A stretch of 64,000 nucleotides of DNA. Source: an uncultured Chloroflexia bacterium (GTDB lineage: Bacteria > Chloroflexota > Anaerolineae > CG2-30-64-16). The stretch is taken from positions 576,001 to 640,000 of the forward strand of contig CAVZDU010000002.1 in the NCBI GenBank assembly GCA_963774265.1. The letters run 5' to 3'. Under the pieces are notes generated by a model, which had not been told where the DNA came from, made no database searches, and saw nothing but the letters and a program-made list of their open reading frames with translations. The first letter of the stretch is position 1, and every line of letters begins with the position of its first letter. The translations under genes and the position numbers were made by a program. This document shows positions 1-64,000 of this stretch, in pieces.

Positions 1-48
1 CTGGCCAGGCGCCACCAGCCACATAGACCGCATCGTTGGGGTGTTCAA
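1..48 (-). CDS. 5' fragment of a gene running off the window, possibly an MDR/zinc alcohol dehydrogenase
   Basis: AGGAG RBS then TTG; reads MNTPTMRSMWLVAPGQ, like an MDR N-terminus; only 16 codons visible. Confidence 0.3.
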   Translation of the reverse strand, partial: MNTPTMRSMWLVAPGQ

Positions 49-105
49 TGAAATGCTCCTGCTCGCCATCGAGGCTGAAAGGACGTTACCGTGTCTCGCC
101 GGCCC

Positions 106-868
106 TCATCGCCCAGGGAGCGATGTCCGCACTGTATATTTGTACCGATCCCCGCGGCTGACCATGCGGGTATACTCTACAGGTTCATCGTCATCCGAGT
201 AAATGATGCTCTCCACAAGCAGCAGCGGTGAACCCGGCGACACCTCGAGCAACTGGCTCTCCCGCAGACTGCCCGCCACTGCCTGGATTGTCGCTTCCGA
301 CCGGGCAAAGGTTACGCCTTGAAGTCGCAAGACACGCCACAGGGAGGCCTGACCCTGCAGCTGCGCAGGCGTCAACACGACATGGGCTGGGAGCCTGAGA
401 TGGGAGGTGGATACAATCGTCGGCTCATCGTCGACCAGGCGGAGCCGCTCGACGATCCAGATCCACTCCCCCTCCTCCACCCGCAGTGCAGCAGCCACAT
501 CGCCGATCGCAGGTTCCTGCCGCAAGGAGAGCAGGCGTGAGCCGGCCCGAAGTCCGATTGCCTCCAGCTCCTCAGAGAAGCTGCGGAGCTGTGAGAGCTG
601 TCGCTGAATCTTGGGGCGAGCGACGAAAGTCCCTTTTCCCTGATGCGACACCAGGTAACCTTCGCGTACGAGGTCGTTGATCGCCCGCCGAACCGTGATA
701 CGACTGACACCGTAGGTGTCACAGATCTCACGTTCGGTCGGAATCGGGTCACCCTTCTCCCAGTGGCCTTGCTCGAGCGTGCCCAGCAGCGCCTGGCGCA
801 ACTGGTGATACAGCGGCAGGGGCGACGTCGCGGTCAACCGCGGCAGGATCCAGAACAGCTAGTCCCAT
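106..868 (-). CDS. GntR/HutC-family transcriptional regulator (wHTH + UTRA)
   Basis: PLYHQL..IPTEREIC..YGVSRITVRRAI..QGKGTFV and C-terminal UTRA (EPVEY..SRGDRYKY); probable ATG at 868 with a frameshift near 835. Confidence 0.93.
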
Positions 869-902
869 GGTTTCTACATCCGAACTCATCAGCGCTTCTA
901 AT

Positions 903-916
903 GTCATTATAACAAC
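903..916. promoter_or_regulatory. Putative GntR operator 1
   Basis: GTCATTATAACAAC, 2 mismatches to palindrome GTTGTTATAACAAC, downstream of the gntR -10. Confidence 0.6.
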
Positions 917-930
917 TTTAGGCCGGTTCC

Positions 931-959
931 AATATAGCACACGTCGAAAACCCTGTCAA
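931..959 (-). promoter_or_regulatory. Sigma70-type promoter of gntR
   Basis: Minus strand TTGACA-17 bp-TATATT with extended TG. Confidence 0.7.
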
Positions 960-1003
960 TAGGGAGTTTTTTCACCGATACCGGCCCCTCAAGACCGGAG
1001 GTA

Positions 1004-1032
1004 TTGACATGCAGTGGTTTGTGTGCTATACA
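1004..1032 (+). promoter_or_regulatory. Sigma70-type promoter of the xdh/mtm operon
   Basis: TTGACA-17 bp-TATACA with extended TG; an alternative TATAAT at 1046. Confidence 0.6.
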
Positions 1033-1040
1033 TGCGTTAT

Positions 1041-1054
1041 GTTGTTATAATAAG
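1041..1054. promoter_or_regulatory. Putative GntR operator 2
   Basis: GTTGTTATAATAAG, 2 mismatches to the same palindrome. Confidence 0.6.
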
Positions 1055-1104
1055 TGATCGATCGGGTATCTCTCCTATCCTCCCGGCCTATGAGGTGCCA
1101 ACCT

Positions 1105-1975
1105 ATGGCAAGTTTGGACTACGTGCATGCTACGTCCGTTGCAGACGCGGTGGCGCTCCTGAATGGCCCTGGACTGCGGTGCCGCCCCATCGCCGGGGGC
1201 ACCGATCTGGTTGTGGCAATGCGCCAGCGCGGTCCCTGGTTCGATCGCCTGGTGGACATTACAGCGATCCCGGAATTGTGCGAGATCGAGGAAACCCCGG
1301 CGGAGATTCGCATCGGCGCGGCAGTGACATTTGGCCGCGCAGCTGCCAACCTCCTGCTCCGCACGGCCGCCCCGATGCTGGTCGAGGCGTGCCTGACTGT
1401 GGGCAGCCCACAGATCCGCAACACCGGCACGCTCGGCGGCAATGTGATCAACGCAGCACCCTGCGCGGACAGCCTGCCCCCGCTCGTTGCGCTGGATGCC
1501 GCAGCCGCACATCGCCGGCCGCGGACGGAGAGCGAGTTCTGCCGGTCTCCCAGCTGACATCCTCACCGCATCAGGCCATGCTCCGGCCCGGCGAATTGCT
1601 CACCCATTTCACGTTTGCCAAACTGCCCGCCTGGCACCCGTTCCACCTTCATTAAACTGGGCCGGCGCAACGCCCAGTCCATCTCCAGGCTCAGCATCGC
1701 CGCGGCCGGTCGCATCAACGACGCAGGCGTGATGGATTTCGCCCGGCTGGCGCCGGGTGCAGCGCTTCCTCATACGGAACGCATGCTGGAGGTGGAGGCG
1801 ATGCTGTTCGGGCGTCCTCCGGGCCGACCTGTTCGGAGCGGCTGGGGAGATGGCGTCCAACTTCATGCTCAGCATCACCGGCAGGCGCTGGTCGACGGAG
1901 TACAAAGAGATCGCCATCCGCGGTTTGGTCGAACAGGCATTGGCAGCCGTATTCGGCGACGCCAACCCCTCCTGA
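1105..1975 (+). CDS. Xanthine dehydrogenase family FAD-binding subunit (frameshifted)
   Basis: IAGGTDL, GSPQIRNTGTLGGNV, FIKLGRRNAQSIS across ORFs 1054, 1615 and 1757. Confidence 0.88.
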
Positions 1976-2003
1976 TCCGTCCATCCAAAGGGAGTCTATT
2001 CGC

Positions 2004-2503
2004 ATGCTCATTGAGTTCACGCTCAACGGGAAACAGATCGCTGTTGAGGCGCCAGCGCACATCTCACTCTTGACGCTGCTTCGCGATGCACCTCGATCTG
2101 ACCGGCACCAAAGAGGGCTGCGAGCGTGGGAGAGTGCGGTGCATGTTCCGTCATTGTCGATGGCGAAATCGTCAATAGCTGCCTTATGCTGGCGCCGAAG
2201 GCTGCGGGCCGCTCCGTCCTGACCATCGAAGGCGTCAGCCCTGCCGACGGTTCGCTGAGCGACCTCCAACGCAACTTCGTCGACCACGGCGCGGTGCAAT
2301 GCGGCTTCTGCACGCCCGGCATGGTGCTCGCAGGTGAGGCGCTGCTTGCGCACTCCCCGCTGCCCACACGGGACGAGATCCGCACCGCCCTTTCCGGTAA
2401 TCTGTGCCGCTGCACGGGCTACCAACAGATCGTCGACGCCATCGAAGCAACGGCGCTCGAGCGCGCGGGTACGGCGGCTCCTGCCCCGGTTTACGGAGGT
2501 TGA
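2004..2503 (+). CDS. Xanthine dehydrogenase family 2Fe-2S subunit (frameshifted)
   Basis: GECGACSV, QCGFCTPG, GNLCRCTGY. Confidence 0.92.
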
Positions 2504-2506
2504 GGC

Positions 2507-4827
2507 ATGACTGAACAACAGTACATCGGCAAGCCTGCTCGGCGGGTGGATGCGGCGGACAAGGTGACCGGTCGCGCCCGCTACGTTGCGGATTACCGCC
2601 TTCCGGGGATGCTGTATGCGCGCTGCCTTCGCAGCGAAATACCTCATGCAGCCATCGCCCACCTCGACACCGCACCGGCGCTGCAGGTGCCTGGCGTCCT
2701 CGCCGTCATTACCATTGCGGACTTTGCCAATGAAGGGCGCTTCGGTTTCCCGGTGAGCGACCAATACATGCTTGCCCGGGGGACGGTGCGTCACGTCGGC
2801 GAAGCGATCGCCGCGGTTGCTGCCGAGACGCCAGAGGCAGCCGCGGCCGGGTTTGGCCGCGATCGTCTGCGAGTTGGAGCCCCTTCCCGCGGTGTTCGAT
2901 CCCGAGGCTGCGCTTGCACCTGATGCACCGCAGATCGGTCCCGATCGTGCCGACGGCCGGCATCCCAACTTCCTGCACTCCGAGATCGTGCGCCAGGGCG
3001 ATCCTGTTCGCTGCTCTCGCCGACTGTGAACGTCACGCTGGACGAAACTTACTCTGTCGTGCAGCAGGAACATGCCTACCTGGAGACCGAAGGCGCGCTG
3101 GCGATCCCGACACCGGAGGGAGGCGTCGTCGTCTACGCCTCCAACCAGAGCCCTTTCATCAATCGCGGAAACCTGGCCAACGTCCTGGGACTGGCACAGG
3201 ATCGCGTGCGCGTGATCCAGCCCCCCGTGGGCGGCTCCTTTGGCGGCAAGGATGACCTCAACTACCAGGCCTCGGCGCAATGCGCCGCGTTGGCCCTCAA
3301 GACCGGCCGCCCGGTTCGGATGACCTTCTCACGCGAAGAGAGCATGATCGCCAGCTACAAACGCGATGCGATGCGCATGCACGTGCAGCTGGGGGCAACG
3401 CCGGACGGCGCTCTCAAAGCCTGCAAGTTCGACGGCTTGCTCGACTCCGGCGCCTATGCGTCGCAGAGCGTGTTCACTTCCTGGCGCGCGGCCATCCATG
3501 CGATGGGCGCCTACCGGTACGAGCACTGTCACGTCGACATCAACTGCGTCTACACCAACAACGGCTACGCCGGCGCATTTCGCGGATTCGGCAACACGGA
3601 GGTCTGTTTCGCAATCGAGCAGGCTATCGACGAGCTGGCGGATAGGCTGGGCCAGGACCCGATCGACTTTCGCCTGCGCAACTGCCTGCGCCTGGGTGAC
3701 GAGACCGCGTTTGGCCAGCGGCTGGATGAATCGGTGGGCCTGCCTGAGTGCCTGGAGGCGGTGCGCAAAGCCAGCGACTGGGATCGCAAACGCGCCGCTT
3801 ACGCGCACCAGGGGGCAGGTCCCCTCCGGCGCGGCATCGGCGTGGCCGCGCTCTTCCATGGCACCTCACTCGGTGCGGAAGGGGCTGACTATGCGGGAAG
3901 CACCATCACCGTCGAGGGCGACTATCTCATTGCCCTGACCTCGGGCCTGACCGATTTTGGCACCGGCTCACGCACCGTCTTCACGCTCATCGCCGCGGAG
4001 GAGCTTGGCGTCAGCCCCGATCGGATCAGGATGCTCCGGCCGGACACCGACACGGCCATCGAATCGGGTCCCACGGTCGCCAGCCGCTCGACCATGTTGG
4101 GCGGCAATGCCGCGCGGCTCGCCGCGCAGAACCTGCGCCAGACGCTCGACTATGCGGCGGCCAATCTCCTTCACTGCGAGGTCCACCAGCTCGTGCGAGC
4201 AGGCGAGGGCTACGTCGGGCCCAGTGAGGAGCCGTAAGCTGGGAGCGGTGGTCGACCATGCCCACGCGATCGGCCTGACGCCTTCCGCGCACGGTCGCTG
4301 GACTGCGCCCCACATCCACTGGGACAGCAAGACCGGGCGTGGCGTCGCCTACCTGGCCTATCACTTCGGCGCACAGGTCGCTGAGGTCGAAGTGGACATG
4401 CGCACCGGCAAGACCGATGTCGTCGGCTTCTGGGCCGCGCACGATCTCGGAACGACGATCTTCCCGCCAAGGCGCGGTCGGCCAGGTCTACGGCGGCGTG
4501 GCGCAGGGCCTGGGCTACGCGCTCATGGAGGAGGCGCGACTACGTGGACGGCTACCTGCAGGCGACCAACTTCGACACCTACCTGATCCCCACGGCCAGG
4601 GACGTGCCCGACATCACCTGCATCCTGCTGGAGATGCCGTATTCGCACGGGCCCTTCGGCGCAAAGAACATCGCGGAGCCTGCCCTGGTGCCGGTTGCAC
4701 CCGGCCATCTGCAACGCCATCGCACATGCCACCGGCCGGCGGGTGCGCGATTTGCCAGCCAACCTGGAACGCGTGCTGCTGGGCCACAGCCTCGGGCGCG
4801 GCGATGACGGCCGGTCGTGCAAGTTAG
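2507..4827 (+). CDS. Xanthine dehydrogenase family molybdopterin-binding subunit (several frameshifts)
   Basis: KVTGRARY, QEHAYLE, GGSFGGK, AFRGFG, TVASRS, QVYGGVAQGLG, GAKNIAEP with catalytic Glu. Confidence 0.9.
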
Positions 4828-4882
4828 GACTGAAAATCGGTTGACCTTTTGCATTTATCGAGGAATTCGAAAGGAGCACAAC

Positions 4883-5571
4883 ATGGATAAGCAGCAACTG
4901 CTGGCGCAATCTGTCACGAGAGCCTTCTGGAAACTGATCCGGAGGCAGCCGCGTTGGCAGCCCAGGCAGCCGTCGATGGTGGCGTCGATGCCATGGAGGC
5001 CATTCAGGTCGCCTCCGCGGCGATCGCCAGAGGTTGGTGACCTGTTCGAGAGCGGCGACCTCTACCTGCCCAGCCTGATGCTCGCGGGCGAGGCGATGAA
5101 GCGAAGCATGAGCATCCTGTCACGCTACCTCAGCGTGGAGCAGGCCAGCCAGAAAAAGGGCAAGGTCGTGATCGGTGCAGTGTCCGGCGACATCCACGAC
5201 ATCGGCAAGAACCTGGTGGCGACCATGCTTTCAGTGCACGGCTACGAGGTCGTCGACGTGGGTGTCAATGTCCCACCGATGGAGATCATCGACACCGCGC
5301 AGCGAGAACATGCGCGCTTCATTGCGCTATCTTCGCTGATGACGACCTCGATGCCCTACCAACGCGACGTGCTGGAACTCCTGACGCGAGATGGGCGTTC
5401 GAGACCGCTTCTACGTCGATCGTCGGCGGCGGCCCGGTCACAGCCGAATACGCCAGCCGGATCGGCGCCGACGGCTGGGGGGTGAGCGCGGTGTCCGCGG
5501 TGAAAGTGTGCGACCGCCTGTTGCAGTCCAACGAACGTCCTCCCGTCAAGTCCACCTTCCTTCAGGAATAG
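4883..5571 (+). CDS. Corrinoid (B12-binding) methyl-carrier protein, MtmC/MttC-like (frameshifted)
   Basis: VGDLFESGDLYLPSLMLAGEAMK cap domain; DIHDIGKNLV (DxHxxG); SSLMTTS; IGADGW. Confidence 0.9.
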
Positions 5572-5581
5572 GAGCATAACC

Positions 5582-6970
5582 ATGACACTCAATCGTGATC
5601 GGCTGATGGACGTGCTTGACAAGGCGCACAAAGGGCCCATCGTCAAGCAGTTCGACTGGGACACGCGCACGATTCCCGGCGCGATTGCCGACAAACTCAA
5701 GAAGTACGGCCTGCAGAAGACCTGCGATCCGGCCAATCCGATCAACCAGAACCTGGAGCTGGCGGATCGCTTCTTCGCGGCCGCCCTGGAAGTGGCGACC
5801 GAAGTCGGCATGCTGTGCACCGATACGCAGCGCGCGATCCGCTACTCGCGGGAGGAGCTGATCGCGGGCCTCGAGGCCGCGCCGGCCGCCTTCACGCTCG
5901 GTGAAGGCAAGGAAATCGCCCATTTCCAGCACCGCAGCATCTCCGATCCGGTGGCGCCCATCTGGGTGTCGCCCCTGAGCATTGCCGTGAGCGAGGATGT
6001 CTTCGAACCGCTGGTGATCGGCATCGCCAACGTGCCGGAAGTCGACTGCCTGGAGGGACCCTCCTTCGAGACCATTTGGGGCGCCCCCCTGCGCGCCGGC
6101 TCGCCTTACGAATTGCTGGCAGGCAAGATGCAGGCCCAACGCTTCTACAGCGCCATCTCCAAGGCGGGCCGCGATGGCATCGGCCTGTATGCGGTCGGCA
6201 CCTCGCCGACGCATTACGGCGTGCTGGGCGGGTACGGCGTGCCTGGCGGCTACAAGCCCGAACGCGACATCGTGCTGGTGCTCTCGCCCGTGGAGATCAA
6301 GACATCTTACGAGAACCTGATGAAGCTCGCGCATGCCTACAACTGCGGCGGCCAGACCTACGGCGGCTCGTGGTCGATGATCGGCGGCTACGCGGGTGGG
6401 CCTGAGGGTGCGGCGCTATCCTGCATCGCCTGCACCATCATGTTGTACAATGTCTACCAATGCGTCAACGGCGCCAGCTTCCCGTACGATCTGAAGACCA
6501 TGGGCAACTGCGGCCGCAATGCGTTGTGGGCCCTGGGCGTGGTGTTCCAGGCCCTGAGCCGGAACACGCACATCTGCGCCAATTCCGTGCTCAACCAGAC
6601 CGCCGGCCCGGTGACCGAGTGCCTGCTCTACGAGTCTGCGGTCGGCATGATGACCCTCAGCGTCTGCGGCACGTCCTCCTGCACCGGCCCCCGGACGGCG
6701 GGCGGCAAGTACACCGATTACATCACCCCGCTCGAGGTGAAGTTCGCGGGCGAGGTCTTCAAGAAGTCCGCAGGGATGGGCCTCTCCGAGGCGAACGAGA
6801 TCGCCAACCGCCTGCTCCCGAAGTACGAGCACGAGCTGGGCCACCCGCCCAAGGGGCAGAGCTTCCAACAGTGTTACGACCTGAAGACGCTGCAGCCCTC
6901 GGATGAATGGCGCAAGGTCTATGATACGGTCAAGAACGATGTCATCGCGGCGGGCATGCCGCTGAGCTGA
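5582..6970 (+). CDS. mtmB: Monomethylamine:corrinoid methyltransferase (MtmB) homologue without pyrrolysine
   Basis: 462 aa; WD..IP, CTDTQRAIRY, SPYELLAGK, GGYAGGPE, AGPVTECLLYE, FQQCYDLKT; no in-frame TAG. Confidence 0.88.
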   Translation: MTLNRDRLMDVLDKAHKGPIVKQFDWDTRTIPGAIADKLKKYGLQKTCDPANPINQNLELADRFFAAALEVATEVGMLCTDTQRAIRYSREELIAGLEAAPAAFTLGEGKEIAHFQHRSISDPVAPIWVSPLSIAVSEDVFEPLVIGIANVPEVDCLEGPSFETIWGAPLRAGSPYELLAGKMQAQRFYSAISKAGRDGIGLYAVGTSPTHYGVLGGYGVPGGYKPERDIVLVLSPVEIKTSYENLMKLAHAYNCGGQTYGGSWSMIGGYAGGPEGAALSCIACTIMLYNVYQCVNGASFPYDLKTMGNCGRNALWALGVVFQALSRNTHICANSVLNQTAGPVTECLLYESAVGMMTLSVCGTSSCTGPRTAGGKYTDYITPLEVKFAGEVFKKSAGMGLSEANEIANRLLPKYEHELGHPPKGQSFQQCYDLKTLQPSDEWRKVYDTVKNDVIAAGMPLS

Positions 6971-7059
6971 AACGGAAGGGCCGTGTTTAACCGGATGACC
7001 ATACACTGCGCCCAGTATGACCTGGCCGCCGGGTATGGTCGTTTCATTGGAGATAGACA

Positions 7060-8194
7060 ATGGCAAGCCTGAGCACGCGACTTTTCGATGTGTCGATGAC
7101 GTCCCCGTTCATCCTGGCATCAGGACCGCTATCCTATGATGCGACCGGGTTATGGAAGGCCTACCGCGCAGGTGCAGGTGGCGTCGTCACCAAGACCTTG
7201 CGCCTCTCGGCCGCGGTCAACCCCACGCCCCACATGGTCGTCCCGCGCACTTCCAACCTGCGCGCCACGCTGTTCAACTCGGAGAAGTGGGCCGACCTGA
7301 CCTGGCAGCAGTGGGTTGAGATCGAGCTGCCCCGGATGGCGGACCACCCGGGCCTGCTGATTGCCAGCATCGGTCACACGCCCCCCGAAGGTGTGATTGC
7401 GGGGCCGGTGGCCGGAACCGGGGTGGTTGACGCCATCGAGTGCGTCGCGTACACCAGGGAAACTATTGTGGACCTGATCCGCGCCGTACGCGCGCGCACG
7501 AAACTGCCGATCCTCGCCAAGCTCACGTTCAACTGGGGGGATGAATTGTACCCGGCGGCGGAAGCCGCGCTGAGAGCGGGCGCAGACGGCTTCACAGCCA
7601 TCGATTCGATCGGGCCAACGCTGCAGATCGATGTGGAGACCGGCCAACCGACGGTCGGAGGCGCCGGCAGCCAGGCCTGGATGTCCGGAGCCGCTATACG
7701 GCCCGTCGCCCAGGCAGTTGTTGCCGAGCTGGCTCGCCGGCATCCCGGCGTCCCCATCGTGGGAACAGGTGGCGTCATCCAGGCCGAAGATGCCATCGAA
7801 ATGACCATGTGCGGCGCAGCAGCCATGGGCGTGTGCACCGCGCCGTTGCTGCGCGGCCTGGAGTGGTTTGCCCGCACGCATGAAAAACTCAATCTCTGGC
7901 TGGATGAGCGGGGCTACTCGTCGCTGGATGCCGTGCGCGGCAAGGCGCTGGCCAACTTGCAGGCGGAAGAGGACACGACGCGGCTCGTGTTTGGGTTCGA
8001 GCCGCTGAAATGCACCAAGTGCGACCTGTGCGTTGTGCTGTGTCCGTATGACGCGCGGCGAGATGGAAGGCGAGAAGCCCAGAAGTCCTGAGCTCAAACA
8101 GATCCTTCATGAAGCGCGTTGTCGCGATTGCGGCCTGTGCGTAGAGGTGTGTAAGCCTGGCGCGCTCACCTACGCGAACTGGCCGCGGCCCTAA
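7060..8194 (+). CDS. Dihydroorotate/dihydropyrimidine dehydrogenase (PreA-like) FMN barrel with C-terminal 2x[4Fe-4S] (frameshift ~8060)
   Basis: PFILASGP, GGVVTKT, PILAKLT, MSGAAIRP, IVGTGGV; CTKCDLCVVLCP and CRDCGLCVEVC. Confidence 0.85.
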
Positions 8195-8207
8195 GGGGAT
8201 ACGACGC

Positions 8208-10095
8208 ATGGCCAAGACTGCAAACGTAGATCTGACGACGGGCCGCGTCACGGTGACGGAGACCGCGCCCGGGCTGCTGCGAGATTACCTGGGGGGGCGG
8301 GGATTAGGAGCGCGGCTGCTCTATGACCTCGTCGGCCCGGAGGTCGATCCGCTGGGCCCGGACAACATGCTGATCTTCACCGCAGGCCTGCTGGCCGGCT
8401 CCCCGTGGCCCACCTCGGCCCGGATGCATGTCACCTTCAAGTCGCCGCTCACCGGCACATATGGCTACGCGAATACGGGCGGACAGATCGTGGCACAGCT
8501 GCGACATGCCGGGTACGACGCACTGCTGGTGACGGGCCGCGCGGCGGAGCCGTCCATCCTGCGCGTGACGGACGATGACATCGCGATCGTGCCTGCGCCC
8601 GAGCTGTGGGGCCTCCAGACCGGCGCAGTGCACGACGCGCTGCTGGGTCCCCGGGGCGACAAAAGCAAGGGCTGCGTCGCGTGCATCGGCCCTGCGGGCG
8701 AGAACCTGGTGCGCATTGCCGCGATCATCAACGATCGGGGCCGCGCGGCGGCACGCGGCGGCCCGGGCGCGGTGATGGGCAGCAAGAATCTGAAGGCGCT
8801 CCATATCGTGGCCCAGCGGCGTCCACCCACGCCGCCCGAATTCCGAGACGCCGCCCGGACCGCGATGGACAAGGTGCGCGCAGACCCACATCTTGACGGC
8901 CTGCGGCGCTGGGGCACGCTGGTGCTGATGGACGGCAAGAATGTGCGCGGCGATCAGCCGGCCAAGAACCATCAGTTCGCCCAGGTGCCCTTCATCAAAT
9001 CGGTGAACGCGGCCGCATTCGACAAATACGTCGAAGCGCATCGCGGCTGCTACGGGTGTCCGATCAAGTGCAGCCGCGATTCCGAGGTCGACGAGGGCGC
9101 GTATGCCGTGGAGGTGGAGGGTCCGGAGTACGAGAGCACCAACGCCCTGGGCCCGATGAATTGGGTCAGCGACCCGGAAGCGATCCTGTATGCCAACCGC
9201 CTGTGCAACGAGTACGGCCTGGACACCATCTCAACCGGCGTGACGATCGCATTTGCCCTCGAGCTGCACGAGAAGGGATTGCTGGACGACGAGCCGGATC
9301 TGCCGCTGGCATGGGGCAGCCCGGCAACGCTGCACGGCCTGATCGAGCGCATCGCCTTGCGTCGCGGGATCGGCGACGTGCTGGCCGAGGGCACCCGCCG
9401 CGCAGCGGAGCGCATCGGCCGCGGCGCCGAACGTTACGCCATGCAGGTCAAGGGGCTCGAGCTGCCCCGCCAGGAGCCGCGCTTCGCCAAGGGCTTTGGC
9501 CTGGGCCATGCCACGTCCAATCGGGGCGCAGATCACCTCTACGGCCTGCCGGCCATCGACCTGGCGGGCGCCTGGGACGTGGCCAACCGCGTCTTCCCGG
9601 CCGAGATCGTGCCGGAGCTGATGGACCCGACGAACGAGAAATACAAGCCCGACATGGTGGTTTTCGGGGAGCACTTCTGCGCGGTGACCGATTCATTGGG
9701 CATCTGCAAGTTCAGCACCATCGAGGAATACGCCCTGTTTCCCGAGGACCTGGCCCCCGGCGTTGCTGCGTTATGGGGCCGGCCCGTCACCGGCGCGGAT
9801 CTGCTGCCCGTGGGCGAGCGCATCGTGAACCTGGAGCGGCTGTACAACGTGCGCCTGGGGCTGTCTCGCAAGGACGACCGCTTGCCGGCGCGCTTCACCG
9901 ACCGAGCCCGCGCCGCTCTACGAATACGAAGAGGATCCCCAGACCGGTGAGATGGTCCGCTCCGCCGAGCCGATCCGGTACGGGCTGCTGGTTGACTTCG
10001 AAGGCATGCTGGATCGCTACTACGATCTGCGCGGATGGACGCGCGACGGCCTGCCGACCGCTGAAACGCTGGCACGCGTTGGGCTCACACCCTGA
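8208..10095 (+). CDS. aor: Aldehyde:ferredoxin oxidoreductase family (W-pterin), frameshift ~9905
   Basis: YLGGRGLG, KSPLTG, IGPAGENLV, GAVMGSKNLKA, CYGCPIKC, GPEYE, DSLGICKF, YYDLRGW. Confidence 0.92.
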
Positions 10096-10146
10096 ACCGT
10101 CACACCGGTCAGTGAGAACACATTCGCAACAGGAGTCTACTGAGGC

Positions 10147-11142
10147 ATGAACACGAAGCTTTTCCAGAAGGATTTCATCACCACCCCCGACTGGACCGTG
10201 GAGGACCTGAACACCATGCTCGACCTGGCGTTCCGGCTCAAGGGCGACTTCGCCACCGGCGTGCTGCACGATCACATCCTGCGCGCCAAGACGCTGTACA
10301 TGCTCTTCTTCGAGGAGTCGACCCGCACGCGCAACTCGTTCGAGACGGGCATGACGCAGCTCGGCGGCCACGCGATCTGGCTGACGCCCAAGGCGACCCA
10401 GATCGGCCACGGCGAAAACGCCAAGGACACCGGCATGGTGCTGAGCAGCTACGGCACACGGCATCGCCATCCGCGACTGCCGCACCGGGATCGGCAACAA
10501 GTACCTCTACGAGATGGCGCAGTACGCCGATGCGCCGATCATCAACATGCAGGACGACGTCGATCACCCCTGCCAGGCCATGGCCGACCTGATGACCCTG
10601 ATGGAGCTGTTCGGCCGCGACCTGCGCGGGCGCAAGTTCGTCATCTCCTGGACCTACGCGCCGAAGTACGTGCGCCCGTTGAGCGTGCCGCAGTCGCTGG
10701 TCTGGCTGATGCCGCGCTTCGGCATGGACGTGACGCTGGCCTATCCCGAAGGGCTATCACATGATGCCGCGACGTGATGGAGAAGGCCCGCCAGTTCGCG
10801 GACGAGGCCGGCACGAAGCTCACCGAGACCAACGATATGGACGAGGCATTCAGGGACGCCGACTTCCTCTATCCCAAGTCCTGGGGACCGATCATGGTCA
10901 CCGAGGACGAGGCCGAGGTGGAGGCGATGGCGGCGCAGAACACCGGCTGGCGCGTGACGCAGGAGAAGATGGCGCTGGCCAAGAAGCATGCGGTCTACAT
11001 GCACTGCATGCCCATCGACCGCGGCCACGAGGCCGACGGCGACGTGATCGACGGCCCGCAGTCGGTCATCTACAAGCAGGCCGAGAACCGGCTGCACATC
11101 CAGAAGGCGCTGATGGCGCTGATGATGAGCGGCCGCGCGTGA
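10147..11142 (+). CDS. YgeW-like (knotted) carbamoyltransferase (frameshifted)
   Basis: STRT, HPCQ, WTYAPKYVRPLSVPQ, YPKSW, MHCMP, QAENRLH. Confidence 0.85.
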
Positions 11143-11171
11143 GAGGATCCTGGCCGGGATTTGAGAGGCCC

Positions 11172-12390
11172 ATGCAACCCGAACTCACAGATCACATCGC
11201 CGCGCTGGCCCGGCAGATGACCGGACCCCGCGAGCGCTTCCTGGCCGACCTGATCCGCATCCGCTCGTACACCGGCCAGGAAGGTCCCGCGGTCGAGCGC
11301 ACCCTGGAGGAGCTGCGGGCCATCGGCTGCGACGAGGTATGGATGGACTCGGCGGGCAATGCCCTGGGCCGGATCGGGCGGGGACCGCGGGTGATCCTCT
11401 ACGATGCGCACCTGGACACCAATGAGGTGGCCGATGCCCGCGAGTGGCCGCACCCACCCCTGGAGCCGGTCGTCGAAGGCGATGTGATGTGGGGCCTGGG
11501 CGCCTCGGACTGCAAAGGAGGGGTCGCGGCGATCGTCTACGGCGCCGCGATCCTGGCCACGCTGGGGCGAGACCTGCCCGCGGTGCGCGCCCTGCTGCAG
11601 GAGGTCTCCGTCGTGGTGATGGGCGCGACCCTGGAGGAGGACGCGGAGGGCTTCGCGCTGCGGTCGCTGGTCGAGCGCGATGGGCTGCGGCCCGAGGTCG
11701 TGCTGCTGGCCGAGGCCACCGATCTGACGCTGCGCCGCGGGCAGCGAGGGCGCTGCGAGGTTCGCGTGCGAACGGCAGGCCGCGCGGCCCACGCCAGCCA
11801 GCCCCACCTGGGCGAGAGCGCGATTCTGAAGATGCTCCCGGTGGTCTCGGCGCTGGAGGCCGATGAATGCCGCCTTGCCGGTCGATCCCATCTTCGGCCG
11901 CGGGAGCCAGGTCGTCTCGATGATCGAGGGCCCGCACACCCCTAATTCCGTGCCCTCCTGGTGCGAAGTGGTCGTCGACCGCCGGCTGACGCCCGGCGAG
12001 ACCGCAGAGACGGTCCTGGCGGGCGTGGCCGCGGCAGTCGAGCCCCTGGGGGCAACCGCCCGCATCCCGGAACAACCGGTGTCGACGCACACGGGCCTGC
12101 GGCTGGATGGCCCGGCGTTCTATCCCGGCTGGCTGCTCGCAGAAGATCATCCGCTGCTGGCTGCGGGCCAGGCGACCTGCCGGACGTTGTGGGGGCAGGC
12201 GCCGCGCGTCGACGTCTGGCGCTTTTCCACCGATGGTGCGTATTCCGCCGGGGCAGCCGGCATTCCCACCCTCGGATTCGGACCGGAGGAGGAGCAGTAC
12301 GTACACGCGGCCAACGACCAGGTAAACCTGACAAAGCTGGCCAAAGCCGCGCAGTTTTACGCGCTCTTCCCCCTGATCTTCCAGCGATGA
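11172..12390 (+). CDS. YgeY-like M20 metallo-hydrolase (frameshift ~11865)
   Basis: DAHLDT, GASDCKGG, LEEDAEG, RGQRGR, WRFSTDG..GIPTLGFGP..H. Confidence 0.85.
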
Positions 12391-12442
12391 TCTACGACCC
12401 ATGCTCGAGTGCGGGAGTGCTGATCCATAGGACGGTGTTGCC

Positions 12443-13780
12443 ATGATACTCCTCCCTGAGTACCTGATCGACGTGCCAGGCGAGCCGCCGAAGCACCGCT
12501 GGGGCGTGCGAGTGATGGGCGCCCAGGTGGCCGCGGTCGCATCTCATGCGGACCTGCGCCAGCTTTACCCTGAAGACGAGGTGGTGGACGCAGGGGGCCT
12601 GACACTCTCCCCCGGCTTTGTCGATGCGCATACGCACCTATACGGCGTGCTGGCCCACGGCATCCCCCTGCATAAAGCGCCGTCCGGGTTCTGGCCGTTC
12701 CTGGAGGATTTCTGGTGGCCGCTGGTGGAAGATCGGCTCGACCACGAGATGATCTGCGCTGCCACCGACCGCAACCTGGCGACGATGTTGCGCGGGGGCG
12801 TCACCAGTTTCTACGACGTCACCGAGGCGCCGAACGCCCTGCCCGGCTGCCTGGCGACCCAGGCCAACGTCGTGCGCGCCCGCGGCATCCGCGGCATCCT
12901 CTCCTTCGAGGCGACCGAACGGGTCAGCCGGGATAACGGCCAGCTTGGGCTACACGAAAACCTGGACTTCATCCGCACATGCCAGGAAGAGGCCCGGTCA
13001 GAGCAGAACGGGACACCGGCGGGCCTCCTTTCAGGCTTCATGTGCTACCACACGACCTTCACCTGCTCGACCGGGTTTATCCGCCAGGCGTTTGACCTGG
13101 CCGCGGCGCACGGCGCCACGGTCCATATGCATGTCTCCGAGGGTGCGTATGAGCCCGAACATGCCCTCACCCATTTCGGAATGCGCACGTTCGAGTTCTA
13201 CGACCGCCTCGGCGTCGCGGGGCCGGCCATGCAGGCTTCGCAATGCGTCCAGATCTCCCCTGCCGAGATTGAGATCATCGCGCGGCGCGGGGTGCGAGTG
13301 TCCCACATGCCGTTATCGAATTGCGAGGTGGGCGGCGGCGTCGCGCCCGTGCCGGACCTGCTTGCTGCGGGCGTGCCCGTGGGCCTGGGCTCCGATGGCT
13401 ACATCACCGACATGTTCGAGGTCATGCGCGGCGCGTTCCTGATCCACAAGGCTTATCGCCAGGACCCGCGCGTGATGCCGGCCAACGTCGTGTGGCGCCT
13501 GGCGACCGAGGGCGGCGCGCAAGTGCTCGGGCTGGACCGGGTGGGCCGGCTCCTTCCGGGCTGGCAGGCCGACCTGCAGCTGATCGACTCGGCCCTGCCC
13601 ACACCCGTGGAGCCCTGGAACCTCTACGGCCAGCTCCTGCTGTATCGGAGCCGCCGCGATGTACACGATGTGATGGTGGCCGGCCAGTGGCGCGTGCGCA
13701 ACGGCGCCGTGCTGGGGGTGGACGAGGAGGCGCTGGACGCGAGGGTGCACGAGTCCGCGCGGCGGATCTGGCAGGTCTGA
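12443..13780 (+). CDS. SsnA-like amidohydrolase/deaminase
   Basis: PGFVDAHTHLY..LAHG..FLEDFWW, HMHVSEG, HMPLSN, GLGSDG, ATEGGA. Confidence 0.85.
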   Translation: MILLPEYLIDVPGEPPKHRWGVRVMGAQVAAVASHADLRQLYPEDEVVDAGGLTLSPGFVDAHTHLYGVLAHGIPLHKAPSGFWPFLEDFWWPLVEDRLDHEMICAATDRNLATMLRGGVTSFYDVTEAPNALPGCLATQANVVRARGIRGILSFEATERVSRDNGQLGLHENLDFIRTCQEEARSEQNGTPAGLLSGFMCYHTTFTCSTGFIRQAFDLAAAHGATVHMHVSEGAYEPEHALTHFGMRTFEFYDRLGVAGPAMQASQCVQISPAEIEIIARRGVRVSHMPLSNCEVGGGVAPVPDLLAAGVPVGLGSDGYITDMFEVMRGAFLIHKAYRQDPRVMPANVVWRLATEGGAQVLGLDRVGRLLPGWQADLQLIDSALPTPVEPWNLYGQLLLYRSRRDVHDVMVAGQWRVRNGAVLGVDEEALDARVHESARRIWQV

Positions 13781-13850
13781 GACGACGGAGGCCTGGCCGC
13801 GGCACGAGTGCCCGTAAGGGTCTCAACACACTCGTCAGGCGCGCTATTGG

Positions 13851-13876
13851 AGCCCACGGATCGAGATCCGTGGGCT
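13851..13876. repeat. Perfect palindrome (REP or IS200/IS605-type hairpin) after the operon
   Basis: AGCCCACGGATC-GA-GATCCGTGGGCT. Confidence 0.7.
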
Positions 13877-13993
13877 TCTGTTCTTCCCAGGGTCGGAGAT
13901 CGCAGATGCTCACACATTCCACAGGCAATAGCAGACCCCTGGCCCCACCCTGAATCATCGCCAGTTCTGAACCGCCATCGGCCTCCGCTTACT

Positions 13994-14053
13994 GACGTGC
14001 TGCAGCGCCACATTGTCTCGGTGCGCGGGATCGGCTATCGGTCTGATGGGTGA
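13994..14053 (+). pseudogene. 3' remnant of an OmpR/PhoB-family response regulator
   Basis: HIVSVRGIGYRSDG* matches the terminal beta-hairpin (I.TVRG.GY); no upstream REC domain. Confidence 0.55.
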
Positions 14054-14069
14054 AGCTTTGTAAAGAAGT

Positions 14070-14135
14070 GTTTACACAACCTTGGCGCAAAGTTAACCTA
14101 ACTTTCGCTCGCCGTTAACACTGCCGTGGTACTGT
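14070..14135 (+). promoter_or_regulatory. Pho-box-like repeats and -10 upstream of pstS
   Basis: GTTTACA (14070), GTTAACC (14092), GTTAACA (14114) at 22-bp spacing; TGgTACTGT -10. Confidence 0.6.
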
Positions 14136-14186
14136 GACCGTGGCTTCGAAGGAAGTCAACCCATAGGACTGAAAACGGGAGGAGAA

Positions 14187-15316
14187 ATGTGTTCCAAGTT
14201 TTTCGTAATGATTTTTGTCGTCGCGTTGCTGGTGGCCGGGTGTGCTCGGGCCCCTGCGACGCCGGCGCCGGCCACATCTGCGCCCGCCGCCCAGGCCGAG
14301 CCGACGAAAGCCCCTGAGGCCACCAAGGCGCCGAAGCCAACCACCGCGCCTGTGGCGACCGTAGCGCCTGAACCCACGAAGGCCCCCGAGATTCCGGCCA
14401 CGACCGAGCTGGGCCTGCCCGAAGTCAACCCGCTCGACGTGACCGGTGACATCATCACGGCGGGCTCGTCGACGGTCTTTCCGTTGAGCGAAGCCGTGGC
14501 TGAGAAGTTCCGCGACGAGGGCTACGCGGGCAACATCACGATCGATTCGATCGGTTCCGGCGCCGGCTTCGAGCGCTTCTGCAAGACCGGCGAGACCGAC
14601 GTGTCGAATGCCAGCCGCGCCATCAAGGACTCCGAGTTGAAGAACTGCGCGGCAATCGGCCGCACGCCGATCGAGTTCCGCGTCGGCACCGATGCGTTGG
14701 CGGTTGTCGTCAACCCGGAGAACGACTGGCTGAAGGACGGCGTCACGCTGGCGGAGCTGGCCAAGATCTTCTCGAAGGATGCGACCAACTGGTCCGATGT
14801 GAACCCGGCCTGGCCGGCGCAGCCGATCAAACGGTTCTCGCCCGGCACGGATTCCGGCACCTTCGACTACTTCGTCGAAGCCGTCATGGACAAGGCCTAC
14901 GTGAAGGACGCCACCGCAGACAAGGGCAAGGGCGAGGAAGCACTGCTGGGTGCAGCCAACCTGCAACTGTCCGAGGATGACAACGTGCTCGTGCAGGGCG
15001 TCGAAGGCGACAAGTACGCCATCGGCTATCTTCGGGTTCGCCTACTACGTCGAGAACGAAGGCAAACTGGCTGATGTGGCGGTCGAGGGCGTGGCGCCGT
15101 CGGCCGAGGCTGTGGATGCCGGCGAAATACAAGCTGGCCCGCCCGCTGTTCATCTACTCAGACGCCAAGATCATGCAGGAGAAGCCGCAGGTCGCCCAGT
15201 TCATCAACTTCTACCTGACCTACGTGAATGAAGTCATCGGCCCGGTCGGTTACTTCCCGGCCCCCGCCGATGCCATCGCAGCCTCTGCCAATGCCTGGCT
15301 CGAGGCGACTAAGTAA
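14187..15316 (+). CDS. pstS: Phosphate ABC transporter substrate-binding lipoprotein (frameshifted near 3' end)
   Basis: Lipobox VAGC, P/A/T/K-rich linker, GSSTVFP, GSGAGF, SGTFDYF, LARPLFIY. Confidence 0.93.
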
Positions 15317-15348
15317 CGCTTTCGGCAATCCAGGATATCGCGAGCAGC

Positions 15349-15379
15349 AGGTGGGGAGAGGCAAAGCCTCTCTCCACCT
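15349..15379 (+). terminator. Stem-loop after pstS (mRNA stabiliser or partial terminator)
   Basis: AGGTGGGGAGAGGC-AAA-GCCTCTCTCCACCT; weak U tail. Confidence 0.55.
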
Positions 15380-15404
15380 CTTGCTCTCATACGAGAGTCT
15401 GACC

Positions 15405-15839
15405 ATGACAAATACGACACGAGTTCTCTTTCTCTGCACCGGCAACTCGGCGCGCAGCCAGATGGCTGAAGCATTACTGCGCAAGCACGGGGGTGATCGC
15501 TTCGAAGTGCACAGTGCGGGTCTGGAGCCAAAGGGCATTCATCCGTATACCCGGCGCGTCCTCGCGGAAGTCAGTCTCGACATGGCCGGTCAGAGCTCCA
15601 AAGACCTGATGACCTATCTTGGCAAGCAGCACTTCGGTTACTTGATCACCGTCTGCAGCAATGCCGAGGAGCGGTGCCCCGTCTTTCCAGGCGTCTCCAC
15701 CCGGCTGCATTGGCCGTTTGAAGACCCGGCCGCAGCTTCGGGAAGCGACGACGAGAAGCTGGCTGCGTTTCGTCAGGTGCGCGATCAGATCGAAGCGCGC
15801 ATATTGGCCTGGCTGAAAGCGCCGGACTCACCTGACTGA
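15405..15839 (+). CDS. arsC: Thioredoxin-type arsenate reductase (LMW-PTP fold)
   Basis: LFLCTGNSARSQMAE, ITVC..ERCPVFPG, HWPFEDP, FRQVRDQI. Confidence 0.9.
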   Translation: MTNTTRVLFLCTGNSARSQMAEALLRKHGGDRFEVHSAGLEPKGIHPYTRRVLAEVSLDMAGQSSKDLMTYLGKQHFGYLITVCSNAEERCPVFPGVSTRLHWPFEDPAAASGSDDEKLAAFRQVRDQIEARILAWLKAPDSPD

Positions 15840-15865
15840 ACGGGGACCGCAAGGAAGGACCACCT

Positions 15866-16861
15866 ATGGCCATTAATGCATCCGTGCACTCCGGCAGCGT
15901 CGCGGACTCGTCACAACCCGCTGACATCCTCTCTCTGGGCCGGCGACGCCGGCCCGGCGAATCGCTGATCCAGGGATTCCTGGTCTTTTGCGGCGCGGTG
16001 TCGATCCTGACCACGGTGGGCATCGTGGTTGTGCTGTTTGAAGAAGCGTTGGTGTTCTTCCGCGATCCCAATGTCGGCCTGCTTGAATTCTTCACCACCA
16101 CTGCCTGGCAGCCGAAGATCGGCCAGTTCGGCATTTTCCCGCTGTTATTGGCAACCCTGCTGACCAGCATGATCGGGATGCTCATCGCGCTGCCGGTCGG
16201 CCTGGCGATTGCGATCTACCTCAGCGAATACGCGACCCCGCGCGCCCGGCAGACGCTTAAGCCCGTGCTGGAGATCCTGGCGGGCGTGCCCACCGTGGTG
16301 TACGGCTACTTCGCGCTGAACTTCGTCACGCCGATCCTGCGCGGCATCTTCGGCAGGGATGTGGTGGACATCTTCAACATGGGTTCGGCCGGCCTGGTCA
16401 TCGGCATTCTCATTCTGCCGCTCGTCGCATCCATGGCCGAGGACGCGCTCAGCTCCGTGCCGCGGGGCCTGCGGGAAGGCGCCTATGCGCTGGGCGCAAC
16501 CAAATTCGAGACCGCGGTGAAGATCGTCGTGCCCGCGGCACTCTCCGGGCTGGGCGCAGCCTTCATCGTGGCCATCTCACGCGCGGTGGGCGAGACGATG
16601 GTCGTGGCGATCGCGGCAGGCTCAGGCCCGCGCAATTTCACGAGCTGGGCCGAAGCATGGCGCGGACTCGCCCTGTTCAACCCGTTTGCATCGGGCGAGA
16701 CCATGACCGGGCACATCGTCCGCATTTCGGGCGGCGATCTCAGCTACGATTCGATCGACTATAACAGCATTTTCGCCATCGCGCTGATGCTGTTCCTGAT
16801 TACGCTGGCGCTCAACATCATCAGCCAGTGGGTCGTGCGCCGCTACCGGATGAGGTACTAG
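15866..16861 (+). CDS. pstC: Phosphate ABC transporter permease PstC
   Basis: AIYLSEYA, LAGVPTVVYG, EGAYALGAT, SRAVGETM. Confidence 0.95.
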   Translation: MAINASVHSGSVADSSQPADILSLGRRRRPGESLIQGFLVFCGAVSILTTVGIVVVLFEEALVFFRDPNVGLLEFFTTTAWQPKIGQFGIFPLLLATLLTSMIGMLIALPVGLAIAIYLSEYATPRARQTLKPVLEILAGVPTVVYGYFALNFVTPILRGIFGRDVVDIFNMGSAGLVIGILILPLVASMAEDALSSVPRGLREGAYALGATKFETAVKIVVPAALSGLGAAFIVAISRAVGETMVVAIAAGSGPRNFTSWAEAWRGLALFNPFASGETMTGHIVRISGGDLSYDSIDYNSIFAIALMLFLITLALNIISQWVVRRYRMRY

Positions 16862-16900
16862 CGAATTGAAGATGGAAGATGGAAGGTTGCGGGTGGGAAC

Positions 16901-18210
16901 ATGATGGAAGATAGCAAAGTCGGGGGCGGGTATCCGGAAGGACGGCAACTCCAGTCGTTCGTCACGGGGCGCCAACGCACTGGGCAGATATGGAAAACCC
17001 TTTTTCTGGCCGCGACTGTGGTCAGGCATCATCGCCCTCCTTGCGCTGCTCTACAACGTGATTACCGATTCGTTCGGCTACGTCGCGTACCGCAACAAGG
17101 TGGAGCCAGCGGCCCTGGTTTCGGAATTCTACGCGGCACAGCCGGTCCCCGCGGGTGTTCTCTTTGCAGACGAAGTGCGGCTGGAGGCGCTGCCCACTGC
17201 CGACCAGGTCGCCATGCTGAAGATGCACCTTTCCGCCGGCCGCGTCCGCGCGCTCGAGGCGCAGCAAGCCACTGGCCGAACGGTCAAGCGTCGGAACTCG
17301 CCCGGTTGCTGGTCGCCGAAGTGGTCAAGCCTGAGATCGTCGCCACCTGGACCCTGGCCGAATCGCTCTTTGCCAGGGACGAGATCGCGGCGGAAGCAGC
17401 GCAGATCCCGAATAGCCGGTTGGACTTCCGCAGTTGGGTCACCGGCAGCTTCCTGACCTCGCCCCAGTCGTCCAAGCCGGAGCTGGCGGGCGTCCGCACG
17501 GCGATTTTTGGGTCGCTGTGGGTGACCCTGATCGCGTTCATTTTCTCCGTGCCGCTCGGCGTGGGCGCGGCAATCTACCTCGAAGAGTACGGCGGGAACA
17601 GCCGGCTCGCCCAGTTCATCGAGACCAACATCAACAACCTGGCCGGCGTCCCGTCGATCATCTACGGCATGCTGGGCCTGGCCGTATTCGTGCGCGTGCT
17701 CGAGTCGTTGACGAGTGGCAAGGTCTTCGGTGCGGTCGACCAGACGACCGCGAACGGACGCACCGTGCTCTCGGCCGGTCTGACCATCGGGCTGTTGATC
17801 CTGCCGCTCATCATCATCAACGCGCGCGAGGCGATCCGTGCGGTGCCGAGCGCACTGCGCGAGGCCGGCTACGGGCTGGGCGCGACCAAATGGCAGACCA
17901 TCAGCGCACACGTGCTGCCCAACGCCATCCCGGGCATCCTGACCGGCGTGATCCTGGCGATTTCCCGGGCGCTGGGCGAGACCGCGCCCCTGGTGGTGGT
18001 GGGCGCGTCAACCTTCATCGTGGTGGACCCGAACGGCCCGTTCGCCAAGTTCACGACCTTACCGATCCAGATTTACCAGTGGACCGCGCGGCCGCAACCC
18101 GAATTTCAACACCTGGCGGCCGCGGCGATCCTGGTGTTGCTGGTGTTGTTGCTGGCGATGAATGCCGCCGCCATCCTGCTGCGCAACAAGTATGCACGGA
18201 GTTATAATGA
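16901..18210 (+). CDS. pstA: Phosphate ABC transporter permease PstA (frameshifted; end approximate)
   Basis: AAIYLEEY, NLAGVPSIIYG, EAGYGLGATKWQ, RALGETAPL. Confidence 0.9.
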
Positions 18211-18211
18211 G

Positions 18212-19005
18212 ATGAACCCCAACGCTGATCGGCCGCTGCGCGGCGTCGAGGCAAACGCGCTCGCGTAGCCGACGTGTACTACGGCAAGTTCCGCGCGGTG
18301 ATGGATGTGTCCTTGAACATCGCATCGCGCCAGATCACCGCGCTGATCGGGCCGTCCGGCTGCGGGAAGAGCACCGTGCTGCGCTGCTTCAACCGCATGA
18401 ACGACCTGGTCCCTACGGCTCGCGTGGAAGGGAAGATCGAGTTCCGCGGGAAGAACCTGTACGAATCCGATGTGGACGCGGTGGAAGTGCGCCGCCGGGT
18501 GGGCATGGTCTTTCAGAAGCCCAACCCGTTCCCCAAGAGCATCTACGAGAACATCGCCTGGGGCGCGAAGATCAACGGATTCCGCGGCGATATGGACGAG
18601 CTGGTAGAGCAGTCGCTGCGGTCGGCCGCGCTGTGGGATGACGTCAAAGACAAATTGAACCAGAGCGGCTACTCGCTCTCCGGCGGGCAGCAGCAGCGCC
18701 TGTGCATTGCCCGCGCCATCGCCACCCGGCCCGATATCATCCTCATGGATGAGCCGTGCTCCTCGCTGGACCCGATCGCCACGCTCAAGATCGAGGACCT
18801 GATGCGCGAGCTGGCCCAGCAATACACCATCGTCATCGTCACTCACAACATGCAGCAGGCCGCTCGCGTATCCGACTACACGGCCTTCTTCAACATGGGC
18901 GAGGACCGGGCCGGCTACCTGGTCGAGTACGGGCCCACGAACGGCCTGTTCACAAATCCCAAGAACAAGCTCACTGAGGACTACATCACCGGTCGGTTCG
19001 GCTGA
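18212..19005 (+). CDS. pstB: Phosphate ABC transporter ATPase (5' frameshift)
   Basis: [35 protein letters not shown]. Confidence 0.95.
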
Positions 19006-19023
19006 TCTCCAAGGAGGTAATGA

Positions 19024-19689
19024 ATGAGTACGCTTCTACGAGCTCATTTCGACCGCGAACTGGCCGATCTGAGAGAAACCGCCCTCATGATGGGCTGGCG
19101 CGCACGCCAGGCGTGCGCGGCCGGTTTGCAGGCTTTCCTGGAGAATGATCTTGACCTGGTCAGTGAGGTCATTGCCGGGGACCAGGGCATCAACGACCTG
19201 CGCTACCAGATCGAGCAGCGGTGCTACAATCTGCTGGCCAGGGAACAGCCCGTTGCCGGCGACATGCGCACCATCGTCACCACGCTGACCATTGTGACCG
19301 AGTTTGAACGCATCGGCGATCACGGCAAGAAGATCGCCCGCATTTGCCGGCGCACGGCGGACGATCCGCGGCCGATCCCCCTGGACGCCATCGGCCACAT
19401 GGGAGAAATGGCGCTGTCCATGCTCGATGATGCCTTGGCGGCACTGGCAGCTCGCAACCCCGATGCTGCCCGCGCGGTCTCCGCCAGGGACGACGAGGTC
19501 GATGCCTTTTATAAACAGACCTTCAACGTCACGCTCAGTTATATGCTCGAGAATCCGCGCGCCATCAGTGCCGGCACGCACCTCATCCAGGTCGCGCACG
19601 AGCTGGAGCGCGTCGCCGACCGGGCAACCAACATTGCCGAGCGGGTCATCTACGCGGTGAGCGGCGAACTTGTCGAGCTGAATAACTGA
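19024..19689 (+). CDS. phoU: Phosphate signalling protein PhoU
   Basis: QPVAGDMR, ERIGDH, DDEVD, LERVADRATNIAERVIY. Confidence 0.95.
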   Translation: MSTLLRAHFDRELADLRETALMMGWRARQACAAGLQAFLENDLDLVSEVIAGDQGINDLRYQIEQRCYNLLAREQPVAGDMRTIVTTLTIVTEFERIGDHGKKIARICRRTADDPRPIPLDAIGHMGEMALSMLDDALAALAARNPDAARAVSARDDEVDAFYKQTFNVTLSYMLENPRAISAGTHLIQVAHELERVADRATNIAERVIYAVSGELVELNN

Positions 19690-19785
19690 TCTTTAACTCA
19701 GGGATCACTGCGATCGAGTCGCACTCTTGCAACCTCGGCCACGTCCCCACGTATAGTTCGGTGTGAGTAACAGGAGGGCTCAACC

Positions 19786-20316
19786 ATGACACACATCCTT
19801 GTAACTTATGCGACCTGGACAGGGGCGACCCACCAGGTGGCTGACGCCGTTGCGGAAGTTCTGGCTGAAGGCGGCGCAACGGTTGACGTGCAGGACGCGG
19901 GTGCGGTGAAGCGGTTGGACGGCTACGATGCGGTCGTGATGGGCGTATCCGCGCACATGGGCAAAGTGCCCGGTGCTGCGGTGAGCTTCGCCAGGAAGCA
20001 TGCCAAGACGCTCGCTACGTTGCCGGTGGCCCAATTCATCGTCTGCCTGACCATGTGCGATGATACCCCGGAGCACAGGGCGACCGCGCTGGGCTACCTG
20101 GAGCAGGTGGCCAAGGTGATGCCAGGCGTGACGCCCGTGGACACGGGGTTGTTCGGCGGAGTGGTGCTGAACGACACGGATGATTTCAGGAAGCTCAACC
20201 CGATCCTGCGCGGCATGGCGGGGTCGATGGCGAAGGACATCAAGGACGGACGCGACTGGGACGCGATCCGCTCGTGGGCCGAGGGGTTGCGCGGCAAGCT
20301 AGGCCCTGGCATCTAG
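19786..20316 (+). CDS. Flavodoxin-domain protein (HemG/Flavodoxin_5-like)
   Basis: ILVTYATWTGAT, YDAVVMG, DGRDWDAIRSWA. Confidence 0.8.
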   Translation: MTHILVTYATWTGATHQVADAVAEVLAEGGATVDVQDAGAVKRLDGYDAVVMGVSAHMGKVPGAAVSFARKHAKTLATLPVAQFIVCLTMCDDTPEHRATALGYLEQVAKVMPGVTPVDTGLFGGVVLNDTDDFRKLNPILRGMAGSMAKDIKDGRDWDAIRSWAEGLRGKLGPGI

Positions 20317-20357
20317 CGCGTACCCTACGACGTCCGGCAGACCTCAGAGAGTTCAAA

Positions 20358-20708
20358 TCAGCCAGACAGACGCGGGAATCTCACTCCCCGACCCCCTCTC
20401 CTGGCAGGAAAGGGGCTGATCTGCGCGCCCCCGCACTTTCCCGCTGTGAAGCTGTAGCGGATCGCATCCTGCGAGCAGTTGTCCGCGCACGTGCCGCACC
20501 AGAGCCGCCCGACGAAGAGGGACGAGACGAACATGGCCGCAAAGACGAGGAAGCTGGCGTTGACCACCTCCTCGGACGCAGACTGCATGATGAGGATCGG
20601 GGAGAAGTAATACAGCGTGACCGGGAAGAGCAGGAACGAAACCAGAAGCAGCGCCCTGCGAATGCGCTGCCGTGCAGGTAGTTGCCGAGTCGTGGCTGAG
20701 ACGGTCAT
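20358..20708 (-). pseudogene. Internally deleted 4Fe-4S-binding membrane protein (NapH/FixG-like)
   Basis: TM N-terminus and GRLWCG joined directly to TCADNC..DAIRY. Confidence 0.6.
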
Positions 20709-20886
20709 GACTCTCCTCCTTTGAACGCTATCGTTCTATACGTTGCTATCCCCTGGGGCAGACCGTCAACTTACTCGGACCCGACTCAATGCGCTCTTGA
20801 TAGCCGCATTGAAAGGCACTCTGGAAGGTAACCTCCGGCAGTTCGGGGGATTTCGCGTCGGGCGCTTCCCGCATTGTCCGAGAAGC

Positions 20887-23800
20887 TCACGCAAATGTCG
20901 CGAGCAAGGCGACCGCCTCGCGAAGATCCGCCGTGTCGAAGCCCTCGGTGAACCAGCCGTGGGCCTCGGTCAGTAGCGCCCGGGCCTCCACCCTGCGGCC
21001 TGACTGCTCCCACAGCCGGCAGAGGCTCATTGTCGCCGCGTAGTTCGAGGGAGCGTGCTTGTTGCTCACGCGCGACGGTCAAGGCCTTCATGAAACAGGC
21101 TTCTGCCGCAGCTTTCTCCTCAAGCCCAGCGCCGACCAGCAATAACTCGCCCTTGAGGCGGTACAGCTCAGCCTCCCAGAGCCGCCCCGCGGACCTTTCC
21201 ACTTCGGCGAGCCCCTCGTCCAATGCGGCCCGTGCTGCTCCCAGATCCCCCGACCGCGCGTACGCTTTTGCAAGACAGATCAGGTAATAGGCCGCGAACA
21301 GCTCAGACCCGGTGGCCCGGTAGGCCGCCAAATTCTCCCGCATCTCGGCGATGCCCTCGGCCAGGTGTGCTTGCTGAGCCGACAGCCAGCCGTGCAAGGT
21401 CCTCAGCCTCCCAAGCCAGAAGGCGAACTTCTGCTCTTCCGAAATGGTCATGGCTGCGGCTATTCGCTCGCCGGCCAACACCGGTTCGCCGCGCAACTCA
21501 TGAAGGATGCCCGCGTAATCGAGGGAAAACACCTGGCTGAAGGGATGCTGACCCGCCTCTGCCAGCGCTATTGCCTCCAGACTCCAGGCCATGGCCTGAT
21601 CTGCATACCCGAGGTGCCAGAGCGTGAACGATCCGTGCGACAGGAGAGCCACGCCGGGATCTTGTCCGTAGAGGGCAGCGTGGCTGCGATGCTGCCTGAA
21701 ATCGTACAGGGTCCGGCTACGTTCGAAGTACTCGCGCGCCTGGACCACGTCGCCCCGGTGGTAGGCCGTCTCGCCCATGATCCGATTTCCTTCGAGCAGG
21801 AGCGCGCGGTTCTGCGAGGCCTCGGCTAGTGCCAGGCAATTTCGTGCCAGCTCGAGGGAAGTGTCGAGGTTCATGCGCACCAGGTTGTAGCCCCACAGGC
21901 CGTAGAGAACCTGGAACAACAACGCCGGATCTTCTATCTGCATGCACAACTCGCGCGCCCGGGTGTACGCCTGGCCCACCTCGGGGGTTCCGTAGCCCTT
22001 GACCGCGACCAGCGGGGCGAAAAGCGCAATCTGCAGGTCCAGCTCTTGCCGGAGCGACTCGGTACTCGGCGGCAACCCCGCCAGTAGTTGCAGGGCCTTG
22101 GTAAAGTGCACCAGCGCCTCTTCGTTGGCCGAAAGGCGCACGGCTCGCTCGCCTGCCTGCTTCAAATACTGGACCGCCTTGGCAGGCCAGCCCGCGGCTT
22201 CGAAGTGCCGTGCCAACTGCACGGATACTGCCTCTGTGTCCCCGCCATACAGGCCCTCGAGCACCTGCCCCACTGCTTCATGCAAGTAGGTACACTCGGC
22301 GTCGTCCAGGTCATGGTAGAGGTACTTCTGAAACAGAATGTGTCGGAACCGGTACTGCGATATCTGCTGGTCGTCCGGACTCAACCGGCGGCTGCTCTCA
22401 TTGCGGACCAGCCGGTGCCCCCGGTCCAGTTCCTCGCTCAAGAGCCGCACGACCGCGCGTTCTTCGCTTCCCTGCACCCGGGCGACGACTTCCGCCGTGA
22501 ATATCTCGCCCTCAACACTCGCCACTTTCAGCAGCTCGCGAAGCACGGGCGTCAGGCGACCAATGCGCTCGGCAATAACCCCTTCCACCCTCGCCGGCAA
22601 GATCTCCCAGTTCAGTTCCCGTGCCTCGACCCAGCGGCCGCGCTCGTCCTTGACGATATCGCCGCGCTCCTGCATGCCACGAAACATCTCAACCGTAAAC
22701 AGCGCATGCCCCGCTGTGTGTCGGAAAAGCGCCTCCCTAAAGCCCGGCCCCAGGACGTTGGGCTGGGCATCGAGAAAGGCGTCGACAAAATGGCGGTCTG
22801 CCGTCTGCCCAAGGTCCATGACAATATCGCCAAACTGGCGCAGAAACTCGTTGACCAGTGATTCAAGCGGGTGGCGTTCCCACTCCGCGCCGAGCGCGCC
22901 ATCCACGGCCCGCCGCGCGGTGGAAGCGCGGCCCAGTGCTACCTCGGCCGGGCGATAGATCCCGACGACGAGGATGCGGCCCCCGTGCAGCCGACGTCCG
23001 AGGTCAAAGAGCAGGTTAATCGAGCCGGTATCCGCCCACTGCAGGTCATCGAGGACCAGCATGAGCGGCTGCTGGCCGGCCAGGACCTGGACGACCTTCA
23101 CGTATTGCTCGAACAGGTCCGCCTGCTTGACGTTGCCCGAGCTTTGCCGAGCCTCCTGGCTAGCAACCAACGCCTTCAGGCCGTCCGGCCAGCCGTGCTC
23201 TTGAGTGGTCCCATCGAACCGGCCAACCAATGCCCGGCTGGAAACGAACGTATCGAGCAGGTCGGGTCCTGTTTCGACGAGAACCCGGACCGCGCGGGAC
23301 ACGAAGGCCTGACTGGGCTGCCCTGTCAGGCGCGAGGGTGCCCCCGACCGAAAGCGTCTCTGCATCCCCGGTCAAGTGGGCCAGGATCTCCCGGAAAGGC
23401 AGGTAAGGATCACCTAGCCCCGTGTAGGCATTGCAGTATCCCCGGGCGACAACCAGTTCGGGCCGCTGCGCCTGCGAGCGCCGAGCGAACTCCTGCACTA
23501 GTGCCGTCTTGCCGCTGCCTGCTTCGCCGGTAACGAAGACGGCCTGGCTTTGCCCACCGAGGGCCAACTCCAAGAAGTGATCCAACCGCGCTAACGCGGA
23601 CTCATGACCGGCGAATGTGGGACGCTCGCTCTCGCCCGGTTGAGCGCCTTCGAGATTCGGCGCACCGGCCGGTTCCAGAGCGATGTCGGGGTTACGGGCG
23701 CGAGCGGCAGGACCCTGTCGAGGCGGCAGGTGGACCGCGGGCGACTCCCCAAGGAGGCGCCGGCCCTTGATTGCTTCGTAGAGCCGGGTGGTCTCCTCTG

Positions 23801-24544
23801 CGGGCCGGACTGCCAACTCCGCGTCGAGGATCCGTACGCACTCGGCGTACTGGCGCAGGGCAGCGGCCGACCTGCCGGTCCTCGCGTACAGCTGCATCAA
23901 CTGCCGCTGGGCAGGCTCGTGCAGTGGATCGAGTGCAACCCATTGCCGGGCGTAGGGAATGCCCGGCGATGCTTCGCCTTCCCCAAGAGCGTTGTAGCCG
24001 CTTGCCAGTCGTTCCAACGCCGAAGCCAGTTCCTGGCGTAGGCTCTCCGTCTGGAAGAACTGCCACTCGTCAAACTCAGGACTATCTTTGAGGGTGAAAC
24101 CGGCGAGGAAGTCGCCTCGATGCAGGCCGACCGCCTCGCCAAGGAGGGACAGGCAGGCCGGGCAAACCGCAGCCACCTGGTGGTCGTGCTTGTCGCACGC
24201 CGCCAACAGCTCGTGAAAGTGTTCGATGTCAAGGCAGTAGGCCGACAGCCGGTCCGCAGGGGGGACCAGGTCGCGCCTCAAGGCAATGCTCTCGCGACTG
24301 GCGTCGAGCCAGCCCGGGCCGAGTGAGGCGTTTAGTGTTGAGAGGTCACGACGCAGCGCGCTTCGTGCACCTCCCTGGTCGTATTCCGGATAAAACAGTG
24401 CTGCCAGACGATCGCGCGGCTGAGCTTCCCCGCTAAAGCGAGATAAGCCAGAAGCGCTAAGGATTTACGCCGCGGCAACTCAACAGGCTCGTCCTCGAGC
24501 TCGATGCGCGGCGGCCCGAACAGCCATAATTTCAAGCCGGGCAT
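20887..24544 (-). CDS. SARP/AfsR-like regulator: wHTH-BTAD-AAA ATPase-TPR (frameshifted)
   Basis: LFGPPRI..RRKSLALLAYL; RGDFLAGF..FDEW..DPLHE; GEAGSGKT; LDDLQWAD; WFTEGFDTADL. Confidence 0.88.
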
Positions 24545-24702
24545 CGGTGACCCCCTCCCGAAGGAGCGACGATTCCATCGCGTGAGGTATTGGGTCGCAC
24601 CAATGCCTCTGGTCCGTTAGTTGGTGCGGATTCTGAGACGCTCCTGGTGCGCCGGTCCGCTATAGTACAAGCAGTATACAGCTAGAAGACAGGAGTGCAG
24701 GA

Positions 24703-25104
24703 ATGAACATCACCTTTACGCAGAGAATGAGCGCAGCCATTGGCAAGTTCGACCTCGAATTGGCAGTTCGCGGCATACGCGCTCGTAATTCTGCGCGCAG
24801 GGGCTTCCGGACAGCCATGGCTCAGGCCTACAACACAGTCGGCCGCCATTACCGTCCCAGATGGGCTACTTACCTCCTGGACAAGGAGTTCCAGGCCACC
24901 TGTGAGCCTCGCCTCCGGGCGAGCTACCTGGAGGGTGGGACTCGCATGACGGCAGACGAGTTGGCGCACTTCTGGGCCGACCCGTTGGAATGGGTGAGTG
25001 AAGCGGCCAGGCTCGAGCATACCGCCGAGTTGGTGGACGTGGCCGACCGCTTCCTCCGCTGCCTGGACGAGGAACTCTGCGAACGGGAGGTGTTGGCCAG
25101 ATAA
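24703..25104 (+). CDS. Hypothetical helical protein, divergent from the SARP regulator
   Basis: AGGAG upstream; 133-aa ORF with natural composition. Confidence 0.6.
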   Translation: MNITFTQRMSAAIGKFDLELAVRGIRARNSARRGFRTAMAQAYNTVGRHYRPRWATYLLDKEFQATCEPRLRASYLEGGTRMTADELAHFWADPLEWVSEAARLEHTAELVDVADRFLRCLDEELCEREVLAR

Positions 25105-25209
25105 CGCTCTGGCCATTAGTGGTCAACGGAGGGCGCCCATCGCTACGGGATGCAGCGATAGAACGAACGCCCCATGCAGCATCCTATAGTCGTTACGGGA
25201 GGATACGTC

Positions 25210-25440
25210 ATGCCACTTATTCAGGTCAAGGTCATCGAAGGTGTGTTCGGTCAGGCGGAGAAGCAACAGATCGTGCGGAGGCTCACGGAGGCCATGGTGT
25301 CCATTGAAGGCGAGAATATGCGTCCGGTCACATGGTGCATCGTGGAAGAGGTAAAGAGTGGCGACTGGGGCATTGCGGGCAATCCGCTATCTACCAGCGA
25401 TGTGCTGGCCCTTGCTAGGGGGACACCTGTCCAACGATAA
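25210..25440 (+). CDS. 4-oxalocrotonate tautomerase family protein
   Basis: N-terminal Pro (MPLIQVKVIEG), K..I..LTEAM, EEV..WGIAG. Confidence 0.88.
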   Translation: MPLIQVKVIEGVFGQAEKQQIVRRLTEAMVSIEGENMRPVTWCIVEEVKSGDWGIAGNPLSTSDVLALARGTPVQR

Positions 25441-25673
25441 TTAGAAATGCCCACTGAAAGCGAGGTGGGACCGTTATAGACTGACTCTGGAAGGAGTTGC
25501 TCCTTAGCCAAGGCTCACCGCTGCGGATGAAAATGGGTACAATCCGGTGACGCTTCAGCGAGAAGTCGAATGCTCTGTTTGGTGCCACGAGTCCGTAAGG
25601 AGTTTGGCTTGAGGTCCTGCAGGCACCGCTGACTGTTGCACCCTGTGAGGAAAAAGCACGCTAGGGAGAATCT

Positions 25674-26080
25674 AAGAAGCTGTTTGAAGAGTAACGGCTG
25701 TCGGCCAGAGACTGGTATACGTTGGAGTTGTGACACACATCGATACCCGACCGACCTGACCGACAGCCAGTGGGTCATTATCCAGGAGCTGATCCCACCG
25801 GTCAAACAGGCGGACGACCGCGCAGCCTGGATATGCGCCAAGTCGTCAACGCGATCCTGTATGTGGTTGTCGGCGACATCCAGTGGCGGATGCTGCCGAA
25901 CTGATCAATGGCCGCAGGCGCCACGTGCTGGTTGACACGCTGGGCCTGGTGTTAGCCGTCGTAGTGACCAGTGCCGCCGTCCAAGATCGCGATGGCGCAC
26001 GCCTACCGACGATCTACATCGTCATGATTCGGCTGATGTTGCGTCGCTTAGCCCGCCAATGACCTTTTCAACAAGAACCT
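25674..26080 (+). mobile_element. Degenerate IS5-family element with internal deletions
   Basis: [59 protein letters not shown]; degenerate ends ctgtttgaa / ttttcaac. Confidence 0.8.
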
Positions 26081-26084
26081 CTGC

Positions 26085-29000
26085 TCAACCCCCAGGCCGC
26101 AGTCCGAAGTGGAACGCGCCGCCGCGGCTCAGCACCGGCGACTTGAAGTCACCCAGTTTGACCGCCAGGACGATGTAGTAGTAATTGGCTAGCGGCGAGT
26201 CGAGCGCGGTATCGTCCGGGTAGATCGCTTCGTTGCTCAGGCCGGGTGGCGCTACGTTGTCCAGGAAGGCGCCCGGGAGCGGCATGAAGTAGGGCGTCGT
26301 GTAGCGGTAGACCTCGTAGCGGGTGATGTCTGGCTCGGTCTGCGTCCAACGCAGCTCGATGCCATCCGGCGACACATCCAGGCCCACGGCCGGCGGCGCG
26401 GGCTGGGGTGAGAACTCGCTGGTGTTGCCTTCCGCGTCGGTGGCAGTAGCCGTAACACGAGGGCCGGCCAGACTCCCCTCCTTGTCGAAGGCGAAGCTGC
26501 CCGAGGCGTTTGCCACAACGCTGCCTTCGTAAATACGACCCTCGTCTTCGGCATCTGAGAATACCTCGACTGTACCTCCAGGACAGGCGGCGCCCGCGAT
26601 GCCGGTTATCGTGAGGGACGCGATGACCGGCGCCGGTAGCATGTTGTTGCCACCTTCTGTGGCCTCTATGCCTTTGCCGGCATTACCATATATGGAGTTG
26701 CGGCGGATCGTGTTATATGAGGAACGATCCACGTGGACGCCGGCCCTGGCGCCGTAAGCGACCCTGTTGTTCTGAACGAAGTTGTGCGCGGCGTCGTCTA
26801 CGAGCGAGATACCCGCCCAACTGTTTCCAAGGGGACTGCTGCCACTCGCGTCGGTGCCGATGTAGTTGCCGGCAATGCAGTTGTGCTCGATCCCGGCGTT
26901 CTCGATGCGAACTCCATAGCTGTTGCCACTGATGATATTGCGCTCTTCATCAGTCGTGCCACCGATGAAGTTATGCCGGGTGCCCTCGTTGATGTCTACC
27001 CCACTCACATTGCCGATAGAATAGACGCCAGTGACATCCGTGCCGATATAGTTTCCAATGACGAGGTTGTCAGACATCTCCAAACCACCGAGTGAAACGC
27101 CGTTGCCATTTCCGCTGATGAGATTTCTCTCTCCGGGTCTCGACCCTCCAACACGGTTGAACCCTGCACTCCAAATCAACACACCCATGCCGTTCGCCAG
27201 CGGAGCGGTGCCCATAGCAGTGGTGCCAATGAAGTTGCCGATGATAACATTATGGGCGGTATTCTGGTCACTTATGACAACCCCGAATTCCTTGTTCCCA
27301 CTGATGATGTTTCGCTCGGCTGGCAGCTCCCCTCCTACAACGTCACTGGATGCCCCCGACTCAATGATCACCCCTGCGCGATTCCCCAGGGCAAGCAGGC
27401 CACTGATATCGGTGCCGATGTAGTTGCCTGCGATGACGTTACCTACGACACCATCACCGATAACCTGAATGCCCCTGTCGTGGTTGCCGCTGATGATATT
27501 GCGTTCCCCCGTTGTGTCCCCACCCACTCGGTTGTAAGATGCTCCCTCCTGGATCTGAATACCGATCTCATTGCCAAACGCTTGCGTCCCACTGGCATCC
27601 AGGCCGACGATATTGCCCCTGATCATATTGCTCATCAGGTAGCTCACCACTCCATCGGCGTGGATACCGATGCCAAAGTCATTCCCACTGATGACGTTGC
27701 CCTGCCCTGTTGGTCCCATCCCCTTGGTCCGGTCTCCGCCGATGACGTTATATCGGCCTCGGATATACACGCCGGCACTACCATAAGACCCTGTTCGGAA
27801 GTTAAGGATTTGAAGCCCCAATACCCTATTACCATCCGAGGTGATCAGCAAGCCATAAGCCGGTCCTGACAGGAGGCTCCCATCCACGATCACCCCTGCG
27901 TCGCTACCGTCGATGGTCAGCCGTCCTTCGCTCATTGCCGGCAACTGACTGAGCAGGCCGATCGTCGCCGGGCTCGTAGGGGGGAACGCCGTCACGTCAA
28001 ACAAAATCGTGTCACCCGGACCGGCATCAAGCAGTGCCTGGCGCAAAGTGCCGGGGCCACTGTCCAGTGGGCTCGTGACGACGTTGGTCTTCGCCAAAAG
28101 GACGGCTGGGGGAGAAAACTCGGAGGTATTACCTGCAAGGTCAGTTGCTGTCGCGGTGATGCGGGGCCCTGTGAGTCCTGCTGTCTGAACGAACGTAAAT
28201 ACGCCCGATGGGCCAACTGTGACCCGACCCTCATAAGCTTCGCCTTCGTTGGATCCGTCGGAGAAGACCTCAATGACCATGCCCGGTGCTGCGCTGCCGG
28301 TAACGGTGGTAGCAGTGACCCCGGAAAGGTCTGGCGGGGGTAGGGACTGGTTGGCGCCGTTGACGTTGGCAATCCCCTTACCGACGTTGTCGTGAATGGC
28401 GTTCGTCGTAACCGTGTTGCCCGAGGTGTTGCTGCCGTCAATCGTCACCCCGTCGCCGCCATTATGCGCGATGCGGTTGGCAGGGCCAACCAGGTTGCCC
28501 TGCGTACCGTCATGCATCCCGATTCCGCCCCTTGTGTTTGGCAGGGAAACTGTGCCCTGCTCGTCGGTGCCGATGAAGTTGCCCACCACCTCATTGTGGC
28601 CTGTGCCGCTCATCCAGATTCGTATTCCCCACTCGCTGTTGCCGCCGATCACGTTGCCTTCCCCCGGCTCCAGGCCCCCGATACGGTTTCTTGCAGCCCC
28701 ACTCCAAACGAGTACTCCATTCCCCTGGTTGCCGAGGGCCGTCAAGCCATCGGCCGGGGCGCCGATTTGATTCCCGATGACAACGTTGTTGTCAGTGCCA
28801 GTGTCACGAATAGCTATCCCGTCTCCGAGGTTTCCTGCGATGACATTTTTCTCTGCCGATGTAGGCCCGCCAATCTGGTTGTCGGTAGCACCCCCTAGCA
28901 GGGCGATGCCGATTTGGTTCCCTAGTGCAGACGTGCCGCTGGCATCGGTGCCGATGAAGTTGCCTGCGATAACATTCTGGCTTGTCCCTGAATTTTCGAC

Positions 29001-31559
29001 ATAGATGCCAACCTCATTGGCACTGATGATGTTGCGGCGGCCGACCGTGGATCCACCGACGCGATTGCGCTTTCCGCCCGCCGTCAGGGTAATGCCGGTC
29101 CATTCGTTGCCCAAAGCGGCCTGCCCGGTAGCGTTGGTGCCGATCAGGTTGCCCTCGATAACGTTGTCAGAACTCTCCACGCGAATCCCACTCCATTCGC
29201 CGTTGCCCGAAAGGACGTTGCCCTCGCCGCTGGGACCGCTCCCGACTGTGCGATCTCCACCGATTGTGTTGTTGCCGGTTCCCCAATTCAGCTTGATCCC
29301 CTCGTTTGGGAAACGGAGAATCTGTAGGCCCTTGATCGTGTTGTAGGAGGAATCTATTAGAAGTCCTACGCTGCCTACCGGCGTGGTGTTGCCCTCCAGG
29401 ATAACCCCGGTGTTGCTGCCATCAATGGTTATCCCACCCTGGTTGATGGGTGGAAGCTGGCTTTGGGGGCTGATGGTCGCTGGCGTTGTCGGTGGGAAAA
29501 TCGCGGGATCAAAGGTAATTGTGTCGCCGGGCCCGGCATCCAGGATGGCCTGGCGCAGTGTGCCGGGGCCGCTGTCCGCCACGCTCCTAACAACGTGAGT
29601 GATCGATTCGCTCCCGGTATCCTCGGCCATCGGAGGGTCGTCATGATCTGATTCTGACCGAACGTTGGCCACATCAACGGACCTGTTTGCCGTTGCCTTT
29701 TCCCAAACCAAGAGCCCGCCATGCCCATCGGCGACATAGAGGTAATCGCCCCCAAGCTGGGTATGCCAGGCGAATCCCGGTGTATCATAGGCTGCCACAA
29801 GAGTGGGGGTCTGAGGGTTCAAAACGTCCACGATCTGGACGCCCTCGCCGCCGACGCTGACGTAGGCCAACGAACCACCGATCGTCACACTCTCGGCGAC
29901 GCCAGGGGTGTCGTAGAAACCCATTTCTGCGGGTATTCCCGGCTCGGATACGTCCACAATCCTCAGGCCCGCCTGCGAATCGGCGACGTATGCCCGGTTG
30001 CCGACGACGGTCACGCCCTGCGAGAGGCCGGGCGAGTCGTAGACGCCCACCACAATCGGACTGACCGGATTCGAGACGTCCACGAGCTTGACGCCGTCCA
30101 AAGCATCAGCCAGGTAAGCCAGGCTGCCTGCTACTGCAACTCCAACGGTGGACTGCTGGTTTTCGTCCAGTCGGATGGAGCTGAGCTGGGCGGGAGAAGT
30201 CGGGTCGCTGACGCTGATCAGGCGTAATCCGGTTTCATCAGCTACATAGACAGTTGACCCTTGCAGGGCGATTTCGCGATACGCTCCCCATGTACTGATA
30301 AAGCCGGTTCTCACCGGATGGGTAGGATCGGAGATGTTCAGTACGTGCACGCTGTTATTGGCAGCCAGGTAGGCGTAGGCACCGCTGACAAGCACGCTGA
30401 CAGCGTAGCCACCCTGGGTATCATATCCCCCAACCTCCCTGGGATGTGCCGGATCGGAGACATCCACCACCCGCAGGCCAGAGAACCCGGCAGCCACGTA
30501 GACATAGGAGCCTGCCACGGCGACTCGGCGCGCATCGGCCAGTGGACTATAAGAGCCGACCTGGGTTGGGTGGGCGGGATCCGTCACATCCAACACCCGT
30601 AGGCCTTCGCGCAGGTCGGCCACGTATGCCGTGCTGCCTGCGACAGCCACTCTGCGGGCAAGACCTGGCTCCTGGAAGGCTCCGATCTCCTGGGGATTTG
30701 CCCGGTCGGAAACATCCACGAGCCGCAATCCATTAGCCCCGTCAGCCACATAGACTTCGGAGCCCGCCATCGCGACGCTCATTGCCCAACCTGGTGTGAC
30801 GTACGCGCCGATCGTAGTTGGATTGCCGGGACTGGACACATCCACCACTCTCAAACCTTCCCACGCGTCGGCCACGAAGACCGTATTGCCGGCCGCTGCG
30901 ACATCATAGGCATAGCCTGGCGTATCCAAAGAACCTACTTCTACCGGGTGTGCTGGGTCGGAGACGTCGGCCACCAACAACCCTGCCCCAGCCGCCGCCA
31001 TGTAAGCGTAGTGGTCCAGAACAACTACCTCCAGGCCATAGTTCATCTCGTAGGCTTTGGCCAGCGGAGCGGGGTCGGCCGGACTAGAGACATCCACGAT
31101 GCCCAGACCATATGGCCCGTCGGCCAGGTAGGCGATACTGCCTGCCACCGTCACCCCTTCGGCGTAGCCGGGCGAGTCCCAGGCTCCTGCTTCTACCGGG
31201 TGGGCGGGATCGGATACGTCCACGACCCGCAGGCCGGCCCCACCGGCCGCGACATAGGCCGTTGTCTCGCTGACCGCGATGTCCTCCACGAAGTCGGGAA
31301 ACGGCGCGGTGGCGCCTATCTCAATCGGTGTGGCGGGGTTCGCCATATCCAGCACGATGAGCCGGAGGCCGACCCCGACGTAGGCGTATTGACCCTGGAT
31401 GGCCACAGCTTGGGTCGGCCCGCCGATCTGGCCCACGGCCTTCCACGCCGATGTTGCTGTCGACACAGCATTCGCTCCTTCGTGCGGAAGAACCAGTATT
31501 GAGAGAAGGACACCGCACAACAGCGCGCGAACGCTTTGTCCGACCGCTCGATGTTTCAT
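26085..31559 (-). CDS. Large secreted protein: LVIVD beta-propeller repeats, two parallel beta-helix modules, C-terminal FN3-like domain
   Basis: Signal peptide from MKHRAVG; ~14 'GL.VVDVS.P..P..G.Y.TPG' repeats; many 'GNFIGTD..G/RNIISGN' repeats; no frameshifts. Confidence 0.88.
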   Translation of the reverse strand: MKHRAVGQSVRALLCGVLLSILVLPHEGANAVSTATSAWKAVGQIGGPTQAVAIQGQYAYVGVGLRLIVLDMANPATPIEIGATAPFPDFVEDIAVSETTAYVAAGGAGLRVVDVSDPAHPVEAGAWDSPGYAEGVTVAGSIAYLADGPYGLGIVDVSSPADPAPLAKAYEMNYGLEVVVLDHYAYMAAAGAGLLVADVSDPAHPVEVGSLDTPGYAYDVAAAGNTVFVADAWEGLRVVDVSSPGNPTTIGAYVTPGWAMSVAMAGSEVYVADGANGLRLVDVSDRANPQEIGAFQEPGLARRVAVAGSTAYVADLREGLRVLDVTDPAHPTQVGSYSPLADARRVAVAGSYVYVAAGFSGLRVVDVSDPAHPREVGGYDTQGGYAVSVLVSGAYAYLAANNSVHVLNISDPTHPVRTGFISTWGAYREIALQGSTVYVADETGLRLISVSDPTSPAQLSSIRLDENQQSTVGVAVAGSLAYLADALDGVKLVDVSNPVSPIVVGVYDSPGLSQGVTVVGNRAYVADSQAGLRIVDVSEPGIPAEMGFYDTPGVAESVTIGGSLAYVSVGGEGVQIVDVLNPQTPTLVAAYDTPGFAWHTQLGGDYLYVADGHGGLLVWEKATANRSVDVANVRSESDHDDPPMAEDTGSESITHVVRSVADSGPGTLRQAILDAGPGDTITFDPAIFPPTTPATISPQSQLPPINQGGITIDGSNTGVILEGNTTPVGSVGLLIDSSYNTIKGLQILRFPNEGIKLNWGTGNNTIGGDRTVGSGPSGEGNVLSGNGEWSGIRVESSDNVIEGNLIGTNATGQAALGNEWTGITLTAGGKRNRVGGSTVGRRNIISANEVGIYVENSGTSQNVIAGNFIGTDASGTSALGNQIGIALLGGATDNQIGGPTSAEKNVIAGNLGDGIAIRDTGTDNNVVIGNQIGAPADGLTALGNQGNGVLVWSGAARNRIGGLEPGEGNVIGGNSEWGIRIWMSGTGHNEVVGNFIGTDEQGTVSLPNTRGGIGMHDGTQGNLVGPANRIAHNGGDGVTIDGSNTSGNTVTTNAIHDNVGKGIANVNGANQSLPPPDLSGVTATTVTGSAAPGMVIEVFSDGSNEGEAYEGRVTVGPSGVFTFVQTAGLTGPRITATATDLAGNTSEFSPPAVLLAKTNVVTSPLDSGPGTLRQALLDAGPGDTILFDVTAFPPTSPATIGLLSQLPAMSEGRLTIDGSDAGVIVDGSLLSGPAYGLLITSDGNRVLGLQILNFRTGSYGSAGVYIRGRYNVIGGDRTKGMGPTGQGNVISGNDFGIGIHADGVVSYLMSNMIRGNIVGLDASGTQAFGNEIGIQIQEGASYNRVGGDTTGERNIISGNHDRGIQVIGDGVVGNVIAGNYIGTDISGLLALGNRAGVIIESGASSDVVGGELPAERNIISGNKEFGVVISDQNTAHNVIIGNFIGTTAMGTAPLANGMGVLIWSAGFNRVGGSRPGERNLISGNGNGVSLGGLEMSDNLVIGNYIGTDVTGVYSIGNVSGVDINEGTRHNFIGGTTDEERNIISGNSYGVRIENAGIEHNCIAGNYIGTDASGSSPLGNSWAGISLVDDAAHNFVQNNRVAYGARAGVHVDRSSYNTIRRNSIYGNAGKGIEATEGGNNMLPAPVIASLTITGIAGAACPGGTVEVFSDAEDEGRIYEGSVVANASGSFAFDKEGSLAGPRVTATATDAEGNTSEFSPQPAPPAVGLDVSPDGIELRWTQTEPDITRYEVYRYTTPYFMPLPGAFLDNVAPPGLSNEAIYPDDTALDSPLANYYYIVLAVKLGDFKSPVLSRGGAFHFGLRPGG

Positions 31560-31990
31560 GAAAGGCCTCCGTGGAGTGTGAGAGTTCCGTGCCATCATCG
31601 CCGATTCGGCCGACGCAGGAAAGGAACCTAGCGGACCAACCCGGTGCCCCGGAATTGGGAGGGAGAGCGCAGTGCATAGGTGCCGGCCCCGGCAGCTCTT
31701 GCCATGCCAGGGCGCGTAGAGTTCACCCGAGAGCACTATAGCTCAACACTCGCAGGCAGAGAAAATCGCCCGACTCCTGCTTCAACGGCGGCCACGCGGA
31801 CCAAAAGGTGACGGACAAGGCCGCCGAGCTCTGTGCGGCCGGACGGGAAGGATAAAGTAGAAGCCTCCTATGAGCCCCGCTACGCTTGCGACGATCCCCG
31901 CGTAGGCCGTGGGTTTATTGAAGAGCCCTCAACGTACCGCTTCTTTCAGTGCGGTCACATTCTGACCTCCTGCCTGGCTGGCGCGGGTTC

Positions 31991-32020
31991 TTGACAGCGT
32001 GCGCGAGAGACAGCTATAAT
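31991..32020 (+). promoter_or_regulatory. Consensus sigma70 promoter
   Basis: TTGACA-18 bp-TATAAT. Confidence 0.7.
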
Positions 32021-32066
32021 CCGCACAGTTCTTATCCCCCCCTATCCAGGGGCTCCTTGCAGGCGC

Positions 32067-32594
32067 ATGACAATCGAATTCAAACTCGAAGAATCGGATC
32101 TTGTGGCGCTGGCGAAATACCAGATGGAGCATTCCCCGGCCATCCTCCGGCGTTACCGACTACAGCGATATGGCCTGGCGGCGGTCTTCGGGCTATTCGC
32201 CCTGGTAAGCTACTTCGTCTTCCACAAGTCCGCGGTGGCGGCCTATTCCGCCACCCTGGGGTTGTTTTGCTTCAGCCTTTACCCACTCTACTACCGCTGG
32301 GTGGTGGGACAAACCCTGCGCAAAATCGTCGGCGCCCGGCTCAACCCGGCGGCGTTCGCGATGCGCACGCTGCGGATCACCGCCGAGGGGCTGGAGCAAA
32401 TCGCCGCGGGCAAGAAGACCGGCATCCCCTGGCCGCGCATCGGCCCCGTGGCGGTGACGCCGCACTACGCTTTTATCGCAGTAGATGGCGTCTACGGACA
32501 GGCAATCCCGCGGGGGCGCGTGGAGGAGAAGCGCTTCCTGAGCTTCGTGCAGGCTCTACACGCGGGACGACTTGATGCGGGGACCCCCGGCTGA
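32067..32594 (+). CDS. YcxB-like membrane protein
   Basis: Two TM helices then ITAEGL..IPW..I..IP C-terminal domain. Confidence 0.65.
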   Translation: MTIEFKLEESDLVALAKYQMEHSPAILRRYRLQRYGLAAVFGLFALVSYFVFHKSAVAAYSATLGLFCFSLYPLYYRWVVGQTLRKIVGARLNPAAFAMRTLRITAEGLEQIAAGKKTGIPWPRIGPVAVTPHYAFIAVDGVYGQAIPRGRVEEKRFLSFVQALHAGRLDAGTPG

Positions 32595-32782
32595 TAGAAC
32601 TGCGTTCTGTTCCAGTGCAGACTGCGGCCGATGGATCCGTCCCGCGTCGGGTATGCCACGGAGGTGGCGAGGAAGGAGGCAAACAGACAAACAACCGATT
32701 TCCATAGCAGCCCCACCTACGCGGGGCGCTCCTGTCGATTCTCAGAGCAGCCCACAACGATGTATGCTAAGAGGAGCAAATC

Positions 32783-34180
32783 ATGACTGCCAACAGCAAA
32801 TCCAAACCGGGCTCGTTTGCGGCGTATACCGCATCCCCATTTCTCAAGATTTACTTACTCGCCCTCGTTCTCGTTCTCATTGCGGAGTTCACCGGCACCG
32901 TTCGGTGGACACCGATCGCCAAGATCACCGTCGTGCTCGTTCCATTCTTCCACACGATCTATTGGGCGGTCGCGTTTGCGCCGCAGGCTCTCGGCAAGTG
33001 GGTCAAGGTTTACAGCCTCGAAGACTCGGCCTACGCCGCCAGCCTCATTGTAATCGCCACCCTCCCGCTCATGGCCCGCTACGGCGTCACCGTTGGGCCC
33101 AGTGTGCCCATGATCATCAAGGCCGGCGCCGCGCTGATCCTGCAGGAAATCGGCAACTACTGGGGCGCCATCGTGATCGCGATGCCCCTGGCGATCTTGC
33201 TCGGCCTGCGCCGTGAGGTCATCGGCGCCTGCTACTCGGTCGCCCGCGAGCCAAACCTCAGCCTGATCGGCGACGTCTACGGGCTGGACACCCCTGAGGG
33301 CCGCGGCGTCCTGGGCACCTACCTGACCGGCACCGTGCTGGGCACCGCCTTCTTCAGCATCGTCGGCAGCCTGATGGCCCTGACCGCGCCAGGCGTGTTC
33401 CATCCGCTCTCTCTGGCTATGGCCTGCGGCATCGGCAGCGCCAGCATGACGACCGCCTGCGCCGCCACCCTCTCTGAGGCGCTGCCCGCCTGGAAAGATC
33501 AGATCCTCGCTTTCGCGGCTGCCAGCAACCTGGCAACCGCAGTCCTCGGCCTCTACGCCTCCTGGCTGATCGGCCTGCCCTTCGCCGAGTGGGTCTACAA
33601 GACGATGGGCAAGCGCCGCGAGAAGGGGGTCGATGTTGCAGCTGCGGCCAAGGCCGCCGAGAGAAAGGTGGCCCGGCCGAAGACCAACGTAGGCTGGTCC
33701 ATGTTGCACGTGACCATGGTCTGCCTCCTGATCCTGATTGGCAACTGGGTGGCCACCGGCATCGCGGGAGGAAGCAACTTCAACTGGAACGCGGCGAAGG
33801 CCATCAACCCCTTGCAGGCGCTGCCCGGCGTTCTCATCCTCTGGGGGGCCTGCCTGGTGGGTGTGCTGCTGTCGCGCTACGTGCCCTTCTACGTCCCGAC
33901 CATCGCGTATGTCGGCACATTGATGTTGCTCCTCACCATCCCGGGCATGCCCGGCTCCACGCAAATCGTGGCTGCGGCGACGAAGGTCAACTTCCTGGCA
34001 ACCGCCACGCCGATCATCGCGTTCGCCAGCCTGTCGATTGCCAAAGACCTGAGCGCCTTTGCCAAGGCGGGGTGGCGTATCGTGGTCGCAGCCCTGATCA
34101 CGCTCTTCTCTGTCTTCTTCACGGCGGCGATCATCTCCGAAATCATCCTGCGCATCCAGAACTTCCCGCGGGTCCCGTGA
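32783..34180 (+). CDS. DUF3100-family membrane protein fused to its small partner membrane protein (putative transporter)
   Basis: LQEIGN..REVIGACYSVAREP..YGLDTPEGRGV..GT; second half LATATPIIAFA..KD..F.K.GWRI. Confidence 0.75.
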   Translation: MTANSKSKPGSFAAYTASPFLKIYLLALVLVLIAEFTGTVRWTPIAKITVVLVPFFHTIYWAVAFAPQALGKWVKVYSLEDSAYAASLIVIATLPLMARYGVTVGPSVPMIIKAGAALILQEIGNYWGAIVIAMPLAILLGLRREVIGACYSVAREPNLSLIGDVYGLDTPEGRGVLGTYLTGTVLGTAFFSIVGSLMALTAPGVFHPLSLAMACGIGSASMTTACAATLSEALPAWKDQILAFAAASNLATAVLGLYASWLIGLPFAEWVYKTMGKRREKGVDVAAAAKAAERKVARPKTNVGWSMLHVTMVCLLILIGNWVATGIAGGSNFNWNAAKAINPLQALPGVLILWGACLVGVLLSRYVPFYVPTIAYVGTLMLLLTIPGMPGSTQIVAAATKVNFLATATPIIAFASLSIAKDLSAFAKAGWRIVVAALITLFSVFFTAAIISEIILRIQNFPRVP

Positions 34181-34223
34181 GGTCCGCTGCCCTGACGACG
34201 GCTAACGCCTGGATGTGAAACCT

Positions 34224-34268
34224 GACACGAAGCCGCGGCCGTCCAGCCCGGCTTCGTGTCTTCTTTTT
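34224..34268 (+). terminator. Rho-independent terminator
   Basis: GACACGAAGCCG...CGGCTTCGTGTC followed by TTCTTTTT. Confidence 0.75.
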
Positions 34269-34296
34269 GTACAAAGCTAGAGCGGGAGTTGGAAAC

Positions 34297-35562
34297 ATGA
34301 TGACCGCCCACGTGGAGAATTCATCCCTGGCGGCCGCAGATCCCGTCGTCGCCGAGTTGGTGGCGCGCGAACGCCTGCGCCAGGAAATGTCCCTCGACCT
34401 GATCGCCTCCGAGAATATCGCCCCGCAGGCGGTGCTGTCCGCGGCCGGCTCATCGTTCAACAACAAGACCGCTGAAGGCTACCCCGGCCGCCGCTATCAC
34501 ACCGGGTGTGAAGTGGCCGATGAGATGGAGGCATTGGCGGTGACACGGGCCACGGCGCTCTTCGGCGCGGACCACGCCAACGTGCAGCCCCACTCCGGCG
34601 TCAACGCCAACCTGGCCGTCTACACCGCCATGTTGGCGCCAGGCGACCGACTGCTGAGCCTGATGTTGAGCCACGGCGGCCACCTGTCGCACGGCGACCC
34701 TGCGTCCCTCACCGGTCGCGTTTACGGCTTCGAACACTACGGCGTGGATCCGGTCAGCGAAGTACTGGATTACGACCAGATCCGCGACCTTGCCAGGCAA
34801 CATCGACCCAAACTGCTTGTGGCCGGCGGCAGCTCATACCCGCGCTTGATGGACTATGCGGCGCTGCGCGTCATCGCGAACGAAGTCGACGCTATGCTGC
34901 TGGTAGACATGGCGCACATCGCCGGGCTGGTGGCTGCGGGCGTCATTCCCAGCCCGGTGCCCCATGCCGATTTCGTCACTTTCACCACCTACAAGACCCT
35001 GATGGGTCCCCACGGCGGTGTTGTGCTCTGCCGGGCCGAGTATGCTAAGAAGCTCGATCGCGCCATGTTCCCCGGTGTCCAGGGCACCCCCACCCTGGCA
35101 CTGGTAGCCGCCAAAGCGGTGTGCTTCCATCTGGCGACGACGCCGGCCTTCGTGGCCGTACAGAACGCCACCGTGGCCAACGCCCGTCTGCTGTGCGCTG
35201 AGCTTGCCGGCCAGGGCCTGCGGCCAGTGTCCGGCGGCACCGACACCCACATGATGCTTCTGGATCTGCGCGGCGCCGGCCTCAAGGGCAACGCGGCTGA
35301 GGAAGCGCTCGCTCAAGCAAACATCCTCACCAACCGCAATGTGATCCCCTACGACCCGGAGCCTGTGACGGTGACCAGTGGGCTGCGCCTGGGCACCCCG
35401 GCCGCTACCGGCCGCGGGATGGGGGAGGCCGAGATGCGCGCCATCGCAGCCATGATCGGCAAGGTGCTGACCGCGCCGGGCGACGCGGCCGTCAAGGCCG
35501 CGGTGGCAGATGAGGCACGCGAATTGTGCCGCCGGTTTCCGCTGGCAGCGCGCGGATTGTGA
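34297..35562 (+). CDS. Serine hydroxymethyltransferase-family enzyme with non-canonical active site
   Basis: LIASEN, NVQPHSG, GGHLSHG, DMAHIAGLV, GGTDTH; but NKTAEG..RYHTG and TTYK. Confidence 0.88.
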   Translation: MMTAHVENSSLAAADPVVAELVARERLRQEMSLDLIASENIAPQAVLSAAGSSFNNKTAEGYPGRRYHTGCEVADEMEALAVTRATALFGADHANVQPHSGVNANLAVYTAMLAPGDRLLSLMLSHGGHLSHGDPASLTGRVYGFEHYGVDPVSEVLDYDQIRDLARQHRPKLLVAGGSSYPRLMDYAALRVIANEVDAMLLVDMAHIAGLVAAGVIPSPVPHADFVTFTTYKTLMGPHGGVVLCRAEYAKKLDRAMFPGVQGTPTLALVAAKAVCFHLATTPAFVAVQNATVANARLLCAELAGQGLRPVSGGTDTHMMLLDLRGAGLKGNAAEEALAQANILTNRNVIPYDPEPVTVTSGLRLGTPAATGRGMGEAEMRAIAAMIGKVLTAPGDAAVKAAVADEARELCRRFPLAARGL

Positions 35563-35628
35563 CGAAGACAAAGCTATCCATTGTCAGTTCGCTGACTTCC
35601 GGTAGCTGACCTCCAGAAGGATTCGCTC

Positions 35629-36816
35629 ATGGATCAGACGTTGTTTTCGGAACTGCAGGCGGGGATCGATGCGGACTGGATCAGCAGGATCCTGCAGGAG
35701 ATGATCCTGATCCGCAGTGAGAACCCGTTCGACGATCCGCCCCGGCCCGGTTTCCGCGAACTGGAGATGGCCGAGTATCTTTCGGGCCTGTTGGCCGGAC
35801 TGGGGCTGCAACACGAGGTGCGCGAGGTTCGCCCTGACCGTCCCAACGTGTTCGGCTATCTACCGGGCAGCGATGGCCACACCACCCTCGCACTGGCCGG
35901 CCACATCGACACTGCGCACACCACCGGATACGCCCGGGCCTACGATGTGCAGCTTGAGGATGGCAAGATCCGTGGCCGCGGCGCGTGTGACATGAAGGCT
36001 GGGCTGGCGGCCTATCTCGGGGTGGCCAGGGTGTTGCTGGAGGCCAAGGCTCCCCTCAAGGGCGGTTTGGTTTTACTCTTCAACATGGACGAGGAGTACC
36101 AGATGTTGGGCTCCCAGGCTATCGGCCGCGATGGCCCGCGCGCGGATCAGGGCATCGTCGCCGAGCCCACCAACCTCGCTATCTGCCCGTCCAACAAGGG
36201 TCGCGTCAGCACGAAGCTCATCACGCGCGGCCGGGCCGCGCACTCCAGCGTGCCCGAAAAGGGGATCAACGCCATCGGCCGCATGGCGCGCGTGATAGAC
36301 GCCTTCGACGACTACAACGCCGAGCTGCTGACCCGTCCCCAGCACCCGCTGTGCGGCAACGGCCGCTTCAACCCAGGGGTCATTAAAGGCGGGGTGCAGG
36401 TTAACATGGTGCCGGACTATTGTGAGCTGGAGGTAGACCGGCGCACCTTGCCCGGCGAGACAAAGGAGCAGGTGTATGGGGAGTTCCATGCACGCATCGC
36501 ACGGGCCGCGCAGGGCGATCCGGACTTCGCTTACGAAATCACCCCGCCGACCTGGCTGATTCCGGCTAATGACATCTCACCCACCGAGCCCGTGGTGGTG
36601 GCATTACGCAGGGCGCATCTCGCCCTCCGAGGCAGTGATCCCGGAGTGCAGGCGTTCGTAGCCGGCTCTGACGCGCCGCACTATGGCTTTCCCACAGTAG
36701 TCTGCGGCCCCGGTTCCATCGCCCAGGCCCACACCACCGACGAGTGGGTTCTACTGGCGGAAGTAGTCGACGCGGCGCGGCTGTACCTGCACGTCGCATT
36801 GCAATTGTTGAGCTAG
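35629..36816 (+). CDS. M20 ArgE/DapE-family deacylase
   Basis: GHIDT, GRGACDMK, DEE, AEPT, AHTTDE. Confidence 0.88.
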   Translation: MDQTLFSELQAGIDADWISRILQEMILIRSENPFDDPPRPGFRELEMAEYLSGLLAGLGLQHEVREVRPDRPNVFGYLPGSDGHTTLALAGHIDTAHTTGYARAYDVQLEDGKIRGRGACDMKAGLAAYLGVARVLLEAKAPLKGGLVLLFNMDEEYQMLGSQAIGRDGPRADQGIVAEPTNLAICPSNKGRVSTKLITRGRAAHSSVPEKGINAIGRMARVIDAFDDYNAELLTRPQHPLCGNGRFNPGVIKGGVQVNMVPDYCELEVDRRTLPGETKEQVYGEFHARIARAAQGDPDFAYEITPPTWLIPANDISPTEPVVVALRRAHLALRGSDPGVQAFVAGSDAPHYGFPTVVCGPGSIAQAHTTDEWVLLAEVVDAARLYLHVALQLLS

Positions 36817-36827
36817 GAGTAAATTCC

Positions 36828-38135
36828 ATGACCCGTGAAGAACTCAAGCAGGCGGTGTGCGCCGAGATCGACCGGCGGCGCGACGACATCATCGGCATTG
36901 CCCAGACCATGCTGCACCACCCCGAGCTGGGCTACAAAGAGGTCAAGACCGCGGCCCTGGTGCGCGACACCCTGGCCGGACTGGGGCTGCCGGTCCGCGA
37001 AGGGCTGGCCATCACCGGTGTGGATGGCGTGCTGGCAGGTGACCAACCCGGCCCGAGCCTGTGCATCATGGGCGAGCTCGACTCGGTGGTGGCCGCGGAC
37101 GCGGCCGTGTGCGACCCGGTCACCGGCGCCGCGCACCAGTGCGGCCACCATATCCAGGTGGCGAGCATGCTGGGCGCCGCGATCGGCCTGGTCAACGCAG
37201 GGGCCGCCCGCGCGCTTGCGGGCCGGATCCACTTCCTGGGCGCGCCCGCCGAGGAATTCCTGGAGATCGAGTACCGGCTGGGCCTGGCTGAAGCGGGCAA
37301 GATCACCTACCTCGGCGGCAAGCAAGAGCTGATCAAGCTGGGCTACTTCGACGACATCGCCATCGCGATGATGGTCCACAGCCAATCCAAAGCGCCCCAG
37401 CCGGGACTTCACTTCGGCTACCAGGCCAACGGCTTCCTGGCCAAGTTCATCCGCTACGCCGGCCGGGCCTCTCACGCGGGCGCTGCGCCGCAGGACGGCA
37501 TCAACGCGCTTAACGCGGCCTGCCTCGGCATCCTCGCCGTGCACGCGCAACGCGAAACCTTCCAGGACAAGGATTCGATCCGCGTGCACCCCATCATCAC
37601 CAAGGGCGGTGATGTGGTGAATGTGGTCCCCTCCGACGTCCGCATGGAGACCTATGTGCGCGGCCGCGCGGTCGAAGCCATCCTCGACGCGTCAAAGAAG
37701 GTGGACCGCGCGTTCCGGGCCGGCGGCGACGCGGTGGGTGCGGAGACGCACATCCAGAACGTGCCCGGCTACCTGCCCATCTTCCAGGATGAGCCGCTGA
37801 CCCGCCTCGCGATGGAGAACGGCCGCGCGTTGTTGGGTGAGGAAGGCGTGCATTACGGCGGGTTCCTGGGCGGCTCGCTCGACGTCGGCGACCTTTCACA
37901 TCTCATGCCCGTGCTGCATCCCTTTGTCGGCGGCACGCAGGGGCCGATCCACGGCGCAGACTTCGCCATCGTGGACTATGATGCCGCAGCCGTAGTGCCC
38001 GCCAAGATGATGGCCATGACCGCCGTCGACCTGCTGATCGACGGCGCAGCCGAGGCCCGCCAGATCGTCTCGAACCACAAGCCTAAGCTCACCAAGGCAG
38101 AGTACCTGGCCATGATGGAAGACCTCAAGAAGTAA
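36828..38135 (+). CDS. M20D/AbgB-like amidohydrolase
   Basis: HPELGYKE, GELDS, HQCGHH, PAEE, GSLDVGDLS. Confidence 0.88.
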   Translation: MTREELKQAVCAEIDRRRDDIIGIAQTMLHHPELGYKEVKTAALVRDTLAGLGLPVREGLAITGVDGVLAGDQPGPSLCIMGELDSVVAADAAVCDPVTGAAHQCGHHIQVASMLGAAIGLVNAGAARALAGRIHFLGAPAEEFLEIEYRLGLAEAGKITYLGGKQELIKLGYFDDIAIAMMVHSQSKAPQPGLHFGYQANGFLAKFIRYAGRASHAGAAPQDGINALNAACLGILAVHAQRETFQDKDSIRVHPIITKGGDVVNVVPSDVRMETYVRGRAVEAILDASKKVDRAFRAGGDAVGAETHIQNVPGYLPIFQDEPLTRLAMENGRALLGEEGVHYGGFLGGSLDVGDLSHLMPVLHPFVGGTQGPIHGADFAIVDYDAAAVVPAKMMAMTAVDLLIDGAAEARQIVSNHKPKLTKAEYLAMMEDLKK

Positions 38136-38303
38136 GGTCCACCGCGCCGGGAGCGGATGTGCTCGAATTCGGGAGTTTGGAGTAGGAGGCGGGTCCATGC
38201 TATGCTTCCAGCGTGATCAGCAGGCCCGTGGCGTCTGCATCCTCTGCAAGCTGCAGCCGGAGCCGATCGAGATGCCGGGGCCTTACCAGGAAAGAGTGCC
38301 GCC

Positions 38304-39059
38304 ATGTCCAAGATCATCTCCGTCCACTCGTTTCGCGGGGGCACCGGCAAATCCAACACCACGGCCAACCTCGCAGCGTTGATGGCGATGCGCGGCCAGC
38401 GCGTGGGTGTGGTCGATACCGACATCGCCTCGCCGGGTATCCACATCCTGTTCGGCATGGACGACACCGGCCTGGGACGCTCCCTCAACGATTACCTTTG
38501 GGGTCAGTGTCGGATCGAAGACACGGCGCACGATGTAACGGCCAGCCTCGGATCCGATGTGCGCGGCAAGGTGCTGCTGATCCCTTCCAGCATCAAGGCC
38601 GGCGCGATCGCCCGCATTCTGCGCGAGGGCTATGACGTTGGGCTGCTTAGCGACGGCTTCCGGGACCTGATCACTTCCTTGCGCCTCGATGCTCTGCTCG
38701 TGGACACGCACCCCGGCCTGAACGAAGAGACCCTGCTCTCGATGGCCATCTCGGATATACTGGTCATCGTCCTGCGCCCCGATCAGCAAGATTACCAGGG
38801 CACCGCGGTCACGGTGGAAGTCGCGCGCAAACTGGACGTGCCCTGCCTGAGGCTGATCGTCAATAAAGTGCCCGCCGCCTTCAACCCCGAGGAAGTGCGG
38901 GCGCGGGTCGAGCAAACGTACGGCTGCCAGGTAGCGGCGGTGCTGCCGCACAGCGACGAGATGATGGTGTTGGCCAGCGGCGGGGTGTTTGTCACGCGCT
39001 ACCCGAACTACCCGCTGACCGCGCTGTACCGGCAAGCTCTGGAGCGCCTGGAGGCGTAG
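38304..39059 (+). CDS. MinD/ParA-family ATPase
   Basis: SFRGGTGKS deviant Walker A, VVDTD, DTHPGLNEE. Confidence 0.88.
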   Translation: MSKIISVHSFRGGTGKSNTTANLAALMAMRGQRVGVVDTDIASPGIHILFGMDDTGLGRSLNDYLWGQCRIEDTAHDVTASLGSDVRGKVLLIPSSIKAGAIARILREGYDVGLLSDGFRDLITSLRLDALLVDTHPGLNEETLLSMAISDILVIVLRPDQQDYQGTAVTVEVARKLDVPCLRLIVNKVPAAFNPEEVRARVEQTYGCQVAAVLPHSDEMMVLASGGVFVTRYPNYPLTALYRQALERLEA

Positions 39060-39098
39060 GAACGATAGATCGGGCGCCGCGTCGGCAGGAGAGCCTCT

Positions 39099-41822
39099 AT
39101 GAGCCCAACGGAGAGCTTCGAAGACGACAAGGTGCAGGAACGCGCCGCCGAACCGGCCGGGGCCACCCTCCAGGCCGAGGTCGCAGCCGCGCGGGCCGAT
39201 CGCGAGCGCGCCGCGCTTCTGGATCAGATGGTGCGCCAGAACGAGTACCTGGCTGCACTGCACGAGGTGACGCTCGGCTTGATCACCCGGCTGGATCACC
39301 GGGAACTGCTCGAAGCGATCATCACGCGCGCCGCACAGCTCCTGGACGCCCCCCACGGCTTCGTTTATCTCCTTAAGCCCGGTGCAAGCGAAATGGAGTG
39401 CAAGGTCGGCGTCGGGGCGCTCACCCAGCTGGTCGGGTCCAGCACGAAACCCGGGGAAGGCGTGGCGGGCAACGTCTGGCAGACGGGCGAGCCGCTCGTC
39501 GTGGATGACTACGATCACTGGCCTGGCCGCGTGCAGCAGTTCGCGCTCGGCCTTCTGGGCGCGGTCGTGTGTGTTCCGTTCAAATCCGGGGGGCAGGTCG
39601 TGGGCGCCATCGGGTTAGCTCGTGATCCCGCGACTGACCGGGCCTTTGGGACGGAGGAGCTCGCGCTGTTAGGCCGGTTCGCCCAGTTAGCCTCGGTCGC
39701 CCTGGACAACGCACGGCTTTACTCGGCCGCCCAGGAAACGCAACGCCGGCTGACGGACATCATCGACTTCCTACCGGATCCCACGATGGTCATCGATGAG
39801 GCATGCCGCGTCATTGCCTGGAACCGGGCCATGGAACAGATGACGGGGGTCGCCGCGCAGGACATGCTGGGCAAGGGCGACTACGAGTACGCCATCCCCT
39901 TCTACGGCGAACGACGGCCGATCCTCATCGACCTGGTGCGCCTGCCCCCTGAGGAGTTCGCGCACAAGTATGCCCACATCGCGAGACAAGGCTCGGTGCT
40001 GTCGGGGGAAACGTTCGTGACCCACCTGCGGGGAAGCAGCGGTTATCTGTATGCCACGGCATCCGCGCTCCATGATTCGAATGGCGATTTCGCGGGCGCG
40101 ATCGAAACGATTCGTGACCTGACCGAGCGCAAGCAGGCGGAAGAGGAGCTGCAACAGGCCAAGGAAGCGGCCGAGGCGGCCACGCAGGCCAAGAGCGCCT
40201 TCCTGGCCACGATGAGCCACGAGATCCGCACGCCGATGAACGCCATCATCGGCATGAGCGGCCTGCTGCTCGACACGCCGCTCACGCCAGACCAGCGCGA
40301 TTTCGCCGAGACGATCCGCAACAGCGGCGACGCCCTGCTGACCATCATCAACGACATCCTGGACTTCTCCAAGATCGAAGCCGGCAAGATGGAGCTGGAG
40401 CAGCAGCCCTTCGACCTGCGCGAGTGCGTGGAGTCGGCGCTGGACCTGATGAAGCTGAGGGCCGCGGAGAAGGGCCTGGAGCTGGCCTGCGAGATCGCCG
40501 GCGACGTCCCGCTCGCCATCGTCGGCGACGTGACCCGCCTGCGCCAGATCCTGGTCAACCTGCTGAGCAATGCGGTCAAGTTCACCGAGCACGGCGAGGT
40601 GGTGGTGACGGTGACTGGCGACGAAGTGCCCGGCACCTTGAAGGTGCCGGGCACTTGGAGCACTTGGGTCCGAGCGCTCAGGGCACTTGCACTTCACCGT
40701 CCGCGACACCGGCATCGGCATCCCGGCCGACCGGCTGGACCGGCTGTTCCAGGCCTTCAGCCAGGTGGATGCCTCGACCACGCGCAAGTACGGCGGCACC
40801 GGGCTGGGGCTGGCGATCAGCAAGCGGCTGAGCGAGATGATGGGCGGCACGATGTGGGTGGAAAGCGAAGGCGTGCCGGGCAAAGGCTCGACCTTCCACT
40901 TCACGATTCAGGCGCCGGCGGCCACCGAGCTGCCGAAGCGGTCGCACCTGCAGCGGCGAGTCACCCGAGCTGCGCGGCCGGCGCGTGCTGATCGTGGACG
41001 ACAACGCCACCAACCGGCGCATCCTGACGCTGCAGACGCAGGGCTGGGGCATGCTGCCGCGCGCCACCGGCTCGCCGCACGAGGCGCTGGCGTGGGTGCG
41101 GCAGGGCGAGCCGTTCGACCTGGCCATCCTGGACCTGCACATGCCGGAGATGGATGGCGTTGCGCTGGCCGCCGAAGGCGAGTGCAGTCGAAGATCGTGC
41201 CGCGACGCTGAGCATCCAAGCTCGATCGTCTCGCCGCTTGATCCTGCTGTCCTCCCTGGGCGGCTATGGCAGGGAGATCCCGCCGGGCCTCTTTGCCGCG
41301 AGCCTGACCAAGCCGATCCGGGCCTCGGCGCTGTTCGATGCGCTGATGGGCGTCTTCGCCGGGCAGCGGCGCCTGGTCCTGCGCCGGCGCGCGCGCCGGC
41401 ACGGCCCGGACGCCGAGATGGCGCAGCGGCTGCCGCTGCGCATCCTGCTGGCCGAGGACAACGCCGTCAACCAGAAGCTGGCGCTGCGGCTGCTGGCGCA
41501 GATGGGCTACCGGGCCGACGTGGCCGCGAACGGCCTGGAGGCGATCCAGGCGCTGGAGCGCCAGCCGTACGACGTGGTCCTGATGGACGTGCAGATGCCG
41601 GAGATGGACGGGCTGGAGGCGACGCGGCACATCTGCGCCCGCTGGCCGGGCGAGGAGCGGCCGCGCATCATCGCCATGACCGCCAACGCCATGCAGGGCG
41701 ACCGCGAGATGTGCCTGGAGGCCGGCATGGACGACTATGTCAGCAAGCCGATCCGCGTGGACGAGCTCATCCGGGCGCTGGCACGCTGCACACCATTGGC
41801 TCAAGGCTACACGCCCGCGTGA
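39099..41822 (+). CDS. Cytoplasmic hybrid histidine kinase (GAF-PAS-HisKA-HATPase-REC-REC; frameshifted)
   Basis: [54 protein letters not shown]. Confidence 0.92.
40624..40656. repeat. Perfect 16-bp inverted repeat inside the kinase HATPase domain
   Basis: AAGTGCCCGGCACCTT-G-AAGGTGCCGGGCACTT, encoding [11 protein letters not shown]. Confidence 0.85.
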
Positions 41823-41852
41823 CCCGGGCTAATTCAGCAGAAGGGCATCGAG

Positions 41853-42239
41853 ATGCCAACATCTGAGATCATCGACGAGACTACCCTCGCCAGGCTGCTC
41901 GACAGCCTCGGGGGAGATGCCGATTTCCTGAGCGAACTTGTGGAAGCTTATTTGGCCTCGACCCCCGAGCTTTTCGCCAGCATGCGGCAGGCCGTTGCAG
42001 CCGGCGATGCCGCCGGGCTGCAGCGTGCAGCGCACAGCCTCAAAACCGGCAGCGCCAGCTTCGGCGCCGCGGTGTTCGCAGCCCGGTGCAAGGAAGTGGA
42101 AGACTTGGGCAAGTTGGGTGCGTTGGACGGTGCTGAGGAAGCGGTCCGGGCGCTCGAGGCAGCGTACCCCGAAGTGGTTGCGGCGCTGAAGGCCAGGGTG
42201 CAAGGCGCGGCCTCGGCTCCCGCCGATGAACCTTCGTAG
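41853..42239 (+). CDS. Stand-alone Hpt phosphotransfer protein
   Basis: AAHSLKTGSASFGA..CKEVE. Confidence 0.9.
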   Translation: MPTSEIIDETTLARLLDSLGGDADFLSELVEAYLASTPELFASMRQAVAAGDAAGLQRAAHSLKTGSASFGAAVFAARCKEVEDLGKLGALDGAEEAVRALEAAYPEVVAALKARVQGAASAPADEPS

Positions 42240-42281
42240 GTAACAGTGCGCCGGCCTTCGTTCGCCGGTTGAGGTTCCCTG

Positions 42282-45245
42282 ATGGACTCTTCGAGCCTTT
42301 TCAGTCGCGCGGAAGTGATGGGTGGCCTGACCGCCAGGCGCGCTCGCACGCTCCTCTACCTCATCGAGAGTCGCAGCGCTCGCCTGGCCGCCCAGGCCAG
42401 GCAGGCCATGGCGCCCTTTCGCTCCGAGCAGGCTGCTGCGGACGACGAGTTGGCTTTCATCACGGCCTTCACCGAGGGCCGGGATCCGCCGCTGAAACCC
42501 TCGATCCAGGACCTGGAGCACTTCGCCGGGCAGTGGGCGCCCCTTGTGCCGCGAGAGCCCCGGATGCAGGCTGCGGTCAGCCACGCGCTCGCTGCGAAGT
42601 ACCGCTTCACTCATGACGCCGTGCCGGGCATCAGGGCTGCTCTCGGCCTGGACGAGAGTCCAGTGCAGGACGCCTTCCTGAGGCAGTATGGGGCGACGAT
42701 CGCTTCGATCTATCAGACCAGTCCCGGTGGCCTCGAGCGCCTCCGCTGGGCCTGGGCCAGATTTGCCCGCCGGTTAGAGTCGCTGCCGCCCTTTTGGACC
42801 TCCTTTGCCCTGACCCTTACGGAAACGGTCGGCGCCGGCACGCTGGCCTTGCCTATCGCGCTGGCCGGCATCGGTCCACTTCCAGGCATTTTGCTTATGA
42901 TCGTGCTGGGCACGGTCAATGTGGTGACGATCGTCTGCGGGGCGGAAGCGGCGGCGCGCAGCGCGACAGTGCGTTACGGTTCGGGCTTCATAGGACGGAT
43001 GGTGCGCGATTACCTGGGCAACTACGCCAGCCTCGTGCTCACAGCGGCGGTGGCCCTGCTTTGCTTCCTGACATTGCCGGTCTTGTACATCGGTTTTGGC
43101 AGCGCGATGGCGGGCTTCACCGGCCTGCCCCAGGCGGCGTGGGTCATCGGGCTCTTCCTGATCTGCATGTACCTGTTGCGCCGGGAGTCGTTGGATGCCA
43201 CCGTCGGCTCGGCGCTGGTGGTCGGAGCGGTCAATATCGGCATCATCATGCTGCTTTCCTTGCTGGCTTTTACCCGGCTGGATCCCGCCAACCTGCTTTA
43301 TTTCAACGTTCCATTTGTCAACGGAAAGCCGTTCGAGCCCTCGCTCCTGGAGCTGATCTTCGGAGTGATTTTGTTGGCCTTTTTCGGCCACATGTCGGTG
43401 AACAACTGCGCGCAGGTTGTGCTGCGTCGCGATGCCAGCGCCCGTTCCCTGCTCGGCGGCGCGGCCGCGGCCCAAGTCGTGGTCATCGCCATGTACAGCA
43501 TCTGGTGCCTTGCAGTTGCAGGAGCCGTCCCGGCCGCGACTTTGCGCGCTGAAACGGGCACCGCCCTGGCGCCGTTGGCCAGTCGCGTGGGGCCGATCGC
43601 GGTTGTACTCAGCAGCATCTACGTCGTGCTGGCCCTCGCCATCGGGTCACTTCACAGTTCGCTCGGGCTTTTCAATCTCGTGCGCGAGCGCTTGCCCGCC
43701 CAGGCGGCGCTCTCCGTCAGGTTGTCGCTGCGTGACGGCCGGCTGATATTAACCCCTCGTCCCAGCATCCGAAGTCTCTTCCGCGCGGGCCAGCCGGGCA
43801 GCCGGCTCGGCGTGACTTACCTTGGGCTGGACGGCATGCGGCCCCAGGCCACGCCCCGCCCACGTCTGCGCCTGGATCTCAACCTGGGCGGCCAGGTTCA
43901 CGTCCTGGAAACCACGTTGGACAATGCTTCGTGGGACCAGGCGGCGCTGGCCGGGCTGCTGCCAGACCTGCACCGGCGAGGGATACGGCTCAACCTGGAG
44001 GTGGTCGAGGCGGCGCCCGCCTACATTCATCTCCGGGTCGCATCGCCGATGGCCATGCGCTACGAAGGCGAGCGGGAAAGCGCGGGACTGGATCTTGCCG
44101 CTTTGCTGGAACTCGCCGATACAGAGCGTCAGCTCTGGACATGGCTCTCACGGCAGCCGCAACCTGCCAGCCTGGCTGAGATTGCCGCGAACAGCCGCGT
44201 GGATGAGGGCGCAGCGCGAGCATCGATCAAGTCCTTGACCCAACAAAGGCTCGTGAGCGAAGAGCTGGCAGATGGGCAAGTACGCTACCGCGCCCGCTTT
44301 GCCGCCCGGCGTAGCCGCAGCCTTCCCGAGGCGTTGCGGGGCGAAGAGGCTCCGCCCCGTGCAAAGGAACGGAAGAATGCTGACGACGAAAGGGCCTTGA
44401 GCCACCCGGCTCTCTGGGCCGGCCTGAGCGCAAGCGGCCGTTACTGGCTCTGTGCTTTGCCCACCGTCGCGGCGTTCCTGCTGACCGAGTACCTCTTGAT
44501 TAGCAGCAAGGCGTCTTTCTCCGGCGCGTTCAGCCTCATCGGCGTGCTGCTGGTCTCACTCCTTGGCGGTTTCTTTCCGGTCTTGCTGCTCGTTGCCAGC
44601 CGGCGCAAGGGCGACGTGGTGCCTGGCGTGGCGCCGCGCCTGGCCGGTCACCCGCTCGTCCTGGGGCTGATCTACCTGCTGTACCTGGCCGGCCTGTTCT
44701 TGCATGGCCTGGTCATCTGGCGGGAGCCCGTTCAGCGCGCTGCAGCGCTCGGGATTGGTTTGTTGGCGATTGCCATGCCCATCGTCATGCTGCGGCTCGG
44801 CGTCTTTCGCCGGCGGGCCGTGATCGAGTTGTGCGCCCATCTTGACGGGAAGCGGCCGGCGACCTTTGCTGTGTCCGCCGCCGGAAAGCCTCTTCCCGTT
44901 GAAGTGCAATTGCGCTACGACCACGATTGCCGTTGCTCACAGGCGGCGAGCGGTGAAGTCCCCGATTTTCCCGCCTTGCGAACTGCCAGCTTTCGGCGCC
45001 TGACCGGATCGGAAGCCGGTGCGACTGACCGGCCGCCTGCGGTGCGCGATCTGAAAGTCTGGACTCACGCGCTCGCGCCTGACGGCGATGACCAGGCGCT
45101 GCCGGCCACCGGTGAAATCCGGAGCGGGGACGTTGTCACCGCCTGCGACCTGGGGGGCCTGGGCGGTCAGGTGGTTCTACCACTGGCAGATGGCGGCTTC
45201 GTGGTGCAGGTCGCGTTTCAAGGGCCATCGCAGGATGCACGATAG
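42282..45245 (+). CDS. Amino-acid permease-like (HAAAP/AAAP) membrane protein with soluble domains including a winged helix
   Basis: TETVGAGTLALP TM1 motif, AFFGH; soluble insert with ..ERQLWTWL..ASLAEIAA..SLTQQRLV; more TM helices after it. Confidence 0.72.
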   Translation: MDSSSLFSRAEVMGGLTARRARTLLYLIESRSARLAAQARQAMAPFRSEQAAADDELAFITAFTEGRDPPLKPSIQDLEHFAGQWAPLVPREPRMQAAVSHALAAKYRFTHDAVPGIRAALGLDESPVQDAFLRQYGATIASIYQTSPGGLERLRWAWARFARRLESLPPFWTSFALTLTETVGAGTLALPIALAGIGPLPGILLMIVLGTVNVVTIVCGAEAAARSATVRYGSGFIGRMVRDYLGNYASLVLTAAVALLCFLTLPVLYIGFGSAMAGFTGLPQAAWVIGLFLICMYLLRRESLDATVGSALVVGAVNIGIIMLLSLLAFTRLDPANLLYFNVPFVNGKPFEPSLLELIFGVILLAFFGHMSVNNCAQVVLRRDASARSLLGGAAAAQVVVIAMYSIWCLAVAGAVPAATLRAETGTALAPLASRVGPIAVVLSSIYVVLALAIGSLHSSLGLFNLVRERLPAQAALSVRLSLRDGRLILTPRPSIRSLFRAGQPGSRLGVTYLGLDGMRPQATPRPRLRLDLNLGGQVHVLETTLDNASWDQAALAGLLPDLHRRGIRLNLEVVEAAPAYIHLRVASPMAMRYEGERESAGLDLAALLELADTERQLWTWLSRQPQPASLAEIAANSRVDEGAARASIKSLTQQRLVSEELADGQVRYRARFAARRSRSLPEALRGEEAPPRAKERKNADDERALSHPALWAGLSASGRYWLCALPTVAAFLLTEYLLISSKASFSGAFSLIGVLLVSLLGGFFPVLLLVASRRKGDVVPGVAPRLAGHPLVLGLIYLLYLAGLFLHGLVIWREPVQRAAALGIGLLAIAMPIVMLRLGVFRRRAVIELCAHLDGKRPATFAVSAAGKPLPVEVQLRYDHDCRCSQAASGEVPDFPALRTASFRRLTGSEAGATDRPPAVRDLKVWTHALAPDGDDQALPATGEIRSGDVVTACDLGGLGGQVVLPLADGGFVVQVAFQGPSQDAR

Positions 45246-45255
45246 GAGGCGGCCC

Positions 45256-45963
45256 GTGGCAGACACTCAGGGACACATTCTGGTCGTAGATGACTACGTG
45301 CTCAACCGCATGCAGTTGAAACGCAGCCTCGAGCAACAAGGTCACACGGTCAGCCTGGCCGAGAACGGGCGGCAGGCCCTCGAGCTGCTGGAAGTGGGCT
45401 GCTTCGACCTGGTGCTGCTTGACATCCTCATGCCTGAGATGGACGGCTACGAGGTGCTCGCCCGCCTGAAAAGCGATCCGGCGCGCCGCGACCTGCCGGT
45501 GATCGTGATCTCCGCGCTGGATGAGATGGATAGCGTGATCCGCTGCATCGGCATGGGCGCCGAAGACTATCTGCCCAAGCCCTTCGACACGCTGCTGTTG
45601 CGCGCGCGTCTCGGCGCCTGCCTGGAGAAGAAACGGCTGCGCGATCAGGAGGTGGAATACCTCCAGCAGGTCGCGCGCGTGACGGCGGCGGCCGCGGCGG
45701 TGGAGGCGGGGCAGTTCACGCTCGCCAGCCTCGACGATGTGGCGGCGCGGCCGGATGCACTCGGTCAACTCGGACGCGTCTTCCAGCGCATGGCGCACGA
45801 AGTCTATGCGCGCGAGCAGTCCCTGAAGCACCAAGTGCAGGAGTTGCGTATCCAGATCGACGAAGTCAAGAAAGCGCGTGAAGTGGCCGAGATCACCGAG
45901 AGCGACTACTTTCGCACCCTGCGTAACAAGGCGCACCAACTGCGGGAAAACCACGGCACATAA
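45256..45963 (+). CDS. Response regulator (REC + HAMP-like/coiled-coil tail, no output enzyme)
   Basis: GGAGG then GTG; ILVVDD, LLDILMPEMDG, KPF; tail DALGQLGRVFQRM..EITESDYF. Confidence 0.88.
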   Translation: MADTQGHILVVDDYVLNRMQLKRSLEQQGHTVSLAENGRQALELLEVGCFDLVLLDILMPEMDGYEVLARLKSDPARRDLPVIVISALDEMDSVIRCIGMGAEDYLPKPFDTLLLRARLGACLEKKRLRDQEVEYLQQVARVTAAAAAVEAGQFTLASLDDVAARPDALGQLGRVFQRMAHEVYAREQSLKHQVQELRIQIDEVKKAREVAEITESDYFRTLRNKAHQLRENHGT

Positions 45964-45977
45964 GCGAGGAAGACACC

Positions 45978-46469
45978 ATGCTTTCGGCTATCGAGAAAGT
46001 CATCTTTCTGAAAGAAGTGCCCTTTTTCCAGGGCATGACCGTCGGGCAATTACGGGTCCTCGCAAATGTGTGCGAGGAGGAGTTCTTCCCCGCCGAGGCC
46101 CGCCTGTTCACCGAAGGCGATCCCGGGGGTGTGCTCTACGTTGTGGTCAGCGGCCGTGTCGGCATTGAGCAGGAGAAACGCAAGGGTTCTTTTGCGCGGC
46201 TCGCCACGGTCGAAGCGCACGGCTACCTGGGCGAGGCCGACTTCTTCGACAACAATTGCCGCACCAACTCGGCCATCGCCATCCAGGACACCCTGGCGCT
46301 GCGGCTGCGCCGCGAGCCGTTGATTGCGCTGGCCCGCCAGTATCCCGACCTGTCGCTGGAGTTGATCAACGTGCTCAGCGTCCGGTTGCGGGAAGCCAAC
46401 GACCGCATCGCGGATCTGACACGGACCCACCCCCAAAAACTGCAGAAGCTCTATGACCAGCTCACCTGA
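45978..46469 (+). CDS. Stand-alone cyclic-nucleotide-binding domain protein
   Basis: LKEVPFF, FTEGDPG..LYVVVSGRV, LGE..R; no HTH. Confidence 0.88.
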   Translation: MLSAIEKVIFLKEVPFFQGMTVGQLRVLANVCEEEFFPAEARLFTEGDPGGVLYVVVSGRVGIEQEKRKGSFARLATVEAHGYLGEADFFDNNCRTNSAIAIQDTLALRLRREPLIALARQYPDLSLELINVLSVRLREANDRIADLTRTHPQKLQKLYDQLT

Positions 46470-46477
46470 GATATCGG

Positions 46478-47803
46478 ATGCAGACACGCTGGAAGGAGCG
46501 CGTCCCGATGGATGTCTATGCATGGGCCGATGACCTGATCAATTCTGCCCCCAGGTATGCGACGGGTTTTACCGAGCTGCTGGCCACAGAGCCATATCGG
46601 ATGTCGCTCGTTTTGCGGCGGCAGTATGACTCAAGGCTGCATCTCATTCGATCTTTCCAGAAGATCGCGCTTGATGTGTTCAGAGCTGCCTTGAGCGGCG
46701 AGATGCCCCCTGCCGTTCTTCACTGGCTGATGAACGAAACGCCTGATTGCGTTGGGCTCAGTTATCATCGCAGCCTCGAAGACCGCCACTTCACCCTCCC
46801 GGTGTTCTTTCGTACGGACGAAGTGACGCCCGGAAGGATCATCGAGATTCAATGCCCGGGATCGGCGTGGGGCGAGTTACAGCTGGCCTTCGAGTACGCG
46901 GTGGCGATGGGCTATCTCGGCCGGGAGGCATCTCCCGCCGATCGTTTTGCCGCTCAACTGACCGATTTCCTGCGAGACACCCCTGTGGTGCACCATCTTC
47001 TCGACAATGTTTCTGCGCCGCCAGGAATGCGGTATTTCATCGAGAAAACCAGGCCTGGCGTCAGATACGGGGACATTGACCACGGCGTGCGGGCAAGTGA
47101 CTGCAACTTCATCCGAAGCCACGCGTTTTTCAGTATATGCAGCGACAAAGACTTCCTGGCGCGGCTGTCGAAGGTGGGCAGCGGCGTCACTTACGATCTG
47201 CCGCCTCACATCCTGTTTGATAACAAGGCAGCGCTTGTGCTCCCGTTCTGGTCGGTGACCCGAGAGTCGTTTTCTGATGATATTCGCGAGCTATTTCCCT
47301 TTACGACCCCCCTGTTGCCGGACGGCATCGAGCTGCCAGACGGCACGCGCGTAACCATCGAGGACTTCTGTCGTTGGCCGCGCTCTCGGCGATCGTACTA
47401 TCTGAAGTATGCCGGGGCAAGCCTGGAGCTGAATTGGGGGAGCAGGGGCGTATATCGGTTGAGCAATCTGGGCAGCGCCGCGTGTCTCAACTTTCTCCGG
47501 GAATGTCTCAGCGGGTATGAGAAGGGCCAGATCTGGTTGCTGCAGAAGGAGGAAATCCAAGAGGATGAGATCGCCTATCTGGCCCGCGACGGGACCGTGC
47601 ATCATCAGCGCCTCCATGCGAAGTTCAGCGGGTATTATGGACCCGATGGCTGTCTCGGCGTTCTGGCGATGCACAGGCAGCACAACAAGGTGCACGGGCA
47701 ACCAGACACCATTCTAAGCTATGTTTTGGCGCACGACGCCGGACAAGCCGGACAGAGGAGCGCAATCGCTATGGAGGAGGCAGATGTCGCTCACCGTCTA
47801 TGA
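46478..47803 (+). CDS. Putative circularly permuted ATP-grasp amide ligase (GSP-synthetase-like), paralogue 1; start may be 46508
   Basis: FRTD..EIQC, DNKAALVLPFW, YLKYAG..WGSRGV, WLLQ. Confidence 0.6.
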   Translation: MQTRWKERVPMDVYAWADDLINSAPRYATGFTELLATEPYRMSLVLRRQYDSRLHLIRSFQKIALDVFRAALSGEMPPAVLHWLMNETPDCVGLSYHRSLEDRHFTLPVFFRTDEVTPGRIIEIQCPGSAWGELQLAFEYAVAMGYLGREASPADRFAAQLTDFLRDTPVVHHLLDNVSAPPGMRYFIEKTRPGVRYGDIDHGVRASDCNFIRSHAFFSICSDKDFLARLSKVGSGVTYDLPPHILFDNKAALVLPFWSVTRESFSDDIRELFPFTTPLLPDGIELPDGTRVTIEDFCRWPRSRRSYYLKYAGASLELNWGSRGVYRLSNLGSAACLNFLRECLSGYEKGQIWLLQKEEIQEDEIAYLARDGTVHHQRLHAKFSGYYGPDGCLGVLAMHRQHNKVHGQPDTILSYVLAHDAGQAGQRSAIAMEEADVAHRL

Positions 47804-49041
47804 ATGGGCTGATAGCTCGATCAACTCCTGCCCCCGGTATGAGACGGGTTTTACGCAACTGCTGGCTACAAAGCCATACCGGGTGTCTCCCGACGTTCGG
47901 CAGTCTTTATGACTCCAGGCTGCTTCTCATCCGGTCTTTTCAGAAGACAGCAGTCGGACTGTTCAGAGCCGCCCTGAACGGCGACATGCACCCGGCGGTT
48001 CTTCACTGGCTCATGAATGAAACGCCCGATAGTCTTGCGAAGTCCTACCATCGCACCCTCGAAGAACGCCACTTCACCCTGCCGGTCTTCTTTCGCACTG
48101 ACGAAGTGCGGCCCGGCAGAATCAATGAGATTAATTGCCCGGCAGCATTGTGGGGCGAGCTGCAGTTAGCTTACGAGTATGCGGCCAGGATGGGCTACGG
48201 CGCCGGCCATGTCTCACCCGCCGATCAATATGCGGCTCAGCTGACCGATTTCCTGCAAGAGGCCCCTGTAGTTCATCACTTTCTCGATAAGTCTTCTGCT
48301 CCCGGAAGCTGGCGGTACTTCATCGAGAAGACCAGGCCTCGCGTAAGATATTGGAGCATCGACCGCGGCGTGAGAGCGGTTGATTGCAACTTCATCCGGT
48401 ACCAGACGTTCGTCGACCTATTGGGGGATGGCAACTTTCCTGCGCGGCTATCGAAGGTGGGCAACGGGGTCACGTTCGATTCCCCGCCTTACATGTTGTT
48501 CGATCAGAAGGCAGCGCTGGTGCTGCCGTTCTGGTCGATGACACGCGAGTGGTTCGCGGACGATATTCGGGGCCTGTTTCTCTTTGCCACCCCCTTGCTG
48601 CCGTCCGGCATCGAGCTGCCGGACGGCAGGTGCATAAGCATCGAGGACTTTTCTCGCTGGCCGCGCTCTCAGCGGTCATTCTACTTGAAATATGCAGGGG
48701 CGGACTGGACCCTGAATTACGGCAGCAAGGCGGTATACAGGCTCAGCAATATGAGCAGCGACGCCTGTCTCGATTTCCTGCGGCAATGTCTCGATCAGTA
48801 CGAGCGCGGCCATATCTGGCTGCTCCAACAAGAAGAAACCCAGGATGATGAGATCGAGTACCGGACCCGTGACGGCGCCCTTCATACCCAGCGCCTGCGA
48901 GCGAACTTCGGTGGCTTCTATGGGCCGGGTGGTTGTCTCGGGATCCTGGCCAACCACAGCCGATACAACAAAGTGCATGGGCAAGCGGATACGGTTATCA
49001 GCTATGTCCTGGCTGACCTCGAGGATCGTGGCACGGCATGA
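47784..49041 (+). CDS. Putative ATP-grasp amide ligase, paralogue 2 (frameshift ~47905)
   Basis: Collinear with paralogue 1: FRTD..EINC, DQKAALVLPFW, YLKYAG..YGSKAV. Confidence 0.6.
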
Positions 49042-52000
49042 GAGCAGCGGGCTTCCTGGGCAAGCTGTTCAACGTGCGCTCCGGTGAGTGGCGCCGCCTG
49101 TTGCTGCTGTATTGCATGACGCTGGCGGTCGTGACTGGCCTCACCTGGGCCGATGCGATCGTTCAGGCGGCTTTTCTGCAGCGTGTCGGCGTGCAGTACC
49201 TGCCCTGGGTGTTCATCAGCAGCGCGGCCTGCTCTCTCGGCGCCATGTTCGTCTATTCGGCCTTCGCCGATCGGGTGTCCAATACCCGCCTGCTGATCGC
49301 CCTCCTGGCTATCGGCGGCGCCGGCATCCTGTTGGGCCTGGCGGCGTTGGCTAGCGGGCTGGTCGGGCTGGGCTACCTGCTGCTGTTCCTGGTCCTCCAG
49401 GTGCCGTTGTTGGACGTGTATAATATTCATTGGGCGACCTACGTCAACGGCTTCTACGATATTCGAGTCGCGAAGCGCATCGTGCCCGTGCTGAGCACCG
49501 CCTCCCGCCTCGCCGGTATCGTCGGTGGGTTGAGCATGCCGCTGATGAACCGTCTGCTGAGCCCAACCGGCATTCTCCTGGTTGCTATCGCATCCCTGGC
49601 GGTCATGGCACTCCTGGTGGCCGTCATGCCGCGCTTGCTGCACGAACAGCGGTCCAAGCCGGGCCCTTGGGCCGGCTCACCGGCAATGCCCCAGGCCGCT
49701 CCTTCCCCCTCGTATGGCGCCCGCCTCCGTGAAGGCTATCAGCAGATTGCGCGTTCGCCTTTCCTGCGCTGGATGGCGCTCTCGACGCTCGTCATGACCG
49801 TCCTGATGACCCTGCTCAATTACGGGGCCAGCGCCATCTTTCAGGAGGAACTCAAGACAACCGTTGCGATCGCCGACTTCCTGGGAGTGCTGGGGGGCAT
49901 GGCCAACCTGGTGGTGTTGCCGTTCCAGTTGTTCTTGCTGAGCCGCCTGATCGCGCGCCTGGGTCTGGGCAATGCCAACCTGGTCTTCCCGCTGGCCACC
50001 CTGGCCTCGGCCGGCAGCCTGGCCGTCGCGCCCGGCCTGGGCACGGCCGCCCTGGCCTACCTGGACCGCACCGCCCTGCGCTCTGCCTTCCGCAACCCGA
50101 CCGACAACCTGCTCTACAACGCGGTGCCTTCACGCGTCAAGGCGCGTACCCGCGCTTTCGTCGGCGGCCTGGTGGTCCCGATCGGCGCGATCGTGGGTGG
50201 CCTGCTGCTGCTGACCGGGTTGATGCGTACGTCCTGGTTCCTGCCCGCGGCGATGCTCGTCCTGGGACTCGCCTTCGCACTGGCTGCACTGATGGTGCGC
50301 CGGCACTATGGGCCAGCGCTGGTGGACTTGCTGGAGCAGGAGGACTACTCCTCCCTGGCCCTGCAGGCCCCGTCGCTGCAGGAGCCAACCGCCCTCGCCG
50401 CAGCCGATCCGCCGACCCTGGCACGCCTGGCACAAAAGCTGAGCGAGAGCACAAGCCCCGAGCGCGCGACCTTCATGGCCCAGCTGATCATTGCGGTTGG
50501 CGGCGATGCCGCAGTGCCGATCGTGGGACAGGCTGCGCGTGCCGCGACTGACAGCCGGCTCCGCACGTCGCTGGTCGATGTGCTCGTCGCAGCCGACGTG
50601 CGGCGGGGCGGGGCGCGCGAGCTGTACACCGAGCTGCTGGCCGACCGTGACGGGCAGGTGCGCCTGTCGGCCATCGGCGGCCTGGAGCAGATCGACGGGC
50701 CGCGCGATGGCCGTTACCTGGTGGTCGCCGCGCGCCTGTTGGCCGATTCGGAGATCGACGTCCGACTGCGCGTTCTACCTGCCCTCCTGGCCGCGGACGA
50801 TCCCGGCATGCGTACCGCAGGCTCCGGCGAACTCCGTGCGCTCCTGAATGCTTCCGATCCGCGCATCCGGGCGCGGGCCCTGCGTGTCGTCGGGCAGGCC
50901 CGCGCCTCCGGGTACTTGCCGGAGGTGGTGCACTCACTGGCTGATGGCGCAGACGAGGTGCGGCTGGCGGCCGCTCTTGCTGTCGAGATGCTGGTCGACG
51001 ACGAGTTGCCTGCCCCCAGTCGGGAAGCGCTGCTGGCTTCGGTTCTAGACCTCCTCCACGATCCGATCGAGCGGGCGCGCATGGCGGCCATCATGATCCT
51101 GGGCCGGCTCAGCAAGGACGGCGAGCCCCATGCGGCGGCGGTGCACGAGAGACTGGTGGGAGGCCTGGCCGATCCCAGCCCGGAGGTGCGGGAACGGGCC
51201 ATCGAAGTCCTGGCGAACGCCGGCCGGCGGGCCGTCCCCCAGGTGCACGAGCAGCTCAACTCCGCAGATCCCCGCCTGCGCCAGATGGCTGCGGTGGTGT
51301 TGGCCCGCATCGATCCCCGCAGATACGCACCCCTGGTACGCGGGCCAATTCTCGACGGCAACCTGCTCATCATTTACCGGAACCTGAGCTGCTCACACGC
51401 CCTGGCCGGCTGCCCCGGTCCGGTGGTGGCCGTGTTGGGGCGCGCGCTGCGCGAGCGGAATGCGACCCTGCTCGACGAGGTTTTCTACCTTCTGGCGACG
51501 ATCCAGGATCCGGCCGCGGTCAGGACCATCGCGCACTCGCTGCGCAGCCCGCAGCCGGTGGTGCGGGCCAACGCGGCCGAGGCCCTGGAATCACTGACTG
51601 CGCCCCAGACGGCCGCCCTGGTCGGGCCGCTGTTCGAGCCGGACCTGCCGCCCGAGCCACTCCTGTCGCTGGCCAGGCAGACCTGGGACATATCTATCCC
51701 TACGCCTGCCGCAGCCATGCGCCTGCTCCTGAGTGAGGCCAGCGATGCCTGGCAGCGCTCCCTGGCCCTCGCCGCACTGGTGGAACTGAGTGCATCAGTC
51801 GATCCCGGATCTGGCGGGGAGATTGCCGAGCTGCTGAGCCTGGCGCAGGCGGACACGAAGGGAGCACAGAATGACACCGCGCTTTCGGCCGTCGAGAAAG
51901 TCATCTTGCTGAAAGAAGCGCCCTTCTTCCAGGGCATGACCGTCGAGCAATTGCGGGTCCTCGCAAATGTGTGCGAGGAGGAGTTCTTCCCCGCCGAGGC

Positions 52001-52370
52001 CCGCCTGTTCACCGAAGGCGATCCCGGGGGCGTGCTCTACGTCGTGGTCAGCGGCCGTGTCGGCATCGAGCAGGAGAAACGCAAGGGTTCTTTTGCGCGG
52101 CTCGCCACGGTCGAGGCTCACTCCTACCTGGGCGAAACCGACTTCTTCGACAACGATTGCCGCACCCACTCGGCCATCGCCATCCAGGACACTCTGACGC
52201 TGCGGTTGCGCCGCGAGCCGTTGATTGCGCTGGCCCGCCAGCATCCCGACCTGTCGCTGGAGCTGATCAACGTGCTCAGCGCCCGGTTGCGGGAAGCCAA
52301 CGAACGCATCGCGGATCTGACACGGACCCATCCCCGGGAGCTGCACAAGCTCTTCGATCAGTTCAGATGA
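49038..52370 (+). CDS. NTT/TLC-like MFS transporter fused to HEAT repeats and a cNMP-binding domain
   Basis: FNVRSGE, W..VN.FY..R.AKR..P, LLYNAVP..K; ~12 TM helices; D....VR..A HEAT repeats; C-terminal cNMP domain. Confidence 0.85.
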   Translation: MRAAGFLGKLFNVRSGEWRRLLLLYCMTLAVVTGLTWADAIVQAAFLQRVGVQYLPWVFISSAACSLGAMFVYSAFADRVSNTRLLIALLAIGGAGILLGLAALASGLVGLGYLLLFLVLQVPLLDVYNIHWATYVNGFYDIRVAKRIVPVLSTASRLAGIVGGLSMPLMNRLLSPTGILLVAIASLAVMALLVAVMPRLLHEQRSKPGPWAGSPAMPQAAPSPSYGARLREGYQQIARSPFLRWMALSTLVMTVLMTLLNYGASAIFQEELKTTVAIADFLGVLGGMANLVVLPFQLFLLSRLIARLGLGNANLVFPLATLASAGSLAVAPGLGTAALAYLDRTALRSAFRNPTDNLLYNAVPSRVKARTRAFVGGLVVPIGAIVGGLLLLTGLMRTSWFLPAAMLVLGLAFALAALMVRRHYGPALVDLLEQEDYSSLALQAPSLQEPTALAAADPPTLARLAQKLSESTSPERATFMAQLIIAVGGDAAVPIVGQAARAATDSRLRTSLVDVLVAADVRRGGARELYTELLADRDGQVRLSAIGGLEQIDGPRDGRYLVVAARLLADSEIDVRLRVLPALLAADDPGMRTAGSGELRALLNASDPRIRARALRVVGQARASGYLPEVVHSLADGADEVRLAAALAVEMLVDDELPAPSREALLASVLDLLHDPIERARMAAIMILGRLSKDGEPHAAAVHERLVGGLADPSPEVRERAIEVLANAGRRAVPQVHEQLNSADPRLRQMAAVVLARIDPRRYAPLVRGPILDGNLLIIYRNLSCSHALAGCPGPVVAVLGRALRERNATLLDEVFYLLATIQDPAAVRTIAHSLRSPQPVVRANAAEALESLTAPQTAALVGPLFEPDLPPEPLLSLARQTWDISIPTPAAAMRLLLSEASDAWQRSLALAALVELSASVDPGSGGEIAELLSLAQADTKGAQNDTALSAVEKVILLKEAPFFQGMTVEQLRVLANVCEEEFFPAEARLFTEGDPGGVLYVVVSGRVGIEQEKRKGSFARLATVEAHSYLGETDFFDNDCRTHSAIAIQDTLTLRLRREPLIALARQHPDLSLELINVLSARLREANERIADLTRTHPRELHKLFDQFR
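51875..52370 (+). repeat. Near-identical DNA copy of 45972-46469 (cNMP domain)
   Basis: Long identical tracts, e.g. cgggtcctcgcaaatgtgtgcgaggaggagttcttccccgccgaggcccgcctgttcaccgaaggcgatcccggggg. Confidence 0.92.
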
Positions 52371-52481
52371 GGGCGATCTTCAAATTTGCGTTGCAGGCGA
52401 GATCGACTAGAATACTTGCAGGTGTGGCCTTCGTGGCAATCGCGAGTCGCCAATACACCTCAGAAATTCCAGGCGGTCACC

Positions 52482-54818
52482 ATGACACGCAGTTTGCTGC
52501 CCACGAGCAACGCCCGCGACGGCTCGCGTCCCCGCCCACCGCGTTACTGGCCGGATCCCTATCTGTTGGTTTGCCTCGTCCTCGGGCTGATCCTGTTTTC
52601 GCCATTGGCCGCGAAGGGAATCCCCCAGGCGCCGGATGCAGCGCTCCACTACTACCGCACCGCGATCTGGCGTTGGGCCTGGGATGACGGTGTGCTTTGG
52701 CCGCGCTGGAGCACCCTCCTCTTCCAGGGCTACGGTTACCCCGCGCTCAACTTCACCCCGCCGCTGCCGTACGTCCTCGCTGCATTGGCCAGCACCATCC
52801 TGCCCGGCGTGCTTGCCGGTTTCAAGCTCGTCCTGCTGGCTGCCTGTTTGAGCTATCCGGCCGGCATGTACCTGTGGGCCCGCGAAGCCCTGAGCAGTGC
52901 GCCGGCAGCGTTGGTCGCCGCGGCCGCCTACAGTTTCGCCACCATCCGCTTTCGCGAGCTGTACTTTGTCGGCGGCACGACGCAGTTCCTGGCCTGGAGC
53001 CTCTACCCGTGGGCGCTGGTTGCATTTCTCCGGCTGGCGAAACGGCCGAGCCGTCGTGTCTTCGTGCTGGCGGTGTGCTCGCTCGCGGGCATCGTCCTGA
53101 CGCACAACATCAGCACCCTGTTGTTCGCGCCGGTCCTGGCCATCTACTTGCTCTATCTGATGATCGCACACCGGCGGCAGCGCTCATGGCCGTGGCTCGT
53201 GGCTGCAGGCGCAGGCGCGGTGCTCAGCGCAGCGATATTTTGGCTGCCCGCGGTTGCAGACATGGCCATCGCCCGCACTCAAGTCCTGACCCAGGGCAAC
53301 TGGGACGTGCGTGTGCATTTCATCCGTCTGCATGACTTCTTCGCCGCGGTGACGCCGCTGGATGATCGCGCGGTGATTCCTGCTTTGCCCTTCAACTACG
53401 GCGCATTGCATCTCCTCCTCGCAGGCGCAGGCGCCTTGACGGCCGTCCTGCCCGGACTACGTCCGGGACGCCGCGGCCACCTGCTGCTCGCCCTTGGGCT
53501 GGTCCTCGTCGCCTCTTTCATGATGCTCCCCGAGTCGTACCCCATCTGGCGCAGCGTGTCCGTGCTGAGGTACGCGGAGTACCCCTGGCGGCTGTTCGGC
53601 GTGGCGCTGCTCGGGATGGCCTTGTTGGCCGGCGCGGCGGTCGATTGGCTGGCTCGCTGGCCGCGCGGCCAGCTCGCCGCCGCAAGCATCCTGGTCTTTG
53701 GGCTGGTCCTCAGCCTCTTTGTTTACCAGTTCCCGCGGCCCTTCCTCCAGTTTGAAGAATCGCCGTCTGCCTTCCTGCGCTATGAGACCAGCTTCCGCGC
53801 GATGGGCACGACGGGCGGCAATGAGTTTCTCCCGCCCTGGGTGGCTGAGCTCCCATCAGAGCCCGCGCTCACCGCGGGGTTGGACCGCCGTGCACTGGCC
53901 TCCGATCAGCCCGGCGTCTCGGCCCGGGTCGTGAGTTACAACCAGGCCGCGCTCACCCTCGATATCACGGCCGATGCGGCGGGCGCCATCCGGGTCGCCC
54001 AGTTCTATTTCCCGGGCTGGCGCGGCCGGCTCGATGGCGACCCCGTGTCCCTCCGGCCGAGCCAGGCCACCGGCATGATCGAGCTCGACGTGCCCGCGGG
54101 ACAACACCGGCTCGAGTTGCGCTTCGGTAACACGCCATTGCGCGCACTGGCCGCATCTCTCACCGCGCTGGGCTTTCTCGGCACGATCGCGGCCGCGGCC
54201 CTGATGAAGCGACCGGGCAAGAGTGCGCCGGCCGAGCGAGGGGGCCTGCGATCCGCCCTGGTCTACACCGGCCTTCTGCTGGTGCTGCTGCTTCTCAAGG
54301 TGGCCTGGATCGGGCCGCAGACAACCTGGTTCCGGCTCGCATCGCCGCCCGGCAAAGCCCTGCCCGCCTCACACCAGGTGCAGGCGCCCGTGGGCCGTGA
54401 TGTGATGTTGATCGGCTACGACCTGGCGCCCTCCACCGTCGCGCCCGGCTCCGAAGTTGAGGTCACGCTCTACTGGCAGGCCACTGCCCCGCTCGGCAAG
54501 GATCTCTCTTCATTTGTGCACCTGGCCGCCGGACCGGAGGCCGCGGTCTTCGCACAGTCCGATCGCCGCCATCCCGGGGATGTGCCGTCGACCACCTGGC
54601 CCATCGATCATTACCTCATCGACGCACACCGCATCCGTGTGCACGCGAACATGCCACAAGACGCTTACAAAGTGATCGTGGGCTTGTACGACCCTGTCAC
54701 CAACGAACGCTGGGGAGAGACCACCCTGGACCTGGCGGTGCACGTGGCGGTTGGCGGCCAGCCGGGGCACAAAAAAGGACCAGGTCTCACATGGAAACCT
54801 GGTCCTGTCGCTGGTTAG
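52482..54818 (+). CDS. GT-C membrane glycosyltransferase (PTPS-related/YfhO-like) with extracellular C-terminal domain
   Basis: D...H..R, WPRW..GYGYP..NF, LTHN, YPWRL, FYFPGW, VTLYWQ..FVHL..GLYD. Confidence 0.8.
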   Translation: MTRSLLPTSNARDGSRPRPPRYWPDPYLLVCLVLGLILFSPLAAKGIPQAPDAALHYYRTAIWRWAWDDGVLWPRWSTLLFQGYGYPALNFTPPLPYVLAALASTILPGVLAGFKLVLLAACLSYPAGMYLWAREALSSAPAALVAAAAYSFATIRFRELYFVGGTTQFLAWSLYPWALVAFLRLAKRPSRRVFVLAVCSLAGIVLTHNISTLLFAPVLAIYLLYLMIAHRRQRSWPWLVAAGAGAVLSAAIFWLPAVADMAIARTQVLTQGNWDVRVHFIRLHDFFAAVTPLDDRAVIPALPFNYGALHLLLAGAGALTAVLPGLRPGRRGHLLLALGLVLVASFMMLPESYPIWRSVSVLRYAEYPWRLFGVALLGMALLAGAAVDWLARWPRGQLAAASILVFGLVLSLFVYQFPRPFLQFEESPSAFLRYETSFRAMGTTGGNEFLPPWVAELPSEPALTAGLDRRALASDQPGVSARVVSYNQAALTLDITADAAGAIRVAQFYFPGWRGRLDGDPVSLRPSQATGMIELDVPAGQHRLELRFGNTPLRALAASLTALGFLGTIAAAALMKRPGKSAPAERGGLRSALVYTGLLLVLLLLKVAWIGPQTTWFRLASPPGKALPASHQVQAPVGRDVMLIGYDLAPSTVAPGSEVEVTLYWQATAPLGKDLSSFVHLAAGPEAAVFAQSDRRHPGDVPSTTWPIDHYLIDAHRIRVHANMPQDAYKVIVGLYDPVTNERWGETTLDLAVHVAVGGQPGHKKGPGLTWKPGPVAG
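54771..54808 (-). terminator. Rho-independent terminator of the zinc-ribbon gene
   Basis: Minus strand AGGACCAGGT...ACCTGGTCCT followed by a T run. Confidence 0.75.
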
Positions 54819-54839
54819 GCTATGGGGCGCTGACTATTT

Positions 54840-55202
54840 CTAGTAGCGTCCACCGCCCGATCGGGAACCGCTGGAGCGGCCGCCGTAGCTGCTGCCGCTG
54901 CTGCCCTGCTGGGTGCGGAAGCAGTCGGAGCAATAAACCGGCCGGTCGCCACGAGGTTGGAACGGCACTTCGGTCTGCTTGCCACATTGGGCGCAAACCG
55001 CCGGGTACATCTGGCGTTCGCTGCCGTAGCTGCTGCCGCCACCGTAGCTGCTGCCGCTGTTGCGCGCAGCCTTGCGGGCGGCGCGGCAGTCGGGGCAGCG
55101 ACTGGGAGTGGAGAAACCCTTGGTTTGGAAGAATTCCTGTTCGCTCTCGGTGAAAGTGAACTGCTGTCCGCAGTCCGTGCAAGTGAGTGTTTGGTCTGAC
55201 AT
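54840..55202 (-). CDS. Zinc-ribbon protein (zf-trcl + CxxC-x17-CxxC)
   Basis: LTCTDCG..FTESEQEFF..RCPDCR; VCAQCG..VPFQP..PVYCSDCF; G/S-rich tail. Confidence 0.9.
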   Translation of the reverse strand: MSDQTLTCTDCGQQFTFTESEQEFFQTKGFSTPSRCPDCRAARKAARNSGSSYGGGSSYGSERQMYPAVCAQCGKQTEVPFQPRGDRPVYCSDCFRTQQGSSGSSYGGRSSGSRSGGGRY

Positions 55203-55378
55203 GTTAGTCTCGCTAACTCCTGTTGGTGATATATTCATGGAGATATCCAGCAGTGCAAGAGGAGCGAGGCGTTTATTCTGAAGGAGCAACTAGGCCTGAC
55301 CGGTTCCGGACCACTGATTTCTATGAATTAACTAGATAATATCACAGCCCCGACGAAAATGCAAATCCAGGACAAACG

Positions 55379-56853
55379 TCAGCGTCGCGTGCCGTGGCAG
55401 TGCTTGAACTTCCTCCCACTCCCGCAGGGACAGGCATCGTTGCGGCTTGCCGCGGCAAATGCCGCCTCCAGCCTGGCATCTTCCCTCGCCAGCACCTGGG
55501 TGATCTCCGCGGGCGAACGGCCAGCGCTGTACAATTGAGCCATGACCCGCATCGGCCGGTCGATATGGGTGAAAAAGGCCTTATAACCCGCACACAGATA
55601 ATTCAGCCCTGGCTCGCCGTCCGGCGTCTCGATAAAACGGTTCTTGGGGCATTCGCCATGACACGCGAAGCGCACCTGGCATTCGCGGCAGGTGGCTGGC
55701 AGGGTGTCCCGCTTCGCTGCACCGAACCCGCGCTGCCGGTCCGAGGCGACCAGCTCGACTAGGTGGCGTTCCTGGATATTGCCAAGTAGATAATTCGGCT
55801 CCACGAAATGATCGCAGGGATAGACATCGCCGTTGTGCTCGACCGCCAGGGCATCGCCGCACGTCTCGCTGAAGATGCACAGCGACGCGGGTCCCCCCAG
55901 CCACGATGCCAGGCTGGCCTCGAACAGGGGCAGATACATGTTGCCCACGTCGCGGCGCACCCACTCGTTGAAGATGGCGATCAGGAAGCGCCCCCACTGC
56001 TCCGCCGTGACCGAGCGCTCGGTGACGGTGCGCCCCTCCTGCAGGAGCGTGCGGCCGTCCGAGTTGACGCGCTCGACGATGGGGATGAACTGCACCCACT
56101 GGACGCCCAACTCGTCGCGCATGAAGCGGTAGACGTCCAGCGGGTGATCGGCATTGGCGGCATGGACCGTCGTGAGGATGTTGAAGTCGACCCCGTGCTT
56201 CTGGAGCAGCCGGGCCGCGGCCAGCACCCGGTCGAAGGTAGGTCCGCCTCCTTGTCCACGCGATACGCGTCGTGCAGCGGCCGCGGCCCGTCGATGCTCA
56301 GTCCCACCAGGAAGTTGTGCTCGCGGAAGAACGCGCACCAGTCGTCGTTCAGCAGTGTGCCGTTGGTCTGGATGGTGTGCTCGATCTGCATGCCCGGCCG
56401 CGCGTATTGGGCAGCGTAGCCCGCCGCGCGCCGGTAGAAATCGAGCCCCATGAGGGTGGGCTCGCCGCCCTGCCATGCGATGGTCGCCTGGTCGGTGCGC
56501 TGCGCCTCGAGATACTGGCGGATATAGGTCTGGAGCAGCTCGTCGCTCATGCGGAAACGGCTGCCGGGATAGAATGCCTCCTTGGCCAGGGAGAAGCAGT
56601 ACTTGCAGGCGAGATTGCAGGCGGACCCCGTGGGTTTGGTCAACACGTGGAAGTAGGGGGGCGCGTCCTGTAGGGGCAGGGCTTGCCCCTGCCCCGTCGC
56701 CTCCTCATAATCTGCCGCATGTGCCGGTGATCGCACCTGTGGTAGTGGCAGGGCTTGCCCCTGCCACGTTTCTCCTGGGCGCGAGCCAACTACCGGGCGG
56801 GGGCAAGCCCCGCCCTTACCCTTATGCGGACCGTTTGCGGCCGGTGCGGTCAT
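55379..56853 (-). CDS. Anaerobic sulfatase-maturating radical SAM/SPASM enzyme with SEC-C tail (frameshift ~56240)
   Basis: CNLACKYC, WQGGEPTL, QTNG, YPCDH, CRECQ..CHGECP, CPCGSGRKFKHCHG. Confidence 0.93.
56670..56819. repeat. Three GTAG-type REP palindromes (two direct, one inverted)
   Basis: 56670-95 GTAGGGGCAGGGCTTGCCCCTGCCCC; 56742-67 GTAGTGGCAGGGCTTGCCCCTGCCAC; 56795-819 reverse GTAAGGGCGGGGCTTGCCCCCGCCC. Confidence 0.85.
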
Positions 56854-56875
56854 CGGTCTGCTCCTGCGCCGTCCC

Positions 56876-59328
56876 TTACTGGTTCGCCATCAGGCGGTTG
56901 TAGATGTTCTCCGGCGGCTCGTAGTACGCCACTGCGTCCTTGCCGATGTCGACGGTCACCGAGTAGATCTTGCCGTTGAAGTCGTTGTCGCGCACCGGGT
57001 AGTCTTCGGTGACCGGCGTGGCCGGGTCGCGCCCGACGTCCAGCGTCTCGTCGAATGAGAACGTGAAGGGAACCGTCTTGTCGATGCGGCCCTCGCCCAC
57101 CTTCTTGTTGCCCACGTACAGGGCGCCCGTGCCGCCCGCACCCGTCTTTGCACCGCCCTCGTAGGTGAACTTGTACTGCACGGTCACCCGGCCGGCGGGC
57201 AGCGGCTCGGACGCGACGACCGGGTATTCGGCGATCCCCACGTAGTTGTGGCAGTACTTGAGCACGCCGTCCTTGACGTACAGCGACCAGCCGCCGAAGC
57301 GGCCGCCCTGCGCGATGATCACGCCGTTGGCGCCTTCTGCCGGCACCTCGAGGTCGGCAGTGATCGTGTGCGATTTGTTCTTGACGTTAGGGACGGTGTT
57401 CTCCATCAGTTGGCCCATGCCGGTGTAGAACGTCATCGAGGTGCGCCCGCCCAGCAGGTCCGGCCGCCCGGCAATCTCGGGATTGGTAAGCTCGGTGCGG
57501 CGGTCGTCCAGCGGGAAGACGTTGTACTTGGCGGCCTCGATCAGGAACAGATCCTTCAACTCCGCCAGCTTCTCGGGGTACTTGGCCGCCACGTTCACGG
57601 CCTGGCTCCAGTCGGTGCTGCCGTCGTACAGCTCCCAGACGATCGTCAGCCCACGTGCGTGTATCTCTCGCGAACGAGCTGTGGTGCTGCACCACCGCGC
57701 TCCAGCCCTGGTGGTAGATGCCCCGGTTGCCGAACATCTCGAAGTACTGCGTGACGTGGCGGTCGGGCGCCTTGGCGTCGTCGAAGGTGTAGGCCATGCT
57801 GACGCCCTCGATCGGCTTCTGGGTCACGCCGTGCACCATCACCGGCTCGGGCAGCCCGGCACACTCGAGGATGGTGGGCGCGATGTCGATCACGTGGTGG
57901 AACTGGCTGCGCACCTGGCCCTTGGCCTTGATGCCCTTGGGCCAACGCACGGCCATGCCGTTGCGCGTGCCGCCCCAGTGCGAGGCGATCTGTTTCGTCC
58001 ACTGGTAAGGGCAGTTCATGGCATGCGCCCAGCCCGCCGGATAGTGGTTGTAGGACTTGACGGTGCCCAGGTCGTCCAGGTGGGCCAATGTGTTCTCGAC
58101 CGTATCCGGCACATAGTTGATCGTGAGCATTTCGTTGTACGTGCCCGTTCGCAGACCCTCGGCGCTGGCGCCGTTGTCGCCGGCGATGAACATGACGAGG
58201 GTGTTGTCCAGCACGTCCATCGCCTCGCAGCACGTCCAGGAACCGCCCGGCGTAGTCGTCGGTGTGCTCGGCGAAGCCGGCATAGATTTCCATCAGGCGG
58301 GTGGCCAGGCGCTTCTCGTCGGCGGTCAGCTCCGTCCAGTCCTGGATCCCATCCGAACGGGGCGTCAGTTGCGCGTCTTGCGGCACGATACCCAGCTTCT
58401 TCTGGTTGGCCAGGGTCGGTCTCGCGCACCGCATCCCAGCCCTGGTCGAACTTGCCGGCGTACTGGTCGCTGATACTCCTTGCGGCACGTGATGCGGGGC
58501 ATGGGTGGCGCCGAACGAGAGATAGACGAAGAAGGGCTTGTCAGGCGTCAGCGCCTGCTGCGCCTGCACCCAGGCGATGGCGTGGTTCACCAGGTCAGGC
58601 GTCAGGTGGTAGTCCGGGTCTTCCGGCGGCTCGACCGGGGTGGTGCCGTCGAAGAGGGTCGGCGCCCACTGGTTGGTCTCCGCGCCGACGAAGCCGTAGA
58701 ACTTCTCGAAGCCCTCACCGGTCGGCCAGTGGTCGAACGGACCGGACGGACTGACCTCCCAGACGGGCGTCTGATGCATCTTGCCGAAGGCCGCCGTGTT
58801 GTAGCCGTTCAGCCGCAGCGTCTCGGCGATAGGGGCCGCACTGTTGGGGCGCACCGAGTTGTAGCCGGGCGCGGTGGTGGCCGTCTCGGTGATGCTGCCC
58901 ATGCCGACCGAGTGATGGTTGCGGCCGGTCAGCATCGCCTGGCGCGTCGGGGAGCAGAGCGCGGTGGTGTGAAAGCGATTATACGTCAGGCCCTCGGTCA
59001 CCACGCGTTCCAGCGTGGGCATGTTGATTGGGCCGCCGAAGGCGCTCGGGGCGCCAAAGCCCATGTCGTCGATCAGGATGATGACTACGTTCGGCGCGCC
59101 CTCCGGTGGGCGCAGTGGCTTCGCCGGTTGGGGCGCCAAATCCTTGCCGTACAATGCTGAGGGGTACGGCTGCTGTATGTCGGGCATGGGCAGGATTTCC
59201 CGCCCGCCCGGCTTTTTGGGCGCCTCGCCGGGTGCTGCCTGTGCCGGCTGCCCCACGCTACCTCCCGTCGCAAGCGCTGCGGTGGCAGCCGCCCACCCCT
59301 TCACAAAGTTCCGACGCGACAATTTCAT
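56876..59328 (-). CDS. Tat-exported Cys-type arylsulfatase (several frameshifts)
   Basis: SRRNFVKG Tat motif; PNVVIILIDD; CSPTR..LTGR; GKMH; DNGAS; LamG-like C-terminus. Confidence 0.92.
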
Positions 59329-59482
59329 GTTGTGCCTCCTGTTTGCTTTGTTTGAATCCCGGGCGGGCTGGTCGCTCTGCCAGACCTGCCCCTGCTATTG
59401 CGTTGCTCCTCCGTGGGTAGGACAGGTCAGCAACCCAGGCCATGTCGTCGATGGCCGCGGGGGTGCGCGGCGGTGGGAGGTG

Positions 59483-59650
59483 CTACTGTCGGGCCTGCCG
59501 TGGTGGTGGCGCCCCTGTCGGCTCTGGAGGAGGTGAGACCGGTGTAAACAAGCTGGGCGGGAATTGCAGGTGGCGTTCGGCCAGCCGGGCCACTGCCCCG
59601 TCGGCGAGGACCTTGGCCAGTGCCCGGTTCAGGTGCGGCGTAGGCGTAGA
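59483..59650 (-). pseudogene. Possible 3' fragment of a family-3 solute-binding domain
   Basis: LNRALAKVLADGAVARLAERHL followed by a Pro-rich linker; no N-terminal part. Confidence 0.3.
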
Positions 59651-59741
59651 TGCCAGGCATGGATACTCCCCTGCGTTGGAGAAGACCGTCAGGGTGAAGT
59701 ATATCACACGAGATGCATCGCCGCTACCGCCGCTCGGTAAC

Positions 59742-61183
59742 GGTAGTGTATCCCGATCGGTTGAAATTCGTCTGAGGGTGGAAACCTGGTAAGGTCAGGT
59801 TACAACATCAATACCACGCCAGGAGACCACCCCGATGCGCAGCGTACTCCCGGAATGCCGGCAAGTCAACGGCCATGCTTTGATCGAAGGGGCCATTGCA
59901 GAGGCTCATCACCACCTGCTCAACCAAATCGGGCACGGAATCGGCGAGCGTTTGTACGCCGCGGCCGAATACGTCTTGGGCCGGGCGCCCTACGTGCGGC
60001 GGGGCCACGTGGCCAGCAGTCTGGAACAGACCCGTGCGTGCCCCAAGTGCCACACCGTGCAGAGCCAGCAGTTCAGTCGCAACGGCAGCCGGCCGCGCCA
60101 TTTGCTGACCCGCTGGGGCGAAGTGCCGCTGCGCTGGCCCCGCTTCGTCTGTGAGTGCGGCGGCAGCATCACCCTCGATCTGGATGATTGGCTGGCGCCC
60201 TACCAGCGCATTGGCAGCGATGTCGACGCTCAAATTCAACGCTGGGGCGCCCTGAGTATCAGCCTGCGCGAGATGCAGGGCGAACTGGCGCATAGCTATA
60301 TGGGCGTGTTGGGCCAACGCACCCTGCTCCAGCGCTTACACCAACTCCAGCAGCTCACCCCGGGCGCCGATGAGCGGCCCACGCCGCCGATCGTGCAGTT
60401 CGATGCCATCTGGTTCACGCAACTGTGTGCGACCGGGCAGTGGCGCACCGACCGCAAGGGCCGCAAGCGCGCCGTCAAGGGCCGCCGGAAGCGCTGCCTC
60501 CTGATTGCGTTAGGCGTCTGGCCGGAAACCGGCCGCCAGGAGGATCTTGGCCTGGCGGCTGGCCGACAGCGAGGATGCCGAAAGCTGGCTCGCCTTTCTC
60601 AGTGAACTGGAAGCCCAAGGCTTCCGCGGCGAACTGGGCCTGGAATTGATCATTCATGATGGCGGCAGTGGTCTATGCGCCGCACTCACCACCATCCACT
60701 TTGACGCCATCGAGCAACGCTGCCTCTTCCATAAGCTCCGCAACATCTGGCAAGCCATTCGCATCGCCGACGATTTGCCCGCAGCTGAACGGCGCCGCCA
60801 GCGCCGGGCGATCTACCGCGATTTCGTCGCCATCTTTCAGGCCAAACAGCGTGCCACCGTCTTGCGCCGCGCCCTCAAGGTGCTGCAGAAATATCGCAAC
60901 ACCCAACCCGATGCTGTGGCCACGCTCCGGCGCAACTTCCGCGCCACCGTGGCTTACTTCCTCCTGCAAGAACGCCATCCCACCTGGCGCCGCAGCTTTC
61001 TCCGCACAACCAGCCGGCTCGAACGCTTCAATCGCTGCCTGCGCCGCCGCATTCGGAGCGCCAACGCCTACCATTCCGATGCTGGCGTCTTGGCCATGAT
61101 CGCACAGGAGGTGGATCGCAAGTTCATCCTACCTGCCATGCGCAAGTTCAACACACACTTCCAACCGAAAGCGATACACTAAC
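59742..61183 (+). mobile_element. IS256-like insertion sequence with both TIRs and 8-bp TSD
   Basis: Left GGTAGTGTATCccgaTCGGTTGaAA; right reverse GTTAGTGTATCgcttTCGGTTGgAA; TSD TCGGTAAC at 59734-41 and 61184-91. Confidence 0.9.
59835..61182 (+). CDS. IS256/Mutator-family transposase (frameshift ~60545)
   Basis: QFDAIW, E....W..FL..L, IHDG..GL, QRCLFHKLRN, RTTSRLERFN. Confidence 0.85.
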
Positions 61184-61274
61184 TCGGTAACATCCAGGAA
61201 TTCCAATGCTCCCGGCCGGTTAAAGTAAGGGGATTTCCAAAAGATGCGACCAGGCAGGGATCAGATGTAGCGGT

Positions 61275-62123
61275 TCAAGAGCCGAGGGCAGCCACCCGAA
61301 AACCGCGGCCGACATTCCGACAGTCCGCATAGAACCCGTAGCGGCAGGCGCAGCGCACGCCCTGAGCGTCGATCATGAACGATCCGCCGCGCGCGACGCG
61401 CGCTATTGTATCCGGCGCGGTTGAGTTCTCTCGTCCATCGCCAATATCGTATGGGTAGCCAAAGTCGGGTTTGCTCTTATCCTTCCCCCACAGGCTGCTG
61501 GTCCACTCCCACACGTTGCCCACAATGTCGAGAAGACCATACGGGCTCTTACCATCGGGATAACGGCCCACCGGCGTCGTATCCCCGACGCTCAGATCGA
61601 AGTTACACAGATCGGTGCTCGGCTCCTGGTTCCCCCACGGCCAGACGCGGCCTTCTGGCCCACGCGCAGCCTTCTCCCACTCGGCCTCGTTCGGCAGCCG
61701 CACACCCGCCCAACGACAAAACACCATCGCATCAAGCCATGAAACGCAGGTAACAGGGTGATCCTCTCTACCCATCCCATCGCTTTCTGGCCCACGTGGG
61801 TGTGCCCAATCGGCGCCCCTGAGGTGCTGCCACTCCGAGCCGGTCCAACTCCACACCCAACCTACTCTTTCGGCGGTTGTACGGTAATCCGGGTTGGCAG
61901 CTATAAACGCGGCGAACTGGACCAGTGTAACTGGTACACGGGCGATGCGGTAGTCGGGCAGATACATTGTATGCTGCGGCATCTCATCGTCGTAGGCCAG
62001 GCCGTCCTTCGCCTTGTCGCTGCCCATCAGGAAGTCGCCGGCGGGGATGGTGATCCAATCAAAGTCAATCGGCCCGCGCCTCAACGCAGGAGGCGCCGCC
62101 TCTTGTGTGTCGGGAGCGTTCAT
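61275..62123 (-). CDS. FGE-sulfatase (SUMF1/C-lectin-fold) domain protein without the FGE catalytic Cys motif
   Basis: IPAGDFLMGS, E.PQH, HPVTCVSW, RLPNEAEWEKAARG, GNVWEW, RGGSF, GFRV. Confidence 0.9.
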   Translation of the reverse strand: MNAPDTQEAAPPALRRGPIDFDWITIPAGDFLMGSDKAKDGLAYDDEMPQHTMYLPDYRIARVPVTLVQFAAFIAANPDYRTTAERVGWVWSWTGSEWQHLRGADWAHPRGPESDGMGREDHPVTCVSWLDAMVFCRWAGVRLPNEAEWEKAARGPEGRVWPWGNQEPSTDLCNFDLSVGDTTPVGRYPDGKSPYGLLDIVGNVWEWTSSLWGKDKSKPDFGYPYDIGDGRENSTAPDTIARVARGGSFMIDAQGVRCACRYGFYADCRNVGRGFRVAALGS

Positions 62124-62296
62124 GCCTTCATCCTCCGATTCGGTGCTTGGCGACAACAGTTTACCATAGCCCCCGGGTCGGAGCACGATCTCGGACAAGG
62201 GAGTGGGGGGCAAAGCACGCGTTCAAGGCTGCCTTCACGGCCATATGTTGAAAAAGCGACATCTGACAACTCTAGCGCACAGCCTTCTGCGACGGG

Positions 62297-62325
62297 TTGC
62301 AAGATCGAGGCAATCTCGTTATAAT
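62297..62325 (+). promoter_or_regulatory. Sigma70-type promoter upstream of mod
   Basis: TTGCAA-17 bp-TATAAT. Confidence 0.5.
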
Positions 62326-62560
62326 CGGCGCGGTCAGGCAATGAGGCGAGGAAATGATGGTTGGCTGGTCTCACGCCTGTGATCCTGACGAGAGTCCAGG
62401 ATCTGGGGCACTTCTGCCATTGTCTCATGACCCGCGGTAGCGGGACAGCGCTTTTGTTCATGCAGACAAACCAGGCTGGGCCCCTCTCCTGGAGCTTCGG
62501 CCTTTCTCTTTCTTGCCCAGCACGGCATACGTTCATTGAAGCTGACTGTAAAGGCGACTC

Positions 62561-63260
62561 ATGCCCACCCTGAACTGGATCGGAAAAGACGCGGTGGTCA
62601 ACTACGACCAGCAAGTCCCTTACCGCCTCTTGCGCTGCCACGCGAAGCTGTCGGTAGGCGATGCGATGGACGGCAACCTCCTTATCGAGGGCGACAACCT
62701 CCACGCGCTCAAGGCACTCCTGCCCTATTACGCAGGCAAGGTCAAATGCATCTACATTGATCCTCCATATAACACGGGCAACGAAGGCTGGGTGTACAAC
62801 GACGCAGTCAACGCACCGGAGACGAAGGCTTGGCTGGCGGACACGCTATCCGGCCAAGCGGTCAGGGTGGACGACCTGTCGCGCCACGACAAGTGGCTAT
62901 GCATGATGTATCCACGCTTGGTACTACTCTACCAGATGCTCCGCGAAGATGGAGCGATTTTCGTCAGCATTGATGACAACGAAGTGCAAGCGCTTCGCTA
63001 CGTCCTAGATGAGATTTTCGGGGCACAGAACTTCATCGCCACAGTGATCTGGCAAAAAATGGATAGTCCCAAGAACATGGCCAGACATCTGAGCGAGGAT
63101 CATGACTATGTCGTTATTTACGCAAAAAGGGGCGCCGAGTGGCGCCCAAACAAACTACCGCGTACAGAGGCCATGACTGCTCGCTATCAGAATCCCGATA
63201 ATGATCCGCGTGGACCCTGGCTGTTGAGCGATCTTGCCGCCCGGAATTTCTATACCCTAG
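62561..63260 (+). pseudogene. mod: Type III R-M Mod-like N6-adenine methyltransferase, interrupted by IS1182
   Basis: MPTLNWIGK, LIEGDNL..LK, IYIDPPYNTG, WLCMMYPRL, SIDDNE, NPDNDPRGPW; homology stops at ~63260 before FxGxG. Confidence 0.85.
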
Positions 63261-64000
63261 CAGCCTGTCGGAGAGTTGCCACTGTGGGACAGGCTGAATC
63301 GTGATACACTGGTCGCATGACCAGAAAATTCAAGACGGTTGACTACGAAGCGGCTCTCGATCAGACGGTCAGTCTGCGAGAAGCGTTGCCGGCCAATCAT
63401 CTGGCTCGGTTCGTGGTAGAGTTGGTGGCCCAGCTCGGATTTAACCAACATCTACCAACGCTATGGAGCACACGGCGGCGAAGCCTATGCGCCGGAGATC
63501 CTGCTGGCGCTGTTGTTTTACGGCTACGCCACTGGCGTGTTCAGTTCCCGCAAGATCGAAAGGGCGACCTACGAGACGTTGCCTTTCCGGTTTGTAGCGG
63601 GCGGGCTGCATCCCGATCACGACACGCTGGCGAACTTTCGCAAGACGTTTCGGGTCGAGATCAAAGAGCTGTTCGTGCAAGTGCTGTTTCTGGCCCAGGC
63701 TACTGGCTACTTCAAGCTTGGCAACATCAGCATGGATGGCACCAAGGTGCATGCCAATGCTTCCAAGAGCAAGGCGATCAGCTTCAAACGGCTGCTGGAA
63801 CTGGAAGCCCACTTGCGGGCCGAAGTGGACCAGTTGTTCATCCTAGCTGAACAGGCGGACCGCCACGAACTGCCGGACGCCATGAATGTCGCCGACGAGA
63901 TCACTTTACGACAGGAACGTCTTGAGCGGTTGGCCGAGGCCAAGAAGGTGCTGCAAGCCCGGGCGCAGGAGCGACAGGCGGCCGAGCAGGCCGAGTACGA
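63260..64000 (+). mobile_element. IS1182-family element (left part); transposase from 63317, frameshifted, runs off the window
   Basis: NHLARFV, AYAP..LL..YGYATGVFSSRKIE, PDHDTLANFR, MDGTKVHANAS; starts after CTAG with GCAGCCTGTCGG. Confidence 0.88.

Follow-up and report, generated by a model that had tools for sequence, protein, structure and literature searches.

A pyrrolysine-free MtmB-family methyltransferase and a corrinoid protein within a probable variant purine ring-degradation operon of a soil Chloroflexota bacterium

The Rieske N-demethylases NdmABCDE of caffeine-degrading Pseudomonas need O2 and release formaldehyde, with N-methyl removal preceding XDH-type purine oxidation in a manner comparable to that proposed here, whereas the window (the whole 64,000-nucleotide stretch of DNA analysed) carries no Rieske gene. 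In the available text of PMC12507026, the reductive urate pathway combines XDH, YgfK or UacX (the PF01180 enzyme of C. difficile), SsnA, YgeY and YgeW (PF00185), and the 2,8-dioxopurine/yanthine cluster of E. coli and C. difficile comprises XdhD-YgfM, YgfK or UacX, SsnA, HyuA, YgeW/YqeA or UacY, YgeY and YgeX. Among the MtmB family, the only characterised pyrrolysine (Pyl)-free member in the available text of PMC13044021 is MtqB of Methanococcoides methylutens Q3c, which methylates its corrinoid protein MtqC from tetramethylammonium and choline, neither of them a heterocycle; other Pyl-free MtmBs are termed "of unknown function" there. The same text gives MttB-superfamily quaternary-amine systems (MtgB, MtcB, MtpB, MtyB) a common layout of methyltransferase MT1, corrinoid protein, pterin-binding MT2 and reductive activase RamA/RACo (PMC13044021).

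Ten co-oriented plus-strand genes lie within positions 1105-13780 of the window, facing a divergent GntR/UTRA gene (Table 1). The preliminary description of this DNA had noted their tight spacing, which is borne out by intergenic gaps of -4 to 89 nt (corrected gene limits), and had named an XDH-type trimer, a corrinoid protein, an MtmB homologue, a PreA-like flavoprotein and an AOR, all of which are present on the evidence of Pfam (Fer2_2, Ald_Xan_dh_C, MoCoBD_1/2, B12-binding, MtmB, DHO_dh with Fer4, AFOR_N/C, OTCace_N, Peptidase_M20 and Amidohydro_1 across the array) and, for the FAD subunit, of tblastn with intact orthologues, by which alone it is detectable. The GntR/UTRA protein reaches none of the NCBIfam equivalog cut-offs, and its gene is the first of a leftward array that runs beyond the window and encodes MttB, a second corrinoid protein, FGGY kinase, DeoC aldolase, GlcD/F, Zn-ADH, a sugar-type ABC transporter and MT2. 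In the 250 nt between the two divergent genes lies the one promoter site that 13.6 kb yielded; shuffled sequence would give 1.7, and the site is thus to be read as a consensus match only. Similarly, terminator-like sites number four in the region against 5.7 in shuffles, so that the hairpin separating the array from downstream pst/phoU genes is argued only by its position and stem length. A weak hairpin (7023-7041) also separates mtmB from the PreA-like gene, so the array may comprise two transcription units.

Table 1. Coordinates in the window of the array genes, the divergent regulator and the flanking signals
Feature	Position	Strand	Evidence
GntR/UTRA (HutC-type) transcription regulator	106..837	-	PF00392 75 bits, PF07702 108.6 bits
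Sigma-70-like promoter site, 5' of GntR gene	931..959	-	11/12 hexamer matches, TG before -10
XDH-family FAD-binding (medium) subunit	1105..1975	+	tblastn with G014/G015 FAD subunits; start ATG 1090 or 1105
XDH-family 2Fe-2S (small) subunit	2004..2503	+	Fer2_2 108 bits
XDH-family molybdopterin (large, Moco) subunit	2507..4844	+	Pfam pieces across three frames
Corrinoid (B12-binding) protein, MtmC/MtbC-like	4883..5568 (end approx.)	+	B12-binding 68.6 bits
Pyrrolysine-free MtmB-family methyltransferase (candidate MT1), 462 aa	5582..6970	+	PF05369 258 bits, cut-off 25
PreA/PydA-like FMN + 2x[4Fe-4S] reductase, UacX analogue	7060..8194	+	DHO_dh 82 bits + Fer4
Aldehyde:ferredoxin oxidoreductase (AOR) family, tungsto/molybdopterin	8208..10115	+	AFOR_N 236 bits, AFOR_C 352 bits
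OTCase-fold carbamoyltransferase, ~331 aa	10147..11142	+	Pfam OTCace_N
YgeY-family M20 hydrolase	11139..12390	+	window pieces 204.3 + 130.9 bits vs YgeY cut-off 321
SsnA-like amidohydrolase (TRZ/ATZ-MtaD group), 445 aa, frame intact	12443..13780	+	Amidohydro_1 151 bits
Terminator-like hairpin, 13 pairs + T-rich tail, 70 nt past last gene	13849..13878	+	position and stem length

As far as the reductive urate cluster is described in the available text of PMC12507026, the array shares with it an XDH-family enzyme with FAD subunit, a PF01180 Fe-S flavoprotein like UacX, an adjoining SsnA-like amidohydrolase, a YgeY-family M20 hydrolase and a PF00185 carbamoyltransferase, and with these a logic of reduction, ring opening and ureido stripping. 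It differs in having a PucD-like XDH trimer rather than the fused XdhD, in the SsnA-like protein and carbamoyltransferase falling under the SsnA and YgeW cut-offs, in lacking HyuA, YgeX and carbamate kinase, and in the additional AOR and MtmB/corrinoid pair. No transporter is encoded in the operon either. The earlier observation that HyuA, YgeX, carbamate kinase, a methyl-THF MT2 and a corrinoid activator are absent from the window is correct, and all are present elsewhere in the genome, including a pterin-binding MT2 candidate 17 kb upstream of the operon (C2:557780-558664), four RACo loci, and genes for carbamate kinase and dihydropyrimidinase.

The labels previously given to three of the ring enzymes fared unequally. 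The M20 hydrolase is rightly called YgeY-like, its orthologue in genome G014 (346/416 identical) scoring 350.5 bits against the YgeY cut-off of 321; its GTG start at 11139 would overlap the stop of the carbamoyltransferase gene. SsnA is the best NCBIfam match of the SsnA-like protein, but at 238 bits the match lies under the cut-off of 444. The YgeW-like label is abandoned, since the G014 orthologue of the carbamoyltransferase (312/333 identical, or 94%, and from another genus) scores 211-221 bits against YgeW cut-offs of 453-500; with 255.6 bits against the OTC cut-off of 306, and a canonical ArgF located at C2:20836-21742, assignment to ArgF is likewise rejected. The PreA-like protein (300/375 identical to that of genome G015) scores 157.6 bits against the PreA cut-off of 335, and the AOR is 514/629 identical to its G015 counterpart. 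The FAD and Moco subunits of the XDH are 165/286 and 575/768 identical to those of locus L022, whose Moco subunit scores 539 bits for pucD (cut-off 784). The window Moco subunit reaches no NCBIfam XDH equivalog cut-off, and its closest solved relatives are 4-hydroxybenzoyl-CoA reductase and nicotinate dehydrogenase.

A canonical cluster is encoded in the same genome at C1:414-434 kb, comprising XDH, a YgfK-like protein, true SsnA (524.9 bits; C1:432553-433878), carbamate kinase, PALP enzymes and a Bmp-type ABC transporter. Given this separate cluster, the window cluster is a diverged paralogue, and its ring genes are, as judged from their sequences, a variant, paralogous version of those in the reductive urate (2,8-dioxopurine) cluster. 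In the XDH tree the window enzyme is sister (100*) to its counterpart in the canonical uricolytic-type cluster of this genome, a placement in favour of a purine-like ring as substrate.

Inserted between these ring genes is the methyl-transfer pair. The MtmB homologue (321 homologue clusters at E <= 1e-10) resembles MtmB1/MtmC of Methanosarcina barkeri (PDB 1L2Q, 1NTH) in its full-length alignment to 1L2Q (E 1.6e-54, residues 9-453) and in having a B12-binding protein partner. It differs in that Tyr203 is aligned to Pyl202 of MtmB1 and the intact frame contains no in-frame TAG, which makes monomethylamine an unlikely substrate. The corrinoid protein bears the DxHxxG motif as DIHDIG, scores 127 bits for pyl_corrinoid against a cut-off of 215, and is 145/222 identical to that of L022 in an alignment spanning 4883-5565. 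With MtqB/MtqC as described in PMC13044021, the pair shares PF05369 membership, freedom from Pyl and adjacency to a cognate corrinoid protein, but the host is a bacterium rather than a methanogen and the neighbours are purine-type ring enzymes rather than CoM methyltransferases. The MttB-superfamily systems have the same set of components as is encoded in this genome (MT1, corrinoid protein, pterin-binding MT2 and reductive activase), but differ in that the window MT1 belongs to the MtmB family, and its genomic partners point to heterocycles rather than betaines.

The linkage to ring genes on which the earlier reading depended is conserved in other genomes, across several phyla and XDH clades. 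In a survey of 77 MtmB-homologue loci, in which counts are inflated by kinship and contig ends truncate many loci, an XDH Moco subunit was found within 10 kb at 16 loci, a corrinoid protein at 56, a purine-deaminase-like amidohydrolase (MtaD/TRZ-type) at 34, a Bmp/PnrA-type binding protein at 23 and the GntR family of the window at 13. The XDH-bearing loci come from MAGs labelled Chloroflexota, Acidimicrobiia, Oscillospiraceae/Bacillota and Hadarchaeota, and MtmB also occurs beside XDH-family genes in Dehalococcoidales-labelled MAGs. As the MtmB-linked XDHs fall in at least four clades, the pairing has arisen repeatedly. Adjacency of xdh, corrinoid gene and mtmB recurs at L018, L019, L020, L022 and L023, and at three further loci MtmB occurs with PreA-like, AOR and SsnA-like genes, in the order MtmB-SsnA-like-OTC-AOR-AOR-ThiS-PreA (L032) or dihydropyrimidinase-SsnA-like-PreA-AOR-corrinoid-MtmB (L041 and L046). 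The genome studied here has only 10 Moco loci in 5.5 Mb, and each of its two MtmB loci (one in the window, one at C10:44.9-49.1 kb) has such a locus no more than 10 kb away. Separately, some Acidimicrobiia loci have a Rieske/VanA_C gene adjoining MtmB.

We posit, with about even confidence, that the operon uses B12 to demethylate a purine-like heterocycle carrying an N-methyl group, a Pyl-free MtmB-family methyltransferase and its corrinoid protein having been inserted into a paralogous reductive purine ring-degradation module of the urate/2,8-dioxopurine type. We infer the substrate class, step order, AOR role and tetrahydrofolate link as follows. The MtmB homologue, as MT1, would transfer the N-methyl group of a purine-like or nucleobase-like heterocycle to the Co(I) corrinoid protein, from which the upstream MT2 would pass it to tetrahydrofolate, with RACo-type activases holding the cobalt reduced. 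The XDH trimer would hydroxylate or dehydroxylate the ring, demethylated or still methylated; the PreA/UacX-like Fe-S flavoprotein would dearomatise it and the SsnA-like hydrolase open it; the YgeY-family hydrolase and carbamoyltransferase would then strip ureido groups, with carbamate kinase supplied from elsewhere in the genome, and the AOR is probably a source or sink of low-potential electrons. The preliminary description had proposed O2-independent use of N-methylated (methylxanthine-type) purines or related heterocycles: its joining of purine-ring catabolism to an N-methyl:corrinoid pair gains from the conserved linkage and the XDH phylogeny, but nothing specific points to methylxanthines, and the haem-copper oxidase subunit I encoded in the genome leaves "anaerobic" unproven. 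Its statement that the combination is not known to be described agrees with our literature search, which found no paper on an MtmB/corrinoid pair within a purine-ring operon.

It is possible, though we think it rather unlikely, that two adjacent modules share no substrate, the pair belonging functionally to the divergent GntR arm and taking methyl groups from a methylated amine or a quaternary ammonium compound that may be linked to a sugar, beside an ordinary purine-type XDH/PreA/SsnA/YgeY/OTC module that landed in an island for the catabolism of nitrogen compounds. MtmB orthologues with 67-74% identity occur without XDH in a context of MttB, FGGY kinase, DeoC aldolase, GlcD/F and sugar-type ABC transporter, as at the type-A loci (L024, L025, L027-L031, L036; corrinoid-MtmB-corrinoid-MttB-FGGY-DeoC-GlcD-GlcF-amidohydrolase-ZnADH); these genes also make up the leftward arm, so MtmB may belong to it. 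At L024 the divergent GntR gene directly faces corrinoid-MtmB with no xdh intervening, and the characterised Pyl-free relatives in the available text of PMC13044021 all use quaternary amines. The ring module, for its part, occurs without MtmB in the close relatives G007 (same genus), G014 and G015, which together with the other context of the MtmB orthologues would fit mere juxtaposition. Against this, xdh and the PreA-like gene flank the pair, which lies on the other strand from the divergent arm, and unrelated lineages join MtmB to XDH, to PreA/AOR/SsnA-like genes, or to both, in varied gene orders. The type-A loci, moreover, keep the purine-deaminase-like amidohydrolase and may thus themselves handle a nucleobase or nucleoside.

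Methyl capture after ring opening, with the MtmB homologue acting on methylamine or an N-methyl-ureido or N-methyl-amino acid fragment, seems improbable. The founding MtmB member uses monomethylamine, but pyrrolysine, held necessary for methylamine activation, is replaced here. By analogy with the reductive urate pathway, YgeY-type and carbamoyltransferase steps would free N-substituted amines from a methylated ring; many MtmB loci, however, have XDH, amidohydrolase and Bmp importer without ureido-cleaving enzymes. Slimmer still is the prospect that the substrate is another N-methyl heteroaromatic, e.g. a methylpyridinium like trigonelline, with the XDH-family enzyme as a nicotinate-type hydroxylase. 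E. barkeri nicotinate dehydrogenase (3HRD chains A + B, 300.6 + 164.9 bits) is among the closest solved Moco-subunit relatives, a cationic N-methyl would resemble the quaternary amines of Pyl-free relatives, and the sole NCBIfam match of the Bmp proteins, far under its cut-off, is a putative B6-type binding protein. The carbamoyltransferase and YgeY-family hydrolase nevertheless imply intermediates of the ureido type, and pyridines yield none; the sister relationship of the window XDH to the uricolytic-type enzyme also speaks against it.

Plain ORF calling fails for eight of the ten genes, in which frame-aware protein-to-DNA alignment located 24 indels of 1-2 bases: three in the FAD gene (near 1513, 1632 and 1828), two in the FeS gene (+1 near 2088 and +1 near 2125), eight in the Moco gene, four in the corrinoid gene, one in the PreA-like gene (near 8059), two in the AOR gene (near its 3' end), three in the OTC-like gene and one in the M20 gene (near 11862), with zero in the MtmB and SsnA-like genes. 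That these breaks are real and the operon is decaying into pseudogenes is very improbable. The breaks are unevenly spread, since one ORF of 5.6 kb elsewhere in the window has none, but the corrected frames of the array genes contain no internal nonsense codons, amino-acid identity to orthologues reaches 94%, single bases of the FeS gene at 2087 and 2122 are missing from a short-read contig of 96% identity, and rpoB and rpoC, which are essential, and COX1 are also broken in this assembly (completeness 84%, 10 contigs), for which reason we read the indels as assembly errors rather than gene decay. The operon of this Caldilineaceae-like bacterium is thus probably catabolic and functional, as far as its sequence indicates. 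This soil Chloroflexota operon suggests an undescribed microbial route for consuming methylated purine-like compounds.

Pfam recovered every gene family named in the preliminary description on the forward strand of the window (positions of the features are collected in the table). The source assembly comprises 5.5 Mb in 10 contigs with 84% completeness; at the MtmB locus it comes closest, among named relatives, to MAGs that carry the labels Caldilineaceae, Caldilineales, Anaerolineae or "Chloroflexia". The xanthine dehydrogenase (XDH)-family enzyme carries 2Fe-2S, hammerhead and MoCoBD_1/2 domains, and the remaining genes encode a B12-binding protein, a full-length MtmB-family protein, a DHO_dh+Fer4 protein (PreA/PydA-like), an AOR, a protein with an OTCase N-domain (OTC-like), an M20 peptidase and an amidohydrolase; the FAD subunit is detectable only by aligning intact orthologues from relatives to the window DNA. 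Intergenic gaps range from a 4-nt overlap (OTC-like/M20, given a GTG start at 11139) to 89 nt (mtmB/PreA-like), and as the latter contains a weak 6-pair hairpin the operon may consist of two transcription units.

Positions of the operon, related loci and other features (bare positions are counted within the window, which corresponds to C2:576001-640000; C numbers are contigs of the source genome, G000)
Feature	Position	Strand	Remarks
GntR/UTRA gene	106-837	opposite to operon	Pfam
Ten-gene operon	1105-13780	+	Pfam
Corrinoid protein, B12-binding	4883-about 5568	+	DxHxxG motif as DIHDIG; ends 13 nt upstream of mtmB
MtmB homologue, open frame	5504-6967	+	
OTC-like gene	10147-11142	+	
Hairpin	70 nt past last operon gene		13 pairs, T-rich tail
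pstSCAB-phoU	14187-19689		downstream of operon
BTAD + AAA_16 regulator	20789-24281	-	overlapping ORFs of 373 and 859 aa
LVIVD-repeat protein	26088-31736	-	1883 aa
DUF3100 membrane protein, serine hydroxymethyltransferase, M20 peptidase	32783-36813	+	in succession
Zinc-finger, SPASM/SEC-C and sulfatase region	54843-63301		
Mutator-family transposase fragment	60547-61179		
Array behind GntR gene (L095)	C2:556001-576000	-	20 kb; left of window
Pterin-binding protein, MT2 candidate	C2:557780-558664		PF00809
Housekeeping ArgF	C2:20836-21742		
Dihydropyrimidinase	C1:361356		
Canonical-looking reductive urate cluster (L098)	C1:414001-434000		
Carbamate kinase	C1:425167		382 bits against 358
True SsnA	C1:432553-433878		524.9 bits against 455.5
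Second methyltransferase island (L096, L097)	C10:44922-59699		
rpoB and rpoC, with COX1	C7:822-8551; C3:106288-107567 (with COX1)		
FTR-family gene	L046:1543-2406		bacterial MtmB locus

The MtmB homologue matches PF05369 with 258.4 bits over profile positions 4-448 of 450, indicating a full-length fold, and aligns over residues 9-453 with Methanosarcina barkeri MtmB1 (1L2Q, E 1.6e-54); no NCBIfam model matches it at E <= 1e-10. It shares this fold and an adjacent corrinoid protein with the pyrrolysine (Pyl)-dependent monomethylamine methyltransferase MtmB but lacks an in-frame UAG at the catalytic position: opposite the Pyl (X) of MtmB1 it has Tyr203. According to the accessible part of PMC13044021, MtqB (tetramethylammonium/choline) was the first Pyl-free MtmB to be given a function, the Pyl-free relatives characterised so far take quaternary amines, and the remainder of a 1,061-sequence MtmB family tree is labelled "unknown function". 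In our MtmB tree the window protein belongs to a clade of 27 rows (support 100), with XDH genes nearby in 10/27 and an amidohydrolase in 18/27.

In the reductive urate pathway, as given in the available portion of PMC12507026, XdhD-YgfM produces 2,8-dioxopurine, which is dearomatised by YgfK and SsnA (with the PydA homologue UacX, PF01180, taking the place of YgfK in Clostridioides difficile), the second ring is opened by HyuA, ureido groups are removed by YgeW (or UacY) and YgeY, and pyruvate is released by YgeX. The window holds analogues of the XDH with its FAD subunit, UacX, SsnA, YgeY and a PF00185 carbamoyltransferase, but HyuA, YgeX and carbamate kinase are missing: as noted before, Pfam finds none of the three there. 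Elsewhere in the genome are a dihydropyrimidinase, a carbamate kinase and PALP enzymes, the last in a cluster on contig C1. The XDH homologue has an FAD-binding partner, a feature by which reductive urate clusters are recognised; it differs from fused XdhD enzymes, reaching 254.7 bits with TIGR03313 where 1101.9 are required, and the molybdopterin (Moco) subunit of its orthologue at locus L022 scores 539 bits for PucD (cut-off 784). In Moco alignments the L022 orthologue has Asp in place of the GGKE glutamate of Rhodobacter capsulatus XdhB, and it keeps the FRGFG arginine, as do family members that are not purine enzymes; both residues presumably have roles in the XDH active site.

The dearomatising reductase YgfK/UacX is matched by the DHO_dh+Fer4 protein at the level of Pfam only (PreA, 157.6 bits against 335). 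For the amidohydrolase, SsnA is indeed the best NCBIfam match, in keeping with its earlier naming, but its 236-238 bits lie well below the cut-offs of 444-455.5 (TIGR03314/NF005540). The YgeY-like label of the M20 enzyme is borne out by its orthologue in the related genome G014 (350.5 bits, with a cut-off of 321; 204.3 and 130.9 bits for the two pieces in the window). The YgeW-like label has to be withdrawn: the G014 orthologue of the OTC-like protein (94% identical) reaches 211-221 bits against cut-offs of 453-500, and the protein has ~331 aa against 391-396 positions in the YgeW model. Although closer to ornithine/N-acetylornithine carbamoyltransferases (255.6 bits, cut-off 306), this OTCase-fold enzyme reaches none of the thresholds. 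Its gene is far better conserved than its neighbours, with 89-91% DNA identity over six genomes of several genera compared with ~70-80% in the flanking genes.

The canonical-looking cluster on contig C1 encodes a Bmp-type binding protein, an ABC ATPase, a GntR/UTRA regulator, an XDH trimer, an M20 enzyme, two OTC-like proteins, carbamate kinase, PALP enzymes, a 1187-aa YgfK-like protein and the true SsnA. In the Moco-subunit tree the window XDH falls in a six-row clade (support 100), the other five rows being its orthologues in L018, L022, G014 and G015 and the XDH of the C1 cluster. The window operon is therefore a diverged paralogue of the purine module and not the urate pathway itself. The part of PMC12507026 available to us describes Chloroflexota as being without YgfK and UacX near SsnA, whereas the present genome carries both YgfK-like and UacX-like kinds.

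The array behind the GntR gene encodes an FGGY kinase, a DeoC/LacD aldolase, GlcD-/GlcF-like proteins, an MtaD-type amidohydrolase, a Zn-ADH, a corrinoid protein, an MttB homologue, an aldo-keto reductase, a sugar-type ABC transporter, a pterin-binding protein, GcvH, FolB and FolK. The best NCBIfam match of the pterin-binding protein is methyl-THF:corrinoid methyltransferase (NF005719, 139.8 bits against 259), and the corrinoid activase RACo is encoded at four loci of the genome, none within 30 kb of the window. Candidates for the methyltransferase component MT2 and the activator, both reported absent, are therefore missing from the window but present in the genome. The gene set of the array recurs beside MtmB in ~10 Anaerolineae-labelled loci; at L046, L029 and L036, which are bacterial MtmB loci, a gene of the formylmethanofuran:H4MPT formyltransferase (FTR) family adjoins Zn-ADH and aldo-keto reductase genes. 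The array is an instance of the "type A" context, which houses MtmB orthologues 67-74% identical to the window protein without XDH. The divergent type A arm beside the operon is the basis of the main rival explanation, namely that two modules with no common substrate lie side by side, which we consider unlikely, if the most credible of the alternatives.

Among relatives, G001 has a GntR gene beside xdh-corrinoid-mtmB and, further on, OTC-M20-SsnA-like-PreA-like, a short contig of G003 carries the end of xdh together with the corrinoid gene and mtmB, and in G008 corrinoid-mtmB lies ~12.6 kb from OTC-PreA. The ring module occurs without MtmB in the fetched regions of G007 (same genus), G014 and G015. 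MtmB homologues of species-representative genomes then supplied 77 loci whose neighbours were counted by tblastn (at least 40% coverage, within the fetched flank); some of these genomes may be identical with the relatives just named, none being counted twice. A corrinoid protein was near MtmB at 56/77 loci, an amidohydrolase related to the SsnA-like query at 34 (4 of them at least 44% identical), the XDH Moco subunit at 16, AOR at nine, an OTC-like gene at five and a PreA-like gene at three. Clustering of all neighbour ORFs at the same loci gave MtaD/TRZ-type amidohydrolases at 34 loci, a double ABC ATPase at 27, a Bmp/PnrA-type binding protein at 23, BPD_transp_2 permeases at 19, FGGY kinase and Moco subunit at 15 each, GntR/UTRA at 13, MttB at 11 and RACo at 10.

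Several arrangements recur. A GntR gene diverges from xdh-corrinoid-MtmB(-Bmp-ABC) at L018, L019, L020, L022 and L023; five Acidimicrobiia-labelled loci have Bmp-ABC-SDR-Rieske-amidohydrolase-hydrolase-corrinoid-MtmB-RACo with xdh opposite; Oscillospiraceae/Bacillota-labelled loci have MtmB-corrinoid-Bmp-xdh; and Hadarchaeota-labelled loci combine several MtmB genes with Bmp, permeases, an amidohydrolase and sometimes xdh. Dihydropyrimidinase (516 bits against 393)-SsnA-like-PreA-like-AOR-corrinoid-MtmB is found at L041 and L046, and MtmB-SsnA-like-OTC-like-AOR-AOR-ThiS-PreA-like at L032. The XDHs adjoining MtmB genes belong to at least four separate clades, from which we infer that the pairing arose more than once. 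The source genome has 10 Moco loci in 5.5 Mb, giving a random 20-kb span a chance of ~4% of containing one (background from this genome alone), and both of its MtmB loci have one nearby. The second of these, the island on contig C10, runs from an MFS transporter through a frame-broken MtmB homologue, two corrinoid proteins, another MtmB homologue, a Bmp-type binding protein, an ABC ATPase, two permeases and XDH FAD/FeS/Moco subunits to a RACo with an N-terminal 2Fe-2S domain. Acidimicrobiia-labelled L039, L040, L051, L073 and L077 carry a Rieske/VanA_C-type oxygenase, an SDR and an alpha/beta hydrolase directly upstream of amidohydrolase-corrinoid-MtmB-RACo, possibly an O2-dependent demethylase beside a B12-dependent one.

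We posit that a purine- or nucleobase-like heterocycle loses an N-methyl group to the MtmB/corrinoid pair and that the neighbouring enzymes consume its ring, a reading for which we see about an even chance. A purine-like ring is favoured because the XDH is paralogous to that of the canonical cluster, because ureido-cleaving enzymes and purine-deaminase-like amidohydrolases are present, and because the MtmB family is accompanied by Bmp-type importers, which, as PnrA/Bmp proteins, would be specific for nucleosides. By analogy with the quaternary amines taken by Pyl-free relatives, a cationic N-methyl base (such as 7-methylguanine) or an acidic-NH heterocycle (such as a methylxanthine or methylurate) would be reasonable on chemical grounds as methyl donor. 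A methylxanthine-type substrate had been put forward, and nothing in the evidence singles methylxanthines out; nor is the "anaerobic" of the preliminary description established, since the genome carries COX1, the haem-copper oxidase subunit I gene, although the proposed demethylation itself would be independent of O2. It is improbable, in our estimate, that the methyl group is captured once the ring has been opened, and slightly more so that the substrate is a non-purine N-methyl heteroaromatic, a proposal set against the indications of a purine-like ring. Extending the N-demethylation reading, the Pyl-free MtmB homologues of this large bacterial and archaeal clade could use B12, and no O2, to take N-methyl groups off methylated purines, nucleobases or nucleosides, which we advance more tentatively than the reading of the operon itself. 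Candidate substrates would include 7-methylguanine, methyladenines, methylxanthines and methylurates, with the methyl group passing to C1 metabolism and the ring to XDH/amidohydrolase or reductive ring-opening pathways.

Ordinary ORF calling was unsuccessful for most operon genes. Frame-aware protein-to-DNA alignment against intact orthologues located 24 indels of 1-2 bases (FAD 3, FeS 2, Moco 8, corrinoid 4, PreA-like 1, AOR 2, OTC-like 3, M20 1) and none in the MtmB and SsnA-like genes; once frames were corrected, no operon gene contained an internal nonsense codon. Identical residues number 312/333 (OTC-like) and 346/416 (M20) against G014, 514/629 (AOR) against G015 and 575/768 (Moco) against L022. 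Elsewhere in the assembly rpoB and rpoC each change reading frame, giving two frames per gene, and COX1 is broken into five pieces; indel errors are genome-wide, and ORF-based readings of this genome therefore call for frame-aware checks. Among public sequencing runs, one shares a fraction of 0.10 of its words with the window, and two others share almost nothing. Run X1 yielded eight matching pieces, 215-309 nt long, of which only the one over 1880-2190 crosses any break: this 309-nt contig of a short-read soil run, ~96% identical, has one base fewer at 2087 and one at 2122, the two break points of the FeS gene. The remaining 22 indels lie outside read coverage. Given the lack of nonsense codons, the high orthologue identity, the broken rpoB, rpoC and COX1 and the contig over the FeS gene, we read the frame breaks as assembly indel errors, with read coverage for 2/24 indels, and reject pseudogenes as the main reading; that the breaks are real and the operon decaying is very improbable. 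Read naively, the genes contain in-frame stops (TGA 2921, TAA 4235, TGA 10762, TAA 11943) of mixed kinds within out-of-frame stretches, and since frame-aware alignment clears every one of them, recoding by selenocysteine or an alternative code was also rejected.

Outside the operon, the BTAD + AAA_16 regulator is seemingly split, probably by a frame break, whereas the LVIVD-repeat protein (eight repeats, with beta-helix/NosD and Big_6 domains) is encoded in a 5.6-kb frame that is intact despite the otherwise error-prone assembly. The DUF3100, serine hydroxymethyltransferase and M20 genes may form an uptake and cleavage unit for an amino-acid derivative with a link to THF. The last region of the table within the window encodes a treble-clef zinc-finger protein, a SPASM/SEC-C protein, a sulfatase with an FGE-type maturase and an N6/N4 DNA methylase, together with the transposase fragment.

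In the literature library searched, no paper combined MtmB with xanthine dehydrogenase; among the papers listed for the two other subjects, none linked corrinoid proteins with methylated nucleosides and none concerned monomethylamine methyltransferase in Chloroflexota or Hadarchaeota. The 2,8-dioxopurine preprint makes no mention of methyltransferases, corrinoids, methylxanthine, caffeine, methylated compounds or Chloroflexota. What is new is a corrinoid methyltransferase system joined to a reductive purine module, both kinds being known. The linkage of MtmB in several phyla to XDH-family hydroxylases, purine-deaminase-like amidohydrolases, nucleoside-type importers and reductive ring-opening enzymes yields a concrete, testable substrate class for Pyl-free MtmBs. 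The reductive purine module, moreover, can exist within one genome as a canonical copy alongside a specialised one. According to the accessible part of bioRxiv 10.64898/2026.01.06.697959, which names no enzyme and gives none as known, caffeine undergoes slight anoxic N-demethylation in sediment. If the proposal is true, the MtmB homologues would provide a candidate for that reaction and close the enzyme gap in the anoxic N-demethylation of purine alkaloids, and the family would gain its first heterocyclic substrate class. Methylated purines would then have a B12-dependent entry into the recently described reductive purine pathway, and the turnover of methylated nucleic-acid bases would be tied to C1 metabolism in soil Chloroflexota.
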